Origin: an uncultured Peptococcaceae bacterium
Lineage (GTDB): Bacteria; Bacillota; Desulfitobacteriia; Desulfitobacteriales; Syntrophobotulaceae
Length of the DNA stretch: 52,778 bases
Reading direction: 5' to 3'
Assembly (NCBI GenBank): GCA_937892995.1
Contig: CALBJS010000086.1
Coordinates: forward strand, 1 to 52,778
The position numbers were made by a program, and so were the translations under genes. Positions 1 to 52,778 of the stretch are shown piece by piece; the stretch's first letter is position 1, and the number at the start of each line of letters is the position of its first letter. The notes beneath the pieces were generated by a model that saw nothing but the letters and a program-made list of their open reading frames with translations, had not been told where the DNA came from and searched no databases.

Positions 1-116
1 AAACAGTCTAGACCTGCTATAAATTAAAACTCATGGGGCTATTCAGCATCCCCTATTTACTAAAAATTCATTTTGGAAAAAATCAACTTTCTGGCTAAAA
101 GAAAGGATAAAAAACT

Positions 117-1223
117 ATGTCTAAAATTCTTATCCTTGGTGGTACAGGTCAAACAGGTAGATTGCTATCGCGTCATATATTGGAGTATTCTAAGGCTACA
201 GTGACAATCGGGACAAGATATCCTAACAAAGCCAAGGCATTTATCGATGAGTTGAATCAAAATTACACTGGTATACGTGCATCTGCAATTTATGCAAACG
301 CTTCAGATGCCGAATCCTTACAGGAAGCGTTTCCAGGTCATTCTCTTGTTGTGGTCGCAGCACCCACTACTGCCTACACGGAAAGTGTGGCCCAAGCTGC
401 TCTTCAGGCTGGTATTGATTATCTTGATGTGCAGCTTGACCCTAAGAAATTTGCTTATTTGCAGTCTATTAAAGAAGAAATCGAATGTGCCGGAAAGACC
501 TTTATCACGGAGGCCGGTTTCCATCCTGGGCTTCCTTCCGCTCTTGTTCGTTATGCTGCGGCTCATATGGATTCGATGGAAAGTGCTATAACAGCAGGTT
601 ATCTCAATATGGGAAAAGACCTTCCGTATACTGAAGCGGTTGACGAATTGATAGAGTTATTTAAGGAATATCAGGGTCAGGTTTATAAGAACGGTAAATG
701 GACGAAAACGAGCTCATATAATATACGGAAAATAGATTTTGGGGGTGACATCGGATTGAAGCAGTGCTATTCCATGTTCTTTGAGGAATTGCGAACGCTG
801 CCGGAGATGTACCCCTCACTCAAGGAGGTCGGCTTCTATATCTCAGAGTCACATTGGGTGACAGACTGGGTGATTATGCCGATTGTCTGGATGTGGCTCA
901 AAATAAGGCCCAGTGCTGTCAGGTCGATTGGTAAGCTTTTATGGTGGGGAATGGGTACTTTTCACAAACCACCTTATCGGGTTGAACTCCAGGTTAGGGC
1001 TTCTGGATTTAAGGATGGGCAGATGATAAAATCCCATGTAAGCGTTTCTCATCCCGATGGTTACGAATTGACAGCCATCCCCGTTGTTGCAGCATTATTA
1101 CAATACCTGGATGGTACTGCCCGGAAGCCGGGACTGTGGATGATGGGGCACTTGGTTGAGCCTAATCGTTTATTTAAAGATATGGAAAAAATGGGTGTGA
1201 AATGTATAACGAACTTTCAATAA
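117..1223 (+). CDS. Saccharopine dehydrogenase-like NAD(P)-binding oxidoreductase
   Basis: 368-aa ORF. N-terminal Rossmann motif ILILGGTGQTGR. Overall resemblance to the saccharopine dehydrogenase/homospermidine synthase-like family. Weak RBS upstream. Confidence 0.7.
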   Translation: MSKILILGGTGQTGRLLSRHILEYSKATVTIGTRYPNKAKAFIDELNQNYTGIRASAIYANASDAESLQEAFPGHSLVVVAAPTTAYTESVAQAALQAGIDYLDVQLDPKKFAYLQSIKEEIECAGKTFITEAGFHPGLPSALVRYAAAHMDSMESAITAGYLNMGKDLPYTEAVDELIELFKEYQGQVYKNGKWTKTSSYNIRKIDFGGDIGLKQCYSMFFEELRTLPEMYPSLKEVGFYISESHWVTDWVIMPIVWMWLKIRPSAVRSIGKLLWWGMGTFHKPPYRVELQVRASGFKDGQMIKSHVSVSHPDGYELTAIPVVAALLQYLDGTARKPGLWMMGHLVEPNRLFKDMEKMGVKCITNFQ

Positions 1224-1292
1224 AATTAAAAGGCTAATCCGCTTGAACCAAGATGGATACTGCAGTTAACAGCGAGTTCCCAAAGTTTCGGA

Positions 1293-1336
1293 AATATGAA
1301 TGTAATAACCAGACTTCGGGAATTGGCGAAACGTTA
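1293..1336. repeat. Copy A of a 44-nt imperfect direct repeat (partner at 9070..9113)
   Basis: aatatgaaTgtaAtaaccagacttcGggaaTTGGcgaaacgtta versus aatatgaaCgtaGtaaccagacttcAggaaCCCTcgaaacgtta. 37 of 44 positions identical by eye. Both copies are intergenic. Confidence 0.55.
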
Positions 1337-1475
1337 GGTGAAGCTTTCTGATTTTAAATATTTGAAGGATTGATTATATGCTAATCAATCATGGTATTTG
1401 GAGAATAGGTCAAACAATTACAGAGTAAGAGAAATAAAACTACAGAATCATAAGTAGTAATAGTCAAGAGTAAGC

Positions 1476-1781
1476 TTGTGCGGTAAAAAAAAGGGGGAAT
1501 CCTGCTTTGACAACATTCAGTCTTTGCCAGAACAAGTAAATGGAGTAGTTGTCGTAGTTCCGCCGAATCAAACAGAAAAAGTGGTTAAGGAGGCGGTTGC
1601 AGCAGGAATTAAACATATTTGGATACAGCAAGGTGCTGAATCCTCAAATGCTATTGACTTCTGTGAAAAAAATGGAATCAACGTGATATATGATCACTGC
1701 ATATTGATGTTTGCCGAACCCTCATTAATACACAAATGTCATCGTTACGTGTGGAGGGTATTGGGGAAATTGCCAAAGTAA
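1476..1781 (+). pseudogene. CoA-binding (YccU/YneT-like) domain protein, N-terminally truncated fragment
   Basis: 101 aa matches only the C-terminal two thirds of about 140-aa CoA-binding proteins (VVVVVPPNQTEKVVKEAVAAGIKHIWIQQGAES). The N-terminal Rossmann segment is absent. An in-frame stop lies just upstream, the start is non-ATG, and there is no RBS. Confidence 0.5.
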
Positions 1782-2051
1782 ACCATACTTCTTTTAATTT
1801 CATAACCGCTAAAAAAACTATCCGTATTTTTTAAGAAATTCAAATAAGAAGGGGCGACGTCCTAGAGCACAGTAAAACTTTCGCCCAGTCTTTATTGTAT
1901 AAGTCATTTACTAAAGAAAGGAAATTGCTTTTTATACCAAGATTGGCAGCATCCTCAAAGAGTTCATTTTCTCTTCCTCTTGGGCTTGCTGATTTTGCCC
2001 GTTGGAATATAAAAGGAAATGGAAAAACAGGCTGGCAAGGGAGTAATGTAA

Positions 2052-3500
2052 ATGGAAGATCATAAAGATGACAGGATTGAGTTTCTTGAATTCGAAAATG
2101 CCCTATTAAAAGATGTTATTGATAATGTTCATGAAGGAATTTATGCAATCAATACAAATGATGGGATTATTTTATATAACAAAGTAGTTGAAGAAATGGA
2201 TGGACTAAGACGTGAAGATATTTTGGGGAAAAATGAAAATGATGTTTACTCTATGTTTAACGGCCACAACTTTTCCTCATATGAAAGTCGAGCAAAGCTA
2301 AATAGAAAACCAGTTTTAGAAGAAAACTTTAATTATACTCTACCTAATGGAAAAAAAATTAATTTAATAGTTAGTGCCTTTCCTTTTTTTTATAAAGGAA
2401 GTCTCGCGGCAATTTACAGTATCGGTCGTGATGTTAAACAAATCGAGAAATTTATTACCAGGACATTAGAAGTCAAGAAACAGCACTTATTTGAGGAAAA
2501 TAAGGGTGGACAGAATGGAGCAAAATATTTTCTTGATGACATTATAGGCTCTAGCGAAAGAATGACCGAGGTTCTAAGAATAGCTCGTAAGGTTGCAACA
2601 AACGATTTTCCAGTTTTAATTATAGGGGAAACTGGCGTTGGCAAAGAACTTTTTGCACAAGGTATTCATAATGCAAGTTTGTTTAATCAAGGTCCTTTTG
2701 TTCCAATAAATTGTGCAGCAATTCCTGATAGTCTTCTGGAATCTCTCTTATTTGGAACCGTAAAGGGGGCGTTCACTGGGGCAACAGATCACCCAGGATT
2801 GTTTGAACAGGCTAAAAATGGTACGGTTTTCCTTGATGAGATTAATTCAATGCCAATTAATTTACAACCAAAATTATTACGTGCTCTCGAAGAAAAGATG
2901 GTACGTAGGATCGGTAGTGATAAGCAGACCAAAATTAACTGTCGAATCCTTAGTTCGTCAAACCAAGACCTATTCAATCAGTCGAAGGAAATGACAATCA
3001 GATCTGATTTGCTGTACCGACTTGCAACTATTGTTATAAGCGTACCTCCATTACGTGAAAGGGGTCAGGATATTATTATTCTGTCAAATCATTTTATCAA
3101 AAAATTGAATAATAAGTATGGCGTTAAAATTAAAGAATTATCCGAAGAAGTTTCCGATTCATTTCTAAATTATCATTGGCCTGGAAATGCAAGAGAGTTG
3201 CGTAACGTCATAGAAAGCGTTTTCAGTATTGTTGATAATAAAGAAAAACAGATCACAATGAAACATATTCCAATATATTATAAACAGAGGCTATTATCAC
3301 AGAAATATGCAATATCCAATATGGGAGAAGGTGTCGGAACTCTAAAAGAAATAATGTGGATGATGGAAAAACAGGTGATTGAAGATGCTTTACAAAAGAA
3401 TGACTGGAATGTATCTAAAACTGCCAGGGAATTTGGATTACTTAGACAGAACTTACAACAGAAAATACGTCACTTTCAATTAAAGAGACCCGGCAATTAA
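2052..3500 (+). CDS. Sigma-54-dependent transcriptional activator with N-terminal PAS sensor and C-terminal Fis-type HTH
   Basis: AAA+ Walker A GETGVGKE, GAFTGA sigma-54 contact loop (VKGAFTGAT), C-terminal HTH (NVSKTAREFGLLRQNLQQKI). A PAS-like N-terminal domain of about 130 aa. Confidence 0.9.
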   Translation: MEDHKDDRIEFLEFENALLKDVIDNVHEGIYAINTNDGIILYNKVVEEMDGLRREDILGKNENDVYSMFNGHNFSSYESRAKLNRKPVLEENFNYTLPNGKKINLIVSAFPFFYKGSLAAIYSIGRDVKQIEKFITRTLEVKKQHLFEENKGGQNGAKYFLDDIIGSSERMTEVLRIARKVATNDFPVLIIGETGVGKELFAQGIHNASLFNQGPFVPINCAAIPDSLLESLLFGTVKGAFTGATDHPGLFEQAKNGTVFLDEINSMPINLQPKLLRALEEKMVRRIGSDKQTKINCRILSSSNQDLFNQSKEMTIRSDLLYRLATIVISVPPLRERGQDIIILSNHFIKKLNNKYGVKIKELSEEVSDSFLNYHWPGNARELRNVIESVFSIVDNKEKQITMKHIPIYYKQRLLSQKYAISNMGEGVGTLKEIMWMMEKQVIEDALQKNDWNVSKTAREFGLLRQNLQQKIRHFQLKRPGN

Positions 3501-3572
3501 TCAACAATAGAAACAATCTGCCTTCGAAATCATGCATGCATGAAATTTTATCTATGCATAATTGTATGGATT

Positions 3573-3612
3573 AAGGACCGTAGTGAATGAAAATTCATTC
3601 ACTACGGTCCTT
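3573..3612 (+). terminator. Intrinsic terminator-like hairpin after the sigma-54 activator gene
   Basis: Perfect 18-bp stem aaggaccgtagtgaatga / tcattcactacggtcctt with a 4-nt loop, followed by T/A-rich tatattatt. Confidence 0.6.
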
Positions 3613-3721
3613 ATATTATTATAATGCCGAATTAAGTTAATTATAGACTTTTTTGCCTAAGAGTGCTTGTAAACAGGCTTTGAAGGCACTCTTCCGGTTT
3701 ATTTATACATTAATTTGTACA

Positions 3722-3737
3722 TGGCATTAAATTTGCA
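3722..3737 (+). promoter_or_regulatory. Sigma-54 (-24/-12) promoter of the molybdoenzyme operon
   Basis: TGGCAT-taaat-TTGCA matches the TGGCAC-N5-TTGCW consensus with correct spacing. It sits about 55 nt upstream of the dmsA-like start and downstream of a sigma-54 activator gene. Confidence 0.75.
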
Positions 3738-3790
3738 CTACAGTATTTTGAATTGTTTATTTAAAAATTTATAGAAGAAGGAGAAGAGGT

Positions 3791-6505
3791 ATGGGAAATT
3801 TTATTGGGAAAATCTCAGAAAAACGAATAAGTCGTAGAAATTTCTTAAAAGCCAGTGCAGCTTCTGCCGCTAGTCTAAGTTTGATTGGTTGTGGCACTAG
3901 TTTAAAGACTCTGGCTGCAGGAGCAACTGCGGCAGCGACTGAAGACAAGGGTAAATGGATTCCTTGTGCTTGCTGGGTTGATTGTGGGGGTCGATGTGTA
4001 AACAAAGCTCTGGTTATTGATGGAATTGTCGTAAGGCAAAAAACAGATGACAGTCATCCCGACAGCCCGGACTTTCCCCAACAGAGAGGTTGTATAAGAG
4101 GGCGCTCCCAACGGAAACATATCTTAGGTGCAGACAGACTTAAATATCCCATGAAGCGTAAGCATTGGGAGCCCAATGGCGGCGGCGACAAATCTTTGCG
4201 CGGACGAGATGAATGGGTACGGATTTCCTGGAACGAAGCACTGGATTATGTAGCTGCGGAAATTAATCGCATTGTTAAAAACTATGGGTGTACGTCAGTT
4301 TTAGCTACGGATTCCATGAAAACAGATGTCATTAACCTGATGAATTTGATGGGCGGATGCACTGTTCAATATATGACGGCTTCCTATGGTGCTTGGCAAA
4401 ACGGCGCGAGGTTTATTGGATCCGGCTATGATGCAATATCAACGTGCAGTGACCGTTTTGATCTACGCAATTGCGATCTTGTTGTGCTATGGGGAGTAAA
4501 CCCGGCCTGGAGTTCCGGTGGGAATCCCACCTATTGGTTAAAATCAGTCAAGGAGGCTGGTGCGAAATTTATTGGGATCGATCCTATGTTCAACGATACC
4601 TATAACACAATGGATGCGGAGTGGATTCCCATCCGGCCCGGCACAGACATGGCCATGCTTTTTGCTATAGCCTATACGCTAATAACTGAAGACGACCCTG
4701 TAACCAACCCGTTAATTGACTGGGACTTCCTGGAACGGTGCACGATTGGGTTCGATGCTGATCATTTGCCTGAGGGAGTGGAACCGCAAGAAAACTTCAA
4801 AGACTATGTTTTGGGCACGTATGACGGGATACCCAAGAATCCTGAATGGGCTTATGAAATTTGCGGGGTGGATCCTAATGTGATCAAGCAGTTTGCCCTG
4901 ATGATCGGCAAAGATCGAAAAGTTGCCTTGCTTACCGGTTATGCACCATCCCGTACCTTTAATACCGATAGTTTGCCCCAGCTGTTTATGACCATAGGGG
5001 CCATGACCGGGCATATCGGTAAATCGGGACATATGACCGGCATTGGCAACTTTATCAGAGGATTTAACGGCGGGCCGGATATTGCTATGAGTGGTAAAGA
5101 CTGGTATGACTTATATTCAGCTCATAGCGGCGAGTTTGCGGATCCTCGCAACGGCAGCCCTATAAAGCATGAGGATATTCCTGTGGTTGAATGCAAGGAA
5201 ATGTGGAACAACGCTCTGCTCAAAGGCGAATGGAAAGATTTCGGTAACGGTTTGTTTGATGAGCTTACACCGCCAAAACAACAAAAAATTGAAATCAAAA
5301 TGCTGATCAGTAGTTTTGACAACGTTGTTAATTGCAATCCGAATGTTAATCAAGCCATTAAAGCACTAAGAGAAGGTACTGTTGACACGATTATTCGTCA
5401 GGATATTAATTTCACTCCTACAGCCCAATATGCGGACATTGTTCTGCCGGCAATTACTCCATGGGAAAGACCGGGCGGGCAGGCAGAGTTTTGGTACCAC
5501 AATAAGGAAGCAGTATTCTACTATTTCCAAATAATGAAACCAATTTTTGAAGCAAAGGATGATCAATGGATCGTCAAAGAGGTTGCTAAGCGCCTCGGAT
5601 TTAAGGATGAGGATCTGTTCCCTATTCCCCGTATAGAGCAGGAATTCGTTCATATGCATGAATCAAGGGTGTGTAACGAAAAGGGCGAGATAGAACCGAT
5701 GGTTACGATTACCCAAGAAGACATTAATGAATATGGTTTAGAAAACCTGAAGAAGTATTGTGAAAAAATTGGCGATGATTCACTGCTTCAACCTCAGGTT
5801 GGCAGGCTAACCGTTAAAGAACTGAAAGAAAGAGGCTGCTATCAAACGCCCAGAAAGCCGGATGATGCGTACGTCTATATACCGATGAAAGAGTTCAGAG
5901 ATGACCCGGAAGCCAATCCTATACCGACTACAGAAAGCGGCAAAATTGAGATTTACAGCAAGAAACTTGCCGAGGTATTTAATGCAATGGGTTATAGCGT
6001 TATTAAACCGTATCCAACATACATTGTTCCACTGCAAGGATATGAAACAACTTTCAGTGATTTTAAAAACAAGGTCAAAGGTGAATACCCTTACCAGGTT
6101 ATCAATCCCCATTACATGGGCCGGCAGCACTCTACAATGAACCAAGTTTCCTGGTTGCGAGAAGCTTTTCAAAATCCGGTCTATATCAGCTCCCAAGATG
6201 CTAAGGAAAAAGGATTTGTTGATGGAGATACCATTTTACTAACCAGTGCTTACGGGAAGACCATCCGCCGGGCCTGTGTAACAGAAAGGTTGATACCTGG
6301 AACTTTAGGTCTGCCCCATGGCGCATGGTTGGATATCGATCCCGAGACCGGGATCGACAGAGGCGGACATGATAATACCCTTACTTCTTCAGCGGCAGTT
6401 GGCCAGGCTGTAGATGCCTATAATTCTTCATTGGTTAATATGGAGAAGTACACCGGCAAACCTCTGCCAAGGCACGAGCATGAGCCGATCAAGACTATTT
6501 TTTAG
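3791..6505 (+). CDS. DMSO reductase-family molybdopterin oxidoreductase, catalytic A subunit (Tat signal plus lipobox)
   Basis: 904 aa. Twin-arginine motif SRRNFLKAS followed by LIGC lipobox. FS0 cluster motif CACWVDCGGRC as in DmsA/YnfE-type enzymes. Strong RBS gaaggagaagagg. Confidence 0.9.
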   Translation: MGNFIGKISEKRISRRNFLKASAASAASLSLIGCGTSLKTLAAGATAAATEDKGKWIPCACWVDCGGRCVNKALVIDGIVVRQKTDDSHPDSPDFPQQRGCIRGRSQRKHILGADRLKYPMKRKHWEPNGGGDKSLRGRDEWVRISWNEALDYVAAEINRIVKNYGCTSVLATDSMKTDVINLMNLMGGCTVQYMTASYGAWQNGARFIGSGYDAISTCSDRFDLRNCDLVVLWGVNPAWSSGGNPTYWLKSVKEAGAKFIGIDPMFNDTYNTMDAEWIPIRPGTDMAMLFAIAYTLITEDDPVTNPLIDWDFLERCTIGFDADHLPEGVEPQENFKDYVLGTYDGIPKNPEWAYEICGVDPNVIKQFALMIGKDRKVALLTGYAPSRTFNTDSLPQLFMTIGAMTGHIGKSGHMTGIGNFIRGFNGGPDIAMSGKDWYDLYSAHSGEFADPRNGSPIKHEDIPVVECKEMWNNALLKGEWKDFGNGLFDELTPPKQQKIEIKMLISSFDNVVNCNPNVNQAIKALREGTVDTIIRQDINFTPTAQYADIVLPAITPWERPGGQAEFWYHNKEAVFYYFQIMKPIFEAKDDQWIVKEVAKRLGFKDEDLFPIPRIEQEFVHMHESRVCNEKGEIEPMVTITQEDINEYGLENLKKYCEKIGDDSLLQPQVGRLTVKELKERGCYQTPRKPDDAYVYIPMKEFRDDPEANPIPTTESGKIEIYSKKLAEVFNAMGYSVIKPYPTYIVPLQGYETTFSDFKNKVKGEYPYQVINPHYMGRQHSTMNQVSWLREAFQNPVYISSQDAKEKGFVDGDTILLTSAYGKTIRRACVTERLIPGTLGLPHGAWLDIDPETGIDRGGHDNTLTSSAAVGQAVDAYNSSLVNMEKYTGKPLPRHEHEPIKTIF

Positions 6506-6537
6506 AATTGGATTAATATAAGAAGGGAGACCAAAAA

Positions 6538-7116
6538 ATGGCCAGAAAAGGATTTTATTTTGATATGACCTCTTGCATTGGCTGCCGGACCTGTCAAGTT
6601 GCCTGTAAGGACAAAAACAATTTGGAAGTTGGAATTTTATTTCGCCATGTAAGAAGTTTTGAAAGCGGTAAGTTTCCAAAACCAGGATTTCATCATTTTT
6701 CCGGTACATGCAATCACTGCGAAAAAGCAAAATGTGTGGAAGGTTGTCCTACCGGTGCTATGTATATTGCGGAAGACGGAACGGTACAGCATGATGATAA
6801 GAAATGTATAGGATGTAAATATTGTACCTGGAATTGTCCCTATGGAAATCCCAAGTTCATTGAAGAAACAGGTATAGTCGGCAAATGTGACAGTTGTAAA
6901 GATCTTCGTGATGCTGGAGGAAACCCTGCCTGTGTAGATGCATGTGTCATGCGCTGTTTGGAATTCGGGGATTTAGACGAGCTTACCACAAAGCATGGGG
7001 CCGGCCTTGTTAAAGAACTGCCTATCTTACCGTTACAAAGTGCCACGAATCCTTCACTACTGGTAAAACCTAAGAGCAGTGCACTCGTATCTAAATTTAA
7101 GGAAACGGAGGTGTAA
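6538..7116 (+). CDS. 4Fe-4S ferredoxin-type electron-transfer B subunit (DmsB-like)
   Basis: 192 aa with four Cys clusters (CIGCRTCQVAC, CNHCEKAKC, CIGCKYCTWNC, CDSC...CVDAC) typical of DmsB/NrfC family. Confidence 0.9.
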   Translation: MARKGFYFDMTSCIGCRTCQVACKDKNNLEVGILFRHVRSFESGKFPKPGFHHFSGTCNHCEKAKCVEGCPTGAMYIAEDGTVQHDDKKCIGCKYCTWNCPYGNPKFIEETGIVGKCDSCKDLRDAGGNPACVDACVMRCLEFGDLDELTTKHGAGLVKELPILPLQSATNPSLLVKPKSSALVSKFKETEV

Positions 7117-7120
7117 ATCC

Positions 7121-8011
7121 ATGGAACAAATTACTCTACTCATATTTTCCATTTGTGTTCAAGCAGCAATAGGTATTATTGTTTTTGTTGCTATTGCCAA
7201 ACTATTGAATAAAGAGGGCACGTTTAAACTGCCTGTGGTAACAGCAGCGGGATTAGCTGTTATAGGTCTGATTGCTTCACTTCTTCATTTAGGTCGTCCT
7301 CTTCGTGCGCTTAATTCTTTAATGTATTTTGCAAGTTCCTGGTTGAGCCGCGAGATTTGGTTTACGGCACTCTTTACCGGATTGACGGTTATCGCCGCTT
7401 TGTTGATTTTATTTAAACCTGATGTGAAAAATGCTGCCAAGGCATTAATCCCCATTGCAGCCATTTTTGGTTTGATCGATGTTTATATGATGGCCTCAGT
7501 TTATCATTTTGCAAGTGTACCTGCTTGGCAATCCTGCACCACATACGTTGAATTTTATACGACCATGATCTCTATGGGTGCTGTACTTTTCTTGGTTTTA
7601 GGCCGGAGTGAAGCTACAGGCATGACGAAAATTGCAGGTATAACGGTAGGTCTAGCCGTTGCTATCCAAGTAGTATCCATGATGATTTACTATGTGGGGC
7701 TCGGTATTAATCCAAGCCTGGCGGCTCAGCAAAGTCTCACCCTTATTGCCAATATGAGCATGGCACTGGCAATAAATTTGATCTTTATTTTATGTGGTAC
7801 AGGATTGATTTTATTCTCCTTAGGAGGAACGAATAAAGTAGTATCTCCGGGCAATACTGCAGCATTAGAAACAGCTGTTACAACGGAAACCGTTTCGGCA
7901 GGTTCTACCGGAATCCTTGCCCTCGCAGCAGCAGCACTCGTAATTGGTCTAATTGTTGGGAGATACCTCTTCTATGCGATGATGGTCATTTCCAGGGTTG
8001 GATTAAATTAG
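7121..8011 (+). CDS. DmsC/YnfH-like membrane anchor subunit
   Basis: Polytopic hydrophobic protein (about 8 TM) directly after the B subunit. Start moved to the ATG at 7121, which follows RBS ggaggtg. The track start at 7079 overlaps dmsB. Confidence 0.75.
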   Translation: MEQITLLIFSICVQAAIGIIVFVAIAKLLNKEGTFKLPVVTAAGLAVIGLIASLLHLGRPLRALNSLMYFASSWLSREIWFTALFTGLTVIAALLILFKPDVKNAAKALIPIAAIFGLIDVYMMASVYHFASVPAWQSCTTYVEFYTTMISMGAVLFLVLGRSEATGMTKIAGITVGLAVAIQVVSMMIYYVGLGINPSLAAQQSLTLIANMSMALAINLIFILCGTGLILFSLGGTNKVVSPGNTAALETAVTTETVSAGSTGILALAAAALVIGLIVGRYLFYAMMVISRVGLN

Positions 8012-8085
8012 GCTTGTTTCCCCAACTTTCCCGGTATGAATGCCGGGGAAGTCGGGGAAGTACAAAACAAAAGGCGGTATTTGGA

Positions 8086-8775
8086 ATGAAAACACAAAAT
8101 GATGAGATTGCGATCATACTTGCGAACCGGCACTACCTTTACCAACTTTTACAGCACATTTTCGGGAATGAACCAAACCTAAATATGTTAGAAATTGCAA
8201 CAAACGATCATACTATTGATGCTATACAATTGATGGAAAACGGAGATATCAAATTTGATTTTTTTGTGGAATTATTTGATAAACTAAGGAATGCAATTCT
8301 AACGGATCAAGAAGCATTGCTAGATAAGCTAAAAACGGAATATACCTATTTAATGATCGGACCAGATAAATTGCCTGCACCTCCCTGGGAATCGGTTTAT
8401 CGAACAAAAGAGAGACTTATTTTTCAGGAAAGTACCTTAGCCGTACGGCGTGCTTATTTGAAATATCAGTTTTTACCGGCTAATTATCCCCACGAAGCAG
8501 ATGACCACATTGCCTTGGAATTGGATTTTATGGCCCATCTTGCAAAATTAACCCTAGAAAGCTTTGAAGATAATGGTATTGAAGAAGTCAAAAGGCTTTT
8601 AGCCGATCAGAAATCGTTTTTAGATGAGCATTTGTTGGTTTGGATAGATCAGTTTGCCGACCAAATTCAAAATTCCAAAACCCACTATTTTTACCCGCAG
8701 ATTGCAGTGCTTACAAAACAGCTGGTAGGGATTGATGCGGATGTGATTGATGAGCTTGTTTCACTACTTGAATAA
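8086..8775 (+). CDS. TorD/DmsD-family redox enzyme maturation chaperone
   Basis: About 229 aa with TorD-like motifs (PPWESVY, EADDHIALELDFMAHL). Positioned after the ABC subunits. Internal ATG at 8086 preferred over the track start at 8014. Confidence 0.75.
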   Translation: MKTQNDEIAIILANRHYLYQLLQHIFGNEPNLNMLEIATNDHTIDAIQLMENGDIKFDFFVELFDKLRNAILTDQEALLDKLKTEYTYLMIGPDKLPAPPWESVYRTKERLIFQESTLAVRRAYLKYQFLPANYPHEADDHIALELDFMAHLAKLTLESFEDNGIEEVKRLLADQKSFLDEHLLVWIDQFADQIQNSKTHYFYPQIAVLTKQLVGIDADVIDELVSLLE

Positions 8776-8866
8776 GGAACTTTGTAAAAAAAATCAAATA
8801 CCTTTTCATCCTGGTACCTGTCTTAACTTCTCAAAAATAACATAGGTTTTATTACTGAGGTGAGAC

Positions 8867-9010
8867 ATGGTAACTTTAGAAATTATCACACCCTCTATAG
8901 CCGTTATTGTGCTAATAATAGCCTTAATACTTTTTGGGCCTAGAAAGCACCCTAAATCGGGAAAGGTTTGGATAGAGGTATTTAAATATTATTTTTCGGC
9001 TCATTTATGA
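8867..9010 (+). CDS. Small TatA/E-like membrane protein (47 aa; below ORF-track cutoff)
   Basis: ATG preceded by RBS gaggtgag. Translation is MVTLEIITPSIAVIVLIIALILFGPRKHPKSGKVWIEVFKYYFSAHL. It has one TM helix followed by FGPxK-P-xxG...FK, resembling the TatA hinge/amphipathic signature. Confidence 0.45.
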   Translation: MVTLEIITPSIAVIVLIIALILFGPRKHPKSGKVWIEVFKYYFSAHL

Positions 9011-9069
9011 GCCTATTTTTGTTAATTTTAATAGAAAGATGAGAACAGGGAGTACCTAAAATATGGTAT

Positions 9070-9113
9070 AATATGAACGTAGTAACCAGACTTCAGGAAC
9101 CCTCGAAACGTTA
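9070..9113. repeat. Copy B of the 44-nt imperfect direct repeat (partner at 1293..1336)
   Basis: See copy A. An extended -10 tgGTATAAT (9064..9072) lies immediately upstream, and a hairpin at 9219..9241 lies downstream. Confidence 0.55.
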
Positions 9114-9245
9114 TCTGCAATGCCACAAGTGCCGCACGAATTTTCTGAGAAAGGGCTTAGAAATATATTTTCTTATTCTAAATATAACAATAACGGATTA
9201 ATTTTATAATCTTTCTCCTAGCAGACAAAAAAAGTCTGCTATTTA

Positions 9246-9313
9246 TATGGAAAGTTAACTTGACATTCTTAGGGATGATGGTATTATTGAGTTATGGAAA
9301 GTTAACCTTACAT
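9246..9313 (+). promoter_or_regulatory. Promoter with two 21-nt direct repeats (candidate operator) upstream of the XRE regulator
   Basis: tatggaaagttaacTtGacat (9246..9266) and tatggaaagttaacCtTacat (9293..9313). The first overlaps a TTGACA -35 box (9260..9265), which has TATTAT 16 nt downstream. Each repeat carries a GTTAAC palindrome. Confidence 0.45.
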
Positions 9314-9329
9314 AGAAGGGAGTTCTTGA

Positions 9330-9542
9330 GTGAAAAACCGTGTGGAAGAAATCAGAAAACGACATGGAATTAAGCAGGAAGAATTGGCGGCTGCTCTTGA
9401 AGTTACTAGACAAACGATAGGTTCACTTGAAAATGGGCGATATAAGCCATCAATTACTTTAGCATTCAAGCTTGCACGCTATTTCCATATGAGCATTGAA
9501 GATATTTTTATTTATGAGGAGGAAAAAGAAAATGAAAAATAG
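9330..9542 (+). CDS. Small XRE-family helix-turn-helix transcriptional regulator
   Basis: 70 aa, GTG start after RBS gaagggag. HTH segment QEELAAALEVTRQTIGSLENG is typical of Cro/C1-type regulators. Confidence 0.85.
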   Translation: MKNRVEEIRKRHGIKQEELAAALEVTRQTIGSLENGRYKPSITLAFKLARYFHMSIEDIFIYEEEKENEK

Positions 9543-9963
9543 TGTTAAAGACCACTGTCTTGTAATAATAGGTTTAATATTGTTTGTAGCAGGACTCATC
9601 ATAGTTAAAACTCTCTCTGAGCCACAGGGAGTTATGCGGGCGTTGCCGTATGTCTGCATTGGTATCGGATGTGGTATTTTTGGGCAAGGAATGGGTAACA
9701 TCATTAGTCGAAAAGCAGTAAAGAACAACCCCGATATTTATAAACAAATTGAGATCGGGAAGAAAGATGAACGCAATATTACAATTGCAAACCGAGCGAA
9801 AGCAAAGTCATATGATATGATGATATTTGTATTTGGAGCTTTAATGGTGTCGTTTGCTTTGATGGGAGTGGAAGTGACAGCACTTTTATTGTTAGTTTTT
9901 GCATATCTTTTTGTTATTTTTTATGGGATATACTATCGTTTCAAGTACGAAAAGGAAATGTAG
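9532..9963 (+). CDS. Four-TM membrane protein, translationally coupled partner of the XRE regulator
   Basis: ATG at 9532 follows RBS ggagga and overlaps the end of the XRE gene by 11 nt. Four hydrophobic helices. This pairing is common for small XRE regulators. Confidence 0.7.
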   Translation: MKNSVKDHCLVIIGLILFVAGLIIVKTLSEPQGVMRALPYVCIGIGCGIFGQGMGNIISRKAVKNNPDIYKQIEIGKKDERNITIANRAKAKSYDMMIFVFGALMVSFALMGVEVTALLLLVFAYLFVIFYGIYYRFKYEKEM

Positions 9964-10140
9964 GTTACGATCATAATATGTTGTTGATTTATAAATTCAC
10001 TGCCAACTACCCCTATCGAGTGTTGCATCGAAACTGGTAACAGTAAGGTGAAGCGTACACATAGAATTATATAGGCTATAGGGAGAACCGTAACTTCTGA
10101 AGCACATTCAGTCCCGTAAATGGGTAAAAAGCACCGAAAT

Positions 10141-10305
10141 CTATTTTCGAGTGTTTCTTATAGAGTATTCAGGGAGATAATCACTTGCGGTGCATTTTAA
10201 GGTAATTTCTATATCAGATTTGTATAGCGGCCATTCACGATCATTCAGTAGAATCTTTGAAACCCATATTGGGACTTCGTCAATTGTTCTTTTTGCTTCT
10301 TGCAT
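10141..10305 (-). CDS. Hypothetical 54-aa ORF (possible gene remnant)
   Basis: Strong RBS ggaggga 6 nt before the ATG. Translation is MQEAKRTIDEVPIWVSKILLNDREWPLYKSDIEITLKCTASDYLPEYSIRNTRK. No family recognised. Confidence 0.25.
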   Translation of the reverse strand: MQEAKRTIDEVPIWVSKILLNDREWPLYKSDIEITLKCTASDYLPEYSIRNTRK

Positions 10306-10773
10306 ATATTATCCCTCCATAATTTTGATACATAGCGGATTTGCAGATGCATTTACAAATGAGCTTATATTAGTATTTCCTAAAAACATAAGAATAAAAA
10401 CAAAGTTGATTAGAATATTTTTTCAATATGGGATATTTAGGTATTAAAAACGGAAAAATCTGCTGTCCATGGAGGTCTTTGAATCTATGGACGTAGGGCA
10501 TCGGATAACATAGTGTTCCCTTAAGGACTGTTTTCAATTTACATATATAAAATGTAACCGAAGCCCTGGCAAATTGGGCAATACCATTCGTTATTCTTCT
10601 ATTAGGGCCACTGTACGGGATTAGATTTTTCGCAAATGATTTTTTAATTTCAGCTATTGTAATAGCAGTGATATCTATCGTAATATCTATAGCTACAATC
10701 TTATTATTGAAACTGATTTATAAATAGACGGTGAATTAACGTTTGTATGATCATAAGGATTATTGGGGGAAAA

Positions 10774-11669
10774 ATGGCAAATTATAAAGAAATAACTTGT
10801 AAGGTTGCCTGTAACAAATTAAAAAGAAAAATACCTTTTGCCTGGGACTTAAATATATACCGAGGCTGTGAACATGAGTGCCAATACTGTTATGCAATAT
10901 ACTCGCACGATTATTTGGGTTCAGAGCAATATTTTGATGATATTTATGTAAAGACAAATATTGTTGAACAATTGGAAAGACAGCTTAGTAGTCCTTCTTG
11001 GAAACATGAGGTTGTCAATATAGGTGGTGTAACAGACAGCTATCAGCCTGCGGAGGAACAGTATAAGTTGATGCCCGATATTCTTCGGTTGATGATCAAA
11101 TACCGTACTCCCTGTATTATTTCCACAAAATCGGATTTGATTTTGAGAGATTATGATTTGATAGACCAGCTGTCACATATTACCTATGTAAATGTAGCTG
11201 CGACCATTACCTGTATGGATGAAAACATACGGCAAAAAATTGAGCCAAACGGAGTTGCCTCCTTAAAACGTTTTGCAATGCTCAAGGAATTTTCAAAAAC
11301 CGGGGCATCCACAGGGCTACACTTTATGCCGATAATTCCATATCTGACAGACACAAGAGATAATGTGGATAGACTGTACGCTCACGCCAAAGAAAGTGAT
11401 GTAGATTATGTTTTACCGGGTGTTCTCTATCTTCGTGGAAAAACAAAAAAAGTCTTTTTAAATTTTATAAGCAGCGAATTTCCGGAGCTTTTGGCACCCT
11501 TGCATTGCTTTATAAAACGGGAGGAGCAGGAAAGGAGTACAAGGATACACTCTATCCAATGGTAAATGAAATAAAAGCAAAGTATGGTCTTTCGAGTAGT
11601 TATTCAAAACTGATGAAGGAAAAATCACAACAGAAAGACTTTCAGCAAATGACATTATTCGCTGGATGA
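10774..11669 (+). pseudogene. SPL/Rv2578c-like radical SAM protein, interrupted by a frameshift near 11498..11505
   Basis: CEHECQYCYA radical SAM motif. The reading frame ends at 11565, but the family-like C-terminus (LLYKTGGAGKEYKDTLYPMVNEIKAKYGL...) continues in another frame to 11669. Span length is 896 nt, not a multiple of 3. Confidence 0.65.
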
Positions 11670-11696
11670 TATAAGGAACCATGGTGGTATGGTAAT

Positions 11697-12410
11697 TTAG
11701 TTGGAAAACGTTTCATCCCTAAACTTAAAAGTGCTAATAACCTTCTCAAATAATTGTTGTTCAGATTCATTAATACCAAAGGAATAAAAAAACATACTAA
11801 AAATATTGGAACCATTACTTATATAATATTTATGAGGATACCAGGGAACTTGGTTTTTACTAATGATTCTTAAGCCTTGATAGCCGTTAACCTCAAACAA
11901 TTCTTTGGATATCAATTCTTCCCCACTTATAACAGAAGGTTGATAATTTTTGAATAAGTCATCTATGGTGATATTAGCTTCGGCTACGGGGACTATTTCG
12001 GCAACTTTAGTATCTTGATTATTAAAAACGCTGGAACCGTTGAACATCCAATTATCGGGGAAATGAAGCGAAAACGTTGTCATCTTATAATCGGGTAAAG
12101 GTGACCAAGACATTCCTTCGCTATTTATTTCTAACTTAAATAAATACACCCTAGCTTTTAATTCATTCCAACCTGATATTTTATCAGATTCAGTAACTTC
12201 AAATTGTTCCTTTTCTCCTGGAATTGAGGGCTGAGGAGGATCTTCTTCGGATATATTTGCCGGCTGCTGTTCTTCTTCCGGCAAATTAGTTGTTTGTTCA
12301 TTCTCTCTAAGCTGATTGGTTTCATTAGTTGAATCGGTCTTTGTGCATCCGCTCACTACTAAGGATATGCAAATTATTAGTATTCCAATTAAGGTCATCA
12401 ATTTTTTCAT
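11697..12410 (-). CDS. Hypothetical lipoprotein
   Basis: Signal peptide with lipobox LVVSGC. Low-complexity E/Q/P-rich linker then a globular domain. RBS ggagg. Confidence 0.75.
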   Translation of the reverse strand: MKKLMTLIGILIICISLVVSGCTKTDSTNETNQLRENEQTTNLPEEEQQPANISEEDPPQPSIPGEKEQFEVTESDKISGWNELKARVYLFKLEINSEGMSWSPLPDYKMTTFSLHFPDNWMFNGSSVFNNQDTKVAEIVPVAEANITIDDLFKNYQPSVISGEELISKELFEVNGYQGLRIISKNQVPWYPHKYYISNGSNIFSMFFYSFGINESEQQLFEKVISTFKFRDETFSN

Positions 12411-12566
12411 TGTTGTTCCTCCAAGTCTTAACCATTATTTTCAATATTTATTATACATTAGGTATGTTCCGCCTTACAATCTTCTTTTGAAGTTCAGCAT
12501 ACTAATTGAAATAAGTAATTCACGTTATTCTTATCTTGCGTATTTATATAATACGGAGGCTCAAAG

Positions 12567-12590
12567 GGGGTCGCCGTCTATGGCGACCCC
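12567..12590 (+). other. GC-rich 9-bp hairpin in an AT-rich 5' leader
   Basis: ggggtcgcc-gtctat-ggcgacccc. The 3' arm can alternatively pair as cccc-tgaatct-gggg (12587..12601). No T-run follows, so it is not a classical terminator. Confidence 0.5.
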
Positions 12591-12739
12591 TGAATCTGGG
12601 GTTATACGGCATCGAATAATGCAGGGTTTGCGACATCGAGGTAGAACATTAAAGGTAATAACCTGCTTGGAAACGTATTGCTTCAGGACTTATCGAGTAT
12701 TACAAATCAAATATTGTTAAGTAAGAGGAGTCCAAAGTT

Positions 12740-13039
12740 ATGAAAAAAAGATTTATAGTTGCTATTGTCATGGCGGGATTATATGGGATAATTTATTTAC
12801 TTAACTTTCAATTCTTTGATATTTATAAACCATATTATATGTACACTGTAAGTTGGACAACAAGAGGAGTATTGCCGGTGGCTGCTTCTATATCCGTATT
12901 GGCAGCATTATTCGGTAAAAGGTATTTAACTATTATATCCCTTGTTGGCTATATTTTGGGCATTGTGCTTGGAGAATTGTTTGGAGGATTTGAGGCGAAT
13001 ATGCCACCTCAATATCTTCATCACGGATGGGAAATATGA
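12740..13039 (+). CDS. Small membrane protein (first part of a TGA-interrupted reading frame)
   Basis: 99 aa, three hydrophobic helices, RBS aagaggag. Ends ...HHGWEI-TGA. Confidence 0.6.
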   Translation: MKKRFIVAIVMAGLYGIIYLLNFQFFDIYKPYYMYTVSWTTRGVLPVAASISVLAALFGKRYLTIISLVGYILGIVLGELFGGFEANMPPQYLHHGWEI

Positions 13040-13051
13040 TGTGTATTTAGC

Positions 13052-13255
13052 TTGTCGGTAATAGCGGGATTATTAATAGAAAAAGGGATCCGAATTGTGA
13101 GTTTTGTTAGTATATTTATAGTTATATGCATATTAATAGCCTTGTTTTTTACTCTAGTATTTAAGCAGTTTACATTATTAACAATACCAATTATTATAAT
13201 TCTAGGACTATCAATTATAGGTTACGTAATTAAAAAGTTGGGAACCACAAAATAG
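13052..13255 (+). CDS. Small membrane protein (same frame as 12740..13039, TTG start)
   Basis: 67 aa, two TM helices. In frame with the upstream ORF, separated only by the TGA plus 4 codons. No RBS of its own. Confidence 0.4.
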   Translation: MSVIAGLLIEKGIRIVSFVSIFIVICILIALFFTLVFKQFTLLTIPIIIILGLSIIGYVIKKLGTTK

Positions 13256-13453
13256 ACTACTTTGAAGCTAATAGATATTATTTGTAATTCCCAAATTGCA
13301 GCAGTCAATGAAAAAAACTATATCTATTTAGAAGCATCATAGAATGATTTAATTACTGTGTATTATTGGAGCAGATAAAGTATTTTTGCGTAGAACCAAG
13401 GATTGTAAAAGTTTGCTTAGATTATGTCTTTTAGTATGATTATGCTCAAAATC

Positions 13454-13478
13454 TGTAGTTTCAGTTAAACTACATTTT
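13454..13478 (+). terminator. Weak intrinsic terminator-like hairpin
   Basis: tgtagttt-cagtt-aaactaca followed by tttt. It lies about 200 nt after the small membrane ORFs. Confidence 0.35.
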
Positions 13479-13557
13479 AGGACAGATCCGTAACGATAGG
13501 AGATGGAGAGGATTTGTTCCGGCTTTTACGGTGAAATGTTTAATGAGGTAATTACAA

Positions 13558-14247
13558 ATGAAAAGATTTGTGAAGCCTTCTTTAGCCATTTTTGGTTTTG
13601 TCATTCTAGCAATGTATGTGACAAAGATTGGTTTAAGAGGGGTATCTTTTATAGAGCATTGGCCTTTTCGGAAGTCTGTCCATATAACCCAGATTTCTTG
13701 CTCAATTGACAAGGATGGTGATGGATTGGACGATCTTAGGGATATTGTAGCGGGAGCGAGAGAAGAAGTGGGGAGGAAACCCCGGTACTTTAGTGCTTAT
13801 TATCAAGGAGGTTATCCGCCCGATAACGAAGGGGTTTGCACTGACGTGGTGTGGAGGGCATTTCGAGATGCCGGTTATAACCTTAAGGAATTGATTGATA
13901 AAGACATACGTGAAGATATGTCGCAGTACCCCCGAATTGAGGGAAAACCAGATCCGAATATTGATTTTCGGCGAGTTCAAAACCTCATAGTTTTCTTTCG
14001 TAGGCATGGTCTGGAACTTACTACAGAAATAAGGCCAGGTGATGTAGCCAACCTTTATTTATGGCAGGCAGGGGACATTGTCACTTTTGGTTACCCCTAT
14101 GAACACATTGCAATAGTTTCAGATAAGCGTCGTCCCGATGGTGTGCCATATCTACTTCATAATGCAGGACCGGTTGCTAGCGAGACAGATCAATTACTAA
14201 GTTGGCCATCCCCTATAACCGGACATTTTCGTTTTCCACGCTTCTAG
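13558..14247 (+). CDS. DUF1287 domain protein with N-terminal signal/anchor
   Basis: 229 aa. Motifs GVCTDVVWRAFRDAGYNL, PDPNIDFRRVQNL and HIAIVSD match my recollection of the DUF1287 family. Confidence 0.75.
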   Translation: MKRFVKPSLAIFGFVILAMYVTKIGLRGVSFIEHWPFRKSVHITQISCSIDKDGDGLDDLRDIVAGAREEVGRKPRYFSAYYQGGYPPDNEGVCTDVVWRAFRDAGYNLKELIDKDIREDMSQYPRIEGKPDPNIDFRRVQNLIVFFRRHGLELTTEIRPGDVANLYLWQAGDIVTFGYPYEHIAIVSDKRRPDGVPYLLHNAGPVASETDQLLSWPSPITGHFRFPRF

Positions 14248-14321
14248 TTTTAGACCGTGACATAGTTATAGTTTAGAAATATCAAAGTAATGAAATAAGG
14301 AATTAATCGTATGAACTCATT

Positions 14322-14708
14322 TTACTTTTGCTCTTTTTGTAATTCTCGAAGGCGATTATTAAAATAGGTTTTAATTTGTTCCACATATTGCGGTTTTAGG
14401 GTATATTTTCGGAAATAGATATTAAAGTTTCTATCCAAGCCGTAAGTTCCTTGTTCAAACCATTGCTCATCAAGCGTACAGGTTGCTGCAATCTGATCAT
14501 ACAAATAGCCGGATCCCGAAAATGTTTCAAACAGATTAATTAATTCCCTTTCTATCTGTGGATGGGGCAAAACAAGATTAAAAGGTTTTTTATAGTTGCC
14601 ATATTCATAGGTATCCTCTTCTTCCCAGACAAAAGGCTTTGTGCAAGATTCCAAGATAGCTTGACAGGTTTCAATCATCTTTTCTTTATCTTTAATTTCT
14701 AAGGACAT
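14322..14708 (-). CDS. Hypothetical cytoplasmic protein
   Basis: 128-aa ORF with RBS agagg. No family recognised. Confidence 0.6.
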   Translation of the reverse strand: MSLEIKDKEKMIETCQAILESCTKPFVWEEEDTYEYGNYKKPFNLVLPHPQIERELINLFETFSGSGYLYDQIAATCTLDEQWFEQGTYGLDRNFNIYFRKYTLKPQYVEQIKTYFNNRLRELQKEQK

Positions 14709-14804
14709 TTTTAATACCTCTAATACTTATTTTGCCGTTTATGTTACAACGATACGGGGTAAAAATCAAGCAGGCAATTATTTAGAAAAGGGGATGTACA
14801 TATT

Positions 14805-15692
14805 ATGGGTAAAACAAAACTTACTAAGGCAAAAAAAATAATATTGATAGCTATATGCATATTCGCTGTAATATGCGGTATTATTTCAAGTCTAATATTT
14901 GGAGAGGATACACCTATGAAAAAAATATTTTTGTCCCAAGTGCAAACTGAGTTAGAAAAATGCAAAATAGGTAATGAAATATTAAAGGAAGAAGAAATAT
15001 CAAATCTTCCCGAACCAGTTCAGCATTATTTTAAATCTTGCGGTTATCTTGGCAAGGAAAAAATGTCAAGTGCTGAATTTATATGGGGCGACGTGAACTT
15101 TAAAATGGGTGTTGAAAAACCTTGGTTGAAAATCAAATATCAACAAAATAATTTTGTTACTGAACCAAGTAGAATAGCATACATATATTCAAAAATGTTT
15201 GGTTTAATACCTTTTGAGGGCCTGGATAAATATCAGGGCGGGCAAGGAAATATGCTCGGGAAACTGCTGAAGAAAGTTACGTTATTTGATGTAACGGGAG
15301 CTGAAATGAATGAATCCGCTGCTGTTACGTTCTTGTCTGAGTCTTTAATCGTGCCTACCTGTGCTCTACAGCCATATATCAAATGGGAGTTTATAGACCA
15401 AAATCGTGCTAAAGCAATCCTTGAATATAAGGACATAAAAGTAGAAGGAATATTTATTTTTAATGATAAAGGTGAGTTTACAAAGTTCGAGACCGATAAT
15501 CGTTATATGGATTTAGGCGATGGTAGGTTTGAAAAACACAAGTGGACGGCCGTAGCAAGTAATTATATTCAAAAAAATGACCTTAAAGTACCTTCTAAAA
15601 TGAAAGCAATTTGGAATCTACCCCAAGGTGACTTTGAGTATTTTGATGGTACAATAACGGAGATTATTTATAATAACAAACAAAAACTCTAA
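14805..15692 (+). CDS. Hypothetical membrane-anchored protein (single N-terminal TM)
   Basis: 295 aa, RBS aagggga. One N-terminal TM helix then a soluble domain. Possibly DUF6544-like (unverified). Confidence 0.65.
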   Translation: MGKTKLTKAKKIILIAICIFAVICGIISSLIFGEDTPMKKIFLSQVQTELEKCKIGNEILKEEEISNLPEPVQHYFKSCGYLGKEKMSSAEFIWGDVNFKMGVEKPWLKIKYQQNNFVTEPSRIAYIYSKMFGLIPFEGLDKYQGGQGNMLGKLLKKVTLFDVTGAEMNESAAVTFLSESLIVPTCALQPYIKWEFIDQNRAKAILEYKDIKVEGIFIFNDKGEFTKFETDNRYMDLGDGRFEKHKWTAVASNYIQKNDLKVPSKMKAIWNLPQGDFEYFDGTITEIIYNNKQKL

Positions 15693-15762
15693 TCAGATTA
15701 ATAAAAAGATAAAAAAGAAGATTAGGATACATGCAATGTTAGTGACTAATATAATTTAATAA

Positions 15763-15806
15763 CAAGCTAAAGTAGCTAGCAAAACTTGTCTGGCTACTTT
15801 AGCTTG
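15763..15806. terminator. Bidirectional terminator between convergent genes
   Basis: 14-bp perfect stem caagctaaagtagc / gctactttagcttg with a 16-nt loop. tttgtt follows on the + strand and a T/A-rich tail on the - strand. Confidence 0.6.
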
Positions 15807-15823
15807 TTTGTTGGTTAGAATTG

Positions 15824-18046
15824 TTAGAACCTTAAACCGTACCCTAGGGCCTGAATAATGGAGTAAGCAACTTCTGCCCGGGTAATAGTTTTACTTGGTT
15901 CAAATTTATTACTTTCGGATTTCAGAATCCCTAAACCTGTAGCCAAGGATATATGTCCTTGGGTTTGGGGTGTAAGTTGATCTACATCTTCAAATGGTGG
16001 TCGGTAGATATTATTAAGATTAGCGATTTTTTCTAAACCAAGATAACGTATTATGATTTTACTAAACATTTCTCTAGAAATATTCTGCGATGGGCTAATT
16101 TCTTCTTTTAACCATCCCTGTTCTTTAGCTTTTTTCAGAACTTCCTCATCCGATAAGGTACTGCTATTCCAAGCTCCATTTTGGATATTGAGTAATGCTC
16201 TCAAAGAAGATACGGCTGTGATATTTTCCTTAGGCCTGAAGATGCTGCCGTATTCTCCGAAGATTCCTGCCTGTCCGAGAGTAGTGATTTCCTTCTCGGC
16301 TTCCTCTCCGATGATGTCAGTAAAGTGGTAGGGGCCGGGCTGTTCAGACAAAGGTTTGCCTTGCCAGTCTAGAAAGTTTCCGGTTAGGGCATCAATAATT
16401 TCGGATACTTTATTGCTTTCATTAGATGGTTGATAAACCAATTTCGCTTCCTTTGGTTCCCCATTGTTGTAAATTAATACATATTTTAAAATCAGAGGCC
16501 TAGATTTAAGGAAGATATCTTCGGCTTTTGCCTGGGAAAGTGCTTGGGTTACTGAGGGGAAGTCAAGATTCCACCAATTAAGGTAATAAGAGGTTATTTT
16601 TTTAGTTATCAGATCCACTGTGACGCTTAATCCGTTGGAAGTGAATACAATCCCATCGACTATTCGTTCATAGTTAAAGGAAGCGGAAGTTGCGGCAGGT
16701 ATGGATTCCGAAGGAGATTCTGAAGATTCCTCCGCTTTAAGTCGGACCTGCTGGAACTTAGACGGTTGAATCCGTTTAAGAAAATCCTCGGCAATCTTCT
16801 GAGCTTCTTGGCTAGTGATAGCCGAGCTTTGATTGTTATTTGAAGGTAAGGTACGCTTAGGGTTGTAACAGTTGAAACCTATCAATTCTCCGCTTACAGC
16901 ATCTACCCTAGCATCAATACTTTGAGCTCGTTCTTGCTCTTGAGAAATCCATTCAAAATACCAAACTTTGGTGTCTCTTAGACCACCATCTGTATTTAAA
17001 TTCATACTTCTCAAGGTTAAGTTAGTAGGGATTTCCAGCCATTGCTTGACAACTTCTAAAGCCTTTTCCTTGGTTAATAGGGTAGTGTTTTGTTCGATTT
17101 CTTTTTGTTCTTGAGGAGTTAGGGATTTTAATTTTGAATCAAGACTGTTTTCGGCTACCCCCATTCCTCCAAGCTCTAGATCAGCTCTTGATACCCATTG
17201 ATTTTGGTTAAGTGCCAGTGGTTTACCGGAAAAAGCATCGATTAGGCCGTTTTTATTTAATTGATAGACTAGTTTCACTTGTTCTTTGTTCCCTGTAGCT
17301 AACGGTCTAAAGATAGGAGGAAGGAAATATTGAAGTTCTAACATTTTACTCTCGCTGAATGTTTCGGAAGCCTTTTGAGAATCGATTATCTTATCCGGAC
17401 TGGGGAGGATAAGGTTATTCCAGTTTAGATTATAAGATGTTACTTGACCGTTAGTAGCATTGATTTGAACATTTACCCCATTACCCTGAAAAGGAATGCC
17501 GTTTTCCATTCGTTGCCAAAGGAAGTTATAAGTAGTTGTGCCATAAGTATTAATAGGAATAATATTGTCTTGGTTTAAGAACTTAAGATTAGAATATTTT
17601 GATTTAGCTAACCTCTTAACGGTATTATCGGCGATAGTTCTAGCTTGCTCGAGACTCAGGTCCGGTAACTTATAACCTTGCTCTTTCGATGATGATTTCC
17701 ACAGGTTCATATTGATAATTTCACCGCTTACAGCATCTACTTGAGCTGTCAGACTACCGCTGGATTCTCCTGAAGTCTCCCAATGTAAAGACCAAGCTTG
17801 TCGATAGTTATAATTACTAAAGCCGGAACGAAACTCGGTAAATTCTTGGGGAATTTCAAAATTATTTTTAGCTATTTGAATTGCTTGTTCAAGAGTAATC
17901 TTCGTTGCTTCTTGTTGAGTACCTGATATGCCGGCATCTTGAAGGTTGGCATTCTCAAGGGCATAGCCTTGAATAGGAATTATTAGTTGGATAACTAGAA
18001 AAAAAATCAGGGAGAAGACAATTAAATGGTAACTGGAATATTTCAA
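15824..18046 (-). CDS. Cell-wall-associated protein with repeated PepSY/YcdB-like modules and C-terminal SLH domains
   Basis: 740 aa, TTG start after RBS gagaggtg, signal peptide. Repeated VDAVSGE(I/L)I motifs (PepSY-like) and ...TSYNLNW / ...TSYYLNWWNL modules. C-terminal SLH-like segments (FTDIIGEEAEKEITTLGQAGIF; FEPSKTITRAEVAYSII). Confidence 0.8.
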   Translation of the reverse strand: MKYSSYHLIVFSLIFFLVIQLIIPIQGYALENANLQDAGISGTQQEATKITLEQAIQIAKNNFEIPQEFTEFRSGFSNYNYRQAWSLHWETSGESSGSLTAQVDAVSGEIINMNLWKSSSKEQGYKLPDLSLEQARTIADNTVKRLAKSKYSNLKFLNQDNIIPINTYGTTTYNFLWQRMENGIPFQGNGVNVQINATNGQVTSYNLNWNNLILPSPDKIIDSQKASETFSESKMLELQYFLPPIFRPLATGNKEQVKLVYQLNKNGLIDAFSGKPLALNQNQWVSRADLELGGMGVAENSLDSKLKSLTPQEQKEIEQNTTLLTKEKALEVVKQWLEIPTNLTLRSMNLNTDGGLRDTKVWYFEWISQEQERAQSIDARVDAVSGELIGFNCYNPKRTLPSNNNQSSAITSQEAQKIAEDFLKRIQPSKFQQVRLKAEESSESPSESIPAATSASFNYERIVDGIVFTSNGLSVTVDLITKKITSYYLNWWNLDFPSVTQALSQAKAEDIFLKSRPLILKYVLIYNNGEPKEAKLVYQPSNESNKVSEIIDALTGNFLDWQGKPLSEQPGPYHFTDIIGEEAEKEITTLGQAGIFGEYGSIFRPKENITAVSSLRALLNIQNGAWNSSTLSDEEVLKKAKEQGWLKEEISPSQNISREMFSKIIIRYLGLEKIANLNNIYRPPFEDVDQLTPQTQGHISLATGLGILKSESNKFEPSKTITRAEVAYSIIQALGYGLRF

Positions 18047-18278
18047 TGGAGCCCACCTCTCTTTTTTATTTTTTTAATTATAGTCTCTTTAATCTATAAG
18101 ACGTAAAAACTTCATTAAAATGACGAAGTATCAGGAAATGTTTTCTATACTATTTAGATAAGATAGCCTAAAGTTTCTTTTATTTCTTGGCGTTTAATAG
18201 TAAAATAGTCTTATGCTCAGTGTGTGGGGGGAGCGAACTAGTAAAAGATTGGCAATAAAATATTACAGGAGAATAATT

Positions 18279-18728
18279 ATGTTTTCGAAGAAAACTATTA
18301 GGGATAAAGCCCAGGTCTCAACCAAAGAGATTCAACTCTCCTATGCGGATACAGATATGATGGGTGTTATCTATCATGCTAATTATTTGAAATGGTTTGA
18401 ATTGGGAAGAACGCAGTTTATCGAAGATCTTGGATATCATTATCTAGATATGGAGAAAGCTGGTTATTATGCACCGGTATATAAGGTTGAGGTTACTTAT
18501 AAGCGAGCTGTACGATACGGAGATGTAGTATTTGTAAAGACCTGGGTGGAGGAGAATCAGGGCTTAAAAACTATCTATGGGTATCATATCGTCAATGGCG
18601 AAGGGAAAGTGTGTGCGGAAGGTAAAACTACACATGTGCTTGTCAGCAAAGATGATTTTAAGCCTGTACAATTTAAGAAGGTCTTTCCGGAGTGGTTCGA
18701 TAAATATGAAGAAATTAAGAAAAAATAA
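18279..18728 (+). CDS. Acyl-CoA thioesterase, YbgC/4HBT (hotdog) family
   Basis: Motif YADTDMMGVIYHANYLKWFELGR is typical of 4HBT thioesterases. ATG at 18279 follows RBS aggag. Confidence 0.8.
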   Translation: MFSKKTIRDKAQVSTKEIQLSYADTDMMGVIYHANYLKWFELGRTQFIEDLGYHYLDMEKAGYYAPVYKVEVTYKRAVRYGDVVFVKTWVEENQGLKTIYGYHIVNGEGKVCAEGKTTHVLVSKDDFKPVQFKKVFPEWFDKYEEIKKK

Positions 18729-18776
18729 ACTTTAGTAAAATTTTAATAATTTTGCTTCTTAAGGTTGGATTAAAAT

Positions 18777-19118
18777 TTGAGCATAAGGGTAAATAACAAA
18801 AAGCTGAAGAGAGAAAAGAAAACGGTCAAACTAATGATAGAAATCTTTTGTCAGGATAATCATTTAGCAGGCCAAAGATTATGTCCGGAATGCGAGCATC
18901 TATATGAATATTCGATAACTAGGATAGCTAATTGTCTATACGCCGCTGAAAAATCGGTATGTGTAAAGTGTAATATTCATTGCTATAGAACGGATATGCA
19001 AGATAAGATTAGAAAAGTAATGAGGTTTTCCGGACCCAAAATGATCTCCAAACATCCTTTCTTGACTATTTTGCATTTTCTGGACTTGAAGAATTTAAAA
19101 AAAGGATACTTGTTTTAG
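18777..19118 (+). CDS. Nitrous oxide-stimulated promoter (YgbA_NO) family Cys-rich protein
   Basis: KREKKTVKLMIEIFC...CPECEHL...CVKCNIHCYRTDMQDKIRKVMRFSGPKM matches the YgbA-like family pattern. TTG start. Confidence 0.7.
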   Translation: MSIRVNNKKLKREKKTVKLMIEIFCQDNHLAGQRLCPECEHLYEYSITRIANCLYAAEKSVCVKCNIHCYRTDMQDKIRKVMRFSGPKMISKHPFLTILHFLDLKNLKKGYLF

Positions 19119-19274
19119 CGGATCTTCTAAGAGAGCTAACGAATTTAAACTTGAAATAATACTAATTATTTACCAAATATAGTATTATATGAGGTATGAG
19201 AAGGTGTCTTTGTATTGCCCATACCTAAGCAGCTAAGAATTTTTTGGGGTTATAGGATAAAAGGAGGTAAGATT

Positions 19275-20648
19275 TTGGAAAATTTAGAGTTTAAACAATT
19301 TGAAGAAAATATGCTTGAAGATCTTAGTGAAATGGCAGCCAATAGTAGTAATATAGATCCCGATTTATACAATAAATACGAAGTTAAAAGAGGGCTTAGA
19401 GATCTGGATGGAAGGGGTGTCCTTGTAGGTCTAACCGAGATCGGGGAAGTACATTCCTATATTATCGATGAGGGCGAGATGGTCCCTGTTCCAGGAAGGC
19501 TAACCTATAGGGGCATAGATATCAAAGACATAGTTAATGGATTTATAAGTGACGACCGGTATGGTTTTGAAGAGATGACTTATCTGCTGCTTTTCGGGCA
19601 CCTCCCTAATGAAAAGGCACTTAAGGATTTTGAACGAATCCTTGCGGGCTATCAAAAATTGCCTGAGGATTTTGTCCGCGGTGTGATACTTAAAACCCCG
19701 GGTAAAGATATTATGAATATCTTGGCTAGAAGTGTTTTAGCTCTATATTCTTATGATGATAATGCGGACGATACCTCAATTCATAATGTCCTGAAACAAT
19801 GTTTAAAGCTCATTGCTTGGTTTCCATCCCTAGCGGCATACGGCTATCAGGCCTATTCGCATAGTCATGGAAACCAGAGTCTATATCTCCATAGCCCCCA
19901 ACCCGGCTTAAGTATCGCTGAGAATCTTTTGCGTATGCTACGCCCAGATGGTAAATATACAAAACTAGAGGCTTCCTTGCTAGATCTTTCCTTGGTACTC
20001 CATGCTGAACATGGTGGAGGTAATAATTCATCATTCGTTACTCATGTCGTGACCTCGACCGGAACAGATACCTATTCAGCTATAGCTGCCGCGATAGGGG
20101 CCCTTAAAGGGCCGAAGCACGGTGGAGCAAACATTAAGGCCGTCTACATGCTCGAGGATATTAAAGAGAATGTTAAGGATTGGGATGATGATGAAGAAAT
20201 TGAAAACTATCTTACTAAAATTCTTAACAAAGAGGTATTTGACCGGGCCGGTCTGATTTATGGAATTGGTCACGCAGTTTATTCCATCTCTGATCCAAGG
20301 GAAGTCATTCTTAAAGAATATGCAGCTCAACTTGCCAAGGAAAAAGGGTTGGAAGATGAGTTTAATCTCTACTATAAAGTAGATAAGCTTTCTCCCGGTG
20401 TTATTGCCAAATATAATAAGATGTACAAGATCCTAAGTGCCAATGTTGATTTCTATTCAGGTTTTGTTTATAAAATGTTAAACATACCTATAGAAATGTT
20501 TACCCCTATTTTTGCCGTATCCAGGATATCCGGCTGGAGTGCACATCGTATCGAAGAAATACTAAGTGCGGGCAAAATTATCAGACCGGCTTATAAGAGT
20601 GTGGCTCCAAGAAGAGAGTACATTCCTCTTAGTGAAAGAAGCAAATAA
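19275..20648 (+). CDS. Citrate synthase (citrate/2-methylcitrate synthase family)
   Basis: Catalytic-region motifs LHAEHGGGNNS and GIGHAVYSISDPR. TTG at 19275 follows RBS aggagg. The track start at 19215 lacks an RBS. Confidence 0.85.
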   Translation: MENLEFKQFEENMLEDLSEMAANSSNIDPDLYNKYEVKRGLRDLDGRGVLVGLTEIGEVHSYIIDEGEMVPVPGRLTYRGIDIKDIVNGFISDDRYGFEEMTYLLLFGHLPNEKALKDFERILAGYQKLPEDFVRGVILKTPGKDIMNILARSVLALYSYDDNADDTSIHNVLKQCLKLIAWFPSLAAYGYQAYSHSHGNQSLYLHSPQPGLSIAENLLRMLRPDGKYTKLEASLLDLSLVLHAEHGGGNNSSFVTHVVTSTGTDTYSAIAAAIGALKGPKHGGANIKAVYMLEDIKENVKDWDDDEEIENYLTKILNKEVFDRAGLIYGIGHAVYSISDPREVILKEYAAQLAKEKGLEDEFNLYYKVDKLSPGVIAKYNKMYKILSANVDFYSGFVYKMLNIPIEMFTPIFAVSRISGWSAHRIEEILSAGKIIRPAYKSVAPRREYIPLSERSK

Positions 20649-20653
20649 AAAAA

Positions 20654-20703
20654 GTATAGGGAGAGCCCAAAAATAATAATGGCTATCCCTATACTTTTTT
20701 ATT
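20654..20703 (+). terminator. Intrinsic terminator after citrate synthase
   Basis: gtataggga ... tccctatac stem (large loop) followed by ttttttatttt. Confidence 0.5.
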
Positions 20704-20776
20704 TTAAGATATTTTAGATATTCTGGGACATTAATAATTAAATTACACCCAACGGATGAAGAAGGTGAAGGAAGAC

Positions 20777-21337
20777 ATGAAAAGAATCTTGGGGATATTT
20801 TTAAAGGGGATCTTGGTACTGGCACCGGTAGTTCTTACATTTTATATAATATTTAAGCTGTATGAAATAACTGATGGACTGTTTAAAGGTATCCTGCAAA
20901 AAGCGGGTATTTATTTTCCCGGGCTAGGAGTCTTTGTTACCCTGGCAGTCATTTTTTTGGCAGGGCTAATCGCTTCGAATTGGGTTACTAATAAGCTTAT
21001 TTTTTATTTTGAAAGATTCTTAGCTAGGGTGCCCTTGCTTGGGAATATTTACGGGATCATTAAGGATACGTTGAATTCTTTTTCGGCCAATAAAAAGGGA
21101 TTTACTCGCTTAGTAAGAGTTAATATGCCTAATGATTTGAAACTTTTAGGTTTTTTGACCAATGATGAGGATAAAGTCTTCATTCCCCAGGGCTTTGTAG
21201 CGGTTTACCTTATGCAGTCTATGCAATGGGCGGGAAACCTTATCCTTGTACCGGTAGAGCTAGTAGAACCAATAGATGTTTCAGCGGAAGAGGCCCTTAA
21301 ATTTATTGCTTCTGCGGGGTTGTTAAAAGCTAAGTAA
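20777..21337 (+). CDS. DUF502 family membrane protein
   Basis: Two N-terminal TM helices and a conserved-looking C-terminal domain. ATG at 20777 follows gaaggtgaagga. The 3' end overlaps hydF convergently by 15 nt. Confidence 0.7.
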   Translation: MKRILGIFLKGILVLAPVVLTFYIIFKLYEITDGLFKGILQKAGIYFPGLGVFVTLAVIFLAGLIASNWVTNKLIFYFERFLARVPLLGNIYGIIKDTLNSFSANKKGFTRLVRVNMPNDLKLLGFLTNDEDKVFIPQGFVAVYLMQSMQWAGNLILVPVELVEPIDVSAEEALKFIASAGLLKAK

Positions 21338-22624
21338 AGTTTCATAATCTATCCCTAACGGGCGAAGGGCCCTAGGGAGAATACCATGAACGGCTGCGAT
21401 CAAAACACCATAGTTTACTATCGGGATGTTCATTTTTTTAGTTAAGCTGATTCTATGCAACATTTCTTTACGGTTAAGCATACAACCGCCGCAATGGACG
21501 ATTAGTTTATATTCATCCAGATTATCCGGGTAATCTGAGCCATGAGAGAAATCAATTTTTAACTCTCCTCCAACCATTTGACTTAGCCAGTGCGGAATCT
21601 TGATCTTGCCGAGATCATCAGATTGCTGATGATGAGTACAGGCTTCAGCTATCAGGATTTTATCACAGGGAACCAGGGTTTCTATAGCTTTAGCTCCCCT
21701 GGCTAAGGAGAGCAGGTCACCTTTATAGCGAGCCATCAAGATGGAGAAAGAGGTTAAAGGTATATCTGAGGGCAGATCTTTAGCAACTTCCCTAAAAGCT
21801 TGGGAGTCAGTCACTACAAGCTTCGGGGGTTCTTTTAGAGCAGCCAGGGCCTTCTTCAACTCAGATTCCTTGCAGACGACTGTTAGGCAATCATGGTCCA
21901 GGATATCCCTGATCGTCTGGACCTGAGGAAGAATAAGGCGTCCTTTAGGAGCAGCCTCATCTATTGGCACTACTAAGAGCATCATGTCCCCCGGGGAGAG
22001 AAGGTCTCCAACTATCGCCGAAGGTAATCTCTCGGTGGGCTTTACGTTACACAAATGTTGCTTAAGTGCAGGGATGCCTCCTTTGGTGGTAGAACTAACA
22101 AATAAAGCAGGAGTATTGTCAATATTTAAGATTGAAGGGCTGCCGGAATCTAGGCTATTGCTCGAAAGAGAATGGGCAATAGCAAGTAATTGTTTTTTTA
22201 AGGAGATTAATAGTTGTTTCCTTTGCTCTTCATCGATTAGATCTTTTTTAGTGAATACAATTACTACGGGGATATTCTTTTCAAAACTAAGAAGGAATAT
22301 CCTCTTTTCATAATCCCCAAACCCAGAGGTGGAATCTACTACTAAGAGAGTAACATCAGTTTTTTCTAGGACTTCTAAAGACTTCTTGGCCCTTAATTCC
22401 CCCAGAGCACCTTCATCATCCAGGCCTGCCGTATCGATGAGCATAACCGGACCCAGTGGTAAGATTTCCATCGCTTTGTAGACCGGATCAGTAGTCGTGC
22501 CGGCAACATCGGAGACCAGTGCGATCTCCTGATTAGTTAAAGCATTGATCAGGCTGGATTTACCGACATTTCTCCGACCGAAGAGGGAGATGTGTAAACG
22601 TGAGCCTTTGGGGGTGTCTTGCAT
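21323..22624 (-). CDS. hydF: [FeFe]-hydrogenase H-cluster maturation GTPase HydF
   Basis: GTPase P-loop GRRNVGKSSL, DTAG, and a C-terminal Cys motif region (CTHH...HCGGC). Adjacent to hydG/hydE. Confidence 0.9.
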   Translation of the reverse strand: MQDTPKGSRLHISLFGRRNVGKSSLINALTNQEIALVSDVAGTTTDPVYKAMEILPLGPVMLIDTAGLDDEGALGELRAKKSLEVLEKTDVTLLVVDSTSGFGDYEKRIFLLSFEKNIPVVIVFTKKDLIDEEQRKQLLISLKKQLLAIAHSLSSNSLDSGSPSILNIDNTPALFVSSTTKGGIPALKQHLCNVKPTERLPSAIVGDLLSPGDMMLLVVPIDEAAPKGRLILPQVQTIRDILDHDCLTVVCKESELKKALAALKEPPKLVVTDSQAFREVAKDLPSDIPLTSFSILMARYKGDLLSLARGAKAIETLVPCDKILIAEACTHHQQSDDLGKIKIPHWLSQMVGGELKIDFSHGSDYPDNLDEYKLIVHCGGCMLNRKEMLHRISLTKKMNIPIVNYGVLIAAVHGILPRALRPLGIDYETLLSF

Positions 22625-22781
22625 ATTTTGAACCTCCTTCCACCTGTTTTTACTTTGCTCACTATTCCTATAGTTGAGTTTTAAGAAGAGAATAGTAAGC
22701 AGAGGTTTTTGAGAATCTTACGTTATTTTCGTCTTAGTTTTTGTACTGGGGAATGTATTCCGAAAGAAAAATTCTTTGTCT

Positions 22782-24242
22782 TTAAAGATAAAGATCTCGC
22801 TGGCCATTTTTAATTTTTTCTAAGTTATCAGTGGTAAGAGCTTTTATCTTCTCGTTCTGGATTTCTCCAATAAAGCTATGGATAGTTTTTTCTCCTATTT
22901 CCTTAGTTTCCGGAGAAGCGTAATCTTGTAGATATTCCTGGAAGGTCATCAGGGCATTGGGAAGGCAGACATTACAGATGTTGCCTGTTTTGGCAAGCTG
23001 CATAAACCTATCGCCTGTCCTTCCTTGGCGATAACAAGCTGTACAATAACTAGGCAGATAACCTTGAGAACAGAGATTGGCTAGGATTTGGTCAGGACTG
23101 CGCTGATCTTCAACTTGGAATTGGGCAGTATCATCTGGGATTGGTTCTGTAAAAGCACTTTCTTCTTCAAATTCTTTTTTGTAGGCACCTACTCCTGTGC
23201 AGGAACCGGCACTTATTTGGGATACTCCCAGCTTGATGACCTCATCTCTAAAATCCGATCCTTCTCTAGTAGAGAGGATTATCCCAGTGTAAGGTACGGC
23301 AAGTCTAAAGACAGCGACAATATCTTTAAATTCCTCATCAGTTACAAGGTAGGGGAAATCCTTCAGATTCATTCCGGCAGCAGGCTTCAGACGAGGGACA
23401 GAGATGGTATGTGGTCCAACACCAAATTTTTCTTCGAGGTGAAGTGCATGGTAGAGCATGGCCAAGACCTCAAACTTATAGTCATAGAGGCCGAAAAGCA
23501 CACCGGCACCTACATCATCTATCCCTCCTTGCATTGCCCGGTCCATAGCTGTTGTGTGATAGGAATAAGAAGATTTGGGACCGCTGGGGTGCATTTTTTC
23601 GTAAGTTTCCTGATGGTAGGTTTCTTGGAAGAGGATATAGGTACCGATTCCTGCTTCTTTTAATTTACGGTAATTTTCAACTGTAGTTGCCGCAATATTA
23701 ACATTTACTCTCCGGATCGAACCTTGTTCTTCACTTGTATTGTAGATTACCTTAATAGCATCTAAGACATATTCGATGGGGCAGTTCTTAGGATCTTCGC
23801 CTACTTCTAGGGCCAGACGTTTATGTCCCATTCTTTCCAACACTTTGACTTCTTCAGCGATTTCCGCCATGGTAAGTTTGCGACGAGTTATTTTATTGGC
23901 ATGTCCATAACCACAGTATTTACAATTATTAATACAATAGTTACTTAAGTATAAAGGTGCAAAAAGAACGATTCTCTTGCCATAAATGGTTTCTTTGACT
24001 TCGCCTGCGGCAGCATAAATCTCACTTTTTAGCTTAGGATCTGTGGTCTGGAGTAGGATTGCAGCTTCTAGGGGACTAAGGCCTTTAGCCCTTTTTGCTT
24101 TGGCTATTATTCTCCTTGTTTCTTCTTTGCCGGCTTTCTTTGCTTGTTTCAGGTCTTTCCAAATTTTTTCTTGGTTAATAAAGTCCACTTTAGAATGTAA
24201 TTCCGTTTCTTCCTTTAATTGGGGCGATATAGCAACTGTCAT
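22782..24242 (-). CDS. hydG: [FeFe]-hydrogenase maturase HydG (radical SAM tyrosine lyase)
   Basis: 486 aa. CINNCKYCGY radical SAM motif and C-terminal auxiliary cluster motif CTACYRQGRTGDRFM. Confidence 0.92.
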   Translation of the reverse strand: MTVAISPQLKEETELHSKVDFINQEKIWKDLKQAKKAGKEETRRIIAKAKRAKGLSPLEAAILLQTTDPKLKSEIYAAAGEVKETIYGKRIVLFAPLYLSNYCINNCKYCGYGHANKITRRKLTMAEIAEEVKVLERMGHKRLALEVGEDPKNCPIEYVLDAIKVIYNTSEEQGSIRRVNVNIAATTVENYRKLKEAGIGTYILFQETYHQETYEKMHPSGPKSSYSYHTTAMDRAMQGGIDDVGAGVLFGLYDYKFEVLAMLYHALHLEEKFGVGPHTISVPRLKPAAGMNLKDFPYLVTDEEFKDIVAVFRLAVPYTGIILSTREGSDFRDEVIKLGVSQISAGSCTGVGAYKKEFEEESAFTEPIPDDTAQFQVEDQRSPDQILANLCSQGYLPSYCTACYRQGRTGDRFMQLAKTGNICNVCLPNALMTFQEYLQDYASPETKEIGEKTIHSFIGEIQNEKIKALTTDNLEKIKNGQRDLYL

Positions 24243-24303
24243 TTTGTTTTCCTCCTTAGTTATCTTAAAATTCCATTATTAGAAGATTTACATATTTAAT
24301 CTT

Positions 24304-25371
24304 TTATACTAGCGTAGATACCTCGAAAGCTTCACTGAGGCTAATATGATCACCTCTTCCCATATCGGCGATATTGCCTGTTCTTTTGATACGCTCTTGG
24401 ACCGCCTGCAAGTGAATTCTTGCTTCATCAGGAATAGAGGTCTTACCATTATAAAGAGTGTATTTTTTACGTATTTCCGGGGGCGAAAGATTAAGCATTA
24501 GGACGTTAGCACCTGCTTGAAGCCCTTTTTCCCAACCGCGGGAATGGACTGAGCCAAGAGCGGTAGTCGCCGGTAAAAGTACTTCAGGAAGGAGTAACCT
24601 TGTGAGGGAAAGCATGATACAAGTAAGTTCAGGATCTCCGCTTGAAGCTAAGGATAGGGGTGTATCTTGATGAGGAATGAAAGGACCTATCCCGACCATA
24701 TGGGGTTCAAGCTCTTTGAGAAATAACAGATCAGCAACATAATCTTCAGTGGTTTGGGATGGTAGTCCTACCATAAATCCCGCTCCGGTCTGAAAACCGA
24801 TTTTTTTAAGATCCCAGAGACATTTCTCCCTTGCCTTAGAAGACATTCCGGGATGAAGTTTAGAATAAAGCTTCTCCGATCTGGTTTCGTGCCGCAGAAG
24901 ATATCTGCTGGCTCCTGCTTCAAATAATTTTTGATAGGATGATGCTGATCTTTCCCCGAGGGATAGGGTAACAGCACAGTCAGGATACCTTGCTTTGATT
25001 TTGGAGATCAGAGCAGTAAGCCGCTTATCTGTAAAAAACGGATCTTCTCCTCCTTGCAAGACGAAAGTACGATAACCCAAGTTATAGCCCTGAGTTGTAA
25101 TATCAAGTATCTCCCCTGCGGAAAGCCGATATCTTTCGCAACGTTTGTTACTACTTCTGAGGCCACAATACGCACAGTCGTTTCGGCAGTAATTAGTAAA
25201 CTCAATAAGACCACGGAGGAAGATTTTGCGGCTATAGACTTTGGCAGTAGTTTTACGGGCCTGGTCGTGGAGATAGTGTTTATTCTCTTCATCTAGGTTT
25301 AAGAGTAATTCGATCAGTTCTTTTCTTCCTAAATTATTATTCTTAGTTAGCTTATCGATAAGTGCTTTCAT
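24304..25371 (-). CDS. hydE: [FeFe]-hydrogenase maturase HydE (radical SAM)
   Basis: 355 aa. CRNDCAYCGLR motif, BioB-like fold pattern, operon context with hydG/hydF. Confidence 0.9.
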   Translation of the reverse strand: MKALIDKLTKNNNLGRKELIELLLNLDEENKHYLHDQARKTTAKVYSRKIFLRGLIEFTNYCRNDCAYCGLRSSNKRCERYRLSAGEILDITTQGYNLGYRTFVLQGGEDPFFTDKRLTALISKIKARYPDCAVTLSLGERSASSYQKLFEAGASRYLLRHETRSEKLYSKLHPGMSSKAREKCLWDLKKIGFQTGAGFMVGLPSQTTEDYVADLLFLKELEPHMVGIGPFIPHQDTPLSLASSGDPELTCIMLSLTRLLLPEVLLPATTALGSVHSRGWEKGLQAGANVLMLNLSPPEIRKKYTLYNGKTSIPDEARIHLQAVQERIKRTGNIADMGRGDHISLSEAFEVSTLV

Positions 25372-25461
25372 CTAAATCCTCCTTTCAAAGCAAAGCAATA
25401 AAACAAAAATTATTGAATATCAAATGCCCTCTTGGTAATAGTATTTATTAAAATTCACATT

Positions 25462-25488
25462 AAAAAAACTTTCCCAGAAAGGAAAGTT
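25462..25488 (-). terminator. Intrinsic terminator in the leader upstream of hydE
   Basis: Minus strand reads aactttcc-tttctg-ggaaagtt followed by ttttttt. It lies about 90 nt upstream of the hydE start. Confidence 0.55.
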
Positions 25489-25698
25489 ATACGATTCCAA
25501 GGTAAGCCAATTCCGGCTAATTCTTGAGAAGTATCGTGCTTTTCTTTCAGATCAGAGATTTTCTTTTCTGTTAGGAAAACATTAAATTATTCGATTATTA
25601 ATTATTTGGTTATTTGATTTTGATTATGTTTATGATTGCGTAAGGATTATGTTATCGGTTTAGAAAAGCATAATCAGAAACAGGAATTGCGAGGAGTA

Positions 25699-25950
25699 TT
25701 AAAAGTCTTTCTTGGACATTGCTGTTTTGACAGATATTTTATCAATCTTACCAAGTTTACCTGTCAAGCTATTTATTTCATCTGTGTCTCCTAGGACAGC
25801 TATCGATACTAGAGATATACTTTGTTCCGGAATAGGGATTCCCATACGACCTTTGATTATGCCTTTGAAAGAGGCTATGGTATCATTAAACTCCTGTTGG
25901 GTAGTTTTGGGATCCTCTAGGATGGCACTAATCACGGCTACTTTTCTCAT
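25699..25950 (-). CDS. TM1266-family iron-only hydrogenase system regulator (ACT-like)
   Basis: 83 aa with pattern VISAILEDP...GRMGIP...ISLVSIAVLGDTDEINSLTGKLGKI, which matches my recollection of the TM1266 family. Sits at the head of the hydEGF cluster. Confidence 0.75.
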   Translation of the reverse strand: MRKVAVISAILEDPKTTQQEFNDTIASFKGIIKGRMGIPIPEQSISLVSIAVLGDTDEINSLTGKLGKIDKISVKTAMSKKDF

Positions 25951-25971
25951 TGGCTGACCACTCTCCTAGTT

Positions 25972-26014
25972 TAAATAATAAAAATAGACTTTCTTCGCTT
26001 GAAAGAAAGTCTAT
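25972..26014 (-). terminator. Intrinsic terminator in the leader immediately upstream of the TM1266-family gene
   Basis: Minus strand reads atagactttctt-tcaagcg-aagaaagtctat (12-bp stem) followed by ttttattattt. It ends about 20 nt before the RBS. Confidence 0.6.
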
Positions 26015-26323
26015 GAAAATCAGAGATACTAGGCATTGCAGACTTCCCTTCCAGATCAGTAACTTTACTTTTCAGTCAGGATACAACTGTTTAGAATATA
26101 AGAAATATTCTTATTATCTAAAATACTACCAGAGATCCGAGTTGATTACAAGAAGAGATTTTTCTAAGTTTCTAATGATACCAAGGAAAAGTTAAATCTC
26201 GATAAAGAAGGAGATAATATAAAATATGACGAACATTAAATCAATACGTTAATATCAATAAGTCCCTATTATTACGTTCATAATACTATTCCTACCCAAG
26301 ATAGAAAAGAGATGGTGATAATA

Positions 26324-26851
26324 ATGAATCAGGCTGTCCAATTTGTTTTACTTATTATAGCAATTAATGTTACTTATGTATCTTTGACCACCATTAGATT
26401 TATCCTGATGATTAAAGGGTTAAGGGAATTTGCTTCTGTTTTGTCCGTGGTAGAAGTTTTTGTCTATATTATGGGACTCTCCATAATTCTTTCGAATCTT
26501 AATAGCTATTGGAATATTGCTGCTTACTGTATAGGTTATGGAATGGGTGTCTATCTGGGAAGTATAATAGAGGAGAGACTAGCTTTAGGGTATATTACGG
26601 CGGAAGTGATAGTTGATTCCATAAACAACTCTTTGCCGGAGATCTTGCGTAAGAGTGGTTTCGGAGTAACTAGTTGGATAGGAGAAGGCCGAGACGGGCA
26701 CCGTTTAGTTATGTTAGTGCTTGCTAAGCGTAAGTACCAGAAGGAACTTTTGAAGATAATCGATAATTCTTGCCCTAATTCTTTTGTTGTTTTTGAAGAA
26801 CCTAAGCATTTTCGAGGAGGTTTTTGGGCGAGTAGGTTGGGGCATAAGTAA
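26324..26851 (+). CDS. UPF0316 (DUF2179/YebE-like) membrane protein
   Basis: Good colinear similarity, from memory, to Bacillus UPF0316 proteins (three TM helices then ...LALGYITAEVIVD...GFGVT...). Start taken at MNQ (26324). Confidence 0.8.
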   Translation: MNQAVQFVLLIIAINVTYVSLTTIRFILMIKGLREFASVLSVVEVFVYIMGLSIILSNLNSYWNIAAYCIGYGMGVYLGSIIEERLALGYITAEVIVDSINNSLPEILRKSGFGVTSWIGEGRDGHRLVMLVLAKRKYQKELLKIIDNSCPNSFVVFEEPKHFRGGFWASRLGHK

Positions 26852-26893
26852 AGCATTATCGCAAGAAAATTATAGTCTTAGGGAGTAGTAAAA

Positions 26894-27355
26894 ATGGGAG
26901 TAGAAGAAGTAAGAAAATACTTTCAGGATAGAAATCTTAATTATGAAATTCTGGAATTTGAAGTAAGCACAGCTACCGTGGAACTTGCTGCCAAGGCCTT
27001 AGGGGTAGAACCGGGAATGATTGCCAAGACTATGTCGTTCAAGGTAAAAAACGACGAATGTTTGCTGATTCTCGCAGCTGGTGATAAACGAATAAATAAT
27101 AAAAAGTTTAAAGCAACATTTCAATCCAAGGGAAGTATGTTGGATTTTGAGGAGGTCGTGCAAATTACGGGGCATCCTGTTGGTGGGGTGTGCCCATTCG
27201 GTTTAAAGAATAAACTACCGATTTATTTGGATATTTCCTTAAAAGATTATCAATTTGTATTTCCTGCTGCCGGATCTCCGATGTCGACGGTGAAAATAGC
27301 CCCGAGGGAGCTACAGGAAATAACAGGTGGAGTATGGGTGGACGTTTGTAATTAA
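26894..27355 (+). CDS. YbaK/EbsC-family aminoacyl-tRNA editing (deacylase) domain protein
   Basis: 153 aa with GHPVGGVCPFG motif typical of YbaK/ProX editing domains. Confidence 0.8.
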   Translation: MGVEEVRKYFQDRNLNYEILEFEVSTATVELAAKALGVEPGMIAKTMSFKVKNDECLLILAAGDKRINNKKFKATFQSKGSMLDFEEVVQITGHPVGGVCPFGLKNKLPIYLDISLKDYQFVFPAAGSPMSTVKIAPRELQEITGGVWVDVCN

Positions 27356-27427
27356 TATTGCTTATCGACTTTTGGCAGTGGAATCATATTTCTAATATGA
27401 ATAACAATGGAAACGGAGGTCGGGATT

Positions 27428-28690
27428 ATGAGTCTGGTTTATGTTGGGTTTGTTCCCCATCCGCCAATTGTAGTGCCGGAAATCGGGCGTGGGGAAGAGA
27501 AAGCCAGTGAGGCAACGATTGAGGCTTTTCGAAGACTAGCTAAAGAAGTAGTTAAGATGGAAGTAAAGACTATACTGATAGTATCACCGCATGCTCCGCT
27601 TGCCGATGGCGGTCTTGTCTATCTTGAAGGGAATCCTTTGTCGGGAAGTTTTGTAAGGTTTGGGGCGGGGGAAGTACAATTTAAAAAAGAAGTCAATAAG
27701 GAGATCCTTGAAGCGATTAAAGAGGATATTTCGGACTCTTTTCCGGTGAAGGCAGAGCTTGACCATGGTGTTCTGGTTCCCTTATATTTTTTAAGAGAAG
27801 CTGGTTGGGAAGGAAAGATAGTGGTCTTGAGTATGCCGACGAAAAAACCTGAAGATTACGGAAGAAAGGTCGGACAAATCTTAAGTGATTCCTCCGAGCG
27901 TTGTGCCTTGATCGCCAGTGGTGATCTTTCTCATAGGCTTAAGAAAGACGGACCCTATGGTTTTCATCCTGCGGGACCTAAGGTGGATAATATCATAGTC
28001 AAGGCTTTAAAGAAGGATACTACCTTAGTGAGAGGTATTCCCCATGATTTATTGGAAGAAGCCGCTCAATGCGGCTACAATTCGTTGTTGTTTGCCTTGG
28101 GGGCCAGAGAAGGCTCGGTAAAAGTTTTTTCCTATGAAGGCCCATTCGGGGTAGGATATCTAGTGGCAGAAATCTATCGTTCTTCACCGATTGCCGGTTT
28201 TGCCAGAGAATGCCTTACTTATTACCTTACTGCTCAACCTTTCGACAAACTAATAATTCCAGGGGAACCCCTTTTAAAAGAAAAGAAGAGTTGTTTTGTA
28301 ACCTTAAAAAAAGATGGAAACTTGAGAGGCTGTATCGGTACAGTCCAACCGGTAAGAGAAAACCTCGCTTTAGAGATAAAACATAATGCTATCTCAGCCG
28401 GAACTCAAGATCCACGTTTTTGGCCGCTTCAGGCAGATGAATTATCCCTCATCTCTATTACGGTTGACGTTTTGGGGGATATGGAGAAGATTTCCGGAAC
28501 TGAGGAATTAGATCCTAAGCGTTATGGAGTGGTAGTAAGGCACGGTGGCAAGGTAGGATTGTTGTTACCTCACCTGGATGGGGTAGATACAGTTGAAGAA
28601 CAGCTGCAAATTGCTAAGCAAAAGGCCGGCATCTTCCCTGAAGAAGAAGTGGAGTTATGGAAATTTGAGGTTGACAGATATTTCGAATAA
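27428..28690 (+). CDS. AmmeMemoRadiSam system fusion protein: LigB/Memo-like N-domain + AMMECR1 C-domain
   Basis: N-terminal class III extradiol dioxygenase-like motifs (VPHPPIVVPEIG, SPHAP, ELDHGVLVPL, SGDLSHRL). C-terminal AMMECR1 motif CFVTLKKDGNLRGCIGT. ATG at 27428 follows ggagg. Confidence 0.8.
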   Translation: MSLVYVGFVPHPPIVVPEIGRGEEKASEATIEAFRRLAKEVVKMEVKTILIVSPHAPLADGGLVYLEGNPLSGSFVRFGAGEVQFKKEVNKEILEAIKEDISDSFPVKAELDHGVLVPLYFLREAGWEGKIVVLSMPTKKPEDYGRKVGQILSDSSERCALIASGDLSHRLKKDGPYGFHPAGPKVDNIIVKALKKDTTLVRGIPHDLLEEAAQCGYNSLLFALGAREGSVKVFSYEGPFGVGYLVAEIYRSSPIAGFARECLTYYLTAQPFDKLIIPGEPLLKEKKSCFVTLKKDGNLRGCIGTVQPVRENLALEIKHNAISAGTQDPRFWPLQADELSLISITVDVLGDMEKISGTEELDPKRYGVVVRHGGKVGLLLPHLDGVDTVEEQLQIAKQKAGIFPEEEVELWKFEVDRYFE

Positions 28691-28721
28691 AGGTTTTTAA
28701 CTACTTATGTGGAGGATTTTT

Positions 28722-29669
28722 ATGACCGAAGTAGTACAATGTTCCCTTTGTCCACATCATTGTAAACTTCGAGAGGGTCAAACCGGATTATGTAAGGCTA
28801 GGAGCCATAAGAATGGGGAGATAGTAGCTCTTACTTATGGCGAAGTAGCAGCTTGGCATCTTGATCCGATCGAGAAAAAACCTCTATATCATTTTTATCC
28901 AGGGAGTTGGATCTTTTCGGCAGGGGGTTATGGCTGTAATCTCAAATGTTTTTTTTGCCAAAATTATGAAATCTCCCAAAAAACCGAAAGAGGTCAGCAG
29001 GTATCTCCTGAAGAGCTTGCCCGATTATCGACGGAGAATCAATCTATTGGGATTTGTTTTACTTATTCAGAACCTTTAATGTGGTACGAGATGATAGCTC
29101 AGACCGCTCCTCGGGTGAAGAACCAAGGAGGAAAGGTAGCCCTGGTCAGTAACGGGATTATAGAGGGTGAACACCTGGAAAAGATTATTCCCTATCTTGA
29201 TGCTGTAAACATCGATATTAAGGGTTTTACAGAAGAATTCTATCAGAAATATACGGGTGGAAAGCTGGAGTGGGTTCTTAATACGGTAGAAAGATTAGCT
29301 GGAAGGGTTCATACGGAGGTTACGACATTGGTTATTCCCGGTTTGAATGACAGCCCTGAGGAAATAAGAGCTCTGGCCAAATGGCTTGCCAGACTCGGGG
29401 TTCCTGTGGCCTGGCATTTGAGCAGGTACTATCCAATGTATAAATGTAACATCCCGGCAACTGAAGAAGGGAAACTTCGGGAACTTAAGAAGCTGGCTAA
29501 GGAATATCTTCCATATGTTTACCTTGGTAATATGCCGGGGGAGAACACAACATATTGTCCGAAGTGTGACAGGGAAGTGATTCTTAGGGGGTGGTCTGTA
29601 AAGATGAAGACTGAGGGTGGTAAGTGTCTGTACTGTGGACAGAAGATCTGGGGAATAGGGTTGCCCTAA
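28722..29669 (+). CDS. AmmeMemoRadiSam system radical SAM enzyme
   Basis: N-terminal CSLCPHHC...C motif, radical SAM CNLKCFFCQN, C-terminal CPKC...CLYCG. Immediately follows the AMMECR1 fusion gene. Confidence 0.85.
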   Translation: MTEVVQCSLCPHHCKLREGQTGLCKARSHKNGEIVALTYGEVAAWHLDPIEKKPLYHFYPGSWIFSAGGYGCNLKCFFCQNYEISQKTERGQQVSPEELARLSTENQSIGICFTYSEPLMWYEMIAQTAPRVKNQGGKVALVSNGIIEGEHLEKIIPYLDAVNIDIKGFTEEFYQKYTGGKLEWVLNTVERLAGRVHTEVTTLVIPGLNDSPEEIRALAKWLARLGVPVAWHLSRYYPMYKCNIPATEEGKLRELKKLAKEYLPYVYLGNMPGENTTYCPKCDREVILRGWSVKMKTEGGKCLYCGQKIWGIGLP

Positions 29670-29814
29670 ATAACACCATTTATCATAGAAAAAGTAAATA
29701 ATGCAAAAAACATGATCCATAAATTAGGCTGAGAAGTGTTAGGAAGATAGACAAAGCAGCAAGGGGCTATACTGCTTTAAGTTGTTATGAAGATAATTAA
29801 GAGAGGTGTAGGGA

Positions 29815-30375
29815 TTGAGCGGTACATCAGCTTCTTCAGACAATATGGTGTTTTACTGGATAGAACCTATAGTTAAGGGTGAGGCTAACTGGATTTTGTT
29901 CACAGCGGTATGTCAACAAGGCCTACTGATGAGCGGCCTGGGAAGGGGTCCAAAAGATGAAGAAAGCTACCTTAAGGAGTTGGCGATCCTAGTTAAGAGA
30001 TATTTGCCGGGTAGTAGTATAGTACGGGATAGAGAAGCTAATCTCGAGGTTATTAAGGAATTAAGAGAATACTTGGGGGGACAACGCCGTGAGTTTGCCA
30101 TAAAGCTCTATCCTTTGGGTACGGAGTTCCAGTTGAAGGTCTGGCAGGAACTAACCAGGATACCTTACGGAGAGACCTGTAGTTATTCCGATATAGCTAG
30201 GAAAGTAGGATGCTCGCAAGGGCAACGGGCTGTTGGGCTGGCGAATAACAGGAATCCGTTGGGAGTCGTGGTTCCTTGTCACCGGGTGATCGGAAAAAAA
30301 GGAGACTTGGTAGGTTATGCCGGAGGATTAGAGATAAAAAGGATGCTGCTTGAATTGGAGAAACAGGGAAAGTAG
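29815..30375 (+). CDS. ogt: Methylated-DNA--protein-cysteine methyltransferase
   Basis: Active-site motif VPCHRVIG and the helix-turn-wing region YSDIARKVGCSQGQRAVGLANNRNP. Confidence 0.85.
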   Translation: MSGTSASSDNMVFYWIEPIVKGEANWILFTAVCQQGLLMSGLGRGPKDEESYLKELAILVKRYLPGSSIVRDREANLEVIKELREYLGGQRREFAIKLYPLGTEFQLKVWQELTRIPYGETCSYSDIARKVGCSQGQRAVGLANNRNPLGVVVPCHRVIGKKGDLVGYAGGLEIKRMLLELEKQGK

Positions 30376-30384
30376 AGATAATTC

Positions 30385-31302
30385 ATGGATAAACGTTACC
30401 ATACTTTAAATGAGCATCTACGGAAAGTATTCGGGGAAAAAGTAATTAAAGTCTCGCTTGACGCCGGTCTTAGTTGCCCCAATAGGGATGGAACTTTAAG
30501 TTATGGAGGATGTATCTTCTGTAGCGAACGAGGCTCAGGCGATTTTGCAGGGGAGAGAGGTTTATCCATAGAACAACAATTCGCTCAAGTACGGGCAAGA
30601 ACCCTGAAAAAGTGGCCCAGAGCGAAATATATAGCTTATTTTCAGTCCTTCACCGGAACTTATGGATCGACAGAATACCTAAAAATGTTGTATGAAGAAG
30701 CTTTAAGACAAGAAGGGGTAGTCGGCCTATCTATCTCTACCAGACCAGACTGTCTATCTGAAGAAATTCTGGCTGTTCTGGCTGAATTGAATAAGAAAAC
30801 CTATTTATGGGTGGAGCTAGGCTTGCAATCCGTACATGATAAAACTTTGGAATGGATGAACAGGGGACATGATTTTAATTGTTTTATCAAAGCACTTAAT
30901 AACCTTGAGCAAAGAAATATTAGAGTTTGTGCTCATATTATCTTAGGGCTGCCTTGTGAGAATAGGCAGGAGATGCTGGATACAGCTCAAGCAGTGGCTA
31001 GGCTGTCTATTCAAGGTATTAAGCTTCATTCCCTCCACATTTTAAGGGGCACACCCCTTGCCAAGATCTATGCTAAGGAAAGGTTTAGACTCCTTACTAT
31101 GGGGGAATACATAGAGTTAGTAGTAGATATCTTGGAGATCTTACCGAGAAACATTATTATCCATAGGCTGATGGGAGATGGTCCGGCTGCAGATGTGATA
31201 GCCCCGGAATGGACTCGTCGAAAATGGGAGGTCTTAAACGGAATAGACAAAGAGATGGCTAAGAGGGATAGTTACCAAGGGGAAAAAATAATTAAATTTT
31301 AA
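30385..31302 (+). CDS. TIGR01212-family radical SAM protein
   Basis: Family-typical cysteine motif (LSCPNRDGTLSYGGCIFC) and overall length and pattern of the YhcC/TIGR01212 family. Confidence 0.85.
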   Translation: MDKRYHTLNEHLRKVFGEKVIKVSLDAGLSCPNRDGTLSYGGCIFCSERGSGDFAGERGLSIEQQFAQVRARTLKKWPRAKYIAYFQSFTGTYGSTEYLKMLYEEALRQEGVVGLSISTRPDCLSEEILAVLAELNKKTYLWVELGLQSVHDKTLEWMNRGHDFNCFIKALNNLEQRNIRVCAHIILGLPCENRQEMLDTAQAVARLSIQGIKLHSLHILRGTPLAKIYAKERFRLLTMGEYIELVVDILEILPRNIIIHRLMGDGPAADVIAPEWTRRKWEVLNGIDKEMAKRDSYQGEKIIKF

Positions 31303-31327
31303 AAAGGATAAATTATTGTCACATAGT

Positions 31328-31364
31328 AAAACCCCTTCAGGCATCGCCTAAGGGGTTTTATTTT
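31328..31364. terminator. Bidirectional intrinsic terminator
   Basis: aaaacccctt-12 nt-aaggggtttt, flanked by A-run and T-run. Lies between convergent genes. Confidence 0.65.
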
Positions 31365-31415
31365 AAAATGATTAGATTTTTTCCTTATTTAAGTTTTTTA
31401 ATAAATCAATGTTCT

Positions 31416-32669
31416 TTAATGATTTTCGTAATGCACAATTTTCCCTTCCCAAGTTCTGAGTACTGCCTCGTGTTCGTCCAAGGAGAGAAGATATTGTGGT
31501 AGGATGGGCGTCTTACCACCGCCTTTAGGTGCATTGATGATATAAGTGGGCACCGCTAAGCCGGATGTAAAGCCCCTTAAGGCTTCCATAATAGCGATAC
31601 CTTCTTGGATTGAGGGGATAAAGTGTCTAGTACCTTTTACATTCTTAGCGTGAAATATATAGTAAGGACGTATACGAATCTTGAGCAGCTCCTGGTTTAA
31701 CTTTTTCATAATATGAGGGTTGTTATTGATGCCTTTTAAAAGGACAGCTTGATTACCTAGAATCACTCCGGCTGAGACTAATTTGTCCGCAGCTATCTTG
31801 GCTTCTAAAGTAACTTCTTTGGCATGGTTGAACTGAGTATTAATATAAATCGGAGGGTATTTGGCTAAGATGAACATGAGGTTATCAGTAATACGCATGG
31901 GCAGAGTAACAGGTACCCTAGTGCCAATACGTTTAATTTCAACATGAGGGATAGAGTGCAGTTCCCCAAGTAGCCAATCTAAGGTACCATCACTTAGAAG
32001 GAGAGCATCCCCCCCGGTTATCAGAACATCCCTGATCTCAGGGTTGGCACGTACGTAATCTAAGGCTTGCACCAGATTATCTCTGTTTTTATGGGCGTCC
32101 GTCTCCCCAATGTTGCGACGGCGTTGACAATGACGACAATACATGCCGCAGATATTGGTAACATTTATAATAAGCCGATCCGGGTAACGTCTCGTAATAC
32201 AGGGTGCGGGAGAGGTAAAAGCTTCACCCATAGGATCATCTTCCCCGCTTGAATCAAGTAGTTCTTCAGCTTTTGGTATTCCTTGAAGAATTATAGGATC
32301 ATTAAGAGTGTTAAAATTCATCAGACTAAGGTAGTAAGGCGAAACAGCCCATCGATAAGTTCTACCAACTTCAGCGATTTCAAGTTGGTGTTCTTCTGTT
32401 AAGGGAAATATGGAATTTAAAGTATTAACATCAGTGATTCTGTGCCGCATTTGCCAACGCCAGTCTTCCCAATCAGCCTGGGTGGCATTGAAATGAGTAA
32501 GGATTCTTTCTTTCTGGATAGAGTAAAATTCTGTTAAATTAAATCCGGTGAGTAAATCCTTAGTCTTATCCAAGTAAGGTTCGATCTGTTTTTTCAGTTC
32601 TGTGGCCCGAATTAAGGAATAGCCACGCAACTCATTATCACGGTTAAAAAGTTCCAGAGCCAAACGCAT
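31416..32669 (-). CDS. eam: KamA-family radical SAM/PLP aminomutase, predicted glutamate 2,3-aminomutase
   Basis: CGMYCRHCQRRR cluster motif and PLP lysine in GGGK. Lys342 (YIFHAKNV) and Asn379 (YIINAP) occupy the positions of the lysine-binding Asp293/Asp330 of clostridial lysine 2,3-aminomutase. Confidence 0.75.
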   Translation of the reverse strand: MRLALELFNRDNELRGYSLIRATELKKQIEPYLDKTKDLLTGFNLTEFYSIQKERILTHFNATQADWEDWRWQMRHRITDVNTLNSIFPLTEEHQLEIAEVGRTYRWAVSPYYLSLMNFNTLNDPIILQGIPKAEELLDSSGEDDPMGEAFTSPAPCITRRYPDRLIINVTNICGMYCRHCQRRRNIGETDAHKNRDNLVQALDYVRANPEIRDVLITGGDALLLSDGTLDWLLGELHSIPHVEIKRIGTRVPVTLPMRITDNLMFILAKYPPIYINTQFNHAKEVTLEAKIAADKLVSAGVILGNQAVLLKGINNNPHIMKKLNQELLKIRIRPYYIFHAKNVKGTRHFIPSIQEGIAIMEALRGFTSGLAVPTYIINAPKGGGKTPILPQYLLSLDEHEAVLRTWEGKIVHYENH

Positions 32670-32783
32670 CCTCCTCCCTAAAAAACAGTTTAAAAATATA
32701 GATTTAAGTTCTAATGCTAATAGAATATTATACTGACAACCAATACTACCACGGGAAGTTGCCAGATGTCAAGAGGGGAAAAA

Positions 32784-32814
32784 TCCAAAATAATTCCTGG
32801 GAAATTATTTTGGA
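32784..32814. promoter_or_regulatory. 12-bp perfect inverted repeat in the divergent intergenic region (candidate operator)
   Basis: tccaaaataatt-N7-aattattttgga. Located between the aminomutase gene and the GntR/TrkA-C regulator gene. Confidence 0.4.
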
Positions 32815-32943
32815 ATTTATCCTGAATTTACTTATTAAAGGCATAGCATTGTTTTAAATAGGCTATTACTGTAGAATTATGGTGGGTAAGTGGAAATACA
32901 ATTATCCATTTTCCGAATATATTTGAAAGTAAGGGGATTTGTC

Positions 32944-33546
32944 TTGGAACTGGCGAGATATCAGGAAATAGCAAATGAGATTGCCCATGCTATTGTCCTG
33001 GGGGAATATCGTGAGGGTGATAAGGTTCACGGAAGATCTACGTTGGCAGGGAGATTCAATGTTTCTCCTGAAACTATTCGGAGGTCTATAGCCATTCTTC
33101 AGAGTGAAGGAGTTGTAGCTGTAAAGCAAGGAATCGGTATCATCGTTAGCTCCAAAATACAAGCAGAAAAGTTTTTAAGGTCTTTTGATCAAAAGAACGA
33201 GGTTCAGCTTTTTATAGAAGAACTTAAGGAACTGATGGAAACGAGAAGGGAAATTGATAGACAGATAGATACTTTACTTACTAAGATTTCTACTTATGCA
33301 GATAGATTTATTACTCGCTGGAACGATGTTGCTGAGATCGAGGTTAATGCTAATTCAGCGGCAGAAGGACGTACCTTAAGGGAGCTCAAAGTCCGAGAAA
33401 TGACTGGGGCTACAATAGTAGGTGTGGTAAGAGATGGCTTTGAGAATTTTTCTCCTGAGGCTGATTATATTCTTCAGAAGGGGGATATCCTTCTCGCTGT
33501 AAGTGCAGATGAAGGAAGAGAAAAACTTGAATATTTACTAAAATGA
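32944..33546 (+). CDS. GntR-family transcriptional regulator with C-terminal TrkA-C (RCK_C) domain
   Basis: GntR winged-helix (RSTLAGRFNVSPETIRRSIAILQSEGVV) and TrkA-C motif (GRTLRELKVREMTGATIVGVVRDG...GDILLAV). TTG at 32944 follows RBS aagggga. Confidence 0.8.
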   Translation: MELARYQEIANEIAHAIVLGEYREGDKVHGRSTLAGRFNVSPETIRRSIAILQSEGVVAVKQGIGIIVSSKIQAEKFLRSFDQKNEVQLFIEELKELMETRREIDRQIDTLLTKISTYADRFITRWNDVAEIEVNANSAAEGRTLRELKVREMTGATIVGVVRDGFENFSPEADYILQKGDILLAVSADEGREKLEYLLK

Positions 33547-33584
33547 TTCGTGGTTAAGCAAATTAAAAACGGGGAGGAATAGAA

Positions 33585-34907
33585 ATGAACCCCGATCTAA
33601 AACGTAGATTGCTTGCTAATAAAAAGTATATAATAGCTTTAGGTGTTGGGTTAGAGTTAGCTATCGGCTTCCTCTTCCAGAATATTATATTAGTATTATT
33701 TTTTTTAGTTCTAAATGGTGTATTGCTCTACCTAGCCTTAAACTCGCTAGAAATGAAGTGTTTTCCCAAAAGTCCACTCCGAAACCCAGAATTGAGTGTT
33801 AAGATCGCTCATGAAACCCTTCCTTATTTAAGGAGAGGATTAAATGAGCAAAATGCTGAAGCTATAGCTAGGATTATTCAAGAGATTGCTCAAGTTGCGG
33901 CGGTTTCTATCACAGATTGTGAGAGGCAGCTTGCTTACCTCGGGGCGGGATGTGACAGGCATCATCCGGGGGATAAGATTCTTACTGAAGCTACCAGAGA
34001 AGTAATAAGAACTTGTCATCATAAGATAGTGCAGACCCAGCAAGAGTTAAACTGTCCTTTAACAGATAGTTGTAATTGCCCCTTGGCAGCTGCGGTTATA
34101 GTTCCTCTTGTCTGCCGGGGTAAGGTTGTCGGAACTTTTAAACTCTATGAAACAAAAGATGGTAAGATGTCACCTGATCTTATAAGACTAGCCCTGGGGA
34201 TGGGGCAAATTCTTAGTCTGCAGGTAGAACTAGCCGAACTTGACCATCAGGCTAATTTGGCCACAGTAGCTAAACTAGATGCTCTGCAGGCCCAGATTAA
34301 TCCGCATTTTTTCTTTAATGTCATGAACACTATCATAGCTACCAGCCGTTCTAATCCTAATCGTACCAGGAGGCTCCTTATCCACTTTGCCGAATTCTTT
34401 AGGAAGGCCTTAAAATCTAAAGGGAATTTGATTTCTTTGAAAGAAGAGATGGAGTTCGTCAATACTTATCTCGTACTTGAAAAAGCTAGGTTCGGTAAAA
34501 AACTTAAAATCAAGTCGGAGATACCCCATGATCTTTTAGATGCAGAAGTACCAAGGCTGTGTATTCAACCCTTGGTGGAAAATGCTGTCAAACATGGGGT
34601 CACACCATTGCTTACGAATGGCACTGTGCTTATTCGGGTGAACAGGATTGAGTCGGAGAGTGGAGATTTAGAGTTATTAATTGAAATAATCGATGATGGC
34701 ATGGGAATTGAGAAAGAAAGATTGAAAGATGTTCTTCTGCCCGGTGTCGGTTCCGGCAACGGGGGGGGCATGGCTAATGTTCATGCCCGTTTACAGGGTT
34801 TATATGGAGAAGAGTACGGTCTGAAAATTAAAAGTGAGCCGGGGGAAGGTACTACTGTGAGTATGAGGTTGCCCTATTCCAGGGTGATGGAACAGGATGT
34901 TTCTTAA
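33585..34907 (+). CDS. LytS/YehU-type sensor histidine kinase with 2 TM helices and a Cys/His-rich cytoplasmic sensor domain
   Basis: His_kinase motif QINPHFFFNVMN and HATPase_c motifs (VENAVKHG, DDGMGI, GSGNGGGMANV). No response regulator gene is adjacent. Confidence 0.85.
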   Translation: MNPDLKRRLLANKKYIIALGVGLELAIGFLFQNIILVLFFLVLNGVLLYLALNSLEMKCFPKSPLRNPELSVKIAHETLPYLRRGLNEQNAEAIARIIQEIAQVAAVSITDCERQLAYLGAGCDRHHPGDKILTEATREVIRTCHHKIVQTQQELNCPLTDSCNCPLAAAVIVPLVCRGKVVGTFKLYETKDGKMSPDLIRLALGMGQILSLQVELAELDHQANLATVAKLDALQAQINPHFFFNVMNTIIATSRSNPNRTRRLLIHFAEFFRKALKSKGNLISLKEEMEFVNTYLVLEKARFGKKLKIKSEIPHDLLDAEVPRLCIQPLVENAVKHGVTPLLTNGTVLIRVNRIESESGDLELLIEIIDDGMGIEKERLKDVLLPGVGSGNGGGMANVHARLQGLYGEEYGLKIKSEPGEGTTVSMRLPYSRVMEQDVS

Positions 34908-34927
34908 AAAACTTTTGGGGTGTTATC

Positions 34928-35302
34928 ATGTATCCAGGCATAGATATTATCGAGATATCGAGATTTATTAAGGCTTGCAAGAGGCAATCCCGCTTAATGA
35001 GTAGGCTTTTTACCGCTAGGGAGTTGGAGGTGTTAAAGGCCAGAAATCCTGCTTCACTGGCAGTGAGATTTGCTGGTAAGGAAGCTGTCCTTAAAGCTTT
35101 AGGTACGGGGTTGAGGGGCCTTTCTTGGCATGATATTGAGATTCTGGATAATGAACTAGGTGAACCGATCGTTTATTTGAGTGCTAAGGCTAAAGCTATC
35201 GCCGAATCCAGGGGAGGAAAATATGTAAGGATAAGCCTTTCCCACAGCAAAGATAATGCTGTGGCCATAGCTATTCTCTATTGTGGTGCTCTGAATGAAT
35301 GA
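34928..35302 (+). CDS. acpS: Holo-[acyl-carrier-protein] synthase
   Basis: 124 aa, GIDIIEISRF start and FAGKEAVLKALGTG motif. Confidence 0.9.
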   Translation: MYPGIDIIEISRFIKACKRQSRLMSRLFTARELEVLKARNPASLAVRFAGKEAVLKALGTGLRGLSWHDIEILDNELGEPIVYLSAKAKAIAESRGGKYVRISLSHSKDNAVAIAILYCGALNE

Positions 35303-35344
35303 TAAACAATACTATTCTTTATTCTAATAGAAAAAAGATGATCT

Positions 35345-35393
35345 ATCCCCTCCAAATTACCGCAAGTTACTTAAAGGGGATTTTTTTCTTTTT
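35345..35393 (+). terminator. Intrinsic terminator after acpS
   Basis: atcccct ... aggggat stem followed by tttttttctttttt. Confidence 0.5.
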
Positions 35394-35470
35394 TATCTAG
35401 AAAGTCTACGTTATAATATAAAGTGAGATTATTTTAATTTTAAAACAGAGAGGCTAGGAGGACTACCCGC

Positions 35471-37039
35471 ATGCGTGTTGTAAGTGCCGGACAGATGCGC
35501 AGCATCGATTCCAATGCTATTAATAGTTTCGGGGTTCCAGGGGTTGTACTCATGGAAAATGCAGCCCTGGCAGTGGTCAGGGAGATAAAAGAAATTTTAG
35601 CTGGAGAAAGGGAAAAAAGACTACGAGGACAAAAAGCTATAATTATCGTGGGCAAAGGTAATAACGGTGGTGATGGTTTAGCTATAGCACGACATCTAAA
35701 TGTTTTAGGGATGGAAGTAACAGTTTTTCTGTTCGCTAATCCTGGTGACTTAAGCGAAGACGCTAAGCTGAATTATGATCTGTATCAAAAGATGGGTGGA
35801 AAGATAGTTCTAGTTGAAGATGAAAAACAGATCCGGTTATTCAAACTCGCTTTGATGCAATCTCAAATAGTAGTAGATGCTCTCTATGGTACGGGTTTTA
35901 AAGGTGCTTTACCGGAGCTGACGGTAAGCTTTATCGAAGATATTAATAAAGCAGAAATACCAGTTGTATGTATCGATATCCCTAGTGGACTTGAAGCCGA
36001 CACAGGTAAGGTACATAATCTAGCTGTTCAAGGAGATCTAACAGTTACTTTCGGATTACCAAAGTTAGGGCATTTTCTAGGTGAAGGTCCCATATATACT
36101 GGAAGGCTGGTAATTGACCAAATTTCCATTCCGGAGAATGTGCTTAGTGAAGAGAAAATATTTGCCTACCTTTTAACTGATGAAGTAGTTAAACCTTTGA
36201 TACCTGTGCGCCATCCCCAAGGCCATAAAGGCACCCATGGTAGAGCGGTACTTATAGGGGGTTCGGTAGGTATGAGCGGGGCTGTGATCTTGGCGGGCAA
36301 GGCTGCTCAACGATGTGGGATTGGGCTTTTGCAGATCGTGGTTCCCGAGGCACTAGTCGAAACTGTAAACTTAGGAGTGATTGAAGCTACGGTTTGGCCT
36401 TCTAAAGATTATGAGATGTTATCAGAAAGTTCGTGGCCGGTTATAGCCGAACGGATTGAAGGAGCTAACGCCTGTGCCGTCGGGCCCGGACTTAAACAGA
36501 CGGAATCATTTCTCACGGTATTAAAGAATATACTGAAAGAGAGTGATGTTCCTGTAATAATGGATGCCGATGCTTTAAATCTTATTTCCAGGGAAACTGA
36601 TTTGCTAAGTCTAAGGAAGGGCAAAGGCACTTTGATTGTTACTCCTCATCCGGGAGAAATGGCTCGCCTTTGTGGCTGCTCTATCGCTGAGGTTCAGGAG
36701 AATAGACTGCAGATAGCCGTTTCTAAAGCTTTGGAATGGGGAGCCATCGTAGTATTAAAAGGGGCGGGGACAATAATTGCCTCGCCTGATGGCAGGGTAT
36801 TCCTTAATTCCACCGGTAATGCCGGTCTTGGTACCGGAGGAACCGGAGATGTTCTTACAGGCTGTATTCTCTCTTGGATTGCCCAAGGAGTACCGCCTTT
36901 AGGAGCCGCTTGTCTGGGAGTCTATCTGCATGGCAAGGCCGGTGATCTTCTTGAAGAACAGTTTGGTTTATCCGGATTTACGGCTTCTGAAGTAGCTGAA
37001 TACTTGCTTAGGGTGAGAAGAAATATTGAACAGTCTTAA
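35471..37039 (+). CDS. nnr: Bifunctional NAD(P)H-hydrate epimerase / ADP-dependent dehydratase
   Basis: 522 aa. YjeF_N motif GKGNNGGDG and carbohydrate-kinase-like C-domain (GTGGTGDVLTG). Confidence 0.9.
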   Translation: MRVVSAGQMRSIDSNAINSFGVPGVVLMENAALAVVREIKEILAGEREKRLRGQKAIIIVGKGNNGGDGLAIARHLNVLGMEVTVFLFANPGDLSEDAKLNYDLYQKMGGKIVLVEDEKQIRLFKLALMQSQIVVDALYGTGFKGALPELTVSFIEDINKAEIPVVCIDIPSGLEADTGKVHNLAVQGDLTVTFGLPKLGHFLGEGPIYTGRLVIDQISIPENVLSEEKIFAYLLTDEVVKPLIPVRHPQGHKGTHGRAVLIGGSVGMSGAVILAGKAAQRCGIGLLQIVVPEALVETVNLGVIEATVWPSKDYEMLSESSWPVIAERIEGANACAVGPGLKQTESFLTVLKNILKESDVPVIMDADALNLISRETDLLSLRKGKGTLIVTPHPGEMARLCGCSIAEVQENRLQIAVSKALEWGAIVVLKGAGTIIASPDGRVFLNSTGNAGLGTGGTGDVLTGCILSWIAQGVPPLGAACLGVYLHGKAGDLLEEQFGLSGFTASEVAEYLLRVRRNIEQS

Positions 37040-37058
37040 ATGTTGGAGGAATAAATAA

Positions 37059-38171
37059 ATGGATAATTTCCGTCCTGTACGGGCAGAAGTAGACCTAGGA
37101 GCCTTAAGGCGTAATCTTCAGAGAATTAAGAGGTACACGGACAGTGAGATTATGCCTATAGTAAAAGCAGATGCTTACGGACATGGTGCAGTAGAGGTTG
37201 TCCGAGTTCTTAGACAGGAAGGAATCAAGAGATTCGGAGTTGCCTTTTTAGAAGAAGCACTAGAACTAAGGAAACATTATCCGGAGATCACTTTAATGGT
37301 AATTGGTTCCACTTTGCCGGAATATTCAGAAGTCCTTGTTAAAGAGGAGATCATTCCTGAAATATACCAGATCGAACAGGCCCAAGCATTGTCGGATGCA
37401 GCCGTAAGACTTCGGAAAACAGCCAGACTGCATATTAAAATAGACACAGGGATGGGAAGGATCGGTTTTAGAGATAGTGCCTATGAAGATATTCTAAAAA
37501 TAGCCCAGTTCCCTGGTCTGTTTATAGAAGGAATTTACACTCATCTTGCTACTGCTGATTCTCCGGATCTAGACTATGCACATAAACAACTTCAAGTTTT
37601 TGATGAGCTTTATGCCCGGCTTTGTGCTGCGGGTATTAGAATTCCTATTCGACATGCCGCCAATTCGCCGGCACTTATTCAGCTTCCCCAGAGCCATTAT
37701 GAACTCTGTCGACCGGGTATTATTCTTTATGGACTTCCACCTATGAAGCATAAGGGATTAGAAGCAGGATTCGAACCGGTGATGTCTCTAAAGGCCCGTA
37801 TTTCACATTTAAAGACAATAGATAAAGGTCATAGCGTAGGTTACGGCCGGACCTTTACTGCAGCTTGCCCAACCCAAGTAGCTACTTTACCGTTAGGATA
37901 TGCCGATGGATTGCGGCGTTCCCTTTCTAATGGAGGAGAAGTGCTACTTAAGAATAAAAGAGCTGTGATTATCGGCAAGATATGTATGGATCAGACCATG
38001 ATAGATGTTACAGATATAGAAGGGGTACAAGTAGGGGACGAAGTTACTTTAATCGGCGGAGATCGTGAGAATACTATTACTGCTAGCGAAATAGCTGAGA
38101 GTTGTGGTACGATTAGTTATGAAATCCTTTGTGGAATATCAAAAAGGGTACCTAGAGTTTATACTTATTGA
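37059..38171 (+). CDS. alr: Alanine racemase
   Basis: PLP-lysine motif VKADAYGHG and C-terminal pattern SYEILCGISKRVPRVY. Confidence 0.92.
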   Translation: MDNFRPVRAEVDLGALRRNLQRIKRYTDSEIMPIVKADAYGHGAVEVVRVLRQEGIKRFGVAFLEEALELRKHYPEITLMVIGSTLPEYSEVLVKEEIIPEIYQIEQAQALSDAAVRLRKTARLHIKIDTGMGRIGFRDSAYEDILKIAQFPGLFIEGIYTHLATADSPDLDYAHKQLQVFDELYARLCAAGIRIPIRHAANSPALIQLPQSHYELCRPGIILYGLPPMKHKGLEAGFEPVMSLKARISHLKTIDKGHSVGYGRTFTAACPTQVATLPLGYADGLRRSLSNGGEVLLKNKRAVIIGKICMDQTMIDVTDIEGVQVGDEVTLIGGDRENTITASEIAESCGTISYEILCGISKRVPRVYTY

Positions 38172-38394
38172 TTAGATGATGATTCAGCCTTATGTTTTCT
38201 TACTATTTCTTAAATAAAGGATTCAAAAAAGTGTTATTTCGTTCCAAAAGGATATCTTTATAATTGCAAATGTACAGAATATAGTTACAATTATAATTAT
38301 AACCCAAAAGGGTTAATTTTTAGTGCGGAATATTTCCAAGCTAATCAAATCAACCTTTAAACTTGATACAATATTTTATTAGGAGATAGTATAG

Positions 38395-39048
38395 ATGGAT
38401 CAGATTCAAAAAAGTATTCCTTTGCATCTTCAAGCTTATGAAATCCTTAAGAAACAAATTCTTACAGGCAAGCTGATAAGTGGGGAAAGATTATTAGAAA
38501 AAAAGCTATCCCAGGACTTGGGAGTGAGTCGTAGTCCGATAAGAGAAGCGTTAAGAATGCTGGAGCAAGATGAATTGGTAGTATTAAACCCAAATGGATT
38601 AATAGTAAATTCCTTAGAAATGTCCGACATGAAGGAAATATATCAATGCAGTATAGCAATTGAGCCTTACGCTGTTAACTTAGCGGCCAGTAATCTGAAT
38701 GAAAAAGATATAAAAGATTTAAGAGCCTTCATTCAAAAGGCCAGAGAAAGTCATTTGCGGAAGGAATATAATGTTATTGTTGAATTCAATACAGGATTCC
38801 ACGAATCAATAATTGTTAAATGCGGCAATTCTCGTTTAATCTCTATCATTGACAAGCTAAGAGCCCTGACTATCCTCAGAAGAAGAGCTGAATTAGAATT
38901 TTATCATAAAAGGAGCGATGAATATTTATTGGAACATGAAGAGATTCTAGATGCTTTAGCCCAAAAAGATGGGGAGACAGCTGAACTTTTGATGAAAAAA
39001 CATATTATGAATGATTATAAGGTTTTCGAAAAAATGTATAAAAAATAA
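38395..39048 (+). CDS. GntR-family transcriptional regulator, FadR/FCD subfamily (paralog 1)
   Basis: wHTH LSQDLGVSRSPIREALRMLEQDELV plus an all-helical FCD-type C-domain. About two-thirds identical by eye to the ORF at 39562..40230. Confidence 0.85.
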   Translation: MDQIQKSIPLHLQAYEILKKQILTGKLISGERLLEKKLSQDLGVSRSPIREALRMLEQDELVVLNPNGLIVNSLEMSDMKEIYQCSIAIEPYAVNLAASNLNEKDIKDLRAFIQKARESHLRKEYNVIVEFNTGFHESIIVKCGNSRLISIIDKLRALTILRRRAELEFYHKRSDEYLLEHEEILDALAQKDGETAELLMKKHIMNDYKVFEKMYKK

Positions 39049-39078
39049 AAAAGAAAAATTTATTATGATACTTTTTAG

Positions 39079-39112
39079 GAATCTTGGTAAGAGTAACCAA
39101 GATTCTTTGTGT
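39079..39112 (+). terminator. Intrinsic terminator after GntR paralog 1
   Basis: gaatcttggt-aagagta-accaagattc followed by tttgtgt. A second AT-rich 15-bp hairpin lies at 39121..39158. Confidence 0.55.
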
Positions 39113-39254
39113 CTGGTAAAAAAATACTAAAATAAAATATTACTTATTTTAGTATTTTTTGTTGTCAAATAGTTTAACTAAAATAAGGAGTTGTAAAAAA
39201 TAAAAAATACCTTGCAAAATAGTTGAAGCAGCCTTTAAGAGGAAAATAACTTTT

Positions 39255-39293
39255 CTTGTCGAATAATACAATAGACTAACGACCGTCGACAAG
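39255..39293. promoter_or_regulatory. Inverted repeat CTTGTCGA-N23-TCGACAAG (candidate GntR operator, copy 1)
   Basis: Perfect 8-bp arms. A related sequence with GTCGA / GGTCGACAAAG lies at 40378..40414, upstream of the intact dctP. Confidence 0.4.
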
Positions 39294-39394
39294 TATATTA
39301 GTAGCATATCATATGTTTTTTCTTAAACTCATTATGTACTCCATAATTAGCAAAGAAGAAGCAAAATTTTTTTATTTATTGAAGGAGGATATTT

Positions 39395-39549
39395 ATGAAA
39401 GAGTTTGTTTCCTTAGCGTTAGTGCTTATCCTGACCCTGAACCTTGATAGTAGGTGAAAGATGCTTTCGCTGCAACTTGCTAACGTGCACACCAGAAGTT
39501 TGAAAACGAGTTAAGGAAAGATTTAGTTGACAAAATTGTAGAATACTAG
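39395..39549 (+). pseudogene. Internal-deletion remnant of a second TRAP substrate-binding protein gene (dctP paralog)
   Basis: The RBS and first about 60 nt (atgaaagagtttgtttccttagcgttagtgctt...) match 40658..40717. The following about 95 nt (gaaagatgctttcgctgcaacttgc...gacaaaattgtagaatactag) match 41573..41668. About 855 nt in between are missing. Confidence 0.75.
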
Positions 39550-39561
39550 GAGACAATATAA

Positions 39562-40230
39562 ATGAATCAGATTCAAAAAAGCAGACTGTTACATCTTCAG
39601 ACCTACGAAATACTTAAGAATGAGATTTTATCGGGTAAGTTGAAAAGTGGAGAAAGATTATCAGAAAGTAGAATATCACAGGAGTTAGGGGTTAGTCGTA
39701 GTCCAGTAAGAGAAGCTTTAAGAATGCTGGAACAGGATCATTTAGTAGTATTAACTTCTAGCGGGCTAATCATCAATATAATGAAAATGTCAGACATGGA
39801 AGAAGTATACCAATGTAGAATAGCACTTGAGCCGTATGCCGCAAATTTAGCTGCAAATAACTTAGATAATAAAGATATAATAAATTTAAAAAGCTTTATT
39901 AACAAAGCGAAAGAAAGCCATCAAAAGAAAGAATATGATAGTCTCGTAGAATTCAATACCGGATTTCACGATTTGATAGTCGGAAAGTGTGGTAATTCCC
40001 GCCTTATTGGTATTCTTGAAAGGCTAAGAGCCTTGACTATACTTAAAAGAAGAGCTGAATTGGAATTTTATGACCAGAGAAATAATGAATATCTGGTTGA
40101 ACATGAACAAATTTTAAAATCTTTAGCTGAGAAGGATGGAGAAGCCGCTGAATTCCTAATGAAAAAACATATTGAAAATGACTATAATATTTTTAAAAAA
40201 AGCTATAAAGCCAAAGATGAAATAGCTTAA
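39562..40230 (+). CDS. GntR-family transcriptional regulator, FadR/FCD subfamily (paralog 2)
   Basis: Same architecture as 38395..39048. RBS aggag. Confidence 0.85.
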   Translation: MNQIQKSRLLHLQTYEILKNEILSGKLKSGERLSESRISQELGVSRSPVREALRMLEQDHLVVLTSSGLIINIMKMSDMEEVYQCRIALEPYAANLAANNLDNKDIINLKSFINKAKESHQKKEYDSLVEFNTGFHDLIVGKCGNSRLIGILERLRALTILKRRAELEFYDQRNNEYLVEHEQILKSLAEKDGEAAEFLMKKHIENDYNIFKKSYKAKDEIA

Positions 40231-40377
40231 AAAATATTGGCAAAAGAAGTCCTGGGTAAAATCAGGATTTCTTTTATTCGTATGTATAGATTTCTTTTGG
40301 TAGCTCTATTATTTGGAAAGATAATAAAAAATAATCGGAAAATTTTTAAAAAAGAAGAAGGAAAATCAGAAAAGTAG

Positions 40378-40414
40378 TCGAATATATACAACATACTGAA
40401 GACGGTCGACAAAG
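40378..40414. promoter_or_regulatory. Candidate GntR operator, copy 2
   Basis: gtcgaatatatacaacatactgaagacggtcgacaaag is similar to 39258..39293. A third GTCGA lies at 40421. Confidence 0.35.
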
Positions 40415-40657
40415 ATGCATGTCGATAGTCTCCCTTAACTGAAAGGGATTGATGAAATAATTTACCTGGTTTTCACGGATAAATTTTAACTAATAGCAGC
40501 AAAAATAATACTAAGTTCTATGCCAAATACCCTTTCAGTTCATTATCTTTATTTTTTAAGAAGAAAGTAGGTGGTTTGATCAAAGGGAATATCGGCCATT
40601 AAAAGGCTAAAGGTTCAAAACTGAATATTCTTAAATATTTATGGATGGAGGATATTT

Positions 40658-41668
40658 ATGAAAAAGTTTATTTCCTTAGCGTTAGTGCTTGTTTTGACCT
40701 TGACCTTGGTAGTAGGTTGTGGTAATCAAACGGCAAATACCGGAGAACAAGACGGCAATCAGGGAACAGTAGTACTTAAAGCTGGACACTGTGTATCTGA
40801 GACAAACCCTTACCATCTTGGGATGGTTAAATTTAAAGAGCTAGCGGAAGAGTATAGTAATGGTACCTTGGAAATCCAGATATTCCCAAATAACATTTTG
40901 GGTGCCGAACGGGAAATGGTTGAAGGCATGCAATTAGGTACTTTGGACTTAGCGGTAACTTCTACCGGTGTTCTTAGCAACTTTGTTCCCTTGATGGGGA
41001 TAGTGGACTTGCCTTATCTGTTTAGGGATAGAGACCATGTTTTTAGAGTTTTAGACGGCGAAGTTGGCGATACGCTATTAGGTAAATTTGAGAGTGTTGG
41101 TATTGTTAGTCTTGGTTGGTGGGAAAACGGCTTCCGCCATTTTACCAATAGTAAGAAAGCAATCGAGAAACCGGAAGATGTAAAAGGGTTAAAAATTCGC
41201 GTGATGGAAAACCCTGTTTATATGGCTTTTATTGAGGCTTTAGGTGGTGCTCCAACTCCAATCAATGCTGCTGAATTATATACTGCACTGCAATCCGGAA
41301 CAGTAGATGGCCAGGAAAATCCTATCCCTGCGATTTTTACCAATCGTTTCTATGAGCCGCAGAAATATTTATCTCTTTCAGCTCATACCTACTCGCCGGC
41401 TGTATTTCATGTAAGTAAGGCTACCTGGGATAAATTGACTGATGAGCAAAAAGAGGCCATCAAGAAAGCTGAGAAAGAAGCTCGTGACTATGAGAGAGAA
41501 CTCAATAATCAAATGGCTATTGAGCAAATCGATCAACTGAAAGAAAAAGGCATTTTAGTAAATGAAGTTGATAAAGATGCTTTCGTTGCAGCTTGCCAAC
41601 CTGTACACCAGAAGTTTGAAAACGAGTTTGGGAAAGATTTGATTGACAAAATTATTAATACTAAATAA
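40658..41668 (+). CDS. dctP: TRAP transporter substrate-binding protein (DctP family), lipoprotein
   Basis: 336 aa. Lipobox LVVGC. DctP-family pattern (NPYHLG..., GLKIRVMENPVY..., ELYTALQSGTVDGQENP). Confidence 0.9.
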   Translation: MKKFISLALVLVLTLTLVVGCGNQTANTGEQDGNQGTVVLKAGHCVSETNPYHLGMVKFKELAEEYSNGTLEIQIFPNNILGAEREMVEGMQLGTLDLAVTSTGVLSNFVPLMGIVDLPYLFRDRDHVFRVLDGEVGDTLLGKFESVGIVSLGWWENGFRHFTNSKKAIEKPEDVKGLKIRVMENPVYMAFIEALGGAPTPINAAELYTALQSGTVDGQENPIPAIFTNRFYEPQKYLSLSAHTYSPAVFHVSKATWDKLTDEQKEAIKKAEKEARDYERELNNQMAIEQIDQLKEKGILVNEVDKDAFVAACQPVHQKFENEFGKDLIDKIINTK

Positions 41669-41760
41669 GGGTAAAAACACCGTAAAAACTAAGATGGATT
41701 AATTTTAATAATTTTTGTACTAATTCATGTTCTTAAAACTGCTATAAGGGAAGTGAAAAT

Positions 41761-42237
41761 GTGCAGTTGATTCTAAAAGGTATAGATCGAATTAACAAAG
41801 CAATCACCTGGGGTGTCATCCTGATGTTTGGGGTAATGGCTATAGTGATAATTGCCCAAGTGATTTATAGGTTTGTGTTAAAAGCTTCTTTGCCTTGGTC
41901 GGAAGAATTGGCTAGATATCTTATGGTCTGGGTCACCTTTTTGGGAGCTGGGGTAGCAGTACGTACCAAAGGCCTAATCGCCGTGGAAGCAATCGTTAAT
42001 CTGTTGCCTTCGGCGGTAAAAAAAGCAATTTACTATCTAGTGACTCTGCTTTCGGTCGGCTTAATAGTGATAATGATCTACTTCGGATTTAAAATGACCG
42101 GATTCGTCTCTAACCAGTTGTCGGCAGCTATGCAAATATCGATGGCTTGGGCTTATTCAGCTATACCGGTAGGTGCAATTGTCATGTTGATGAATACTGT
42201 GGCCGTAATTATCGAAGAGAAGGGAGGACAACCATAA
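41761..42237 (+). CDS. dctQ: TRAP transporter small permease (DctQ)
   Basis: 158 aa, 4 TM, WSEELARYLMVWVTFLGAG motif. GTG start. Confidence 0.85.
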   Translation: MQLILKGIDRINKAITWGVILMFGVMAIVIIAQVIYRFVLKASLPWSEELARYLMVWVTFLGAGVAVRTKGLIAVEAIVNLLPSAVKKAIYYLVTLLSVGLIVIMIYFGFKMTGFVSNQLSAAMQISMAWAYSAIPVGAIVMLMNTVAVIIEEKGGQP

Positions 42238-42238
42238 G

Positions 42239-43516
42239 ATGGGTTTACTCCTGATTTTAGGAATGTTCTTACTTGTATTTTTAAGCATGCCTGTGGCCTT
42301 TTCTCTGGGTGCTTCTTCTACCATAGTGCTGATGTACCAAGGCAAAATACCCCTAGACGTTATTGTGCAAAGGATGTTTGCCGGTGTCGATTCTTTCCCC
42401 CTTATGGCGATTCCTTTCTTTATCCTAGCGGGAAGTTTGATGGAAACAGGCGGTATTTCCGAACGTCTGATTAAATTTGCTACAGCAATGGTCGGTAAGG
42501 CTACTGGTGGATTAGGTTTGGTGACGGTGGCAACTTGTCTGTTCTTTGGGGCAGTATCCGGTTCAGCTGCTGCCACGACGGCAGCTGTTGGTGCTCTTAT
42601 GATTCCGTCTATGGTCCAAAGGGGCTACCACAAGAACTTTTCAGCGGCTACTGTAGCCTCTGCCGCCTCCTTAGGGGTTATTATTCCGCCTAGCATTCCG
42701 ATGGTTCTCTATGGTGTAGTTTCGGGACAGTCTATCGGCACCCTTTTTATTGCAGGGATAATTCCAGGCTTATTTATCGGTGCGACGTTAATGCTTGTTT
42801 GTTACTTCATTTCCAAAAAGGAAGGCTATAAAGGTACCGAACAGGCTACCCGTAAAGAAAAGCTGGTAGCATTTAAAGATGCTATTTGGGCTTTACTGAT
42901 GCCAATCATCATCCTTGGCGGCATCTATGGGGGGTATTTTACTCCTACAGAAGCAGCCGCAGTTGCCGTGTTATACGGATTTATAGTTAGCATATTTATC
43001 TACAAGGAAATCAAGCTGCCGGACTTAAAAAATGTACTTGCTTCTGCAGCAATAACAACTTCTATAATTATGATCATACTCGCCAATGCCTCGCTTTTTG
43101 GTTGGATTATGGCTCGGGAAAGAGTACCGCATATGGTAGCAGAGGCCTTTACGAATTTCTCCAGTAGTCCATTTGTTTACCTGCTTCTGGTAAATATTCT
43201 ACTGCTATTCGTTGGGACTATTTTTGAATCTTCAGCGGCGATCATTATTCTGACCCCAATTCTGTATCCTATAGCAGTTCAAATGGGTATTGACCCTATT
43301 CACTTCGGGATTGTCATGGTTGTCAACCTGGCTATAGGTTATGTAACCCCTCCCTTGGGTATCAATCTCTTTATTGCCTGCAATATCTCAAAGCTTCGTA
43401 TTGAGGATTTGGTCGTACGCTTGGTTCCCTTCCTGGTAACTTTGATAGTAGCACTCTTGATTCTTACCTATGTTCCGCAAATCACCTTATTCTTGCCTCA
43501 CTTATTAGGGATGTAG
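42239..43516 (+). CDS. dctM: TRAP transporter large permease (DctM)
   Basis: 425 aa polytopic protein with typical DctM motifs (PLMAIPFFILAG, GSSAAT). Start abuts the dctQ stop. Confidence 0.92.
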   Translation: MGLLLILGMFLLVFLSMPVAFSLGASSTIVLMYQGKIPLDVIVQRMFAGVDSFPLMAIPFFILAGSLMETGGISERLIKFATAMVGKATGGLGLVTVATCLFFGAVSGSAAATTAAVGALMIPSMVQRGYHKNFSAATVASAASLGVIIPPSIPMVLYGVVSGQSIGTLFIAGIIPGLFIGATLMLVCYFISKKEGYKGTEQATRKEKLVAFKDAIWALLMPIIILGGIYGGYFTPTEAAAVAVLYGFIVSIFIYKEIKLPDLKNVLASAAITTSIIMIILANASLFGWIMARERVPHMVAEAFTNFSSSPFVYLLLVNILLLFVGTIFESSAAIIILTPILYPIAVQMGIDPIHFGIVMVVNLAIGYVTPPLGINLFIACNISKLRIEDLVVRLVPFLVTLIVALLILTYVPQITLFLPHLLGM

Positions 43517-43615
43517 CTAAGTAAGTGTATTTGAACTGATTAAATTAGTAATCAATCTAAGTAAGATGATTAGGTTTTAAACCTTGAATATTGAGGAACC
43601 TAAAATTGTTACTCA

Positions 43616-44440
43616 AAAGATGAAAGAGGAGAAAGAGTTATGACATTCAGACCAAAAGAAAATCGAATTTTATCATGTTTACAAAGGAACGAAGTACCTC
43701 TCGGAACTCAGATCTATATGGCACATCCTGCCATCATTGAAATTATAGCTTACGCCGGGTTTGACTACTATATGCTTGATATGGAACATTGCAGAGTCAA
43801 CCCGGAGACAATGGAACACTGCATTCGTGCAGCTGACGCTGCCGGCATAACTACGGTAGTTAGAGTACCTGAAAATAACCATACCCTTATTCGAGGAGCG
43901 ATGGAAGCAGGTGCCCAGGGGGTAATCGTTCCCCATATTAACACTAAAGAAGATGCCCGTAAAGCAGTTAACGCCTTGCGTTATCCGCCGGAAGGCACAG
44001 CCGGGATGTGTCCTGCAATTCGTTCAGCCAACTATTCTGTACCGAGCTGGGACGATTATCTGGAATACCACAGTAACAATACTTCCTTGATAGCCCTAAT
44101 CGAAAGTCCTCAGGCTGTAGACAATGCTGAAGAAATCTTTGCTGAGTTAAAGTCTGGTGTCGATGCTGTATGGTTTGGACGCGGTGATCTGGCCCAAGCC
44201 GTAGCTAAACCTGGGGAAAAGGTAGACTGGGATCCTCCGTACATTAACGAAGCCTTTGAAAAAGTGTTAGCTGTTTCCAAGAAAACCGGAATCCCTGTAA
44301 TGGCTATTCCTTTCCCCGTTCTTAGTCCCGAAAGTGCGAAGGAAGCTTTAGCAAAAGGTGCTCGCATCATGTTATATTCCATCGATCAACTCCTATTCTA
44401 TAACCTCTGTGTAGATATTGTGAAAGCTATGAAAGGTTAA
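43616..44440 (+). repeat. 825-bp perfect direct repeat, copy 1 (RBS to stop codon of the aldolase gene)
   Basis: Identical to 46937..47761 in every stretch I compared. All three tracked ORFs on both strands translate identically. The offset is 3321 nt. Confidence 0.95.
43640..44440 (+). CDS. HpcH/HpaI-family 2-keto-3-deoxy-acid (pyruvate) aldolase, copy 1
   Basis: 266 aa. Family pattern DYYMLDMEHC..., VVRVPENN..., IESPQAVDNAEEI, VWFGRGDL. Confidence 0.85.
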   Translation: MTFRPKENRILSCLQRNEVPLGTQIYMAHPAIIEIIAYAGFDYYMLDMEHCRVNPETMEHCIRAADAAGITTVVRVPENNHTLIRGAMEAGAQGVIVPHINTKEDARKAVNALRYPPEGTAGMCPAIRSANYSVPSWDDYLEYHSNNTSLIALIESPQAVDNAEEIFAELKSGVDAVWFGRGDLAQAVAKPGEKVDWDPPYINEAFEKVLAVSKKTGIPVMAIPFPVLSPESAKEALAKGARIMLYSIDQLLFYNLCVDIVKAMKG

Positions 44441-44659
44441 AATTCAGCTAAAACAGCAACAATATTCCTCAATAAAATGGCAGCAAAAAAGTATACAAAA
44501 CAAAAGTAAGAAAAGATGCAGTATCATAAGGACTATTCTTCTTGCTGCCATTATTTAAAGAAAAATACCTAAATATAAAAGTATTATAGACTAGCTAATT
44601 TGTAAATAAAATAGCTTTTCAACAAGATAGACTAGCCCCTCTAGAAAGGAAGAAAAAGG

Positions 44660-45982
44660 ATGAAATTTGTTGAAGATATTGATATTGTAATCGAGGGTGG
44701 TTTTCAGGAAGTTCCTCCAATAATGATGCATAGGGTTAAACAGAATTTTCCTCGTCCTGTTATTAAGGATATTGAAGGAACTGTCCGAGCAGAATTGGCA
44801 AGAGAAGAAATAAGGAAAAGAATCAAACCGGGGATGAGTATAGCAGTTTGTGTAGGCAGTAGGGGAGTAGCTGAAATTCCCCTTTTAACTAAGACTGTGA
44901 TAAGTATTCTAAAAGAACACAACACTAAACCATTTATTGTACCAGCCATGGGAAGCCATGGGGGAGCAAAAGCTGAAGGACAGAAACTAATTCTGGAACA
45001 CTTAGGAGTTACGGAAGAGGCCATGGGTGCGGAAATACGTTCTTCTATGGAAGTTGTCAGCCTGGGGGATACCCATACAGGCCAACCGGTTTATATGGAC
45101 AAAAATGCTTATGAAGCTGACTTGATAATCCTTATTCCCAGAGTCAAGGTTCATACTGATATTAAAGGTCCATTCGAAAGCGGCATTATGAAAATGTTGA
45201 CAATCGGTCTAGGCAAACATAAGGGCACTTCTTTCTATCATCGATTTAATCCTTATGGGGATATGCATAATGTAATTCCTGTAGTTGGCCAGCACGTAAT
45301 TGATAACTCCAATGTCGCTTTTGCCCTGGCTGTGGTAGAAAATGCCTATAATGAATTAGCAGTAATTAAAGCCGTACCGGCAGAAAAAGTCCTGGAAGAA
45401 GAGCCAAAACTTTTGGAAATATCTAAAGAGCTAATGCCCAGAATTGAAGTAGATGATGTAGACGTATTAATTATTGATGAAATGGGTAAAGAAGCAAGCG
45501 GCACGGGAATGGATCCTAATATTATGGGCAGAGCAAGTGCACCTGATTGCGACTGCAGTCAATTCAAGGCTCCCAAAATAAAAAGAATAGTAACCTTGGA
45601 CCTTACCGAAGGTTCTGAAGGTAATGCAGCCGGAGTAGGTCTTGCTGATATTATACCTAAACGTTTATTCAACAAAATCAGTCTTAACCATACTTATGCT
45701 AACTGTGTTACCGGTACCTTGCTTAAAGCAGCTTATCTACCTATTATTACCAATACAGATTATGAGGCTTTTATAGTTGGTATTAAGACCTGTACCTATA
45801 TGCGTAACTATAAGGATGCCAAAGTTGTCAGAATCAAAAACACCAATTCAATTTTCGAAATACAAGTTTCGACCACCTTGCTAGATCAGGTGCGTAAGCG
45901 TCCGCATTGTGAAGTCTTACCTGGTAGTGAACCGATAACCTTTGACGCTGAGGGAAATATGCTTCCTTATGGAGCCAAGTAG
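44660..45982 (+). CDS. Divergent LarA-like (lactate racemase N-domain/DUF2088) protein, putative nickel-pincer-dependent hydroxyacid racemase/epimerase
   Basis: 440 aa. Colinear with LarA landmarks: AMGSHGG in place of ATGTHR, and RVKVHTDIKGPFESGIMK...H in place of EPHxxxGFSGGxK...H. Flanked by larB, with larC and larE nearby. Confidence 0.6.
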   Translation: MKFVEDIDIVIEGGFQEVPPIMMHRVKQNFPRPVIKDIEGTVRAELAREEIRKRIKPGMSIAVCVGSRGVAEIPLLTKTVISILKEHNTKPFIVPAMGSHGGAKAEGQKLILEHLGVTEEAMGAEIRSSMEVVSLGDTHTGQPVYMDKNAYEADLIILIPRVKVHTDIKGPFESGIMKMLTIGLGKHKGTSFYHRFNPYGDMHNVIPVVGQHVIDNSNVAFALAVVENAYNELAVIKAVPAEKVLEEEPKLLEISKELMPRIEVDDVDVLIIDEMGKEASGTGMDPNIMGRASAPDCDCSQFKAPKIKRIVTLDLTEGSEGNAAGVGLADIIPKRLFNKISLNHTYANCVTGTLLKAAYLPIITNTDYEAFIVGIKTCTYMRNYKDAKVVRIKNTNSIFEIQVSTTLLDQVRKRPHCEVLPGSEPITFDAEGNMLPYGAK

Positions 45983-46100
45983 CAAAGTCGTATCTGCCAG
46001 AACACATTACTGCTCCAGTTATTGAATTGAGGAAAAACAACTATTATGGGACCCAAATTCCCTTACTAGGTAACTAAGGGCCGGAGAGGACAGGTATATC

Positions 46101-46859
46101 GTGAATGATCAAAAACTAAGAGAATTACTTTTCGCTTATAAAAAAGGCGAGATCGAATTGGATATAGCTTTAAAGCATTTAAGAGTACTGCAAGAAGAAG
46201 ACATAGGATTTGCTAAAATAGACCATCAGCGTTCCTTGCGCACCGGTTTTCCTGAAGTCATATTTGGTGAGGGGAAGACCAAAGAACAGATAGTTACAAT
46301 TGCTCAAGGTTTGGCAGCCAGAGGTTCAACAGTTTTAGTGACAAGGACCAACAAAGAAGTTTTTCAAGCAGTTAATTGCAAGATGCCTGCTCAGTTTAAC
46401 GAACTAGCACGTACAATCGTAGTTGATGCCGAGGAAGTAGTACCTACGGGCGGACAAGTTGCAATCTTAAGTGCCGGAACAGCCGATATACCTGTTGCCG
46501 AAGAAGCTGCTGTTACAGCAATTGTTATGGGGAATAAGGTTGAAAAGGTTTATGACGTAGGAGTGGCTGGCCTTCACCGTTTGCTTGGTCGTATTGATTT
46601 AATCAGAAAAGCTGATGTCACTATTGTAGTAGCCGGAATGGATGGGGCTTTGCCAAGCGTTGTAACAGGGTTGGTAGACCGCCCGGTGATTGCCGTGCCT
46701 ACCAGCGTCGGTTACGGGGCCAGCTTTAACGGCCTGGCAGCACTTTTAGCGATGCTTAATTCTTGTGGGAGCGGCCTTGGTGTTGTAAATATAGATAATG
46801 GGTTTGGGGCAGCGGTTCTGGCAACTTCAATTGCCCGTTTAAAAGCTTCTAACAATTAA
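46101..46859 (+). CDS. larB: Nickel-pincer cofactor biosynthesis protein LarB (AIR-carboxylase-like)
   Basis: 252 aa. N-terminal extension plus PurE-like core (ILSAGTADIPVAEEA, VVAGMDGALPSVV, PTSVGYGAS). GTG start after ggagagga. Confidence 0.85.
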   Translation: MNDQKLRELLFAYKKGEIELDIALKHLRVLQEEDIGFAKIDHQRSLRTGFPEVIFGEGKTKEQIVTIAQGLAARGSTVLVTRTNKEVFQAVNCKMPAQFNELARTIVVDAEEVVPTGGQVAILSAGTADIPVAEEAAVTAIVMGNKVEKVYDVGVAGLHRLLGRIDLIRKADVTIVVAGMDGALPSVVTGLVDRPVIAVPTSVGYGASFNGLAALLAMLNSCGSGLGVVNIDNGFGAAVLATSIARLKASNN

Positions 46860-46936
46860 AAACTCACTACCATCAGTATCTATCCACTTTAGCCCGTAAG
46901 GGAAGGTTCTCATTTAGCTAGAATTATATCAATATT

Positions 46937-47761
46937 AAAGATGAAAGAGGAGAAAGAGTTATGACATTCAGACCAAAAGAAAATCGAATTTTATCATGTT
47001 TACAAAGGAACGAAGTACCTCTCGGAACTCAGATCTATATGGCACATCCTGCCATCATTGAAATTATAGCTTACGCCGGGTTTGACTACTATATGCTTGA
47101 TATGGAACATTGCAGAGTCAACCCGGAGACAATGGAACACTGCATTCGTGCAGCTGACGCTGCCGGCATAACTACGGTAGTTAGAGTACCTGAAAATAAC
47201 CATACCCTTATTCGAGGAGCGATGGAAGCAGGTGCCCAGGGGGTAATCGTTCCCCATATTAACACTAAAGAAGATGCCCGTAAAGCAGTTAACGCCTTGC
47301 GTTATCCGCCGGAAGGCACAGCCGGGATGTGTCCTGCAATTCGTTCAGCCAACTATTCTGTACCGAGCTGGGACGATTATCTGGAATACCACAGTAACAA
47401 TACTTCCTTGATAGCCCTAATCGAAAGTCCTCAGGCTGTAGACAATGCTGAAGAAATCTTTGCTGAGTTAAAGTCTGGTGTCGATGCTGTATGGTTTGGA
47501 CGCGGTGATCTGGCCCAAGCCGTAGCTAAACCTGGGGAAAAGGTAGACTGGGATCCTCCGTACATTAACGAAGCCTTTGAAAAAGTGTTAGCTGTTTCCA
47601 AGAAAACCGGAATCCCTGTAATGGCTATTCCTTTCCCCGTTCTTAGTCCCGAAAGTGCGAAGGAAGCTTTAGCAAAAGGTGCTCGCATCATGTTATATTC
47701 CATCGATCAACTCCTATTCTATAACCTCTGTGTAGATATTGTGAAAGCTATGAAAGGTTAA
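46937..47761 (+). repeat. 825-bp perfect direct repeat, copy 2
   Basis: See 43616..44440. Flanking sequence diverges immediately on both sides. Confidence 0.95.
46961..47761 (+). CDS. HpcH/HpaI-family aldolase, copy 2 (identical to copy 1)
   Basis: Protein identical to 43640..44440 over all 266 aa. Confidence 0.85.
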   Translation: MTFRPKENRILSCLQRNEVPLGTQIYMAHPAIIEIIAYAGFDYYMLDMEHCRVNPETMEHCIRAADAAGITTVVRVPENNHTLIRGAMEAGAQGVIVPHINTKEDARKAVNALRYPPEGTAGMCPAIRSANYSVPSWDDYLEYHSNNTSLIALIESPQAVDNAEEIFAELKSGVDAVWFGRGDLAQAVAKPGEKVDWDPPYINEAFEKVLAVSKKTGIPVMAIPFPVLSPESAKEALAKGARIMLYSIDQLLFYNLCVDIVKAMKG

Positions 47762-47791
47762 GACTTATAATAATTTAGCCTGTCCTTAGAA

Positions 47792-47889
47792 GAAAGAGTG
47801 GAAGATAACGGGTTAGGATCCATATAAGGTTCCCCCTCCGATTTAAACTTTATTAGGTTTTGAGCCCGTCTTCCTCTCTTTCGTTTTTT
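47792..47889 (+). terminator. Long-range stem enclosing about 52 nt, followed by a T-run (terminator or structured RNA)
   Basis: gaaagagtggaagataacggg (47792..47812) pairs with cccgtcttcctctctttc (47865..47882) as 7+6+4 bp with one mismatch and one bulge. Then gtttttt. Confidence 0.4.
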
Positions 47890-47928
47890 AGTTCTATGTT
47901 TATTTTTTAGCCGAGAGGTGAGCAATAA

Positions 47929-48729
47929 TTGAAAATAGCATATTGGGATTGTTTTTCAGGCATAAGTGGAGATATGTGCTTAGGTTCGATAGTTGATGCT
48001 GGAGTAAAAGTGGAAGATTTAGAAGCAATGCTTAAACGATTAAATATACCGGAATTCAAATTAGAAACCAAACAGGTTCTAAAAAATGGGATCGGAGCAA
48101 CTGACCTAATAGTTGTATGTGTTGGACAGGATGATTGTAACCATCATCATCATGAAACTAGCCATCGTCATGATAAAAGTCATAGTCATGAGCAAAGCTC
48201 TAACCATAATAAACATCAACACTTACAACTCAAAGATATACTAGACATAATACATAATGCTGAAATTGCAGACAAAATAAAACAACAGTCAGAACAGGTT
48301 TTTCAAAATTTAGCTAATGTGGAATCTAAAATACATCGAACCACACCCGAAGATATACATTTTCATGAAGTGGGAGCTTTAGATACTATTATTGATGTTG
48401 TTGGGACAGTAATAGGCTTAGATTTACTTGGCATCGAAGAAGTGTATGTATCTGCTTTTCCACTGGGAAGGGGTAAAGTCAAATGTATGCACGGTATAAT
48501 TCCTCTACCAGCCCCGGCAGCTTTAGAGCTATTGAAGGGAAAACCCATATATTATCATGAGTGTTATCAGGAAATTATCACACCGACTGGGGCGGCCTTA
48601 GCGGTTACCCTGGGAAAAGGTTTTGGTTCTTTCCCTAAAATGATACTGGAAAGGGTTGGCTATGGAGCCGGCGATTTAGATCTGGAACATCCTAATGTAA
48701 TGAGGATGTTTATAGGTGAAATTTTATAA
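47929..48729 (+). CDS. larC: LarC N-terminal module only (LarC1-like nickel insertion protein); C-terminal domain missing
   Basis: Starts MKIAYWDCFSGISGDM and has the His-rich Ni-binding stretch CNHHHHETSHRHDKSHSHE. Ends at 266 aa (...NVMRMFIGEIL), whereas full-length LarC is about 400-420 aa. TTG start after gagaggtg. Confidence 0.8.
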   Translation: MKIAYWDCFSGISGDMCLGSIVDAGVKVEDLEAMLKRLNIPEFKLETKQVLKNGIGATDLIVVCVGQDDCNHHHHETSHRHDKSHSHEQSSNHNKHQHLQLKDILDIIHNAEIADKIKQQSEQVFQNLANVESKIHRTTPEDIHFHEVGALDTIIDVVGTVIGLDLLGIEEVYVSAFPLGRGKVKCMHGIIPLPAPAALELLKGKPIYYHECYQEIITPTGAALAVTLGKGFGSFPKMILERVGYGAGDLDLEHPNVMRMFIGEIL

Positions 48730-48761
48730 AAACAAGAGAAATTAAAAGGCAACTTCTTAGT

Positions 48762-49932
48762 TTGGAAGGATTAATTTGTGTAATTTATTTTTCATTAATA
48801 AAGATAATAAAGTTTCCTCTAGGAATTACTAATAGAAACTACATATACTTAAAAACACGAACTAAATTAGTAACTAGTTATGTCATAATAGCTCTATTTA
48901 TTCTCCTAGTTGGTTTCATAGGCTTAAATAATGTTAAAATGCTAGGTTCTTCTTTAAACGATGTATATAAAAACAATCTAGTTCCCATAACCCTTATGAG
49001 CAATATCCAGAAAAACCTATTATCAATCCGTTCAGAAACCTTATTAATGTTGTATTCTAATGATCAAAATCAAATTAGCAACTCTATGAGCATAATAACA
49101 CATTTACAAGCTGAGAATGATAAGCTGAGCCAAGAATATTTTAATACAAATTTGTCACAGCTAGAAAAAGAAAAATCAACAGACTTCCCAAAAACCTTGA
49201 AGAATATATGGTGTTTGGTGATGTCTTAATTCGTCTGGCTAAAGATAATAAAATTGATCAAGCTAAAGTTATTTATGAAAGGCAAACCGCTGCCAGAGAT
49301 CAAATTATGGAGTCAATCGAGGAATTACTCAATACAAATATAAAACTTGCCGAGAATTCCAATCTTACTAGTCAAGAAAACAGCTCAGTTGCCTATAAGG
49401 TAGTTCTGCTTATTTCTACTTTAGGGATGGTTTTAGCGATTTTATTTGGAATTATTATAAGCAGGGTTATCACTGCTGGGATAAACAAATGTGTCAAGCT
49501 GGCAGAGAATCTGAGCAGTCGGCAAGTACGGTGACCAATATTCAAAAAATTATTAGCCAGGTCGAAGCGGCTTTTAAAAATCTTTCCGAAAATGCTAAGC
49601 AAGTTTTAGGTTCCCTAAATTACAAAGTTAGATCTGATTACAAGCAAATGGTTGAAATAGGTGATAAATATCAGCAAGATGCTAACCAAATGGCGGAGTT
49701 AATGAATGAATTTGCATCTAGTACTGAAGAAATGGCTTTTTCTCTGGAACAAATCTTAGGTGCTATTGAAACGCTTGCTAATTCTACCCAAAATGCAGCT
49801 GCAAGTTCAGAGGAAATCACATCTAGTATCTTTGATACCGCCAGTGCAATAGAAAATGTAGCCAAGATCGCCCATAATCAGGCAGGATCAGCCCGAAAAC
49901 TAACGGAGATGATCCAAAAATTCAAACTTTAA
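48762..49932 (+). pseudogene. Methyl-accepting chemotaxis protein, decayed (two frameshifts plus internal deletion)
   Basis: Three consecutive ORFs in three frames encode the 4HB_MCP sensor, TM2 and the extreme C-terminal signalling segment. Frameshifts lie at the A5 run 49190..49194 and near 49510. The HAMP and hairpin core (about 200 aa) are absent. No credible start. Confidence 0.75.
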
Positions 49933-50040
49933 TCTCTACCGGAATTATACTTTGTGAACTATTTGTTGTTACCAAAGATCCCAGAAATCCTAACTTTCGC
50001 GTAGTAAAGCCAAAACTTAAGTTCAAAGGGGAAAGCTAAC

Positions 50041-50490
50041 ATGTCCAAAGTCATTTATCTTATTTTGGCACTGACTAGCGGTTTCCTGTTTGGGATTCAG
50101 GCCTCGATCAATGGGGCCTTGGGCAAACGTATAGGTATCTATGAAACAGCACTTCTTTCTAGTTTGCTTACCTCAACAGTTTTAATACTGATTACGTTAA
50201 TATTTGGAAAAGGTAATATCTTAGGGGCTTTAGGGGTACCCAAGTGGCAAGTAATCGGCGGATTTCTGGGAGCTTTTATTCTGATGACCATGACGATTGC
50301 GGTACCACACATAGGTGTAGCATCAACGGTATTTTTTGTAATTGTAGGCCAGATGATAATAAGTATAATAATAGATAACTTTGGTTTTTTTAATGTTCCT
50401 GTAATTCCTTTTAACATTTACAGATTTTTTGGTATACTATTTATGATTATTGCTGTGCTGTTAATTATCAAGGGTAATTTTAATAATTAA
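50041..50490 (+). CDS. DMT-superfamily membrane protein (DUF606/YdcZ-like)
   Basis: 149 aa, 5 TM, N-terminal motif GFLFGIQASINGALGKRIG. Confidence 0.75.
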   Translation: MSKVIYLILALTSGFLFGIQASINGALGKRIGIYETALLSSLLTSTVLILITLIFGKGNILGALGVPKWQVIGGFLGAFILMTMTIAVPHIGVASTVFFVIVGQMIISIIIDNFGFFNVPVIPFNIYRFFGILFMIIAVLLIIKGNFNN

Positions 50491-50659
50491 GGGCTGATAT
50501 GCCTTTTTTTATTTCGCAATGAAGCTTTATTTTAGGTATAATATAAAGGTTGCCTTTTTAAAAAGTACTAAAAGAGAGTAATAATAGGAAAAATTGTGGT
50601 GAAATGAGTGGTATTTAACTTGTAAGCTCATATTTGACTCGTATAAGGAGGGGTTAGAA

Positions 50660-51475
50660 ATGCAGTCTCATGAAGAAAAATTATCTTTTCTTCGAGAAGA
50701 TTTAGCTAAGATGGGAAAGGTGTTAATTGCTTTTTCAGGAGGGGTTGACAGTACCTTCTTATTATATGTGGCACATGAGGTTCTAGGGGAGAATGCTCTG
50801 CCGGTTACCATCAAGTCGTCACTTTTCCCGGCAAGGGAGTTTGGATGGACAGTGGATTTCTGTAGAAAATTGGGACTTAGTCAGCAGGTTATAATTTCTA
50901 ATGAACTGGATAATCCTGAATTTTATAAGAACTCCCCTGAAAGGTGTTATATATGTAAAAAAGCTATTTTAGGAGAGATATTTAGCTTGGCGAGAAATCT
51001 TGGTATCGAATACGTAGCAGACGGAACAAACCTTGATGATTTGGATGATTACAGACCAGGAATGAGGGCCCTTAAGGAGATGGGCATTCATAGCCCGCTC
51101 CTTAAGGCGGGTCTAACTAAAGAAAATATCCGGTTTTTGTCCAAGGAAGCGAGTCTTCCAACTTGGAATCTGCCGTCTTTTGCCTGCCTTTCTTCAAGGA
51201 TTCCCTACGGACAAAAGATTACGAGGGAAAAACTGCAAATGATAGAAAAAGCCGAACAATACTTAATGGATCTTGGTTTTGAGCAGGTTAGGGTGCGGCA
51301 TCATGGGGATATAGCCAGAGTCGAGGTAACTCCCGAAGAAAGAGTTAAGTTCTTCGACCCTGGCTTTATGGATCAAGTTTACGATTTCTTCAAAAGTATA
51401 GGTTTTCTGTATGCGGTCTTAGACCTAAGAGGCTATAGGAGTGGCAGTATGAATGAAAAGATTCTTAGTAAATAA
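50660..51475 (+). CDS. larE: ATP-dependent sacrificial sulfur transferase LarE
   Basis: PP-loop AFSGGVDSTFLL and the conserved Cys in SFACLSSRIPYG. 271 aa. Confidence 0.85.
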   Translation: MQSHEEKLSFLREDLAKMGKVLIAFSGGVDSTFLLYVAHEVLGENALPVTIKSSLFPAREFGWTVDFCRKLGLSQQVIISNELDNPEFYKNSPERCYICKKAILGEIFSLARNLGIEYVADGTNLDDLDDYRPGMRALKEMGIHSPLLKAGLTKENIRFLSKEASLPTWNLPSFACLSSRIPYGQKITREKLQMIEKAEQYLMDLGFEQVRVRHHGDIARVEVTPEERVKFFDPGFMDQVYDFFKSIGFLYAVLDLRGYRSGSMNEKILSK

Positions 51476-51612
51476 GTTTAATAAATTAATGGAAAACAGA
51501 ATATCTTATTGTAGAGATCAGCATCTTGAACTATACTTTTAAGGCGTGAAGGTTTTTTGGTATATAATAATAGGTAAAAGATTTTTATAAAACATAAAGG
51601 AAAGTGAGAGGT

Positions 51613-52698
51613 ATGAAGGATAAATTAAAGGTAGGTTTAATCGGGGGCACAGGGTTGGTAGGGCAGAGACTCGTATCGTTGTTGGATAATCACCCCTGGT
51701 TTCAAATTGAAGCTATTGCTGCCAGTGAACACTCTGCAGGTAAAAGCTATGCTGAGGCTGTAGAAGGCAGATGGAAACTAAAAACTGCGATTCCAGAAGA
51801 TATAAAATTCTTAACCGTCCATAATGCTTCTGATGTCCGAGAGTTCAGTGAGCATGTTGATTTTGTCTTCTGTGCTGTAGATATGAAGAAAGAGGAAACT
51901 AAAGTACTGGAAGAAAAATATGCTCAGACTGAAACCCCGGTAATATCCTGTAACTCAGCTAATAGATTGGTAGCTGATGTTCCTATGGTTATTCCCGAGA
52001 TAAACCCTGAACATATCCAGATAATTGAACAGCAGAGAAAACGTTTAGGGACTAAGAACGGCTTTATTGCTGTCAAACCTAATTGTTCCATCCAAAGTTA
52101 TGTGCCACCTATTCATGCTCTAATGGAGTTTAAACCCAAAGAGATTCTGGCCTGTACTTACCAAGCTATTTCAGGTGCCGGCAAAAACTTTGAAGAATGG
52201 CCGGAGATGGTGGATAATGTCATCCCCTTCATAGGCGGCGAAGAAGAAAAAAGCGAGAATGAGCCGCTAAAGATCTGGGGAATTATTAAAAATAACGCTA
52301 TAGTTCATACCTCAGATCCTGTAATTACCACTCAATGTATCCGTGTTCCGGTGACTGATGGCCATCTGGCAGCTGTATTCGTATCTTTCGAGAAAAAACC
52401 GACAAAAGAAACCATAATCGACCTGTGGAATAATTTCCAAGGCAGACCTCAAATTCTTGGGCTGCCCAGTGCCCCTAAACCATTTTTAAAGTATTTTACT
52501 GAAGATAATAGACCCCAGACTAAGTTGGACAGAGACTTTGGGAATGGAATGGGTGTTACCATGGGACGCTTAAGGGAAGACAAAATCTATGACTATAAAT
52601 TTGTCTGTCTTTCTCATAATGTTCTTCGCGGAGCAGCAGGCGGAGCCGTACTCATCGCCGAACTGCTGAAAGCTGAAGGGTATCTGCAGGGTAAATAG
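51613..52698 (+). CDS. asd: Aspartate-semialdehyde dehydrogenase
   Basis: Rossmann motif VGLIGGTGLVGQR, active-site KPNCSIQ, and C-terminal SHNVLRGAAGGAVLIAELL. ATG at 51613 follows gagagg. Confidence 0.85.
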   Translation: MKDKLKVGLIGGTGLVGQRLVSLLDNHPWFQIEAIAASEHSAGKSYAEAVEGRWKLKTAIPEDIKFLTVHNASDVREFSEHVDFVFCAVDMKKEETKVLEEKYAQTETPVISCNSANRLVADVPMVIPEINPEHIQIIEQQRKRLGTKNGFIAVKPNCSIQSYVPPIHALMEFKPKEILACTYQAISGAGKNFEEWPEMVDNVIPFIGGEEEKSENEPLKIWGIIKNNAIVHTSDPVITTQCIRVPVTDGHLAAVFVSFEKKPTKETIIDLWNNFQGRPQILGLPSAPKPFLKYFTEDNRPQTKLDRDFGNGMGVTMGRLREDKIYDYKFVCLSHNVLRGAAGGAVLIAELLKAEGYLQGK

Positions 52699-52778
52699 TG
52701 CAGAAAATAAGAATTAATAAGTAAATAATTTGCATTATAGGATACTATTAGGTTTTCCTAAAAACTATAAAAAGAAAC

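Follow-up and report, generated by a model that had tools for sequence, protein, structure and literature searches.

The window, by which is meant the whole 52,778-nucleotide stretch of DNA analysed, derives from an uncultured Peptococcaceae bacterium and carries on its minus strand a TM1266-family gene (25699..25950; 83 aa; TIGR03959, 91.8 bits against a cut-off of 60.8) followed by three maturase genes of the same operon, namely hydE, encoding a radical SAM maturase (24304..25371; TIGR03956, 483.8 bits), hydG (22782..24242; TIGR03955, 661.1 bits), and, as the last gene, hydF (21323..22624; TIGR03918, 561 bits). One leader precedes the TM1266-family gene (leader 1) and a second lies directly before hydE (leader 2); leader 1 would control TM1266, and leader 2 would control hydE-hydG-hydF. 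A weak candidate promoter of the sigma-70 type, TTTAGA-16-TATATT (26095..26122, minus strand; 9 of 12 consensus matches), would set the start of the transcript a few nucleotides before the first of the two hairpins described below.

To our knowledge, next to nothing has been established about how cells regulate the maturation of [FeFe]-hydrogenase by HydE, HydG, and HydF, and the TM1266 family, which is widespread and has a solved structure, is without an assigned mechanism; the family (PF21699) has stood as an "uncharacterised putative regulator" since the release of that structure in 2006. In the library of papers searched, none was found to join TM1266, hydE, or hydG to an RNA motif. The word "hydrogenase" is absent from the main texts of PMC8632094, PMC11109978, PMC6429828, PMC5737381, and PMC2864571, whose supplementary motif lists could hold an unnamed candidate; the first three main texts were also searched for "hyd", "ACT domain", and "radical SAM", and the last two for hydE, hydG, and TM1266.

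Terminators and antiterminators of the two leaders

A preliminary description of this DNA had placed an intrinsic terminator before the TM1266-family gene and another before hydE, and both lie on the minus strand where it put them. Terminator 1 (25974..26014) consists of a 13-pair stem (26014..25984) followed by the U tract TTTTATTATT, and terminator 2 (25460..25488) of a 9-pair stem (25488..25467) followed by the U tract TTTTTAATGT, each site thus combining a G+C-containing stem-loop with a U tract. The description had also paired a purine tract in each leader with part of the terminator, and both pairings were reproduced. In leader 1 (antiterminator at 26001..26051, minus strand), GAAGGGAAGUCU (26051..26040) pairs with AGACUUUCUUUC (26012..26001), and the duplex, given earlier as 12 bp, lengthens to 13 bp when folded with ViennaRNA (26051..26039 with 26013..26001). 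For the nascent RNA, this antiterminator gives the fold of lowest energy (−20.6 kcal/mol, versus −15.5 kcal/mol with the hairpin enforced), and it shares bases with hairpin 1 (on its 3′ strand) and with terminator 1 (in its 5′ arm); in the fold of the full-length leader, the motif hairpin and the terminator coexist (−26.9 kcal/mol). In leader 2 (25477..25548, minus strand), GAAAGAAAAG (25548..25539) pairs with CUUUCCUUUC (25486..25477) at 9 of 10 positions. Here the minimum-energy fold of the nascent RNA (−22.9 kcal/mol) keeps the motif hairpin, with the enforced antiterminator lying 1.6 kcal/mol above it (−21.3 kcal/mol); since the hairpin state is the more stable one, termination by default is possible in this leader.

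The mean energy of the antiterminator duplexes was −10.5 kcal/mol with cognate partners versus −7.3 kcal/mol with permuted partners, and none of 5000 permutations reached the cognate value, showing that the complementarity follows each leader's own terminator. A terminator was found within 200 nt of the motif in 48 of 52 instances in other genomes. The alternative folds, together with the advantage of cognate over permuted duplexes, identify the leaders as terminator/antiterminator attenuators, in keeping with the architecture of a riboswitch or protein-mediated attenuator that had been suggested for them.

A conserved, dyad-symmetric hairpin

The two leaders had been described as sharing a motif, and its 17-nt form, CTGATCTGRAAGRRAAG, has just two occurrences in the 2.68-Mb draft genome, which are the ones in these leaders. 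The likeness of the two leaders reaches about 22 nt further upstream (CCUGAC.GAAAAG...), and the purine tract of each leader proved to be the 3′ strand of a hairpin of about 40 nt (26083..26042 and 25578..25538, minus strand). Thus, of the two-structure leader proposed initially, the terminator and the antiterminator stand, whereas a third structure—the upstream, dyad-symmetric hairpin that competes with the antiterminator—had been missed. Copy 1 (26042..26083, minus strand), with the core CCUGA-CUGA-AAAG-loop-CUGA-UCUG-GAAGG (26080..26047), scores 41.7 bits against the covariance model R1, was included in alignments A1, A2, and A4, and contains a single U-U mismatch in the central helix; copy 2 (25538..25578, minus strand), with the core CCUAA-CAGA-AAAG-loop-CUGA-UCUG-AAAGA (25575..25543), scores 42.9 bits. 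The best match after these two in a covariance search of the bacterium's own genome (C290; 21.5 bits) falls within an ORF and was rejected as a false positive of the model, and none of the four hydA-like genes of this genome carries the motif.

The hairpin is built of helices of 3, 4, and 2–3 bp separated by two tandem R.A/A.R (purine-purine) loops. Both of its strands follow the consensus C-U-R-A-N4-R-A-R-G, giving a two-fold sequence symmetry with the same consensus in both half-sites. An A is invariant at alignment columns 8, 48, and 54 (52 of 52 instances each) and nearly so at column 15 (51 of 52). The conserved unpaired bases are confined to the two symmetric 2×2 purine loops, and no junction or pseudoknot is evident.

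Homologous leaders had been named beforehand as the place to look for conservation and covariation, and in these the element was found to be conserved with compensatory changes, an outcome that favours the original proposal. Across 24 hand-collected leaders, 92.1% of cells were paired, versus 30–46% with the partners slid, and both-sided changes occurred in 8 of 10 pairs; the covariation score was 0.609 versus 0.219 for shuffled alignments, with none of 500 shuffles reaching 0.609. Among 52 model-aligned instances, an alignment fitted to the model, 95.2% of cells were paired and 8 of 9 pairs showed both-sided change. The slid-partner controls over both alignments left 28–49% of cells paired, and G-U pairs are tolerated in the helices (UG and GU cells in the 52-instance alignment).

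The preliminary description recognised no known riboswitch class in the leaders, and the database searches agree: Rfam 15 gave no match at gathering score over the whole window, only five matches at E ≤ 10 over 25200..26500 (13.5–18.8 bits, far under thresholds), and a tRNA as the sole match in 20 relatives' loci. The hairpin is a previously undescribed, widely conserved RNA element. Kink-turns, in which tandem sheared G.A pairs adjoin a 3-nt bulge, also pair purines in tandem; the present element does not belong to this L7Ae-type class, because both of its loops are symmetric 2×2 loops without a bulge (alignment A4).

Conservation of this kind could in principle reflect a DNA operator for a DNA-binding repressor, with the RNA folds being incidental, and in leader 1 the site does lie near the possible promoter. 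However, the conserved flanks are direct rather than inverted repeats—each half carries CTGA and AAAG, always on one and the same strand—and the DNA therefore forms no palindrome; G-U pairs are tolerated; the motif lies on the coding strand of its gene in 41 of 41 matches; and copies are found at intergenic positions within operons, where every copy has a terminator of its own behind it. Given the strand bias, the G-U pairs, and the missing palindrome, the operator reading was rejected, and we accord it next to no weight.

Genomic distribution and co-occurrence with TM1266

The motif stands before TM1266, hydE, hydG, or hydF genes in many lineages and marks a regulon of these four genes. Some leaders contain a tandem second copy. 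The motif is also found at an SsuC/TauC-like ABC permease gene in three genomes, and at a further locus (L096) an SsuA-like binding protein is encoded downstream of TM1266. Visual inspection turned up look-alike leaders in Treponema, Lentisphaerota, Synergistaceae, and Desulfonauticus; the scoring covered mainly Clostridia and their relatives.

The motif was found essentially only in genomes encoding TM1266. In the window's class, TM1266 is present in 47 of 48 motif-positive genomes, the exception being a match of 27.8 bits inside an ORF, and in a second order it is present in 58 of 60, the two exceptions scoring 28.1 and 29.7 bits. Because TM1266 occurs in 119 of the 143 scored genomes of the second order, and because the first five TM1266-less genomes checked there also lack HydE, co-occurrence alone is uninformative in this order; it becomes informative through the choice of 14 TM1266-less genomes that do have HydE, in which no motif was found in the approximately 400–860 nt upstream of hydE (best score 15.2 bits, filters off). 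Likewise, 16 hydG loci (±2.5 kb) of TM1266-less genomes gave no motif match (best score 11.6 bits, filters off), bringing the motif-free hydG/hydE loci of such genomes to 30 across two orders, with the proviso that the counts of motif versus TM1266 are phylogenetically non-independent and that the TM1266-less genomes may stem from few clades. In TM1266-positive genomes of the second order, copies of 34–44.5 bits were observed at hydE or hydF genes remote from TM1266. This near-restriction to TM1266-encoding genomes lends support to the RNA-level role that had been floated for the TM1266 protein.

Several loci qualify this pattern. An 82%-complete genome with no detected TM1266 (G046) carries a 26.4-bit motif between hydE and hydG (locus L180, which lies outside the 16-locus hydG set and was searched separately); it is ambiguous as an exception, because its contig begins 66 nt before hydE, at the very position that TM1266 occupies in relatives. 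TM1266-like genes without the motif were found in genus g13, as orphan genes unaccompanied by hydG, and at loci of Thermotogota and Atribacterota, where the gene stands directly behind another ORF. Loci L198 and L199 were searched with model R1. The genome-wide covariance searches were lossy, failing to recover G025 and G038, which are training genomes, as well as a known copy in G261; of five named genomes, four yielded only the TM1266-adjacent copy, and the fifth did not yield the copy known from it. Matches set aside as false positives of the covariance models scored approximately 21–31 bits, and comprised, besides C290, the matches in G162 and G242 (within a 330-aa ORF), in G040 (within an ORF), in G001:C11 (overlapping the start of a gene read by eye as L31-like), and in G307 (with neither a terminator nor a hyd gene nearby). 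A further match of this group, in G386, lies at a contig end and is ambiguous.

The range of targets bears on the possibility that the leaders represent a new riboswitch class with the hairpin as aptamer, such that a small molecule or ion linked to H-cluster synthesis would bind directly, stabilise the hairpin, and bring about termination, with TM1266 just being the gene that usually heads the regulated operon, or else the regulatory subunit of an enzyme. A regulon joining biosynthesis to transporters, as the SsuC/TauC-like permease and SsuA-like binding protein would suggest here, is typical of riboswitches; tandem copies point in the same direction; and a conserved, covarying, aptamer-like element with an orthodox terminator/antiterminator expression platform has the structure required. 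Small hairpin riboswitches with internal loops are also known. The NMT1 (xanthine) and folE (THF-II) motifs are hairpin riboswitches that bind ligands without protein. Like the present element, each consists of one short hairpin whose internal loops are conserved, stands upstream of a narrow set of genes, and is followed by an expression platform; they differ in not depending on a co-occurring small protein gene, and their Rfam models do not match the element. This dependence counts, indirectly, against a riboswitch: a self-sufficient one would need no single small protein gene, whereas the motif was not found at the 30 hydG or hydE loci of TM1266-less genomes. Furthermore, the symmetric 2×2 purine loops and the two-fold symmetry suit a dimer better than a ligand pocket, and neither a junction nor a pseudoknot is evident. 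Overall, we hold a new riboswitch class to be the main rival of the reading preferred below, possible though on the unlikely side.

The same distribution weighs on another explanation, which would invoke a different trans factor or none at all: a protein co-occurring with TM1266, NusA/NusG-dependent pausing or termination, or a site for RNase processing or RNA stability. The evidence for any binder is indirect, and the slightly greater stability of the hairpin state in leader 2 would suit a leader that terminates without one. Such a factor, however, leaves unexplained both the invariant purines with their dyad symmetry and the restriction to TM1266-encoding genomes, and, apart from TM1266 and hydE/G/F, no gene was seen to adjoin the motif consistently. 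We therefore regard this explanation as improbable.

The TM1266-family protein and a proposed model of attenuation

The protein encoded between the two leaders exceeds the PF21699 cut-off of 27 with 82.8 bits and matches PDB chain 2nzc_A with E = 2.6e-9. Its AF2 model (pLDDT 96.7) shows a single domain of 83 aa, for which Foldseek returned TM-scores of 0.92–0.95 to 2NZC and of approximately 0.84 to the C-terminal domain of NikR, as well as lower scores to the ribosomal protein S6 chains 2bxj_A and 1g1x_A and to other ribosomal-subunit chains. The modelled fold is therefore ACT/NikR-C-like, and the scores above the TIGR03959 and PF21699 cut-offs, combined with the 2NZC fold, place the protein in the TM1266 family. 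The fold neighbours also include the ACT domains of IlvN and RelA. Small ACT-like proteins are often regulatory subunits of enzymes, and the IlvN-type regulatory subunits among the neighbours would suit the riboswitch alternative, which assigns such a role to TM1266.

In the family alignment (A3), R35, K65, K75, and K80 are invariant, and no His or Cys is conserved. The protein shares with NikR C-terminal and ACT domains its fold and a predicted oligomerisation through the β-sheet, but the family lacks both the ribbon-helix-helix DNA-binding domain and conserved His/Cys metal ligands; a NikR-type metal sensor was accordingly rejected for this single-domain protein. A homodimer model scored 0.49, versus 0.00 for the best of three controls. 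Among proteins whose structures were solved as pairs of one chain, 20 of 30 attained that mark, compared with 1 of 23 among those solved as single chains; these counts hold only roughly because the analysis's own alignment was used. The homodimer runs agreed in at least 93% of contacts, with partner pLDDT values of at least 86; the pass may stem from memorisation of entry 2NZC, in which there are four chains. The small size without a DNA-binding domain, the fold, the invariant residues, and the dimer model together suit the role proposed for the protein.

The reading that we consider best, with a probability of roughly 0.55, is attenuation in the manner of PyrR, with a TM1266 dimer binding the anti-antiterminator hairpin. 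It would operate in three tiers: the conserved hairpin, acting as the anti-antiterminator; the antiterminator, formed by the 3′ strand of the hairpin and flanking bases with the 5′ arm of the terminator; and the intrinsic terminator itself. The dyad-symmetric half-sites make a homodimer the natural reader, and we infer that TM1266, as a homodimer or higher oligomer and probably loaded with a small effector, would bind the hairpin and lock it. The antiterminator would then be blocked and the terminator would form, stopping transcription before TM1266 and again before hydE-hydG-hydF; without bound protein, the antiterminator would win or compete evenly, and the operon would be read through. The predicted logic—factor bound, transcription terminated—would amount to negative autoregulation coupled to control of the maturase genes.

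A broader proposal, to which we would give about even odds, is that the TM1266 family forms a new, effector-sensing class among RNA-binding attenuation proteins, built on an ACT/NikR-C-like fold. Its dimer would recognise a hairpin with dyad symmetry and two tandem purine-purine loops, and would thereby control a regulon of TM1266 itself, hydE, hydG, hydF, and an SsuABC-like transporter; the family would then be the regulatory layer so far missing from the assembly of the [FeFe]-hydrogenase cofactor. The analysis defines an RNA element open to direct testing, of which dozens of instances are described together with a consensus, a structure, and a covariance model, and it offers a specific protein-RNA hypothesis for TM1266. 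Should TM1266 bind, the ACT-like fold would become one of the few folds represented among RNA-binding attenuation proteins, and the effector of the protein would indicate what is being monitored in the cell while the H-cluster is made; should it not, there would be a strong case for the element as a new riboswitch class connected with H-cluster chemistry. Both outcomes would be of use in engineering hydrogen-producing anaerobes.

Among known systems, the pyr operon of Bacillus subtilis offers the closest parallel to the proposed attenuator. PyrR, a protein with a phosphoribosyltransferase fold that recognises a conserved terminal loop, is encoded by the first gene of its own operon, which has attenuators in the 5′ leader and between cistrons, and the hairpin that it binds is an anti-antiterminator whose stabilisation lets the terminator form. 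An anti-antiterminator hairpin, a putative regulator gene within the regulated operon, and repeated attenuators are also found here by computation, and neither regulator's fold would by itself point to RNA binding. In contrast to PyrR, the regulator here would be an 83-aa ACT/NikR-C-like protein, and the conserved RNA features are two symmetric internal tandem-purine loops; neither protein nor RNA homology to PyrR was found, the phosphoribosyltransferase fold is lacking, and the RNA consensus differs from the PyrR binding loop. The system would thus work as PyrR does without belonging to the PyrR type.

Another dimer-read hairpin is the RAT, a short hairpin with two internal loops recognised by a symmetric protein dimer. 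According to PMC5393181, antiterminators of the LicT/BglG family act at RAT hairpins. The present hairpin likewise has two internal loops and competes with a terminator, although a symmetric-dimer reader is only proposed here, and the CAT-PRD proteins are unrelated. The RAT overlaps its terminator, and binding therefore antiterminates, whereas the hairpins here sit 27–32 nt upstream of the window's terminators and overlap the antiterminator only, so that binding should terminate. With this placement, and with an 83-aa TM1266 homologue as the only regulator-like gene, membership among the BglG/LicT RATs was rejected. In sign, the proposed attenuator comes closer to the trp leader of B. subtilis, where, according to PMC3064811, binding of TRAP to the leader RNA blocks the antiterminator and leads to an intrinsic terminator. 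TM1266 binding would likewise block the antiterminator and let the terminator form; TRAP, however, is encoded elsewhere and reads 11 single-stranded (G/U)AG repeats, whereas the element here is a base-paired, covarying hairpin.

A conserved hairpin in the leaders of the hyd operon

The minus-strand operon in the window comprises, in order, leader 1, a gene of the TM1266 family (25950..25699), leader 2, hydE (25371..24304), hydG (24242..22782), and hydF (22624..21323), with all four genes scoring far above the curated NCBIfam cut-offs. A preliminary description had placed a terminator and a competing antiterminator pairing in each leader; both terminators were recovered by a terminator scan as minus-strand hairpins followed by a T run (13 pairs at 26014..25984 in leader 1 and 9 pairs at 25488..25467 in leader 2), and the antiterminator pairings are present where it had located them. 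In the 2.68-Mb draft genome, the 17-nt motif shared by the leaders has only two occurrences, both of them in these leaders. This purine motif is real, but represents only half of the element—that is, in alignments of the two leaders with those of relatives, the similarity runs further upstream, and each purine tract forms the 3′ strand of a hairpin (26083..26042 and 25578..25538, minus strand). On the opposite (plus) strand, at a distance of slightly more than 1 kb from this leader region, lies an AmmeMemoRadiSam system (27407..29669), consisting of an A/B fusion gene (27407..28690) and a radical SAM enzyme gene (28707..29669).

The hairpin consensus, 5′-(C)CU-RA-[N4]-RA-RG-loop-CU-RA-[N4′]-RA-AGG-3′, contains three short helices (3, 4, and 2–3 bp) separated by two symmetric 2×2 purine-purine loops. 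Covariation in homologous leaders, which had been named earlier as a check, is evident in a hand-collected alignment of 24 instances (22 loci from relatives' genomes plus the window), with standard pairs occupying 92.1% of cells, versus 30.4–45.6% when the 3′ partners were slid by 1–3 columns, and with changes on both sides in 8 of 10 pairs. The covariation score of 0.609 was reached by none of 500 shuffles (0.219 ± 0.027). The central helix, CAGA/UCUG in the window, is replaced in relatives by CCGC/GCGG, CGCU/GGCG, CGCC/GGCG, UUGC/GCAA, CACC/GGUG, and CGAA/UUCG, among others. In 52 model-aligned instances, 95.2% of cells were paired and 8 of 9 pairs changed on both sides, this alignment being model-fitted and hence biased toward the structure. 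Column counts over these instances showed an A to be invariant in columns 8, 48, and 54 (52/52 each) and present in 51/52 at column 15, and both strands to share the consensus C-U-R-A-N4-R-A-R-G; the RNA thus forms a duplex with two-fold symmetry.

That the element is a true cis-regulatory RNA, both conserved and structured, and that its family is undescribed, is nearly certain. In agreement with the earlier impression that no known riboswitch class is involved, an Rfam 15 cmscan of the window gave no match at the gathering score; only noise appeared at E ≤ 10 over 25200..26500, and tRNA was the sole match in 20 relatives' loci. A full-text literature search found no report in which an RNA motif, a riboswitch, or attenuation is connected to TM1266, hydE, or hydG, and the word "hydrogenase" is absent from the main texts of the large motif-discovery papers searched.

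Predicted coupling of the hairpin to termination

A terminator-like hairpin (ΔG ≤ −7 kcal/mol, followed by a U run) was found within 200 nt in 48 of the 52 instances. The segment past the conserved GAAAG is lineage-variable (GGAAAG, GGCGCGC, GGCAC, GGUGCAG, ACGCGG, and others), and the terminator 5′ arm of the same leader varies together with it. Cognate duplexes averaged −10.5 kcal/mol, a value reached by none of 5000 permutations, versus −7.3 ± 0.4 kcal/mol for permuted partners, a difference that may be inflated by lineage-shared base composition; the duplex was at least 2 sd better than purine-segment shuffles in 25 of 48 cases.

In the window, the 13-bp antiterminator (−20.6 kcal/mol) is favored in nascent leader 1 over the hairpin-enforced state (−15.5 kcal/mol), and in nascent leader 2 the hairpin (−22.9 kcal/mol) and antiterminator (−21.3 kcal/mol) differ by 1.6 kcal/mol. 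With the 3′ arms transcribed, the minimum-energy fold comprises hairpin plus terminator in both leaders (−26.9 and −33.0 kcal/mol, respectively). Thus, whatever stabilizes the hairpin is predicted to drive both leaders to termination.

A terminator-less variant occupies the 55-nt hydE-hydG spacer of one relative (G046; L180:1168-1222), its 3′ side continuing directly into the hydG Shine-Dalgarno sequence (AAAGGAG), which suggests translational rather than transcriptional control; a similar intercistronic element was seen by eye downstream of TM1266 in locus L001. Upstream of hydE in L020 (~1290-1470), motif and terminator are separated by an extensive array of 6-nt tandem repeats (TAGTAT/TAGCAT-like), which places the terminator more than 200 nt away.

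Distribution of the motif and co-occurrence with TM1266

Covariance models were built from 24 (R1) and 52 (R2) sequences. In the window's own genome, R1 scored the two leaders at 42.9 and 41.7 bits and found nothing else genuine, the next-best match (21.5 bits) being dismissed as lying inside an ORF. No motif match coincides with the four [FeFe]-hydrogenase large-subunit-like genes of this genome (PF02906, 109–325 bits; contigs C185, C17, C228, and C111), indicative of an element specific to maturation genes.

Eighty named TM1266 loci—sampled from Clostridia, Ruminococcaceae, Lachnospiraceae, Treponema, Atribacterota, Thermotogota, Synergistaceae, Lentisphaerota, and others—yielded 41 R2 matches at E ≤ 1, without exception on the gene strand; 28 of these, spread over 27 loci, were at E ≤ 0.01. 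Some of the matches precede TM1266 by 70–180 nt, and others follow it closely or fall in the hydE-hydG spacer. The 43 ORFs scanned, of 74 downstream of TM1266, encode HydE (14), HydG (15), HydF (6), and other or unassigned products (8). TM1266 is directly followed by an aspartate ammonia-lyase homologue in Desulfotomaculum copahuensis (657.8 bits, subfamily model; L115:2743-4344), and is followed by an SsuA-family binding protein in a Synergistaceae MAG (L096:2842-3768).

Some R2-negative loci (Treponema, Lentisphaerota, Desulfonauticus) have look-alike leaders, and a Ruminococcus type of leader retains the inner half only, both judged by eye and unscored. Other conserved leader patterns, including UUUUCGGGCUGCAAGG...CUGAGCAAUCGG and CCUGCGG...AAGGGG, unscored by the models, occur in Ruminococcus (L085, L094, L100, L113), Treponema (L089, L093), and further loci (L109, L145, L115, L096), and have the appearance of divergent relatives of the motif. 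In one TM1266 subfamily, the main hairpin of the leader is preceded at ~50 nt by a weaker motif-like hairpin, in a tandem arrangement (L001:1326-1355, L011:1245-1284, and L005:1245-1274, 13.8–22.4 bits; L004:1333-1363, by pattern only).

Three clostridial genomes (G319, G323, and G388; loci L211, L212, and L214) have a high-scoring motif copy (32–37 bits) with its own terminator before an SsuC/TauC/NtrB-like ABC permease gene instead of a hyd gene, the permease matches being under equivalog cut-offs; a NitT/TauT-type transporter may thus belong to the regulon. Such a permease among the motif targets favors a protein-independent riboswitch, which is a possible reading and a serious rival to control by TM1266.

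Among 112 genomes of the window's class, a motif match (E ≤ 0.01) was found in 48 and TM1266 in 71, with TM1266 present in 47 of the 48, counts that come from interrelated genomes and from genome-wide searches that miss some true copies. The single remaining match (G040, 27.8 bits) falls within an ORF and was rejected. HydG-family matches at E ≤ 1e-60 occurred in 91 of the 112, and above the HydG cut-off in 84; in 16 TM1266-less genomes with above-cut-off HydG, no motif was detected within 2.5 kb on either side of hydG (best 11.6 bits, filters off), and R2 found nothing at E ≤ 1 in 14 of these loci. In a second order (150 genomes, centered on a Clostridiaceae genome), the motif was found in 60 and TM1266 in 119 of the 143 scored, including 58 of the 60 motif-positive genomes; the two exceptions (28.1 and 29.7 bits) are among the four weakest matches. 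Fourteen genomes of this order have HydE (303–564 bits) without TM1266, and no motif was found in the ~400–860 nt upstream of their hydE (≤15.2 bits, filters off); in TM1266-positive genomes of the order, hydE/hydF remote from TM1266 bear motif copies (34–44.5 bits).

Among the interrelated genomes compared in the two groups, the motif was never securely found in the absence of TM1266. Control by another factor, or independent of any factor, appears improbable, and action of the conserved element as a DNA operator is very unlikely. In G046, a doubtful case with a 26.4-bit motif and no detected TM1266, the contig begins 66 nt before hydE. TM1266-like genes without the motif do occur, as Thermotogota and Atribacterota loci and as orphans without hydG in genus g13. 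The dependence is one-way, in that the motif is tied to TM1266 and TM1266 occurs without the motif, as expected of an operator–protein pair. The g13 genes (L022–L024; genomes G024, G019, and G012, with neither HydG nor motif detected) are 57–59% identical to that of the window and seem to represent use of the protein as an orphan; the neighbor in L022, the one g13 locus where it was examined, is HGD-D/DUF2229-like.

The TM1266-family protein as a putative hairpin binder

The TM1266 family is hitherto without an assigned mechanism. The protein of the window matches PDB entry 2NZC (four chains), on which its AF2 model (pLDDT 96.7) superposes with a TM-score of 0.92–0.95; the next fold matches are NikR C-terminal domains (about 0.84) and the ACT domains of IlvN and RelA, followed by weaker matches to ribosomal protein S6 (2bxj_A, 1g1x_A) and other ribosomal-subunit chains. 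The protein has no DNA-binding domain. The family alignment contains no conserved His or Cys; N22, G34-R35-M36-G37, P39, D57, L62, G67, K75, and K80 are invariant, and I32, I59, and G64-K65-L66 nearly so (≥90%).

A homodimer model scored 0.49, versus 0.00 for the best of three controls, a pass over the tool's mark that may reflect the model's memory of 2NZC. Of 30 proteins solved as one-chain pairs, 20 reached that mark, as did 1 of 23 single-chain structures; these counts are only rough here because a custom alignment was used. At least 93% of contacts agreed between runs, with a partner pLDDT of at least 86.

The best-supported reading, to which we assign a probability of about 0.55, is a PyrR-like, protein-mediated attenuation, with TM1266 as the putative binder of the hairpin. 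Like PyrR, TM1266 would be encoded within the operon that it controls, the attenuators would recur both in the leader and at intercistronic positions, and the binding hairpin would be the anti-antiterminator; a homodimer would, in addition, fit the dyad-symmetric RNA. The mechanism class is already known, and RNA and protein are both unrelated to its members. The proposed mechanism is highly testable in practice. Two of the conserved residues, R35 and K65, are not part of the predicted dimer interface and may contact the RNA.

What the first reader, a model, noticed from the sequence alone, without database searches (positions are those of the whole stretch)
38395..51475. Nickel-pincer (Lar) cofactor genes embedded in a TRAP/aldolase/GntR locus around a divergent LarA-like enzyme: a candidate undescribed hydroxyacid pathway
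One 13-kb stretch holds two FCD-type GntR regulators, a complete DctPQM TRAP transporter and an HpcH-family pyruvate aldolase. It also holds a 440-aa protein colinear with LarA but strongly diverged at the landmark motifs: AMGSHGG instead of ATGTHR, and KVH-x13-K instead of PH-x9-K. In ...GIMKMLTIGLGKHKGTSFYH the Lys is followed 16 residues later by His. As I recall, that is the same spacing as the Lys184 cofactor tether and His200 nickel ligand of L. plantarum LarA. larB, larC and larE are all present in the same locus, which argues that the enzyme uses the NPN cofactor. LarA homologues are known to include racemases and epimerases for various 2-hydroxyacids, but I do not know of a characterised one coupled to a TRAP importer and an HpcH aldolase. 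No dehydrogenase or dehydratase is present. The substrate and the logic of epimerise-then-cleave (or the reverse) are therefore open.
Basis: partly seen in the sequence, partly recalled or inferred. Interest (0 to 1): 0.75.

Follow-up and report, generated by a model that had tools for sequence, protein, structure and literature searches.

The report
Group-22 LarA homologue with TRAP and aldolase
The flagged enzyme belongs to an already catalogued but still uncharacterised branch ("group 22") of the nickel-pincer lactate-racemase superfamily, and here it sits in an unusual minimal locus with a hydroxy-acid importer and a duplicated pyruvate aldolase, which gives a testable substrate guess but not a new kind of system.

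Summary
The genes are real, with two corrections. The HpcH aldolase is present twice as an exact 825-nt repeat flanking larAH-larB. "larC" encodes only the LarC1 domain; the CTP-binding LarC2 domain is nowhere in the 52.8-kb window.

The 440-aa protein is a clear member of LarAH group 22 (NCBIfam NF052515, 505 bits against a cutoff of 400). Its "diverged" motifs are that family's signature. The cofactor and catalytic residues R68, H100, H165, K178 and H194 are conserved. An AlphaFold model matches only LarA structures significantly.

Group 22 was defined in 2020 with function unknown, and its TRAP association was already tabulated. It is very large (at least 7,988 relatives).

HpcH pairing is rare: 2 of 80 group-22 loci, and 1 of 68 aldolase loci carry the partner. 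The TRAP system's closest relatives sit beside panB/panE and other LarA homologues.

Best reading: the transporter imports a 2-hydroxy acid, perhaps a pantoate-like 2,4-dihydroxy acid or a small acid sugar. The NPN enzyme inverts C2, a step encoded elsewhere makes the 2-oxo acid, and the aldolase cleaves it. This is a new member of a known kind, of moderate interest.

The parts
38395..39048 (+). GntR/FCD (FadR-type) regulator, copy 1
   Evidence: Pfam GntR and FCD. It is 69% identical to copy 2.
39256..39292 (.). Operator-like pair of TTGTCGA / TCGACAA boxes ahead of the dctP remnant
   Evidence: The same arrangement occurs ahead of the intact dctP.
39373..39537 (+). Remnant of a second dctP gene: the 5' end (39373-39440) and the 3' end (39457-39537) joined by an internal deletion
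   Evidence: The pieces are 88% and 89% identical to 40636-40703 and 41573-41653. This is an old tandem duplication of the GntR-dctP unit.
39562..40230 (+). GntR/FCD regulator, copy 2
   Evidence: Pfam GntR and FCD.
40374..40425 (.). Operator-like GTCGA boxes upstream of dctP. No such boxes precede the aldolase or lar genes.
40658..41668 (+). TRAP solute-binding protein DctP. The carboxylate- and hydroxyl-binding residues E84, R160, R181 and N221 are kept. The aromatic lid residue is replaced by A204.
   Evidence: Pfam DctP 326 bits. Nearest solved structures are 4pdh, 4pdd, 4nq8, 4p9k and 4p47.
41761..42237 (+). TRAP small membrane subunit DctQ
42239..43516 (+). TRAP large membrane subunit DctM
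   Evidence: It is 70-72% identical to the DctM of the panB/panE-linked loci L173 and L174.
43616..44440 (+). Aldolase repeat copy 1 (gene 43640-44440): class II HpcH/HpaI pyruvate aldolase of an unnamed subfamily
   Evidence: Pfam 112.6 bits. It scores far below the GarL, HpaI and RhmA equivalog cutoffs. The exact repeat is shown.
44660..45982 (+). LarA homologue of group 22 (NPN-dependent isomerase) with R68, H100, H165, K178 and H194
   Evidence: NF052515 505 bits against a cutoff of 400. Lar_N 34.8 bits. AlphaFold pLDDT 87.6, and all 18 matches with E <= 0.001 are LarA-family structures.
46101..46859 (+). LarB (pyridinium carboxylase/hydrolase of NPN synthesis)
   Evidence: NF033503 290 bits against a cutoff of 175.
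46937..47761 (+). Aldolase repeat copy 2 (gene 46961-47761), 100% identical to copy 1
47792..47885 (+). Long hairpin followed by a U-rich tract between aldolase copy 2 and larC1. It is terminator- or attenuator-like.
   Evidence: MFE -35.2 kcal/mol, z -2.8. A comparable stem is present in the sibling organism. The only Rfam match is a chance one.
47929..48729 (+). LarC1 domain only (His-rich nickel-binding part of the cyclometallase). LarC2 is absent.
   Evidence: Ni_insertion positions 1-234 of 375. TIGR00299 'nickel_LarC1' 204 bits. A full-length LarC query aligns only over residues 1-276.
48762..49932 (+). Decayed methyl-accepting chemotaxis protein gene in three ORF fragments. It is probably not part of the pathway.
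   Evidence: 4HB_MCP and MCPsignal fragments. The sibling organism has an intact 604-aa gene at this place.
50041..50490 (+). YdcZ-type DMT membrane protein of unknown role, followed by a terminator-like site at 50489-50506
   Evidence: It is conserved in the sibling organism.
50660..51475 (+). LarE sulfur transferase with the CXXC-C motif (C96, C99, C176)
   Evidence: TIGR00268 324 bits against a cutoff of 150. The motif's meaning is from PMC9283937.

Best explanation
The segment 38.2-51.5 kb is a substrate-inducible catabolic island lying between alr and asd in an uncultured anaerobe from a fermentation metagenome.

Proposed sequence of events:
1. FadR-type GntR repressors control a promoter upstream of dctP.
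2. The DctPQM TRAP system imports a monocarboxylic 2-hydroxy acid.
3. The group-22 LarA homologue inverts the configuration at C2. It carries the nickel-pincer nucleotide tethered to K178 and ligated by H194. It would use the LarA mechanism: hydride transfer to the cofactor gives a bound 2-oxo intermediate, with H100 and H165 acting as acid and base.
4. A stereospecific downstream enzyme can then use the imported isomer.
5. The pathway ends with the class II HpcH aldolase, which splits a 4-hydroxy-2-oxo acid into a 2-oxo acid (pyruvate-type) and an aldehyde.

The step that makes the 2-oxo group is not in the window and must be supplied from elsewhere. It would be a dehydrogenase if the substrate is a 2,4-dihydroxy acid such as pantoate or a 3-deoxy-aldonate, or a dehydratase if it is a 2,3-dihydroxy acid sugar. 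LarC2 must also be supplied from elsewhere. I favour a pantoate-like or small (C4-C6) dihydroxy acid over a hexonate.

Shown: gene identities, residue conservation, fold, neighbourhood statistics and purifying selection. Inferred: substrate class, order of steps and co-transcription.
For: Family membership and active-site residues.

Group-22 genes usually sit with a transporter plus a stereospecific acid-processing enzyme:
- Across 80 genome loci: a dehydrogenase in 31, a kinase in 18, a dehydratase in 14, TRAP in 14.
- The gene lies directly beside IlvD/Edd or UxaA-like dehydratases in L085, L086 and L087.
- It lies beside a GlcD/E/F-like FAD 2-hydroxy-acid dehydrogenase plus TRAP in L174.
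- It lies beside a DUF1537 kinase plus PdxA (a four-carbon acid-sugar module) in L026, L049 and L067.

The TRAP proteins:
- The closest relatives (DctP 56-59%, DctM 70-72%) lie next to true panB and panE, and in L174 also next to two LarA homologues.
- The nearest solved binding proteins were described as pantoate- or erythronate-bound (plus my own recollection of the PDB titles).
- The carboxylate and hydroxyl ligands are conserved.

The aldolase:
- Its subfamily typically sits with SDR or Zn-ADH dehydrogenases and aldehyde:ferredoxin oxidoreductase. That is the logic of oxidising a hydroxy acid, cleaving it, and then oxidising the aldehyde.
- HpcH-type YfaU and PanB catalyse the same class of reaction, 2-oxoacid + aldehyde <-> 4-hydroxy-2-oxoacid. 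Ketopantoate reductase interconverts such products with 2,4-dihydroxy acids (PMC10127515).

Organisation and maintenance:
- All genes are on one strand. The simple scan found no terminator-like site in the intergenic gaps between dctP and aldolase copy 2 (four low-grade sites lie inside dctP, dctM and larB). Operator-like boxes occur only upstream of dctP.
- The aldolase + group-22 + TRAP combination recurs in L090.
- All lar genes and the aldolase are under strong purifying selection against a sibling lineage: dN/dS 0.03-0.14 at dS of about 1.
Against: - No enzyme that would generate the 2-oxo acid is in the window.
- HpcH is rare next to group-22 genes (2 of 80 loci), and group-22 genes are rare next to this aldolase subfamily (1 of 68 loci).
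- The window's LarA homologue is a deep lone branch: 92% to one sibling, then 49% or less to everything else. No close relative informs on substrate.
- Group 22 lacks the Y294/Q295/K298 substrate-carboxylate triad of LarA (D285/P286/M289 here). Desguin et al. noted that groups lacking K298 might not be epimerases.
- Natural pantoate is a single enantiomer, so a pantoate racemase has no obvious use.
- The window's DctP replaces the aromatic lid (F or W in all close relatives) with Ala, so its ligand differs from theirs.
- LarC2, which holds the essential CTP site (PMC13510736), is absent from the window.
Confidence: 0.5

Rival explanations
1. Mosaic neighbours. The TRAP/aldolase/GntR module and the lar genes are functionally independent units brought together by rearrangement. 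The LarA homologue acts on some other cellular or imported hydroxy acid.
For: - GntR-HpcH-DctPQM occurs as a self-contained five-gene module without any LarA homologue (L098, L099, L102, L106, L141).
- Mutual co-occurrence is only 2 of 80 and 1 of 68 loci.
- larAH-larB is bracketed by identical aldolase copies, like an insertion or duplication product.
- The lar genes are interrupted by a chemoreceptor pseudogene and a DMT gene.
- The locus carries scars of an older GntR-dctP duplication.
Against: - The window's TRAP lineage, unlike the aldolase-linked TRAPs (21-31% identity), is the one found beside LarA homologues elsewhere: L174, L049 and L067.
- The genes share a strand, with no clear terminator from dctP to aldolase copy 2.
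- The larB-aldolase-larC1 adjacency is kept in a sibling lineage at dS of about 1.
- The three-part combination recurs in L090.
Confidence: 0.2
2. Hidden-redox partner of the aldolase. The group-22 enzyme is not an epimerase here. It uses NPN as a hydride shuttle: it oxidises C2 of a 2,4-dihydroxy acid to the aldolase substrate and returns the hydride to a cleavage product (aldehyde to alcohol, or 2-oxo acid to 2-hydroxy acid). The result would be a redox-neutral cleavage with no NAD-dependent dehydrogenase and no dehydratase.
For: - It explains why the locus has neither a dehydrogenase nor a dehydratase.
- In sister loci the same TRAP lineage is paired with PanE (C2 oxidoreductase) plus PanB (aldolase-like). 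Here LarAH plus HpcH occupy those places.
- Group 22 lacks K298, and Desguin et al. proposed other hydride-mediated reactions for such groups.
- Intermolecular hydride shuttling by an NPN enzyme has been demonstrated for the unrelated AKR-fold NphT (PMC13524815).
Against: - No LarA-fold enzyme is known to release its oxidised intermediate.
- Both catalytic histidines of a two-base racemase are conserved.
- Most group-22 loci do contain ordinary dehydrogenases, dehydratases or kinases.
- This reading is pure inference from what is absent in a 52.8-kb window.
Confidence: 0.1
3. Decaying locus. NPN can no longer be made because LarC2 is lost, and the LarA homologue is on its way to becoming a pseudogene.
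For: - No LarC2 domain is in the window.
- The neighbouring chemoreceptor gene is broken into three fragments.
- The LarC1-LarC2 linker and the CTP site are needed for activity.
Against: - larAH, larB, larC1 and larE are all intact and under strong purifying selection against a sibling that also has LarC1 only (dN/dS 0.04-0.14).
- Split LarC1/LarC2 genes are common: 12 of the 80 loci carry them as separate ORFs.
- LarC2 can lie 5 kb away from LarC1 (L021), and another genome shows LarC1 only in its lar cluster (L055, Anaerovirgula). A LarC2 elsewhere in the genome is therefore plausible.
Confidence: 0.1

Closest known systems
LarA homologue group 22 (Desguin et al. 2020, Sci Rep, PMC7583248; NCBIfam NF052515 'nickel pincer cofactor-dependent isomerase, group 22')
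   Same: - It scores 505 bits against a cutoff of 400.
- It has the same signature motifs, PAMGSHGGA and K(P/V)HTD...ESG..KM..IGLGKH.
- It has the same residue pattern at the LarA landmark positions (R, H, H, T, D, K, H).
- The published neighbourhood for the group already lists TRAP, LarE, SDR and IlvD/Edd.
   Different: - It is a lone deep branch: 49% identity or less to all but one sibling.
- It is paired with an HpcH aldolase, without the SDR, dehydratase or kinase partners that most members have.
- It has V65 where the group has Ala.
Lactate racemase LarA of Lactiplantibacillus plantarum (PDB 5HUQ) and other characterised LarA homologues (malate, 2-hydroxyglutarate and hydrophobic 2-hydroxy-acid racemases)
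   Same: - The two-domain fold matches (Foldseek E 1e-9 to 1e-11, probability 1.00).
- Equivalents of R75, H108, H174, K184 and H200 are present.
   Different: - Sequence similarity is marginal: PDB phmmer E 0.001-0.3 and about 15% identity.
- D72, Y294, Q295 and K298 are replaced.
- There are 12 rather than 9 residues between the second catalytic His and the Lys tether.
Gluconate 2-epimerases GntE1/GntE2 (LarAH19/20)
   Same: They are NPN enzymes that invert C2 of an acid sugar, in sugar-acid gene neighbourhoods. This is the functional model that best fits most group-22 loci.
   Different: They belong to different phylogenetic groups with different signature residues. No activity has been shown for any group-22 member.
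panB-panE-DctPQM loci (L173, Clostridiales bacterium PH28_bin88; L174, assembly GCA_022735915.1)
   Same: - They hold the closest relatives of the window's transporter (DctP 56-59%, DctM 70-72%).
- They pair it with a C2 oxidoreductase and an aldolase-type C-C lyase acting on 4-hydroxy-2-oxo acids.
- L174 also carries a group-22 gene and a second LarA homologue.
   Different: - The window has an HpcH aldolase in place of PanB and a LarA homologue in place of PanE.
- The binding-protein lid residue F is A204 in the window.
Class II pyruvate aldolases YfaU/RhmA, GarL and HpaI (HpcH/HpaI family)
   Same: - Pfam HpcH_HpaI 112.6 bits.
- The best PDB relatives are 3qz6, 1dxe (GarL) and 2vws (YfaU).
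- Conserved acidic and Arg positions are invariant or nearly so in the subfamily alignment.
   Different: - It scores about 120 bits against equivalog cutoffs of 369-441, so it is none of the named enzymes.
- Its subfamily has its own neighbourhood of SDR, Zn-ADH, aldehyde:ferredoxin oxidoreductase and TRAP.

Membership tests
LarA superfamily (Lar_N/DUF2088, NPN-dependent racemases and epimerases) | Significant match to the Lar_N profile | tested here: met
   PF09861 34.8 bits against a gathering score of 23.3, E 1.2e-8. There is also a weaker DUF362 hit of 26.9 bits.
LarA superfamily | Two-domain LarA fold | tested here: met
   AlphaFold model with pLDDT 87.6 and pTM 0.87. All 18 Foldseek PDB hits with E <= 0.001 are LarA-family structures; the next hits have E >= 0.005.
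LarA superfamily | Lys that tethers NPN (K184) and His that ligates nickel (H200) | tested here: met
   K178 and H194 are invariant in 25 relatives. Desguin's alignment equates the group-22 K and H with K184 and H200.
LarA superfamily | Two catalytic histidines (H108, H174) and Arg75 | tested here: met
   H100, H165 and R68 are invariant.
LarA superfamily | Substrate-carboxylate residues Y294, Q295 and K298 | tested here: not met
   They are D285, P286 and M289 here, and D, T/P and I/T in the group. The replacement is group-wide, not a defect of this gene.
LarA superfamily | Bound nickel-pincer cofactor and racemase or epimerase activity | not testable with these tools
   This needs expression with larBCE and activity assays.
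LarAH group 22 (NF052515) | Score above the curated equivalog cutoff | tested here: met
   505.3 bits against a cutoff of 400, covering profile positions 3-391 of 392.
Complete NPN biosynthesis set (LarB, LarC, LarE) | LarB and LarE present | tested here: met
   NF033503 290 bits against 175, and TIGR00268 324 bits against 150.
Complete NPN biosynthesis set | LarC with both the LarC1 (nickel) and LarC2 (CTP) domains | tested here: not met
   Only LarC1 is present (Ni_insertion 1-234 of 375). LarC2 and full-length LarC queries find nothing else in six frames of the window. The rest of the genome could not be searched.
TRAP transporter (DctPQM) | All three components adjacent | tested here: met
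   PF03480 326 bits, PF04290 117 bits and PF06808 436 bits.
Named HpcH aldolases (GarL, HpaI, RhmA/YfaU) | Score above the equivalog cutoff | tested here: not met
   Scores are 92-121 bits against cutoffs of 369-441. It is a family member by Pfam only.
FadR-type GntR regulators | N-terminal GntR helix-turn-helix domain plus C-terminal FCD domain | tested here: met
   Both proteins have both domains.

The most novel reading that the evidence does not exclude
The group-22 enzyme of this locus is not an epimerase. It is an NPN hydride shuttle working with the HpcH aldolase to cleave a 2,4-dihydroxy acid (pantoate-like or 3-deoxy-aldonate) in a redox-neutral way. It would replace the PanE/PanB or SDR/aldolase pairs seen in sister loci, and it would function with a LarC1-only nickel insertase.
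Probability: 0.1. Interest if true: 0.8.

Novelty: new member of a known kind. Interest (0 to 1): 0.4.

Why it matters
Group 22 is one of the large branches of the nickel-pincer enzyme superfamily. It has thousands of members across Bacillota, Pseudomonadota, Poribacteria and archaea, and no known reaction.

This locus is one of the leanest contexts for it: a transporter, the enzyme, cofactor genes and one aldolase. Together with the panB/panE-linked sister loci, it narrows the candidate substrates to small 2-hydroxy acids, namely pantoate-like 2,4-dihydroxy acids and C4 acid sugars. That makes a defined screening panel possible.

If the enzyme turned out to hand its hydride to a second molecule, that would extend NPN chemistry within the LarA fold. 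As it stands, the finding is an informative but ordinary member of a catalogued family.

Tried and rejected
- Direct sequence comparison with solved LarA structures is too weak to align reliably (E 0.001-0.36, with either a single sequence or a profile). I relied instead on the published group-22 residue table and on a fold search.
- A distance analysis over the 80 group-22 loci found the window protein about equidistant from all context classes, so no substrate could be inferred from nearest neighbours.
- Rfam found no riboswitch or other RNA family in 38000-52778. The single hit, mir-H20 at E 0.055, is chance.
- I looked for the GntR operator-like boxes upstream of the aldolase, larAH, larB, larC1 and larE and found none.
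- I could not retrieve Vetting et al. 2015, or a ligand table for 4PDH, 4PDD, 4NQ8 and 4P9K. The ligand identities rest and my memory.
- I could not tell whether the sibling organism also has two aldolase copies, because its contigs break for other reasons.
- I considered 4-hydroxy-2-oxoglutarate or a keto-deoxy-aldarate as substrate, which would need only racemisation and cleavage. I did not favour it, because the DctP belongs to a lineage whose described ligands, pantoate and erythronate, are monocarboxylic hydroxy acids.

Full report
**What is there.** The flagged stretch is a run of same-strand genes between alanine racemase (37059-38171) and an aspartate-semialdehyde-dehydrogenase-like gene (51604-52698). 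In order, it holds:
- GntR/FCD regulator 1 (38395-39048);
- GntR/FCD regulator 2 (39562-40230);
- DctP, DctQ and DctM (40658-43516);
- an HpcH/HpaI aldolase (43640-44440);
- a 440-aa Lar_N protein (44660-45982);
- LarB (46101-46859);
- a second aldolase gene (46961-47761);
- a LarC-like ORF (47929-48729);
- three chemoreceptor fragments (48762-49932);
- a YdcZ-type membrane protein (50041-50490);
- LarE (50660-51475).

The window appears to be a whole 52,778-bp contig. Contigs identical to parts of it occur in NCBI assembly GCA_036732405.1, in an ENA assembly named a fermentation metagenome, and in a third ENA assembly.

**Corrections to the observation.**
- *The aldolase is duplicated.* Positions 43616-44440 and 46937-47761 are identical over 825 nt, from the ribosome-binding site to the stop codon, so larAH-larB is bracketed by direct repeats 3,321 nt apart. 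Contig L003 (window 44314-47063) begins and ends exactly 127 nt inside the two copies. L002 begins 55 nt inside copy 1. This is the signature of a real repeat in k-mer assemblies of other samples.
- *The larC ORF encodes only LarC1.* It matches Ni_insertion positions 1-234 of 375 and the 'nickel_LarC1' model. Neither a LarC2 query nor a full-length LarC finds anything more in six frames of the window. LarC2 carries the CTP site needed for nickel insertion (PMC13510736).
- *A sibling organism has the same order.* Logan sample DRR358089 holds a relative (LarAH 92%, aldolase 89%) with larAH-larB-aldolase-LarC1-only, then an intact 604-aa chemoreceptor, DMT and larE. LarC1-only therefore predates the decay of the window's chemoreceptor gene.
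- *Separate LarC1 and LarC2 genes are common.* Twelve of the 80 comparison loci carry them as separate ORFs. LarC2 lies 5 kb from LarC1 in L021, and Anaerovirgula (L055) also shows LarC1 alone.

**Identity of the LarA-like protein.** Pfam gives only a modest Lar_N hit (34.8 bits) plus DUF362. NCBIfam places the protein firmly in NF052515, 'nickel pincer cofactor-dependent isomerase, group 22' (505 bits against a cutoff of 400).

The group numbering is that of Desguin et al. 2020. Their Dataset S2 shows group-22 sequences with the same PAMGSHGGA and KPHTD...ESG..KM..IGLGKH motifs. It lists the equivalents of D72, R75, H108, H174, F175, F176, K184 and H200 as A, R, H, H, T, D, K and H, and those of Y294, Q295, V297 and K298 as D, T, V/I and I.

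In the window these positions are V65, R68, H100, H165, T166, D167, K178 and H194, then D285, P286, I288 and M289. H100, H165, K178, H194 and R68 are invariant among 25 relatives. An AlphaFold model (pLDDT 87.6) significantly matches only LarA-family structures in the PDB: 18 hits at E 1e-11 to 1e-8, after which E jumps to 0.005 or worse.

The 'divergence' is the signature of a known family, which has at least 7,988 relatives at E <= 1e-5. Its function was listed as unknown in 2020. None of the enzymes characterised in the 2020, 2024 and 2025 papers I read belongs to it.

**Neighbourhoods of group 22.** I examined 80 genome loci:
- 36 carry at least one lar biosynthesis gene, and 20 carry all three;
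- 14 carry TRAP genes;
- 31 carry a dehydrogenase (SDR, Zn-ADH, GFO/MocA, 2-hydroxy-acid dehydrogenase or Fe-ADH);
- 18 carry a kinase (FGGY, ROK or DUF1537);
- 14 carry an acid-sugar dehydratase (IlvD/Edd, UxaA-like, enolase-type or UxuA);
- only 4 carry an aldolase, 2 of them HpcH.

Metagenome contigs show the gene immediately beside IlvD/Edd or UxaA-like dehydratases with TRAP or ABC importers. This agrees with the published Table S1 for the group: SDR 45%, IlvD/Edd 30%, LarE 30% and TRAP 25-30%. The general picture is an isomerase that prepares an imported hydroxy or sugar acid for a stereospecific enzyme. Of the 14 TRAP-linked loci, all but one also carry such an enzyme. The window does not.

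**The aldolase.** It belongs to HpcH/HpaI by Pfam but is far below the GarL, HpaI and RhmA equivalog cutoffs. Its subfamily (50-71% identity) was sampled in 68 metagenome loci. Typical neighbours are SDR (20 loci), Zn-ADH (18), aldehyde:ferredoxin oxidoreductase (16) and TRAP (9-10). A GntR-HpcH-DctPQM module recurs five times. A LarA homologue appears in one of the 68. Separately, contig L090 has a 71%-identical aldolase within about 3.3 kb of a group-22 gene (471 bits) that is followed by a TRAP system. The three-part combination has therefore arisen at least twice.

**The transporter.**
- The window's DctP is nearer to DctPs found beside group-22 genes (37-51%) than to those beside the aldolase subfamily (21-31%).
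- Its best relatives overall are in L173 and L174 (DctP 56-59%, DctQ 56%, DctM 70-72%). There the transporter follows a true panB (TIGR00222, 357 bits against a cutoff of 208) and a panE/apbA gene.
- L173 adds an IclR regulator, an M20 hydrolase, a tartrate/isopropylmalate-type decarboxylating dehydrogenase, an Fe-ADH and an aldehyde:ferredoxin oxidoreductase.
- L174 adds a partial canonical-type LarA homologue upstream of panB. On the other strand it has a group-22 gene (521 bits) next to GlcD/E/F-like FAD/FeS dehydrogenase genes and a second TRAP system.
- The nearest solved binding proteins are 4pdh, 4pdd, 4nq8, 4p9k/4pak and 4p47 (E 1e-78 to 1e-72). A later paper describes this set as pantoate- or erythronate-bound, and I recall the PDB titles the same way.
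- The carboxylate and hydroxyl ligands described for this set are conserved as R160, R181, N221 and E84. The aromatic lid residue, F or W in all close relatives, is A204 only in the window.

I infer an importer of a small 2-hydroxy monocarboxylate related to pantoate or tetronates, but not identical to them.

**Regulation and maintenance.**
- GTCGA-containing inverted boxes occur upstream of dctP (40374-40425) and upstream of a deleted dctP remnant (39256-39292). They do not occur before the aldolase or lar genes.
- The simple scan reports no terminator-like site in the intergenic gaps between dctP and aldolase copy 2, though four low-grade sites lie inside dctP, dctM and larB. A long hairpin with a U tract follows copy 2, and a terminator-like site follows the DMT gene.
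- Compared with the sibling lineage (dS about 0.7-2), dN/dS is 0.044 for larAH, 0.095 for larB, 0.033 for the aldolase, 0.112 for larC1 and 0.139 for larE. The lar genes, including the LarC1-only gene, are being maintained.

**Synthesis.** The best-supported model is a TRAP-fed catabolic unit. The group-22 enzyme inverts C2 of the imported 2-hydroxy acid by the LarA proton-coupled hydride-transfer mechanism, and the aldolase performs the last C-C cleavage.

The reaction that creates the 2-oxo group is missing from the window. For a 2,4-dihydroxy acid it could be a PanE/IlvC-type or GlcD-type dehydrogenase encoded elsewhere. For a 2,3-dihydroxy acid sugar it would be a dehydratase. HpcH-type YfaU and PanB catalyse the same aldol and retro-aldol chemistry on 4-hydroxy-2-oxo acids, and ketopantoate reductase interconverts these with 2,4-dihydroxy acids (PMC10127515). 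This makes the parallel between PanB/PanE in the sister loci and HpcH/LarAH here chemically sensible.

Three rivals remain:
- chance juxtaposition of two modules;
- a non-epimerase hydride-shuttle role, allowed by the group-wide loss of K298 and by the precedent of NphT;
- locus decay, which the selection data argue against.

**Novelty.** The family, its cofactor residues and its TRAP association are already in the literature and in NCBI's naming models. New here are a lone deep-branching member, its pairing with a duplicated HpcH aldolase without the usual partner enzymes, and a conserved LarC1-only arrangement. I classify it as a new member of a known kind, with moderate interest because the reaction of group 22 is still unknown.

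Noticed in passing
window 43616-44440 and 46937-47761: An exact 825-nt direct repeat (ribosome-binding site plus the whole aldolase gene) brackets larAH-larB, with a 3,321-nt period. Assembly graphs cannot exclude more than one copy of the aldolase-larAH-larB unit. Copy 2 (after larB) is the position shared with the sibling organism.
   Followed up: partly
window 38377-40703: An old tandem duplication of a GntR-dctP unit. The two regulators are 69% identical at the protein level (75% at the nucleotide level). The first dctP copy is reduced to its first 68 nt and last 81 nt (88-89% identical to the intact gene), and each unit keeps its own operator-like boxes.
   Followed up: partly
window 47929-48729; L089 1058-1750; L055 18807-19733: LarC is represented by the LarC1 domain alone, with no LarC2 nearby. 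This holds in the window, in its sibling and in Anaerovirgula multivorans. larC1 is under purifying selection (dN/dS 0.11). Either LarC2 is encoded far away or these organisms insert nickel differently.
   Followed up: partly
window 48762-49932: A methyl-accepting chemotaxis gene has decayed into three ORF fragments and has lost its HAMP domain and most of its signalling domain. The sibling organism has an intact 604-aa gene at the same place.
   Followed up: yes
window 50660-51475: LarE carries the CXXC-C cysteine motif (C96, C99, C176) of the [4Fe-4S]-dependent catalytic LarE type, not the single sacrificial cysteine of L. plantarum.
   Followed up: partly
window 47792-47885 and L089 about 850-935: A long hairpin lies between aldolase copy 2 and larC1 (GGAAGAUA.CGG... 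/ ...CCG..UCUUCC), followed in the window by a U-rich tract. A comparable stem is present in the sibling. It may be a terminator or attenuator. It has no Rfam family.
   Followed up: partly
L173 806-12441: A gene cluster: M20 hydrolase, IclR, panB, panE, DctPQM, a tartrate/isopropylmalate-type decarboxylating dehydrogenase, Fe-ADH and aldehyde:ferredoxin oxidoreductase. It looks like an anaerobic pantothenate/pantoate degradation cluster (pantoate to aldopantoate to dimethylmalate to 2-oxoisovalerate). That interpretation is from my own knowledge of the Pseudomonas pathway and was not tested.
   Followed up: no
L174 2-13810: One contig carries two different LarA homologues. A canonical-type one lies upstream of panB-panE-DctPQM. 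A group-22 one lies next to GlcD/E/F-like dehydrogenase genes and a second TRAP system.
   Followed up: partly
L026, L049, L067 (Neobacillus and Alkalihalobacillus loci): Here the group-22 gene sits in a cluster of a PrpR-like activator, a DUF1537 acid-sugar kinase, DctPQM (absent in L026) and PdxA. This suggests a four-carbon acid-sugar (threonate/erythronate) 2-epimerase role for that subgroup.
   Followed up: no
window 27407-29669: A LigB/AMMECR1 fusion protein is followed by a radical SAM protein, which resembles the known AmmeMemoRadiSam gene pair. It is unrelated to the finding.
   Followed up: no
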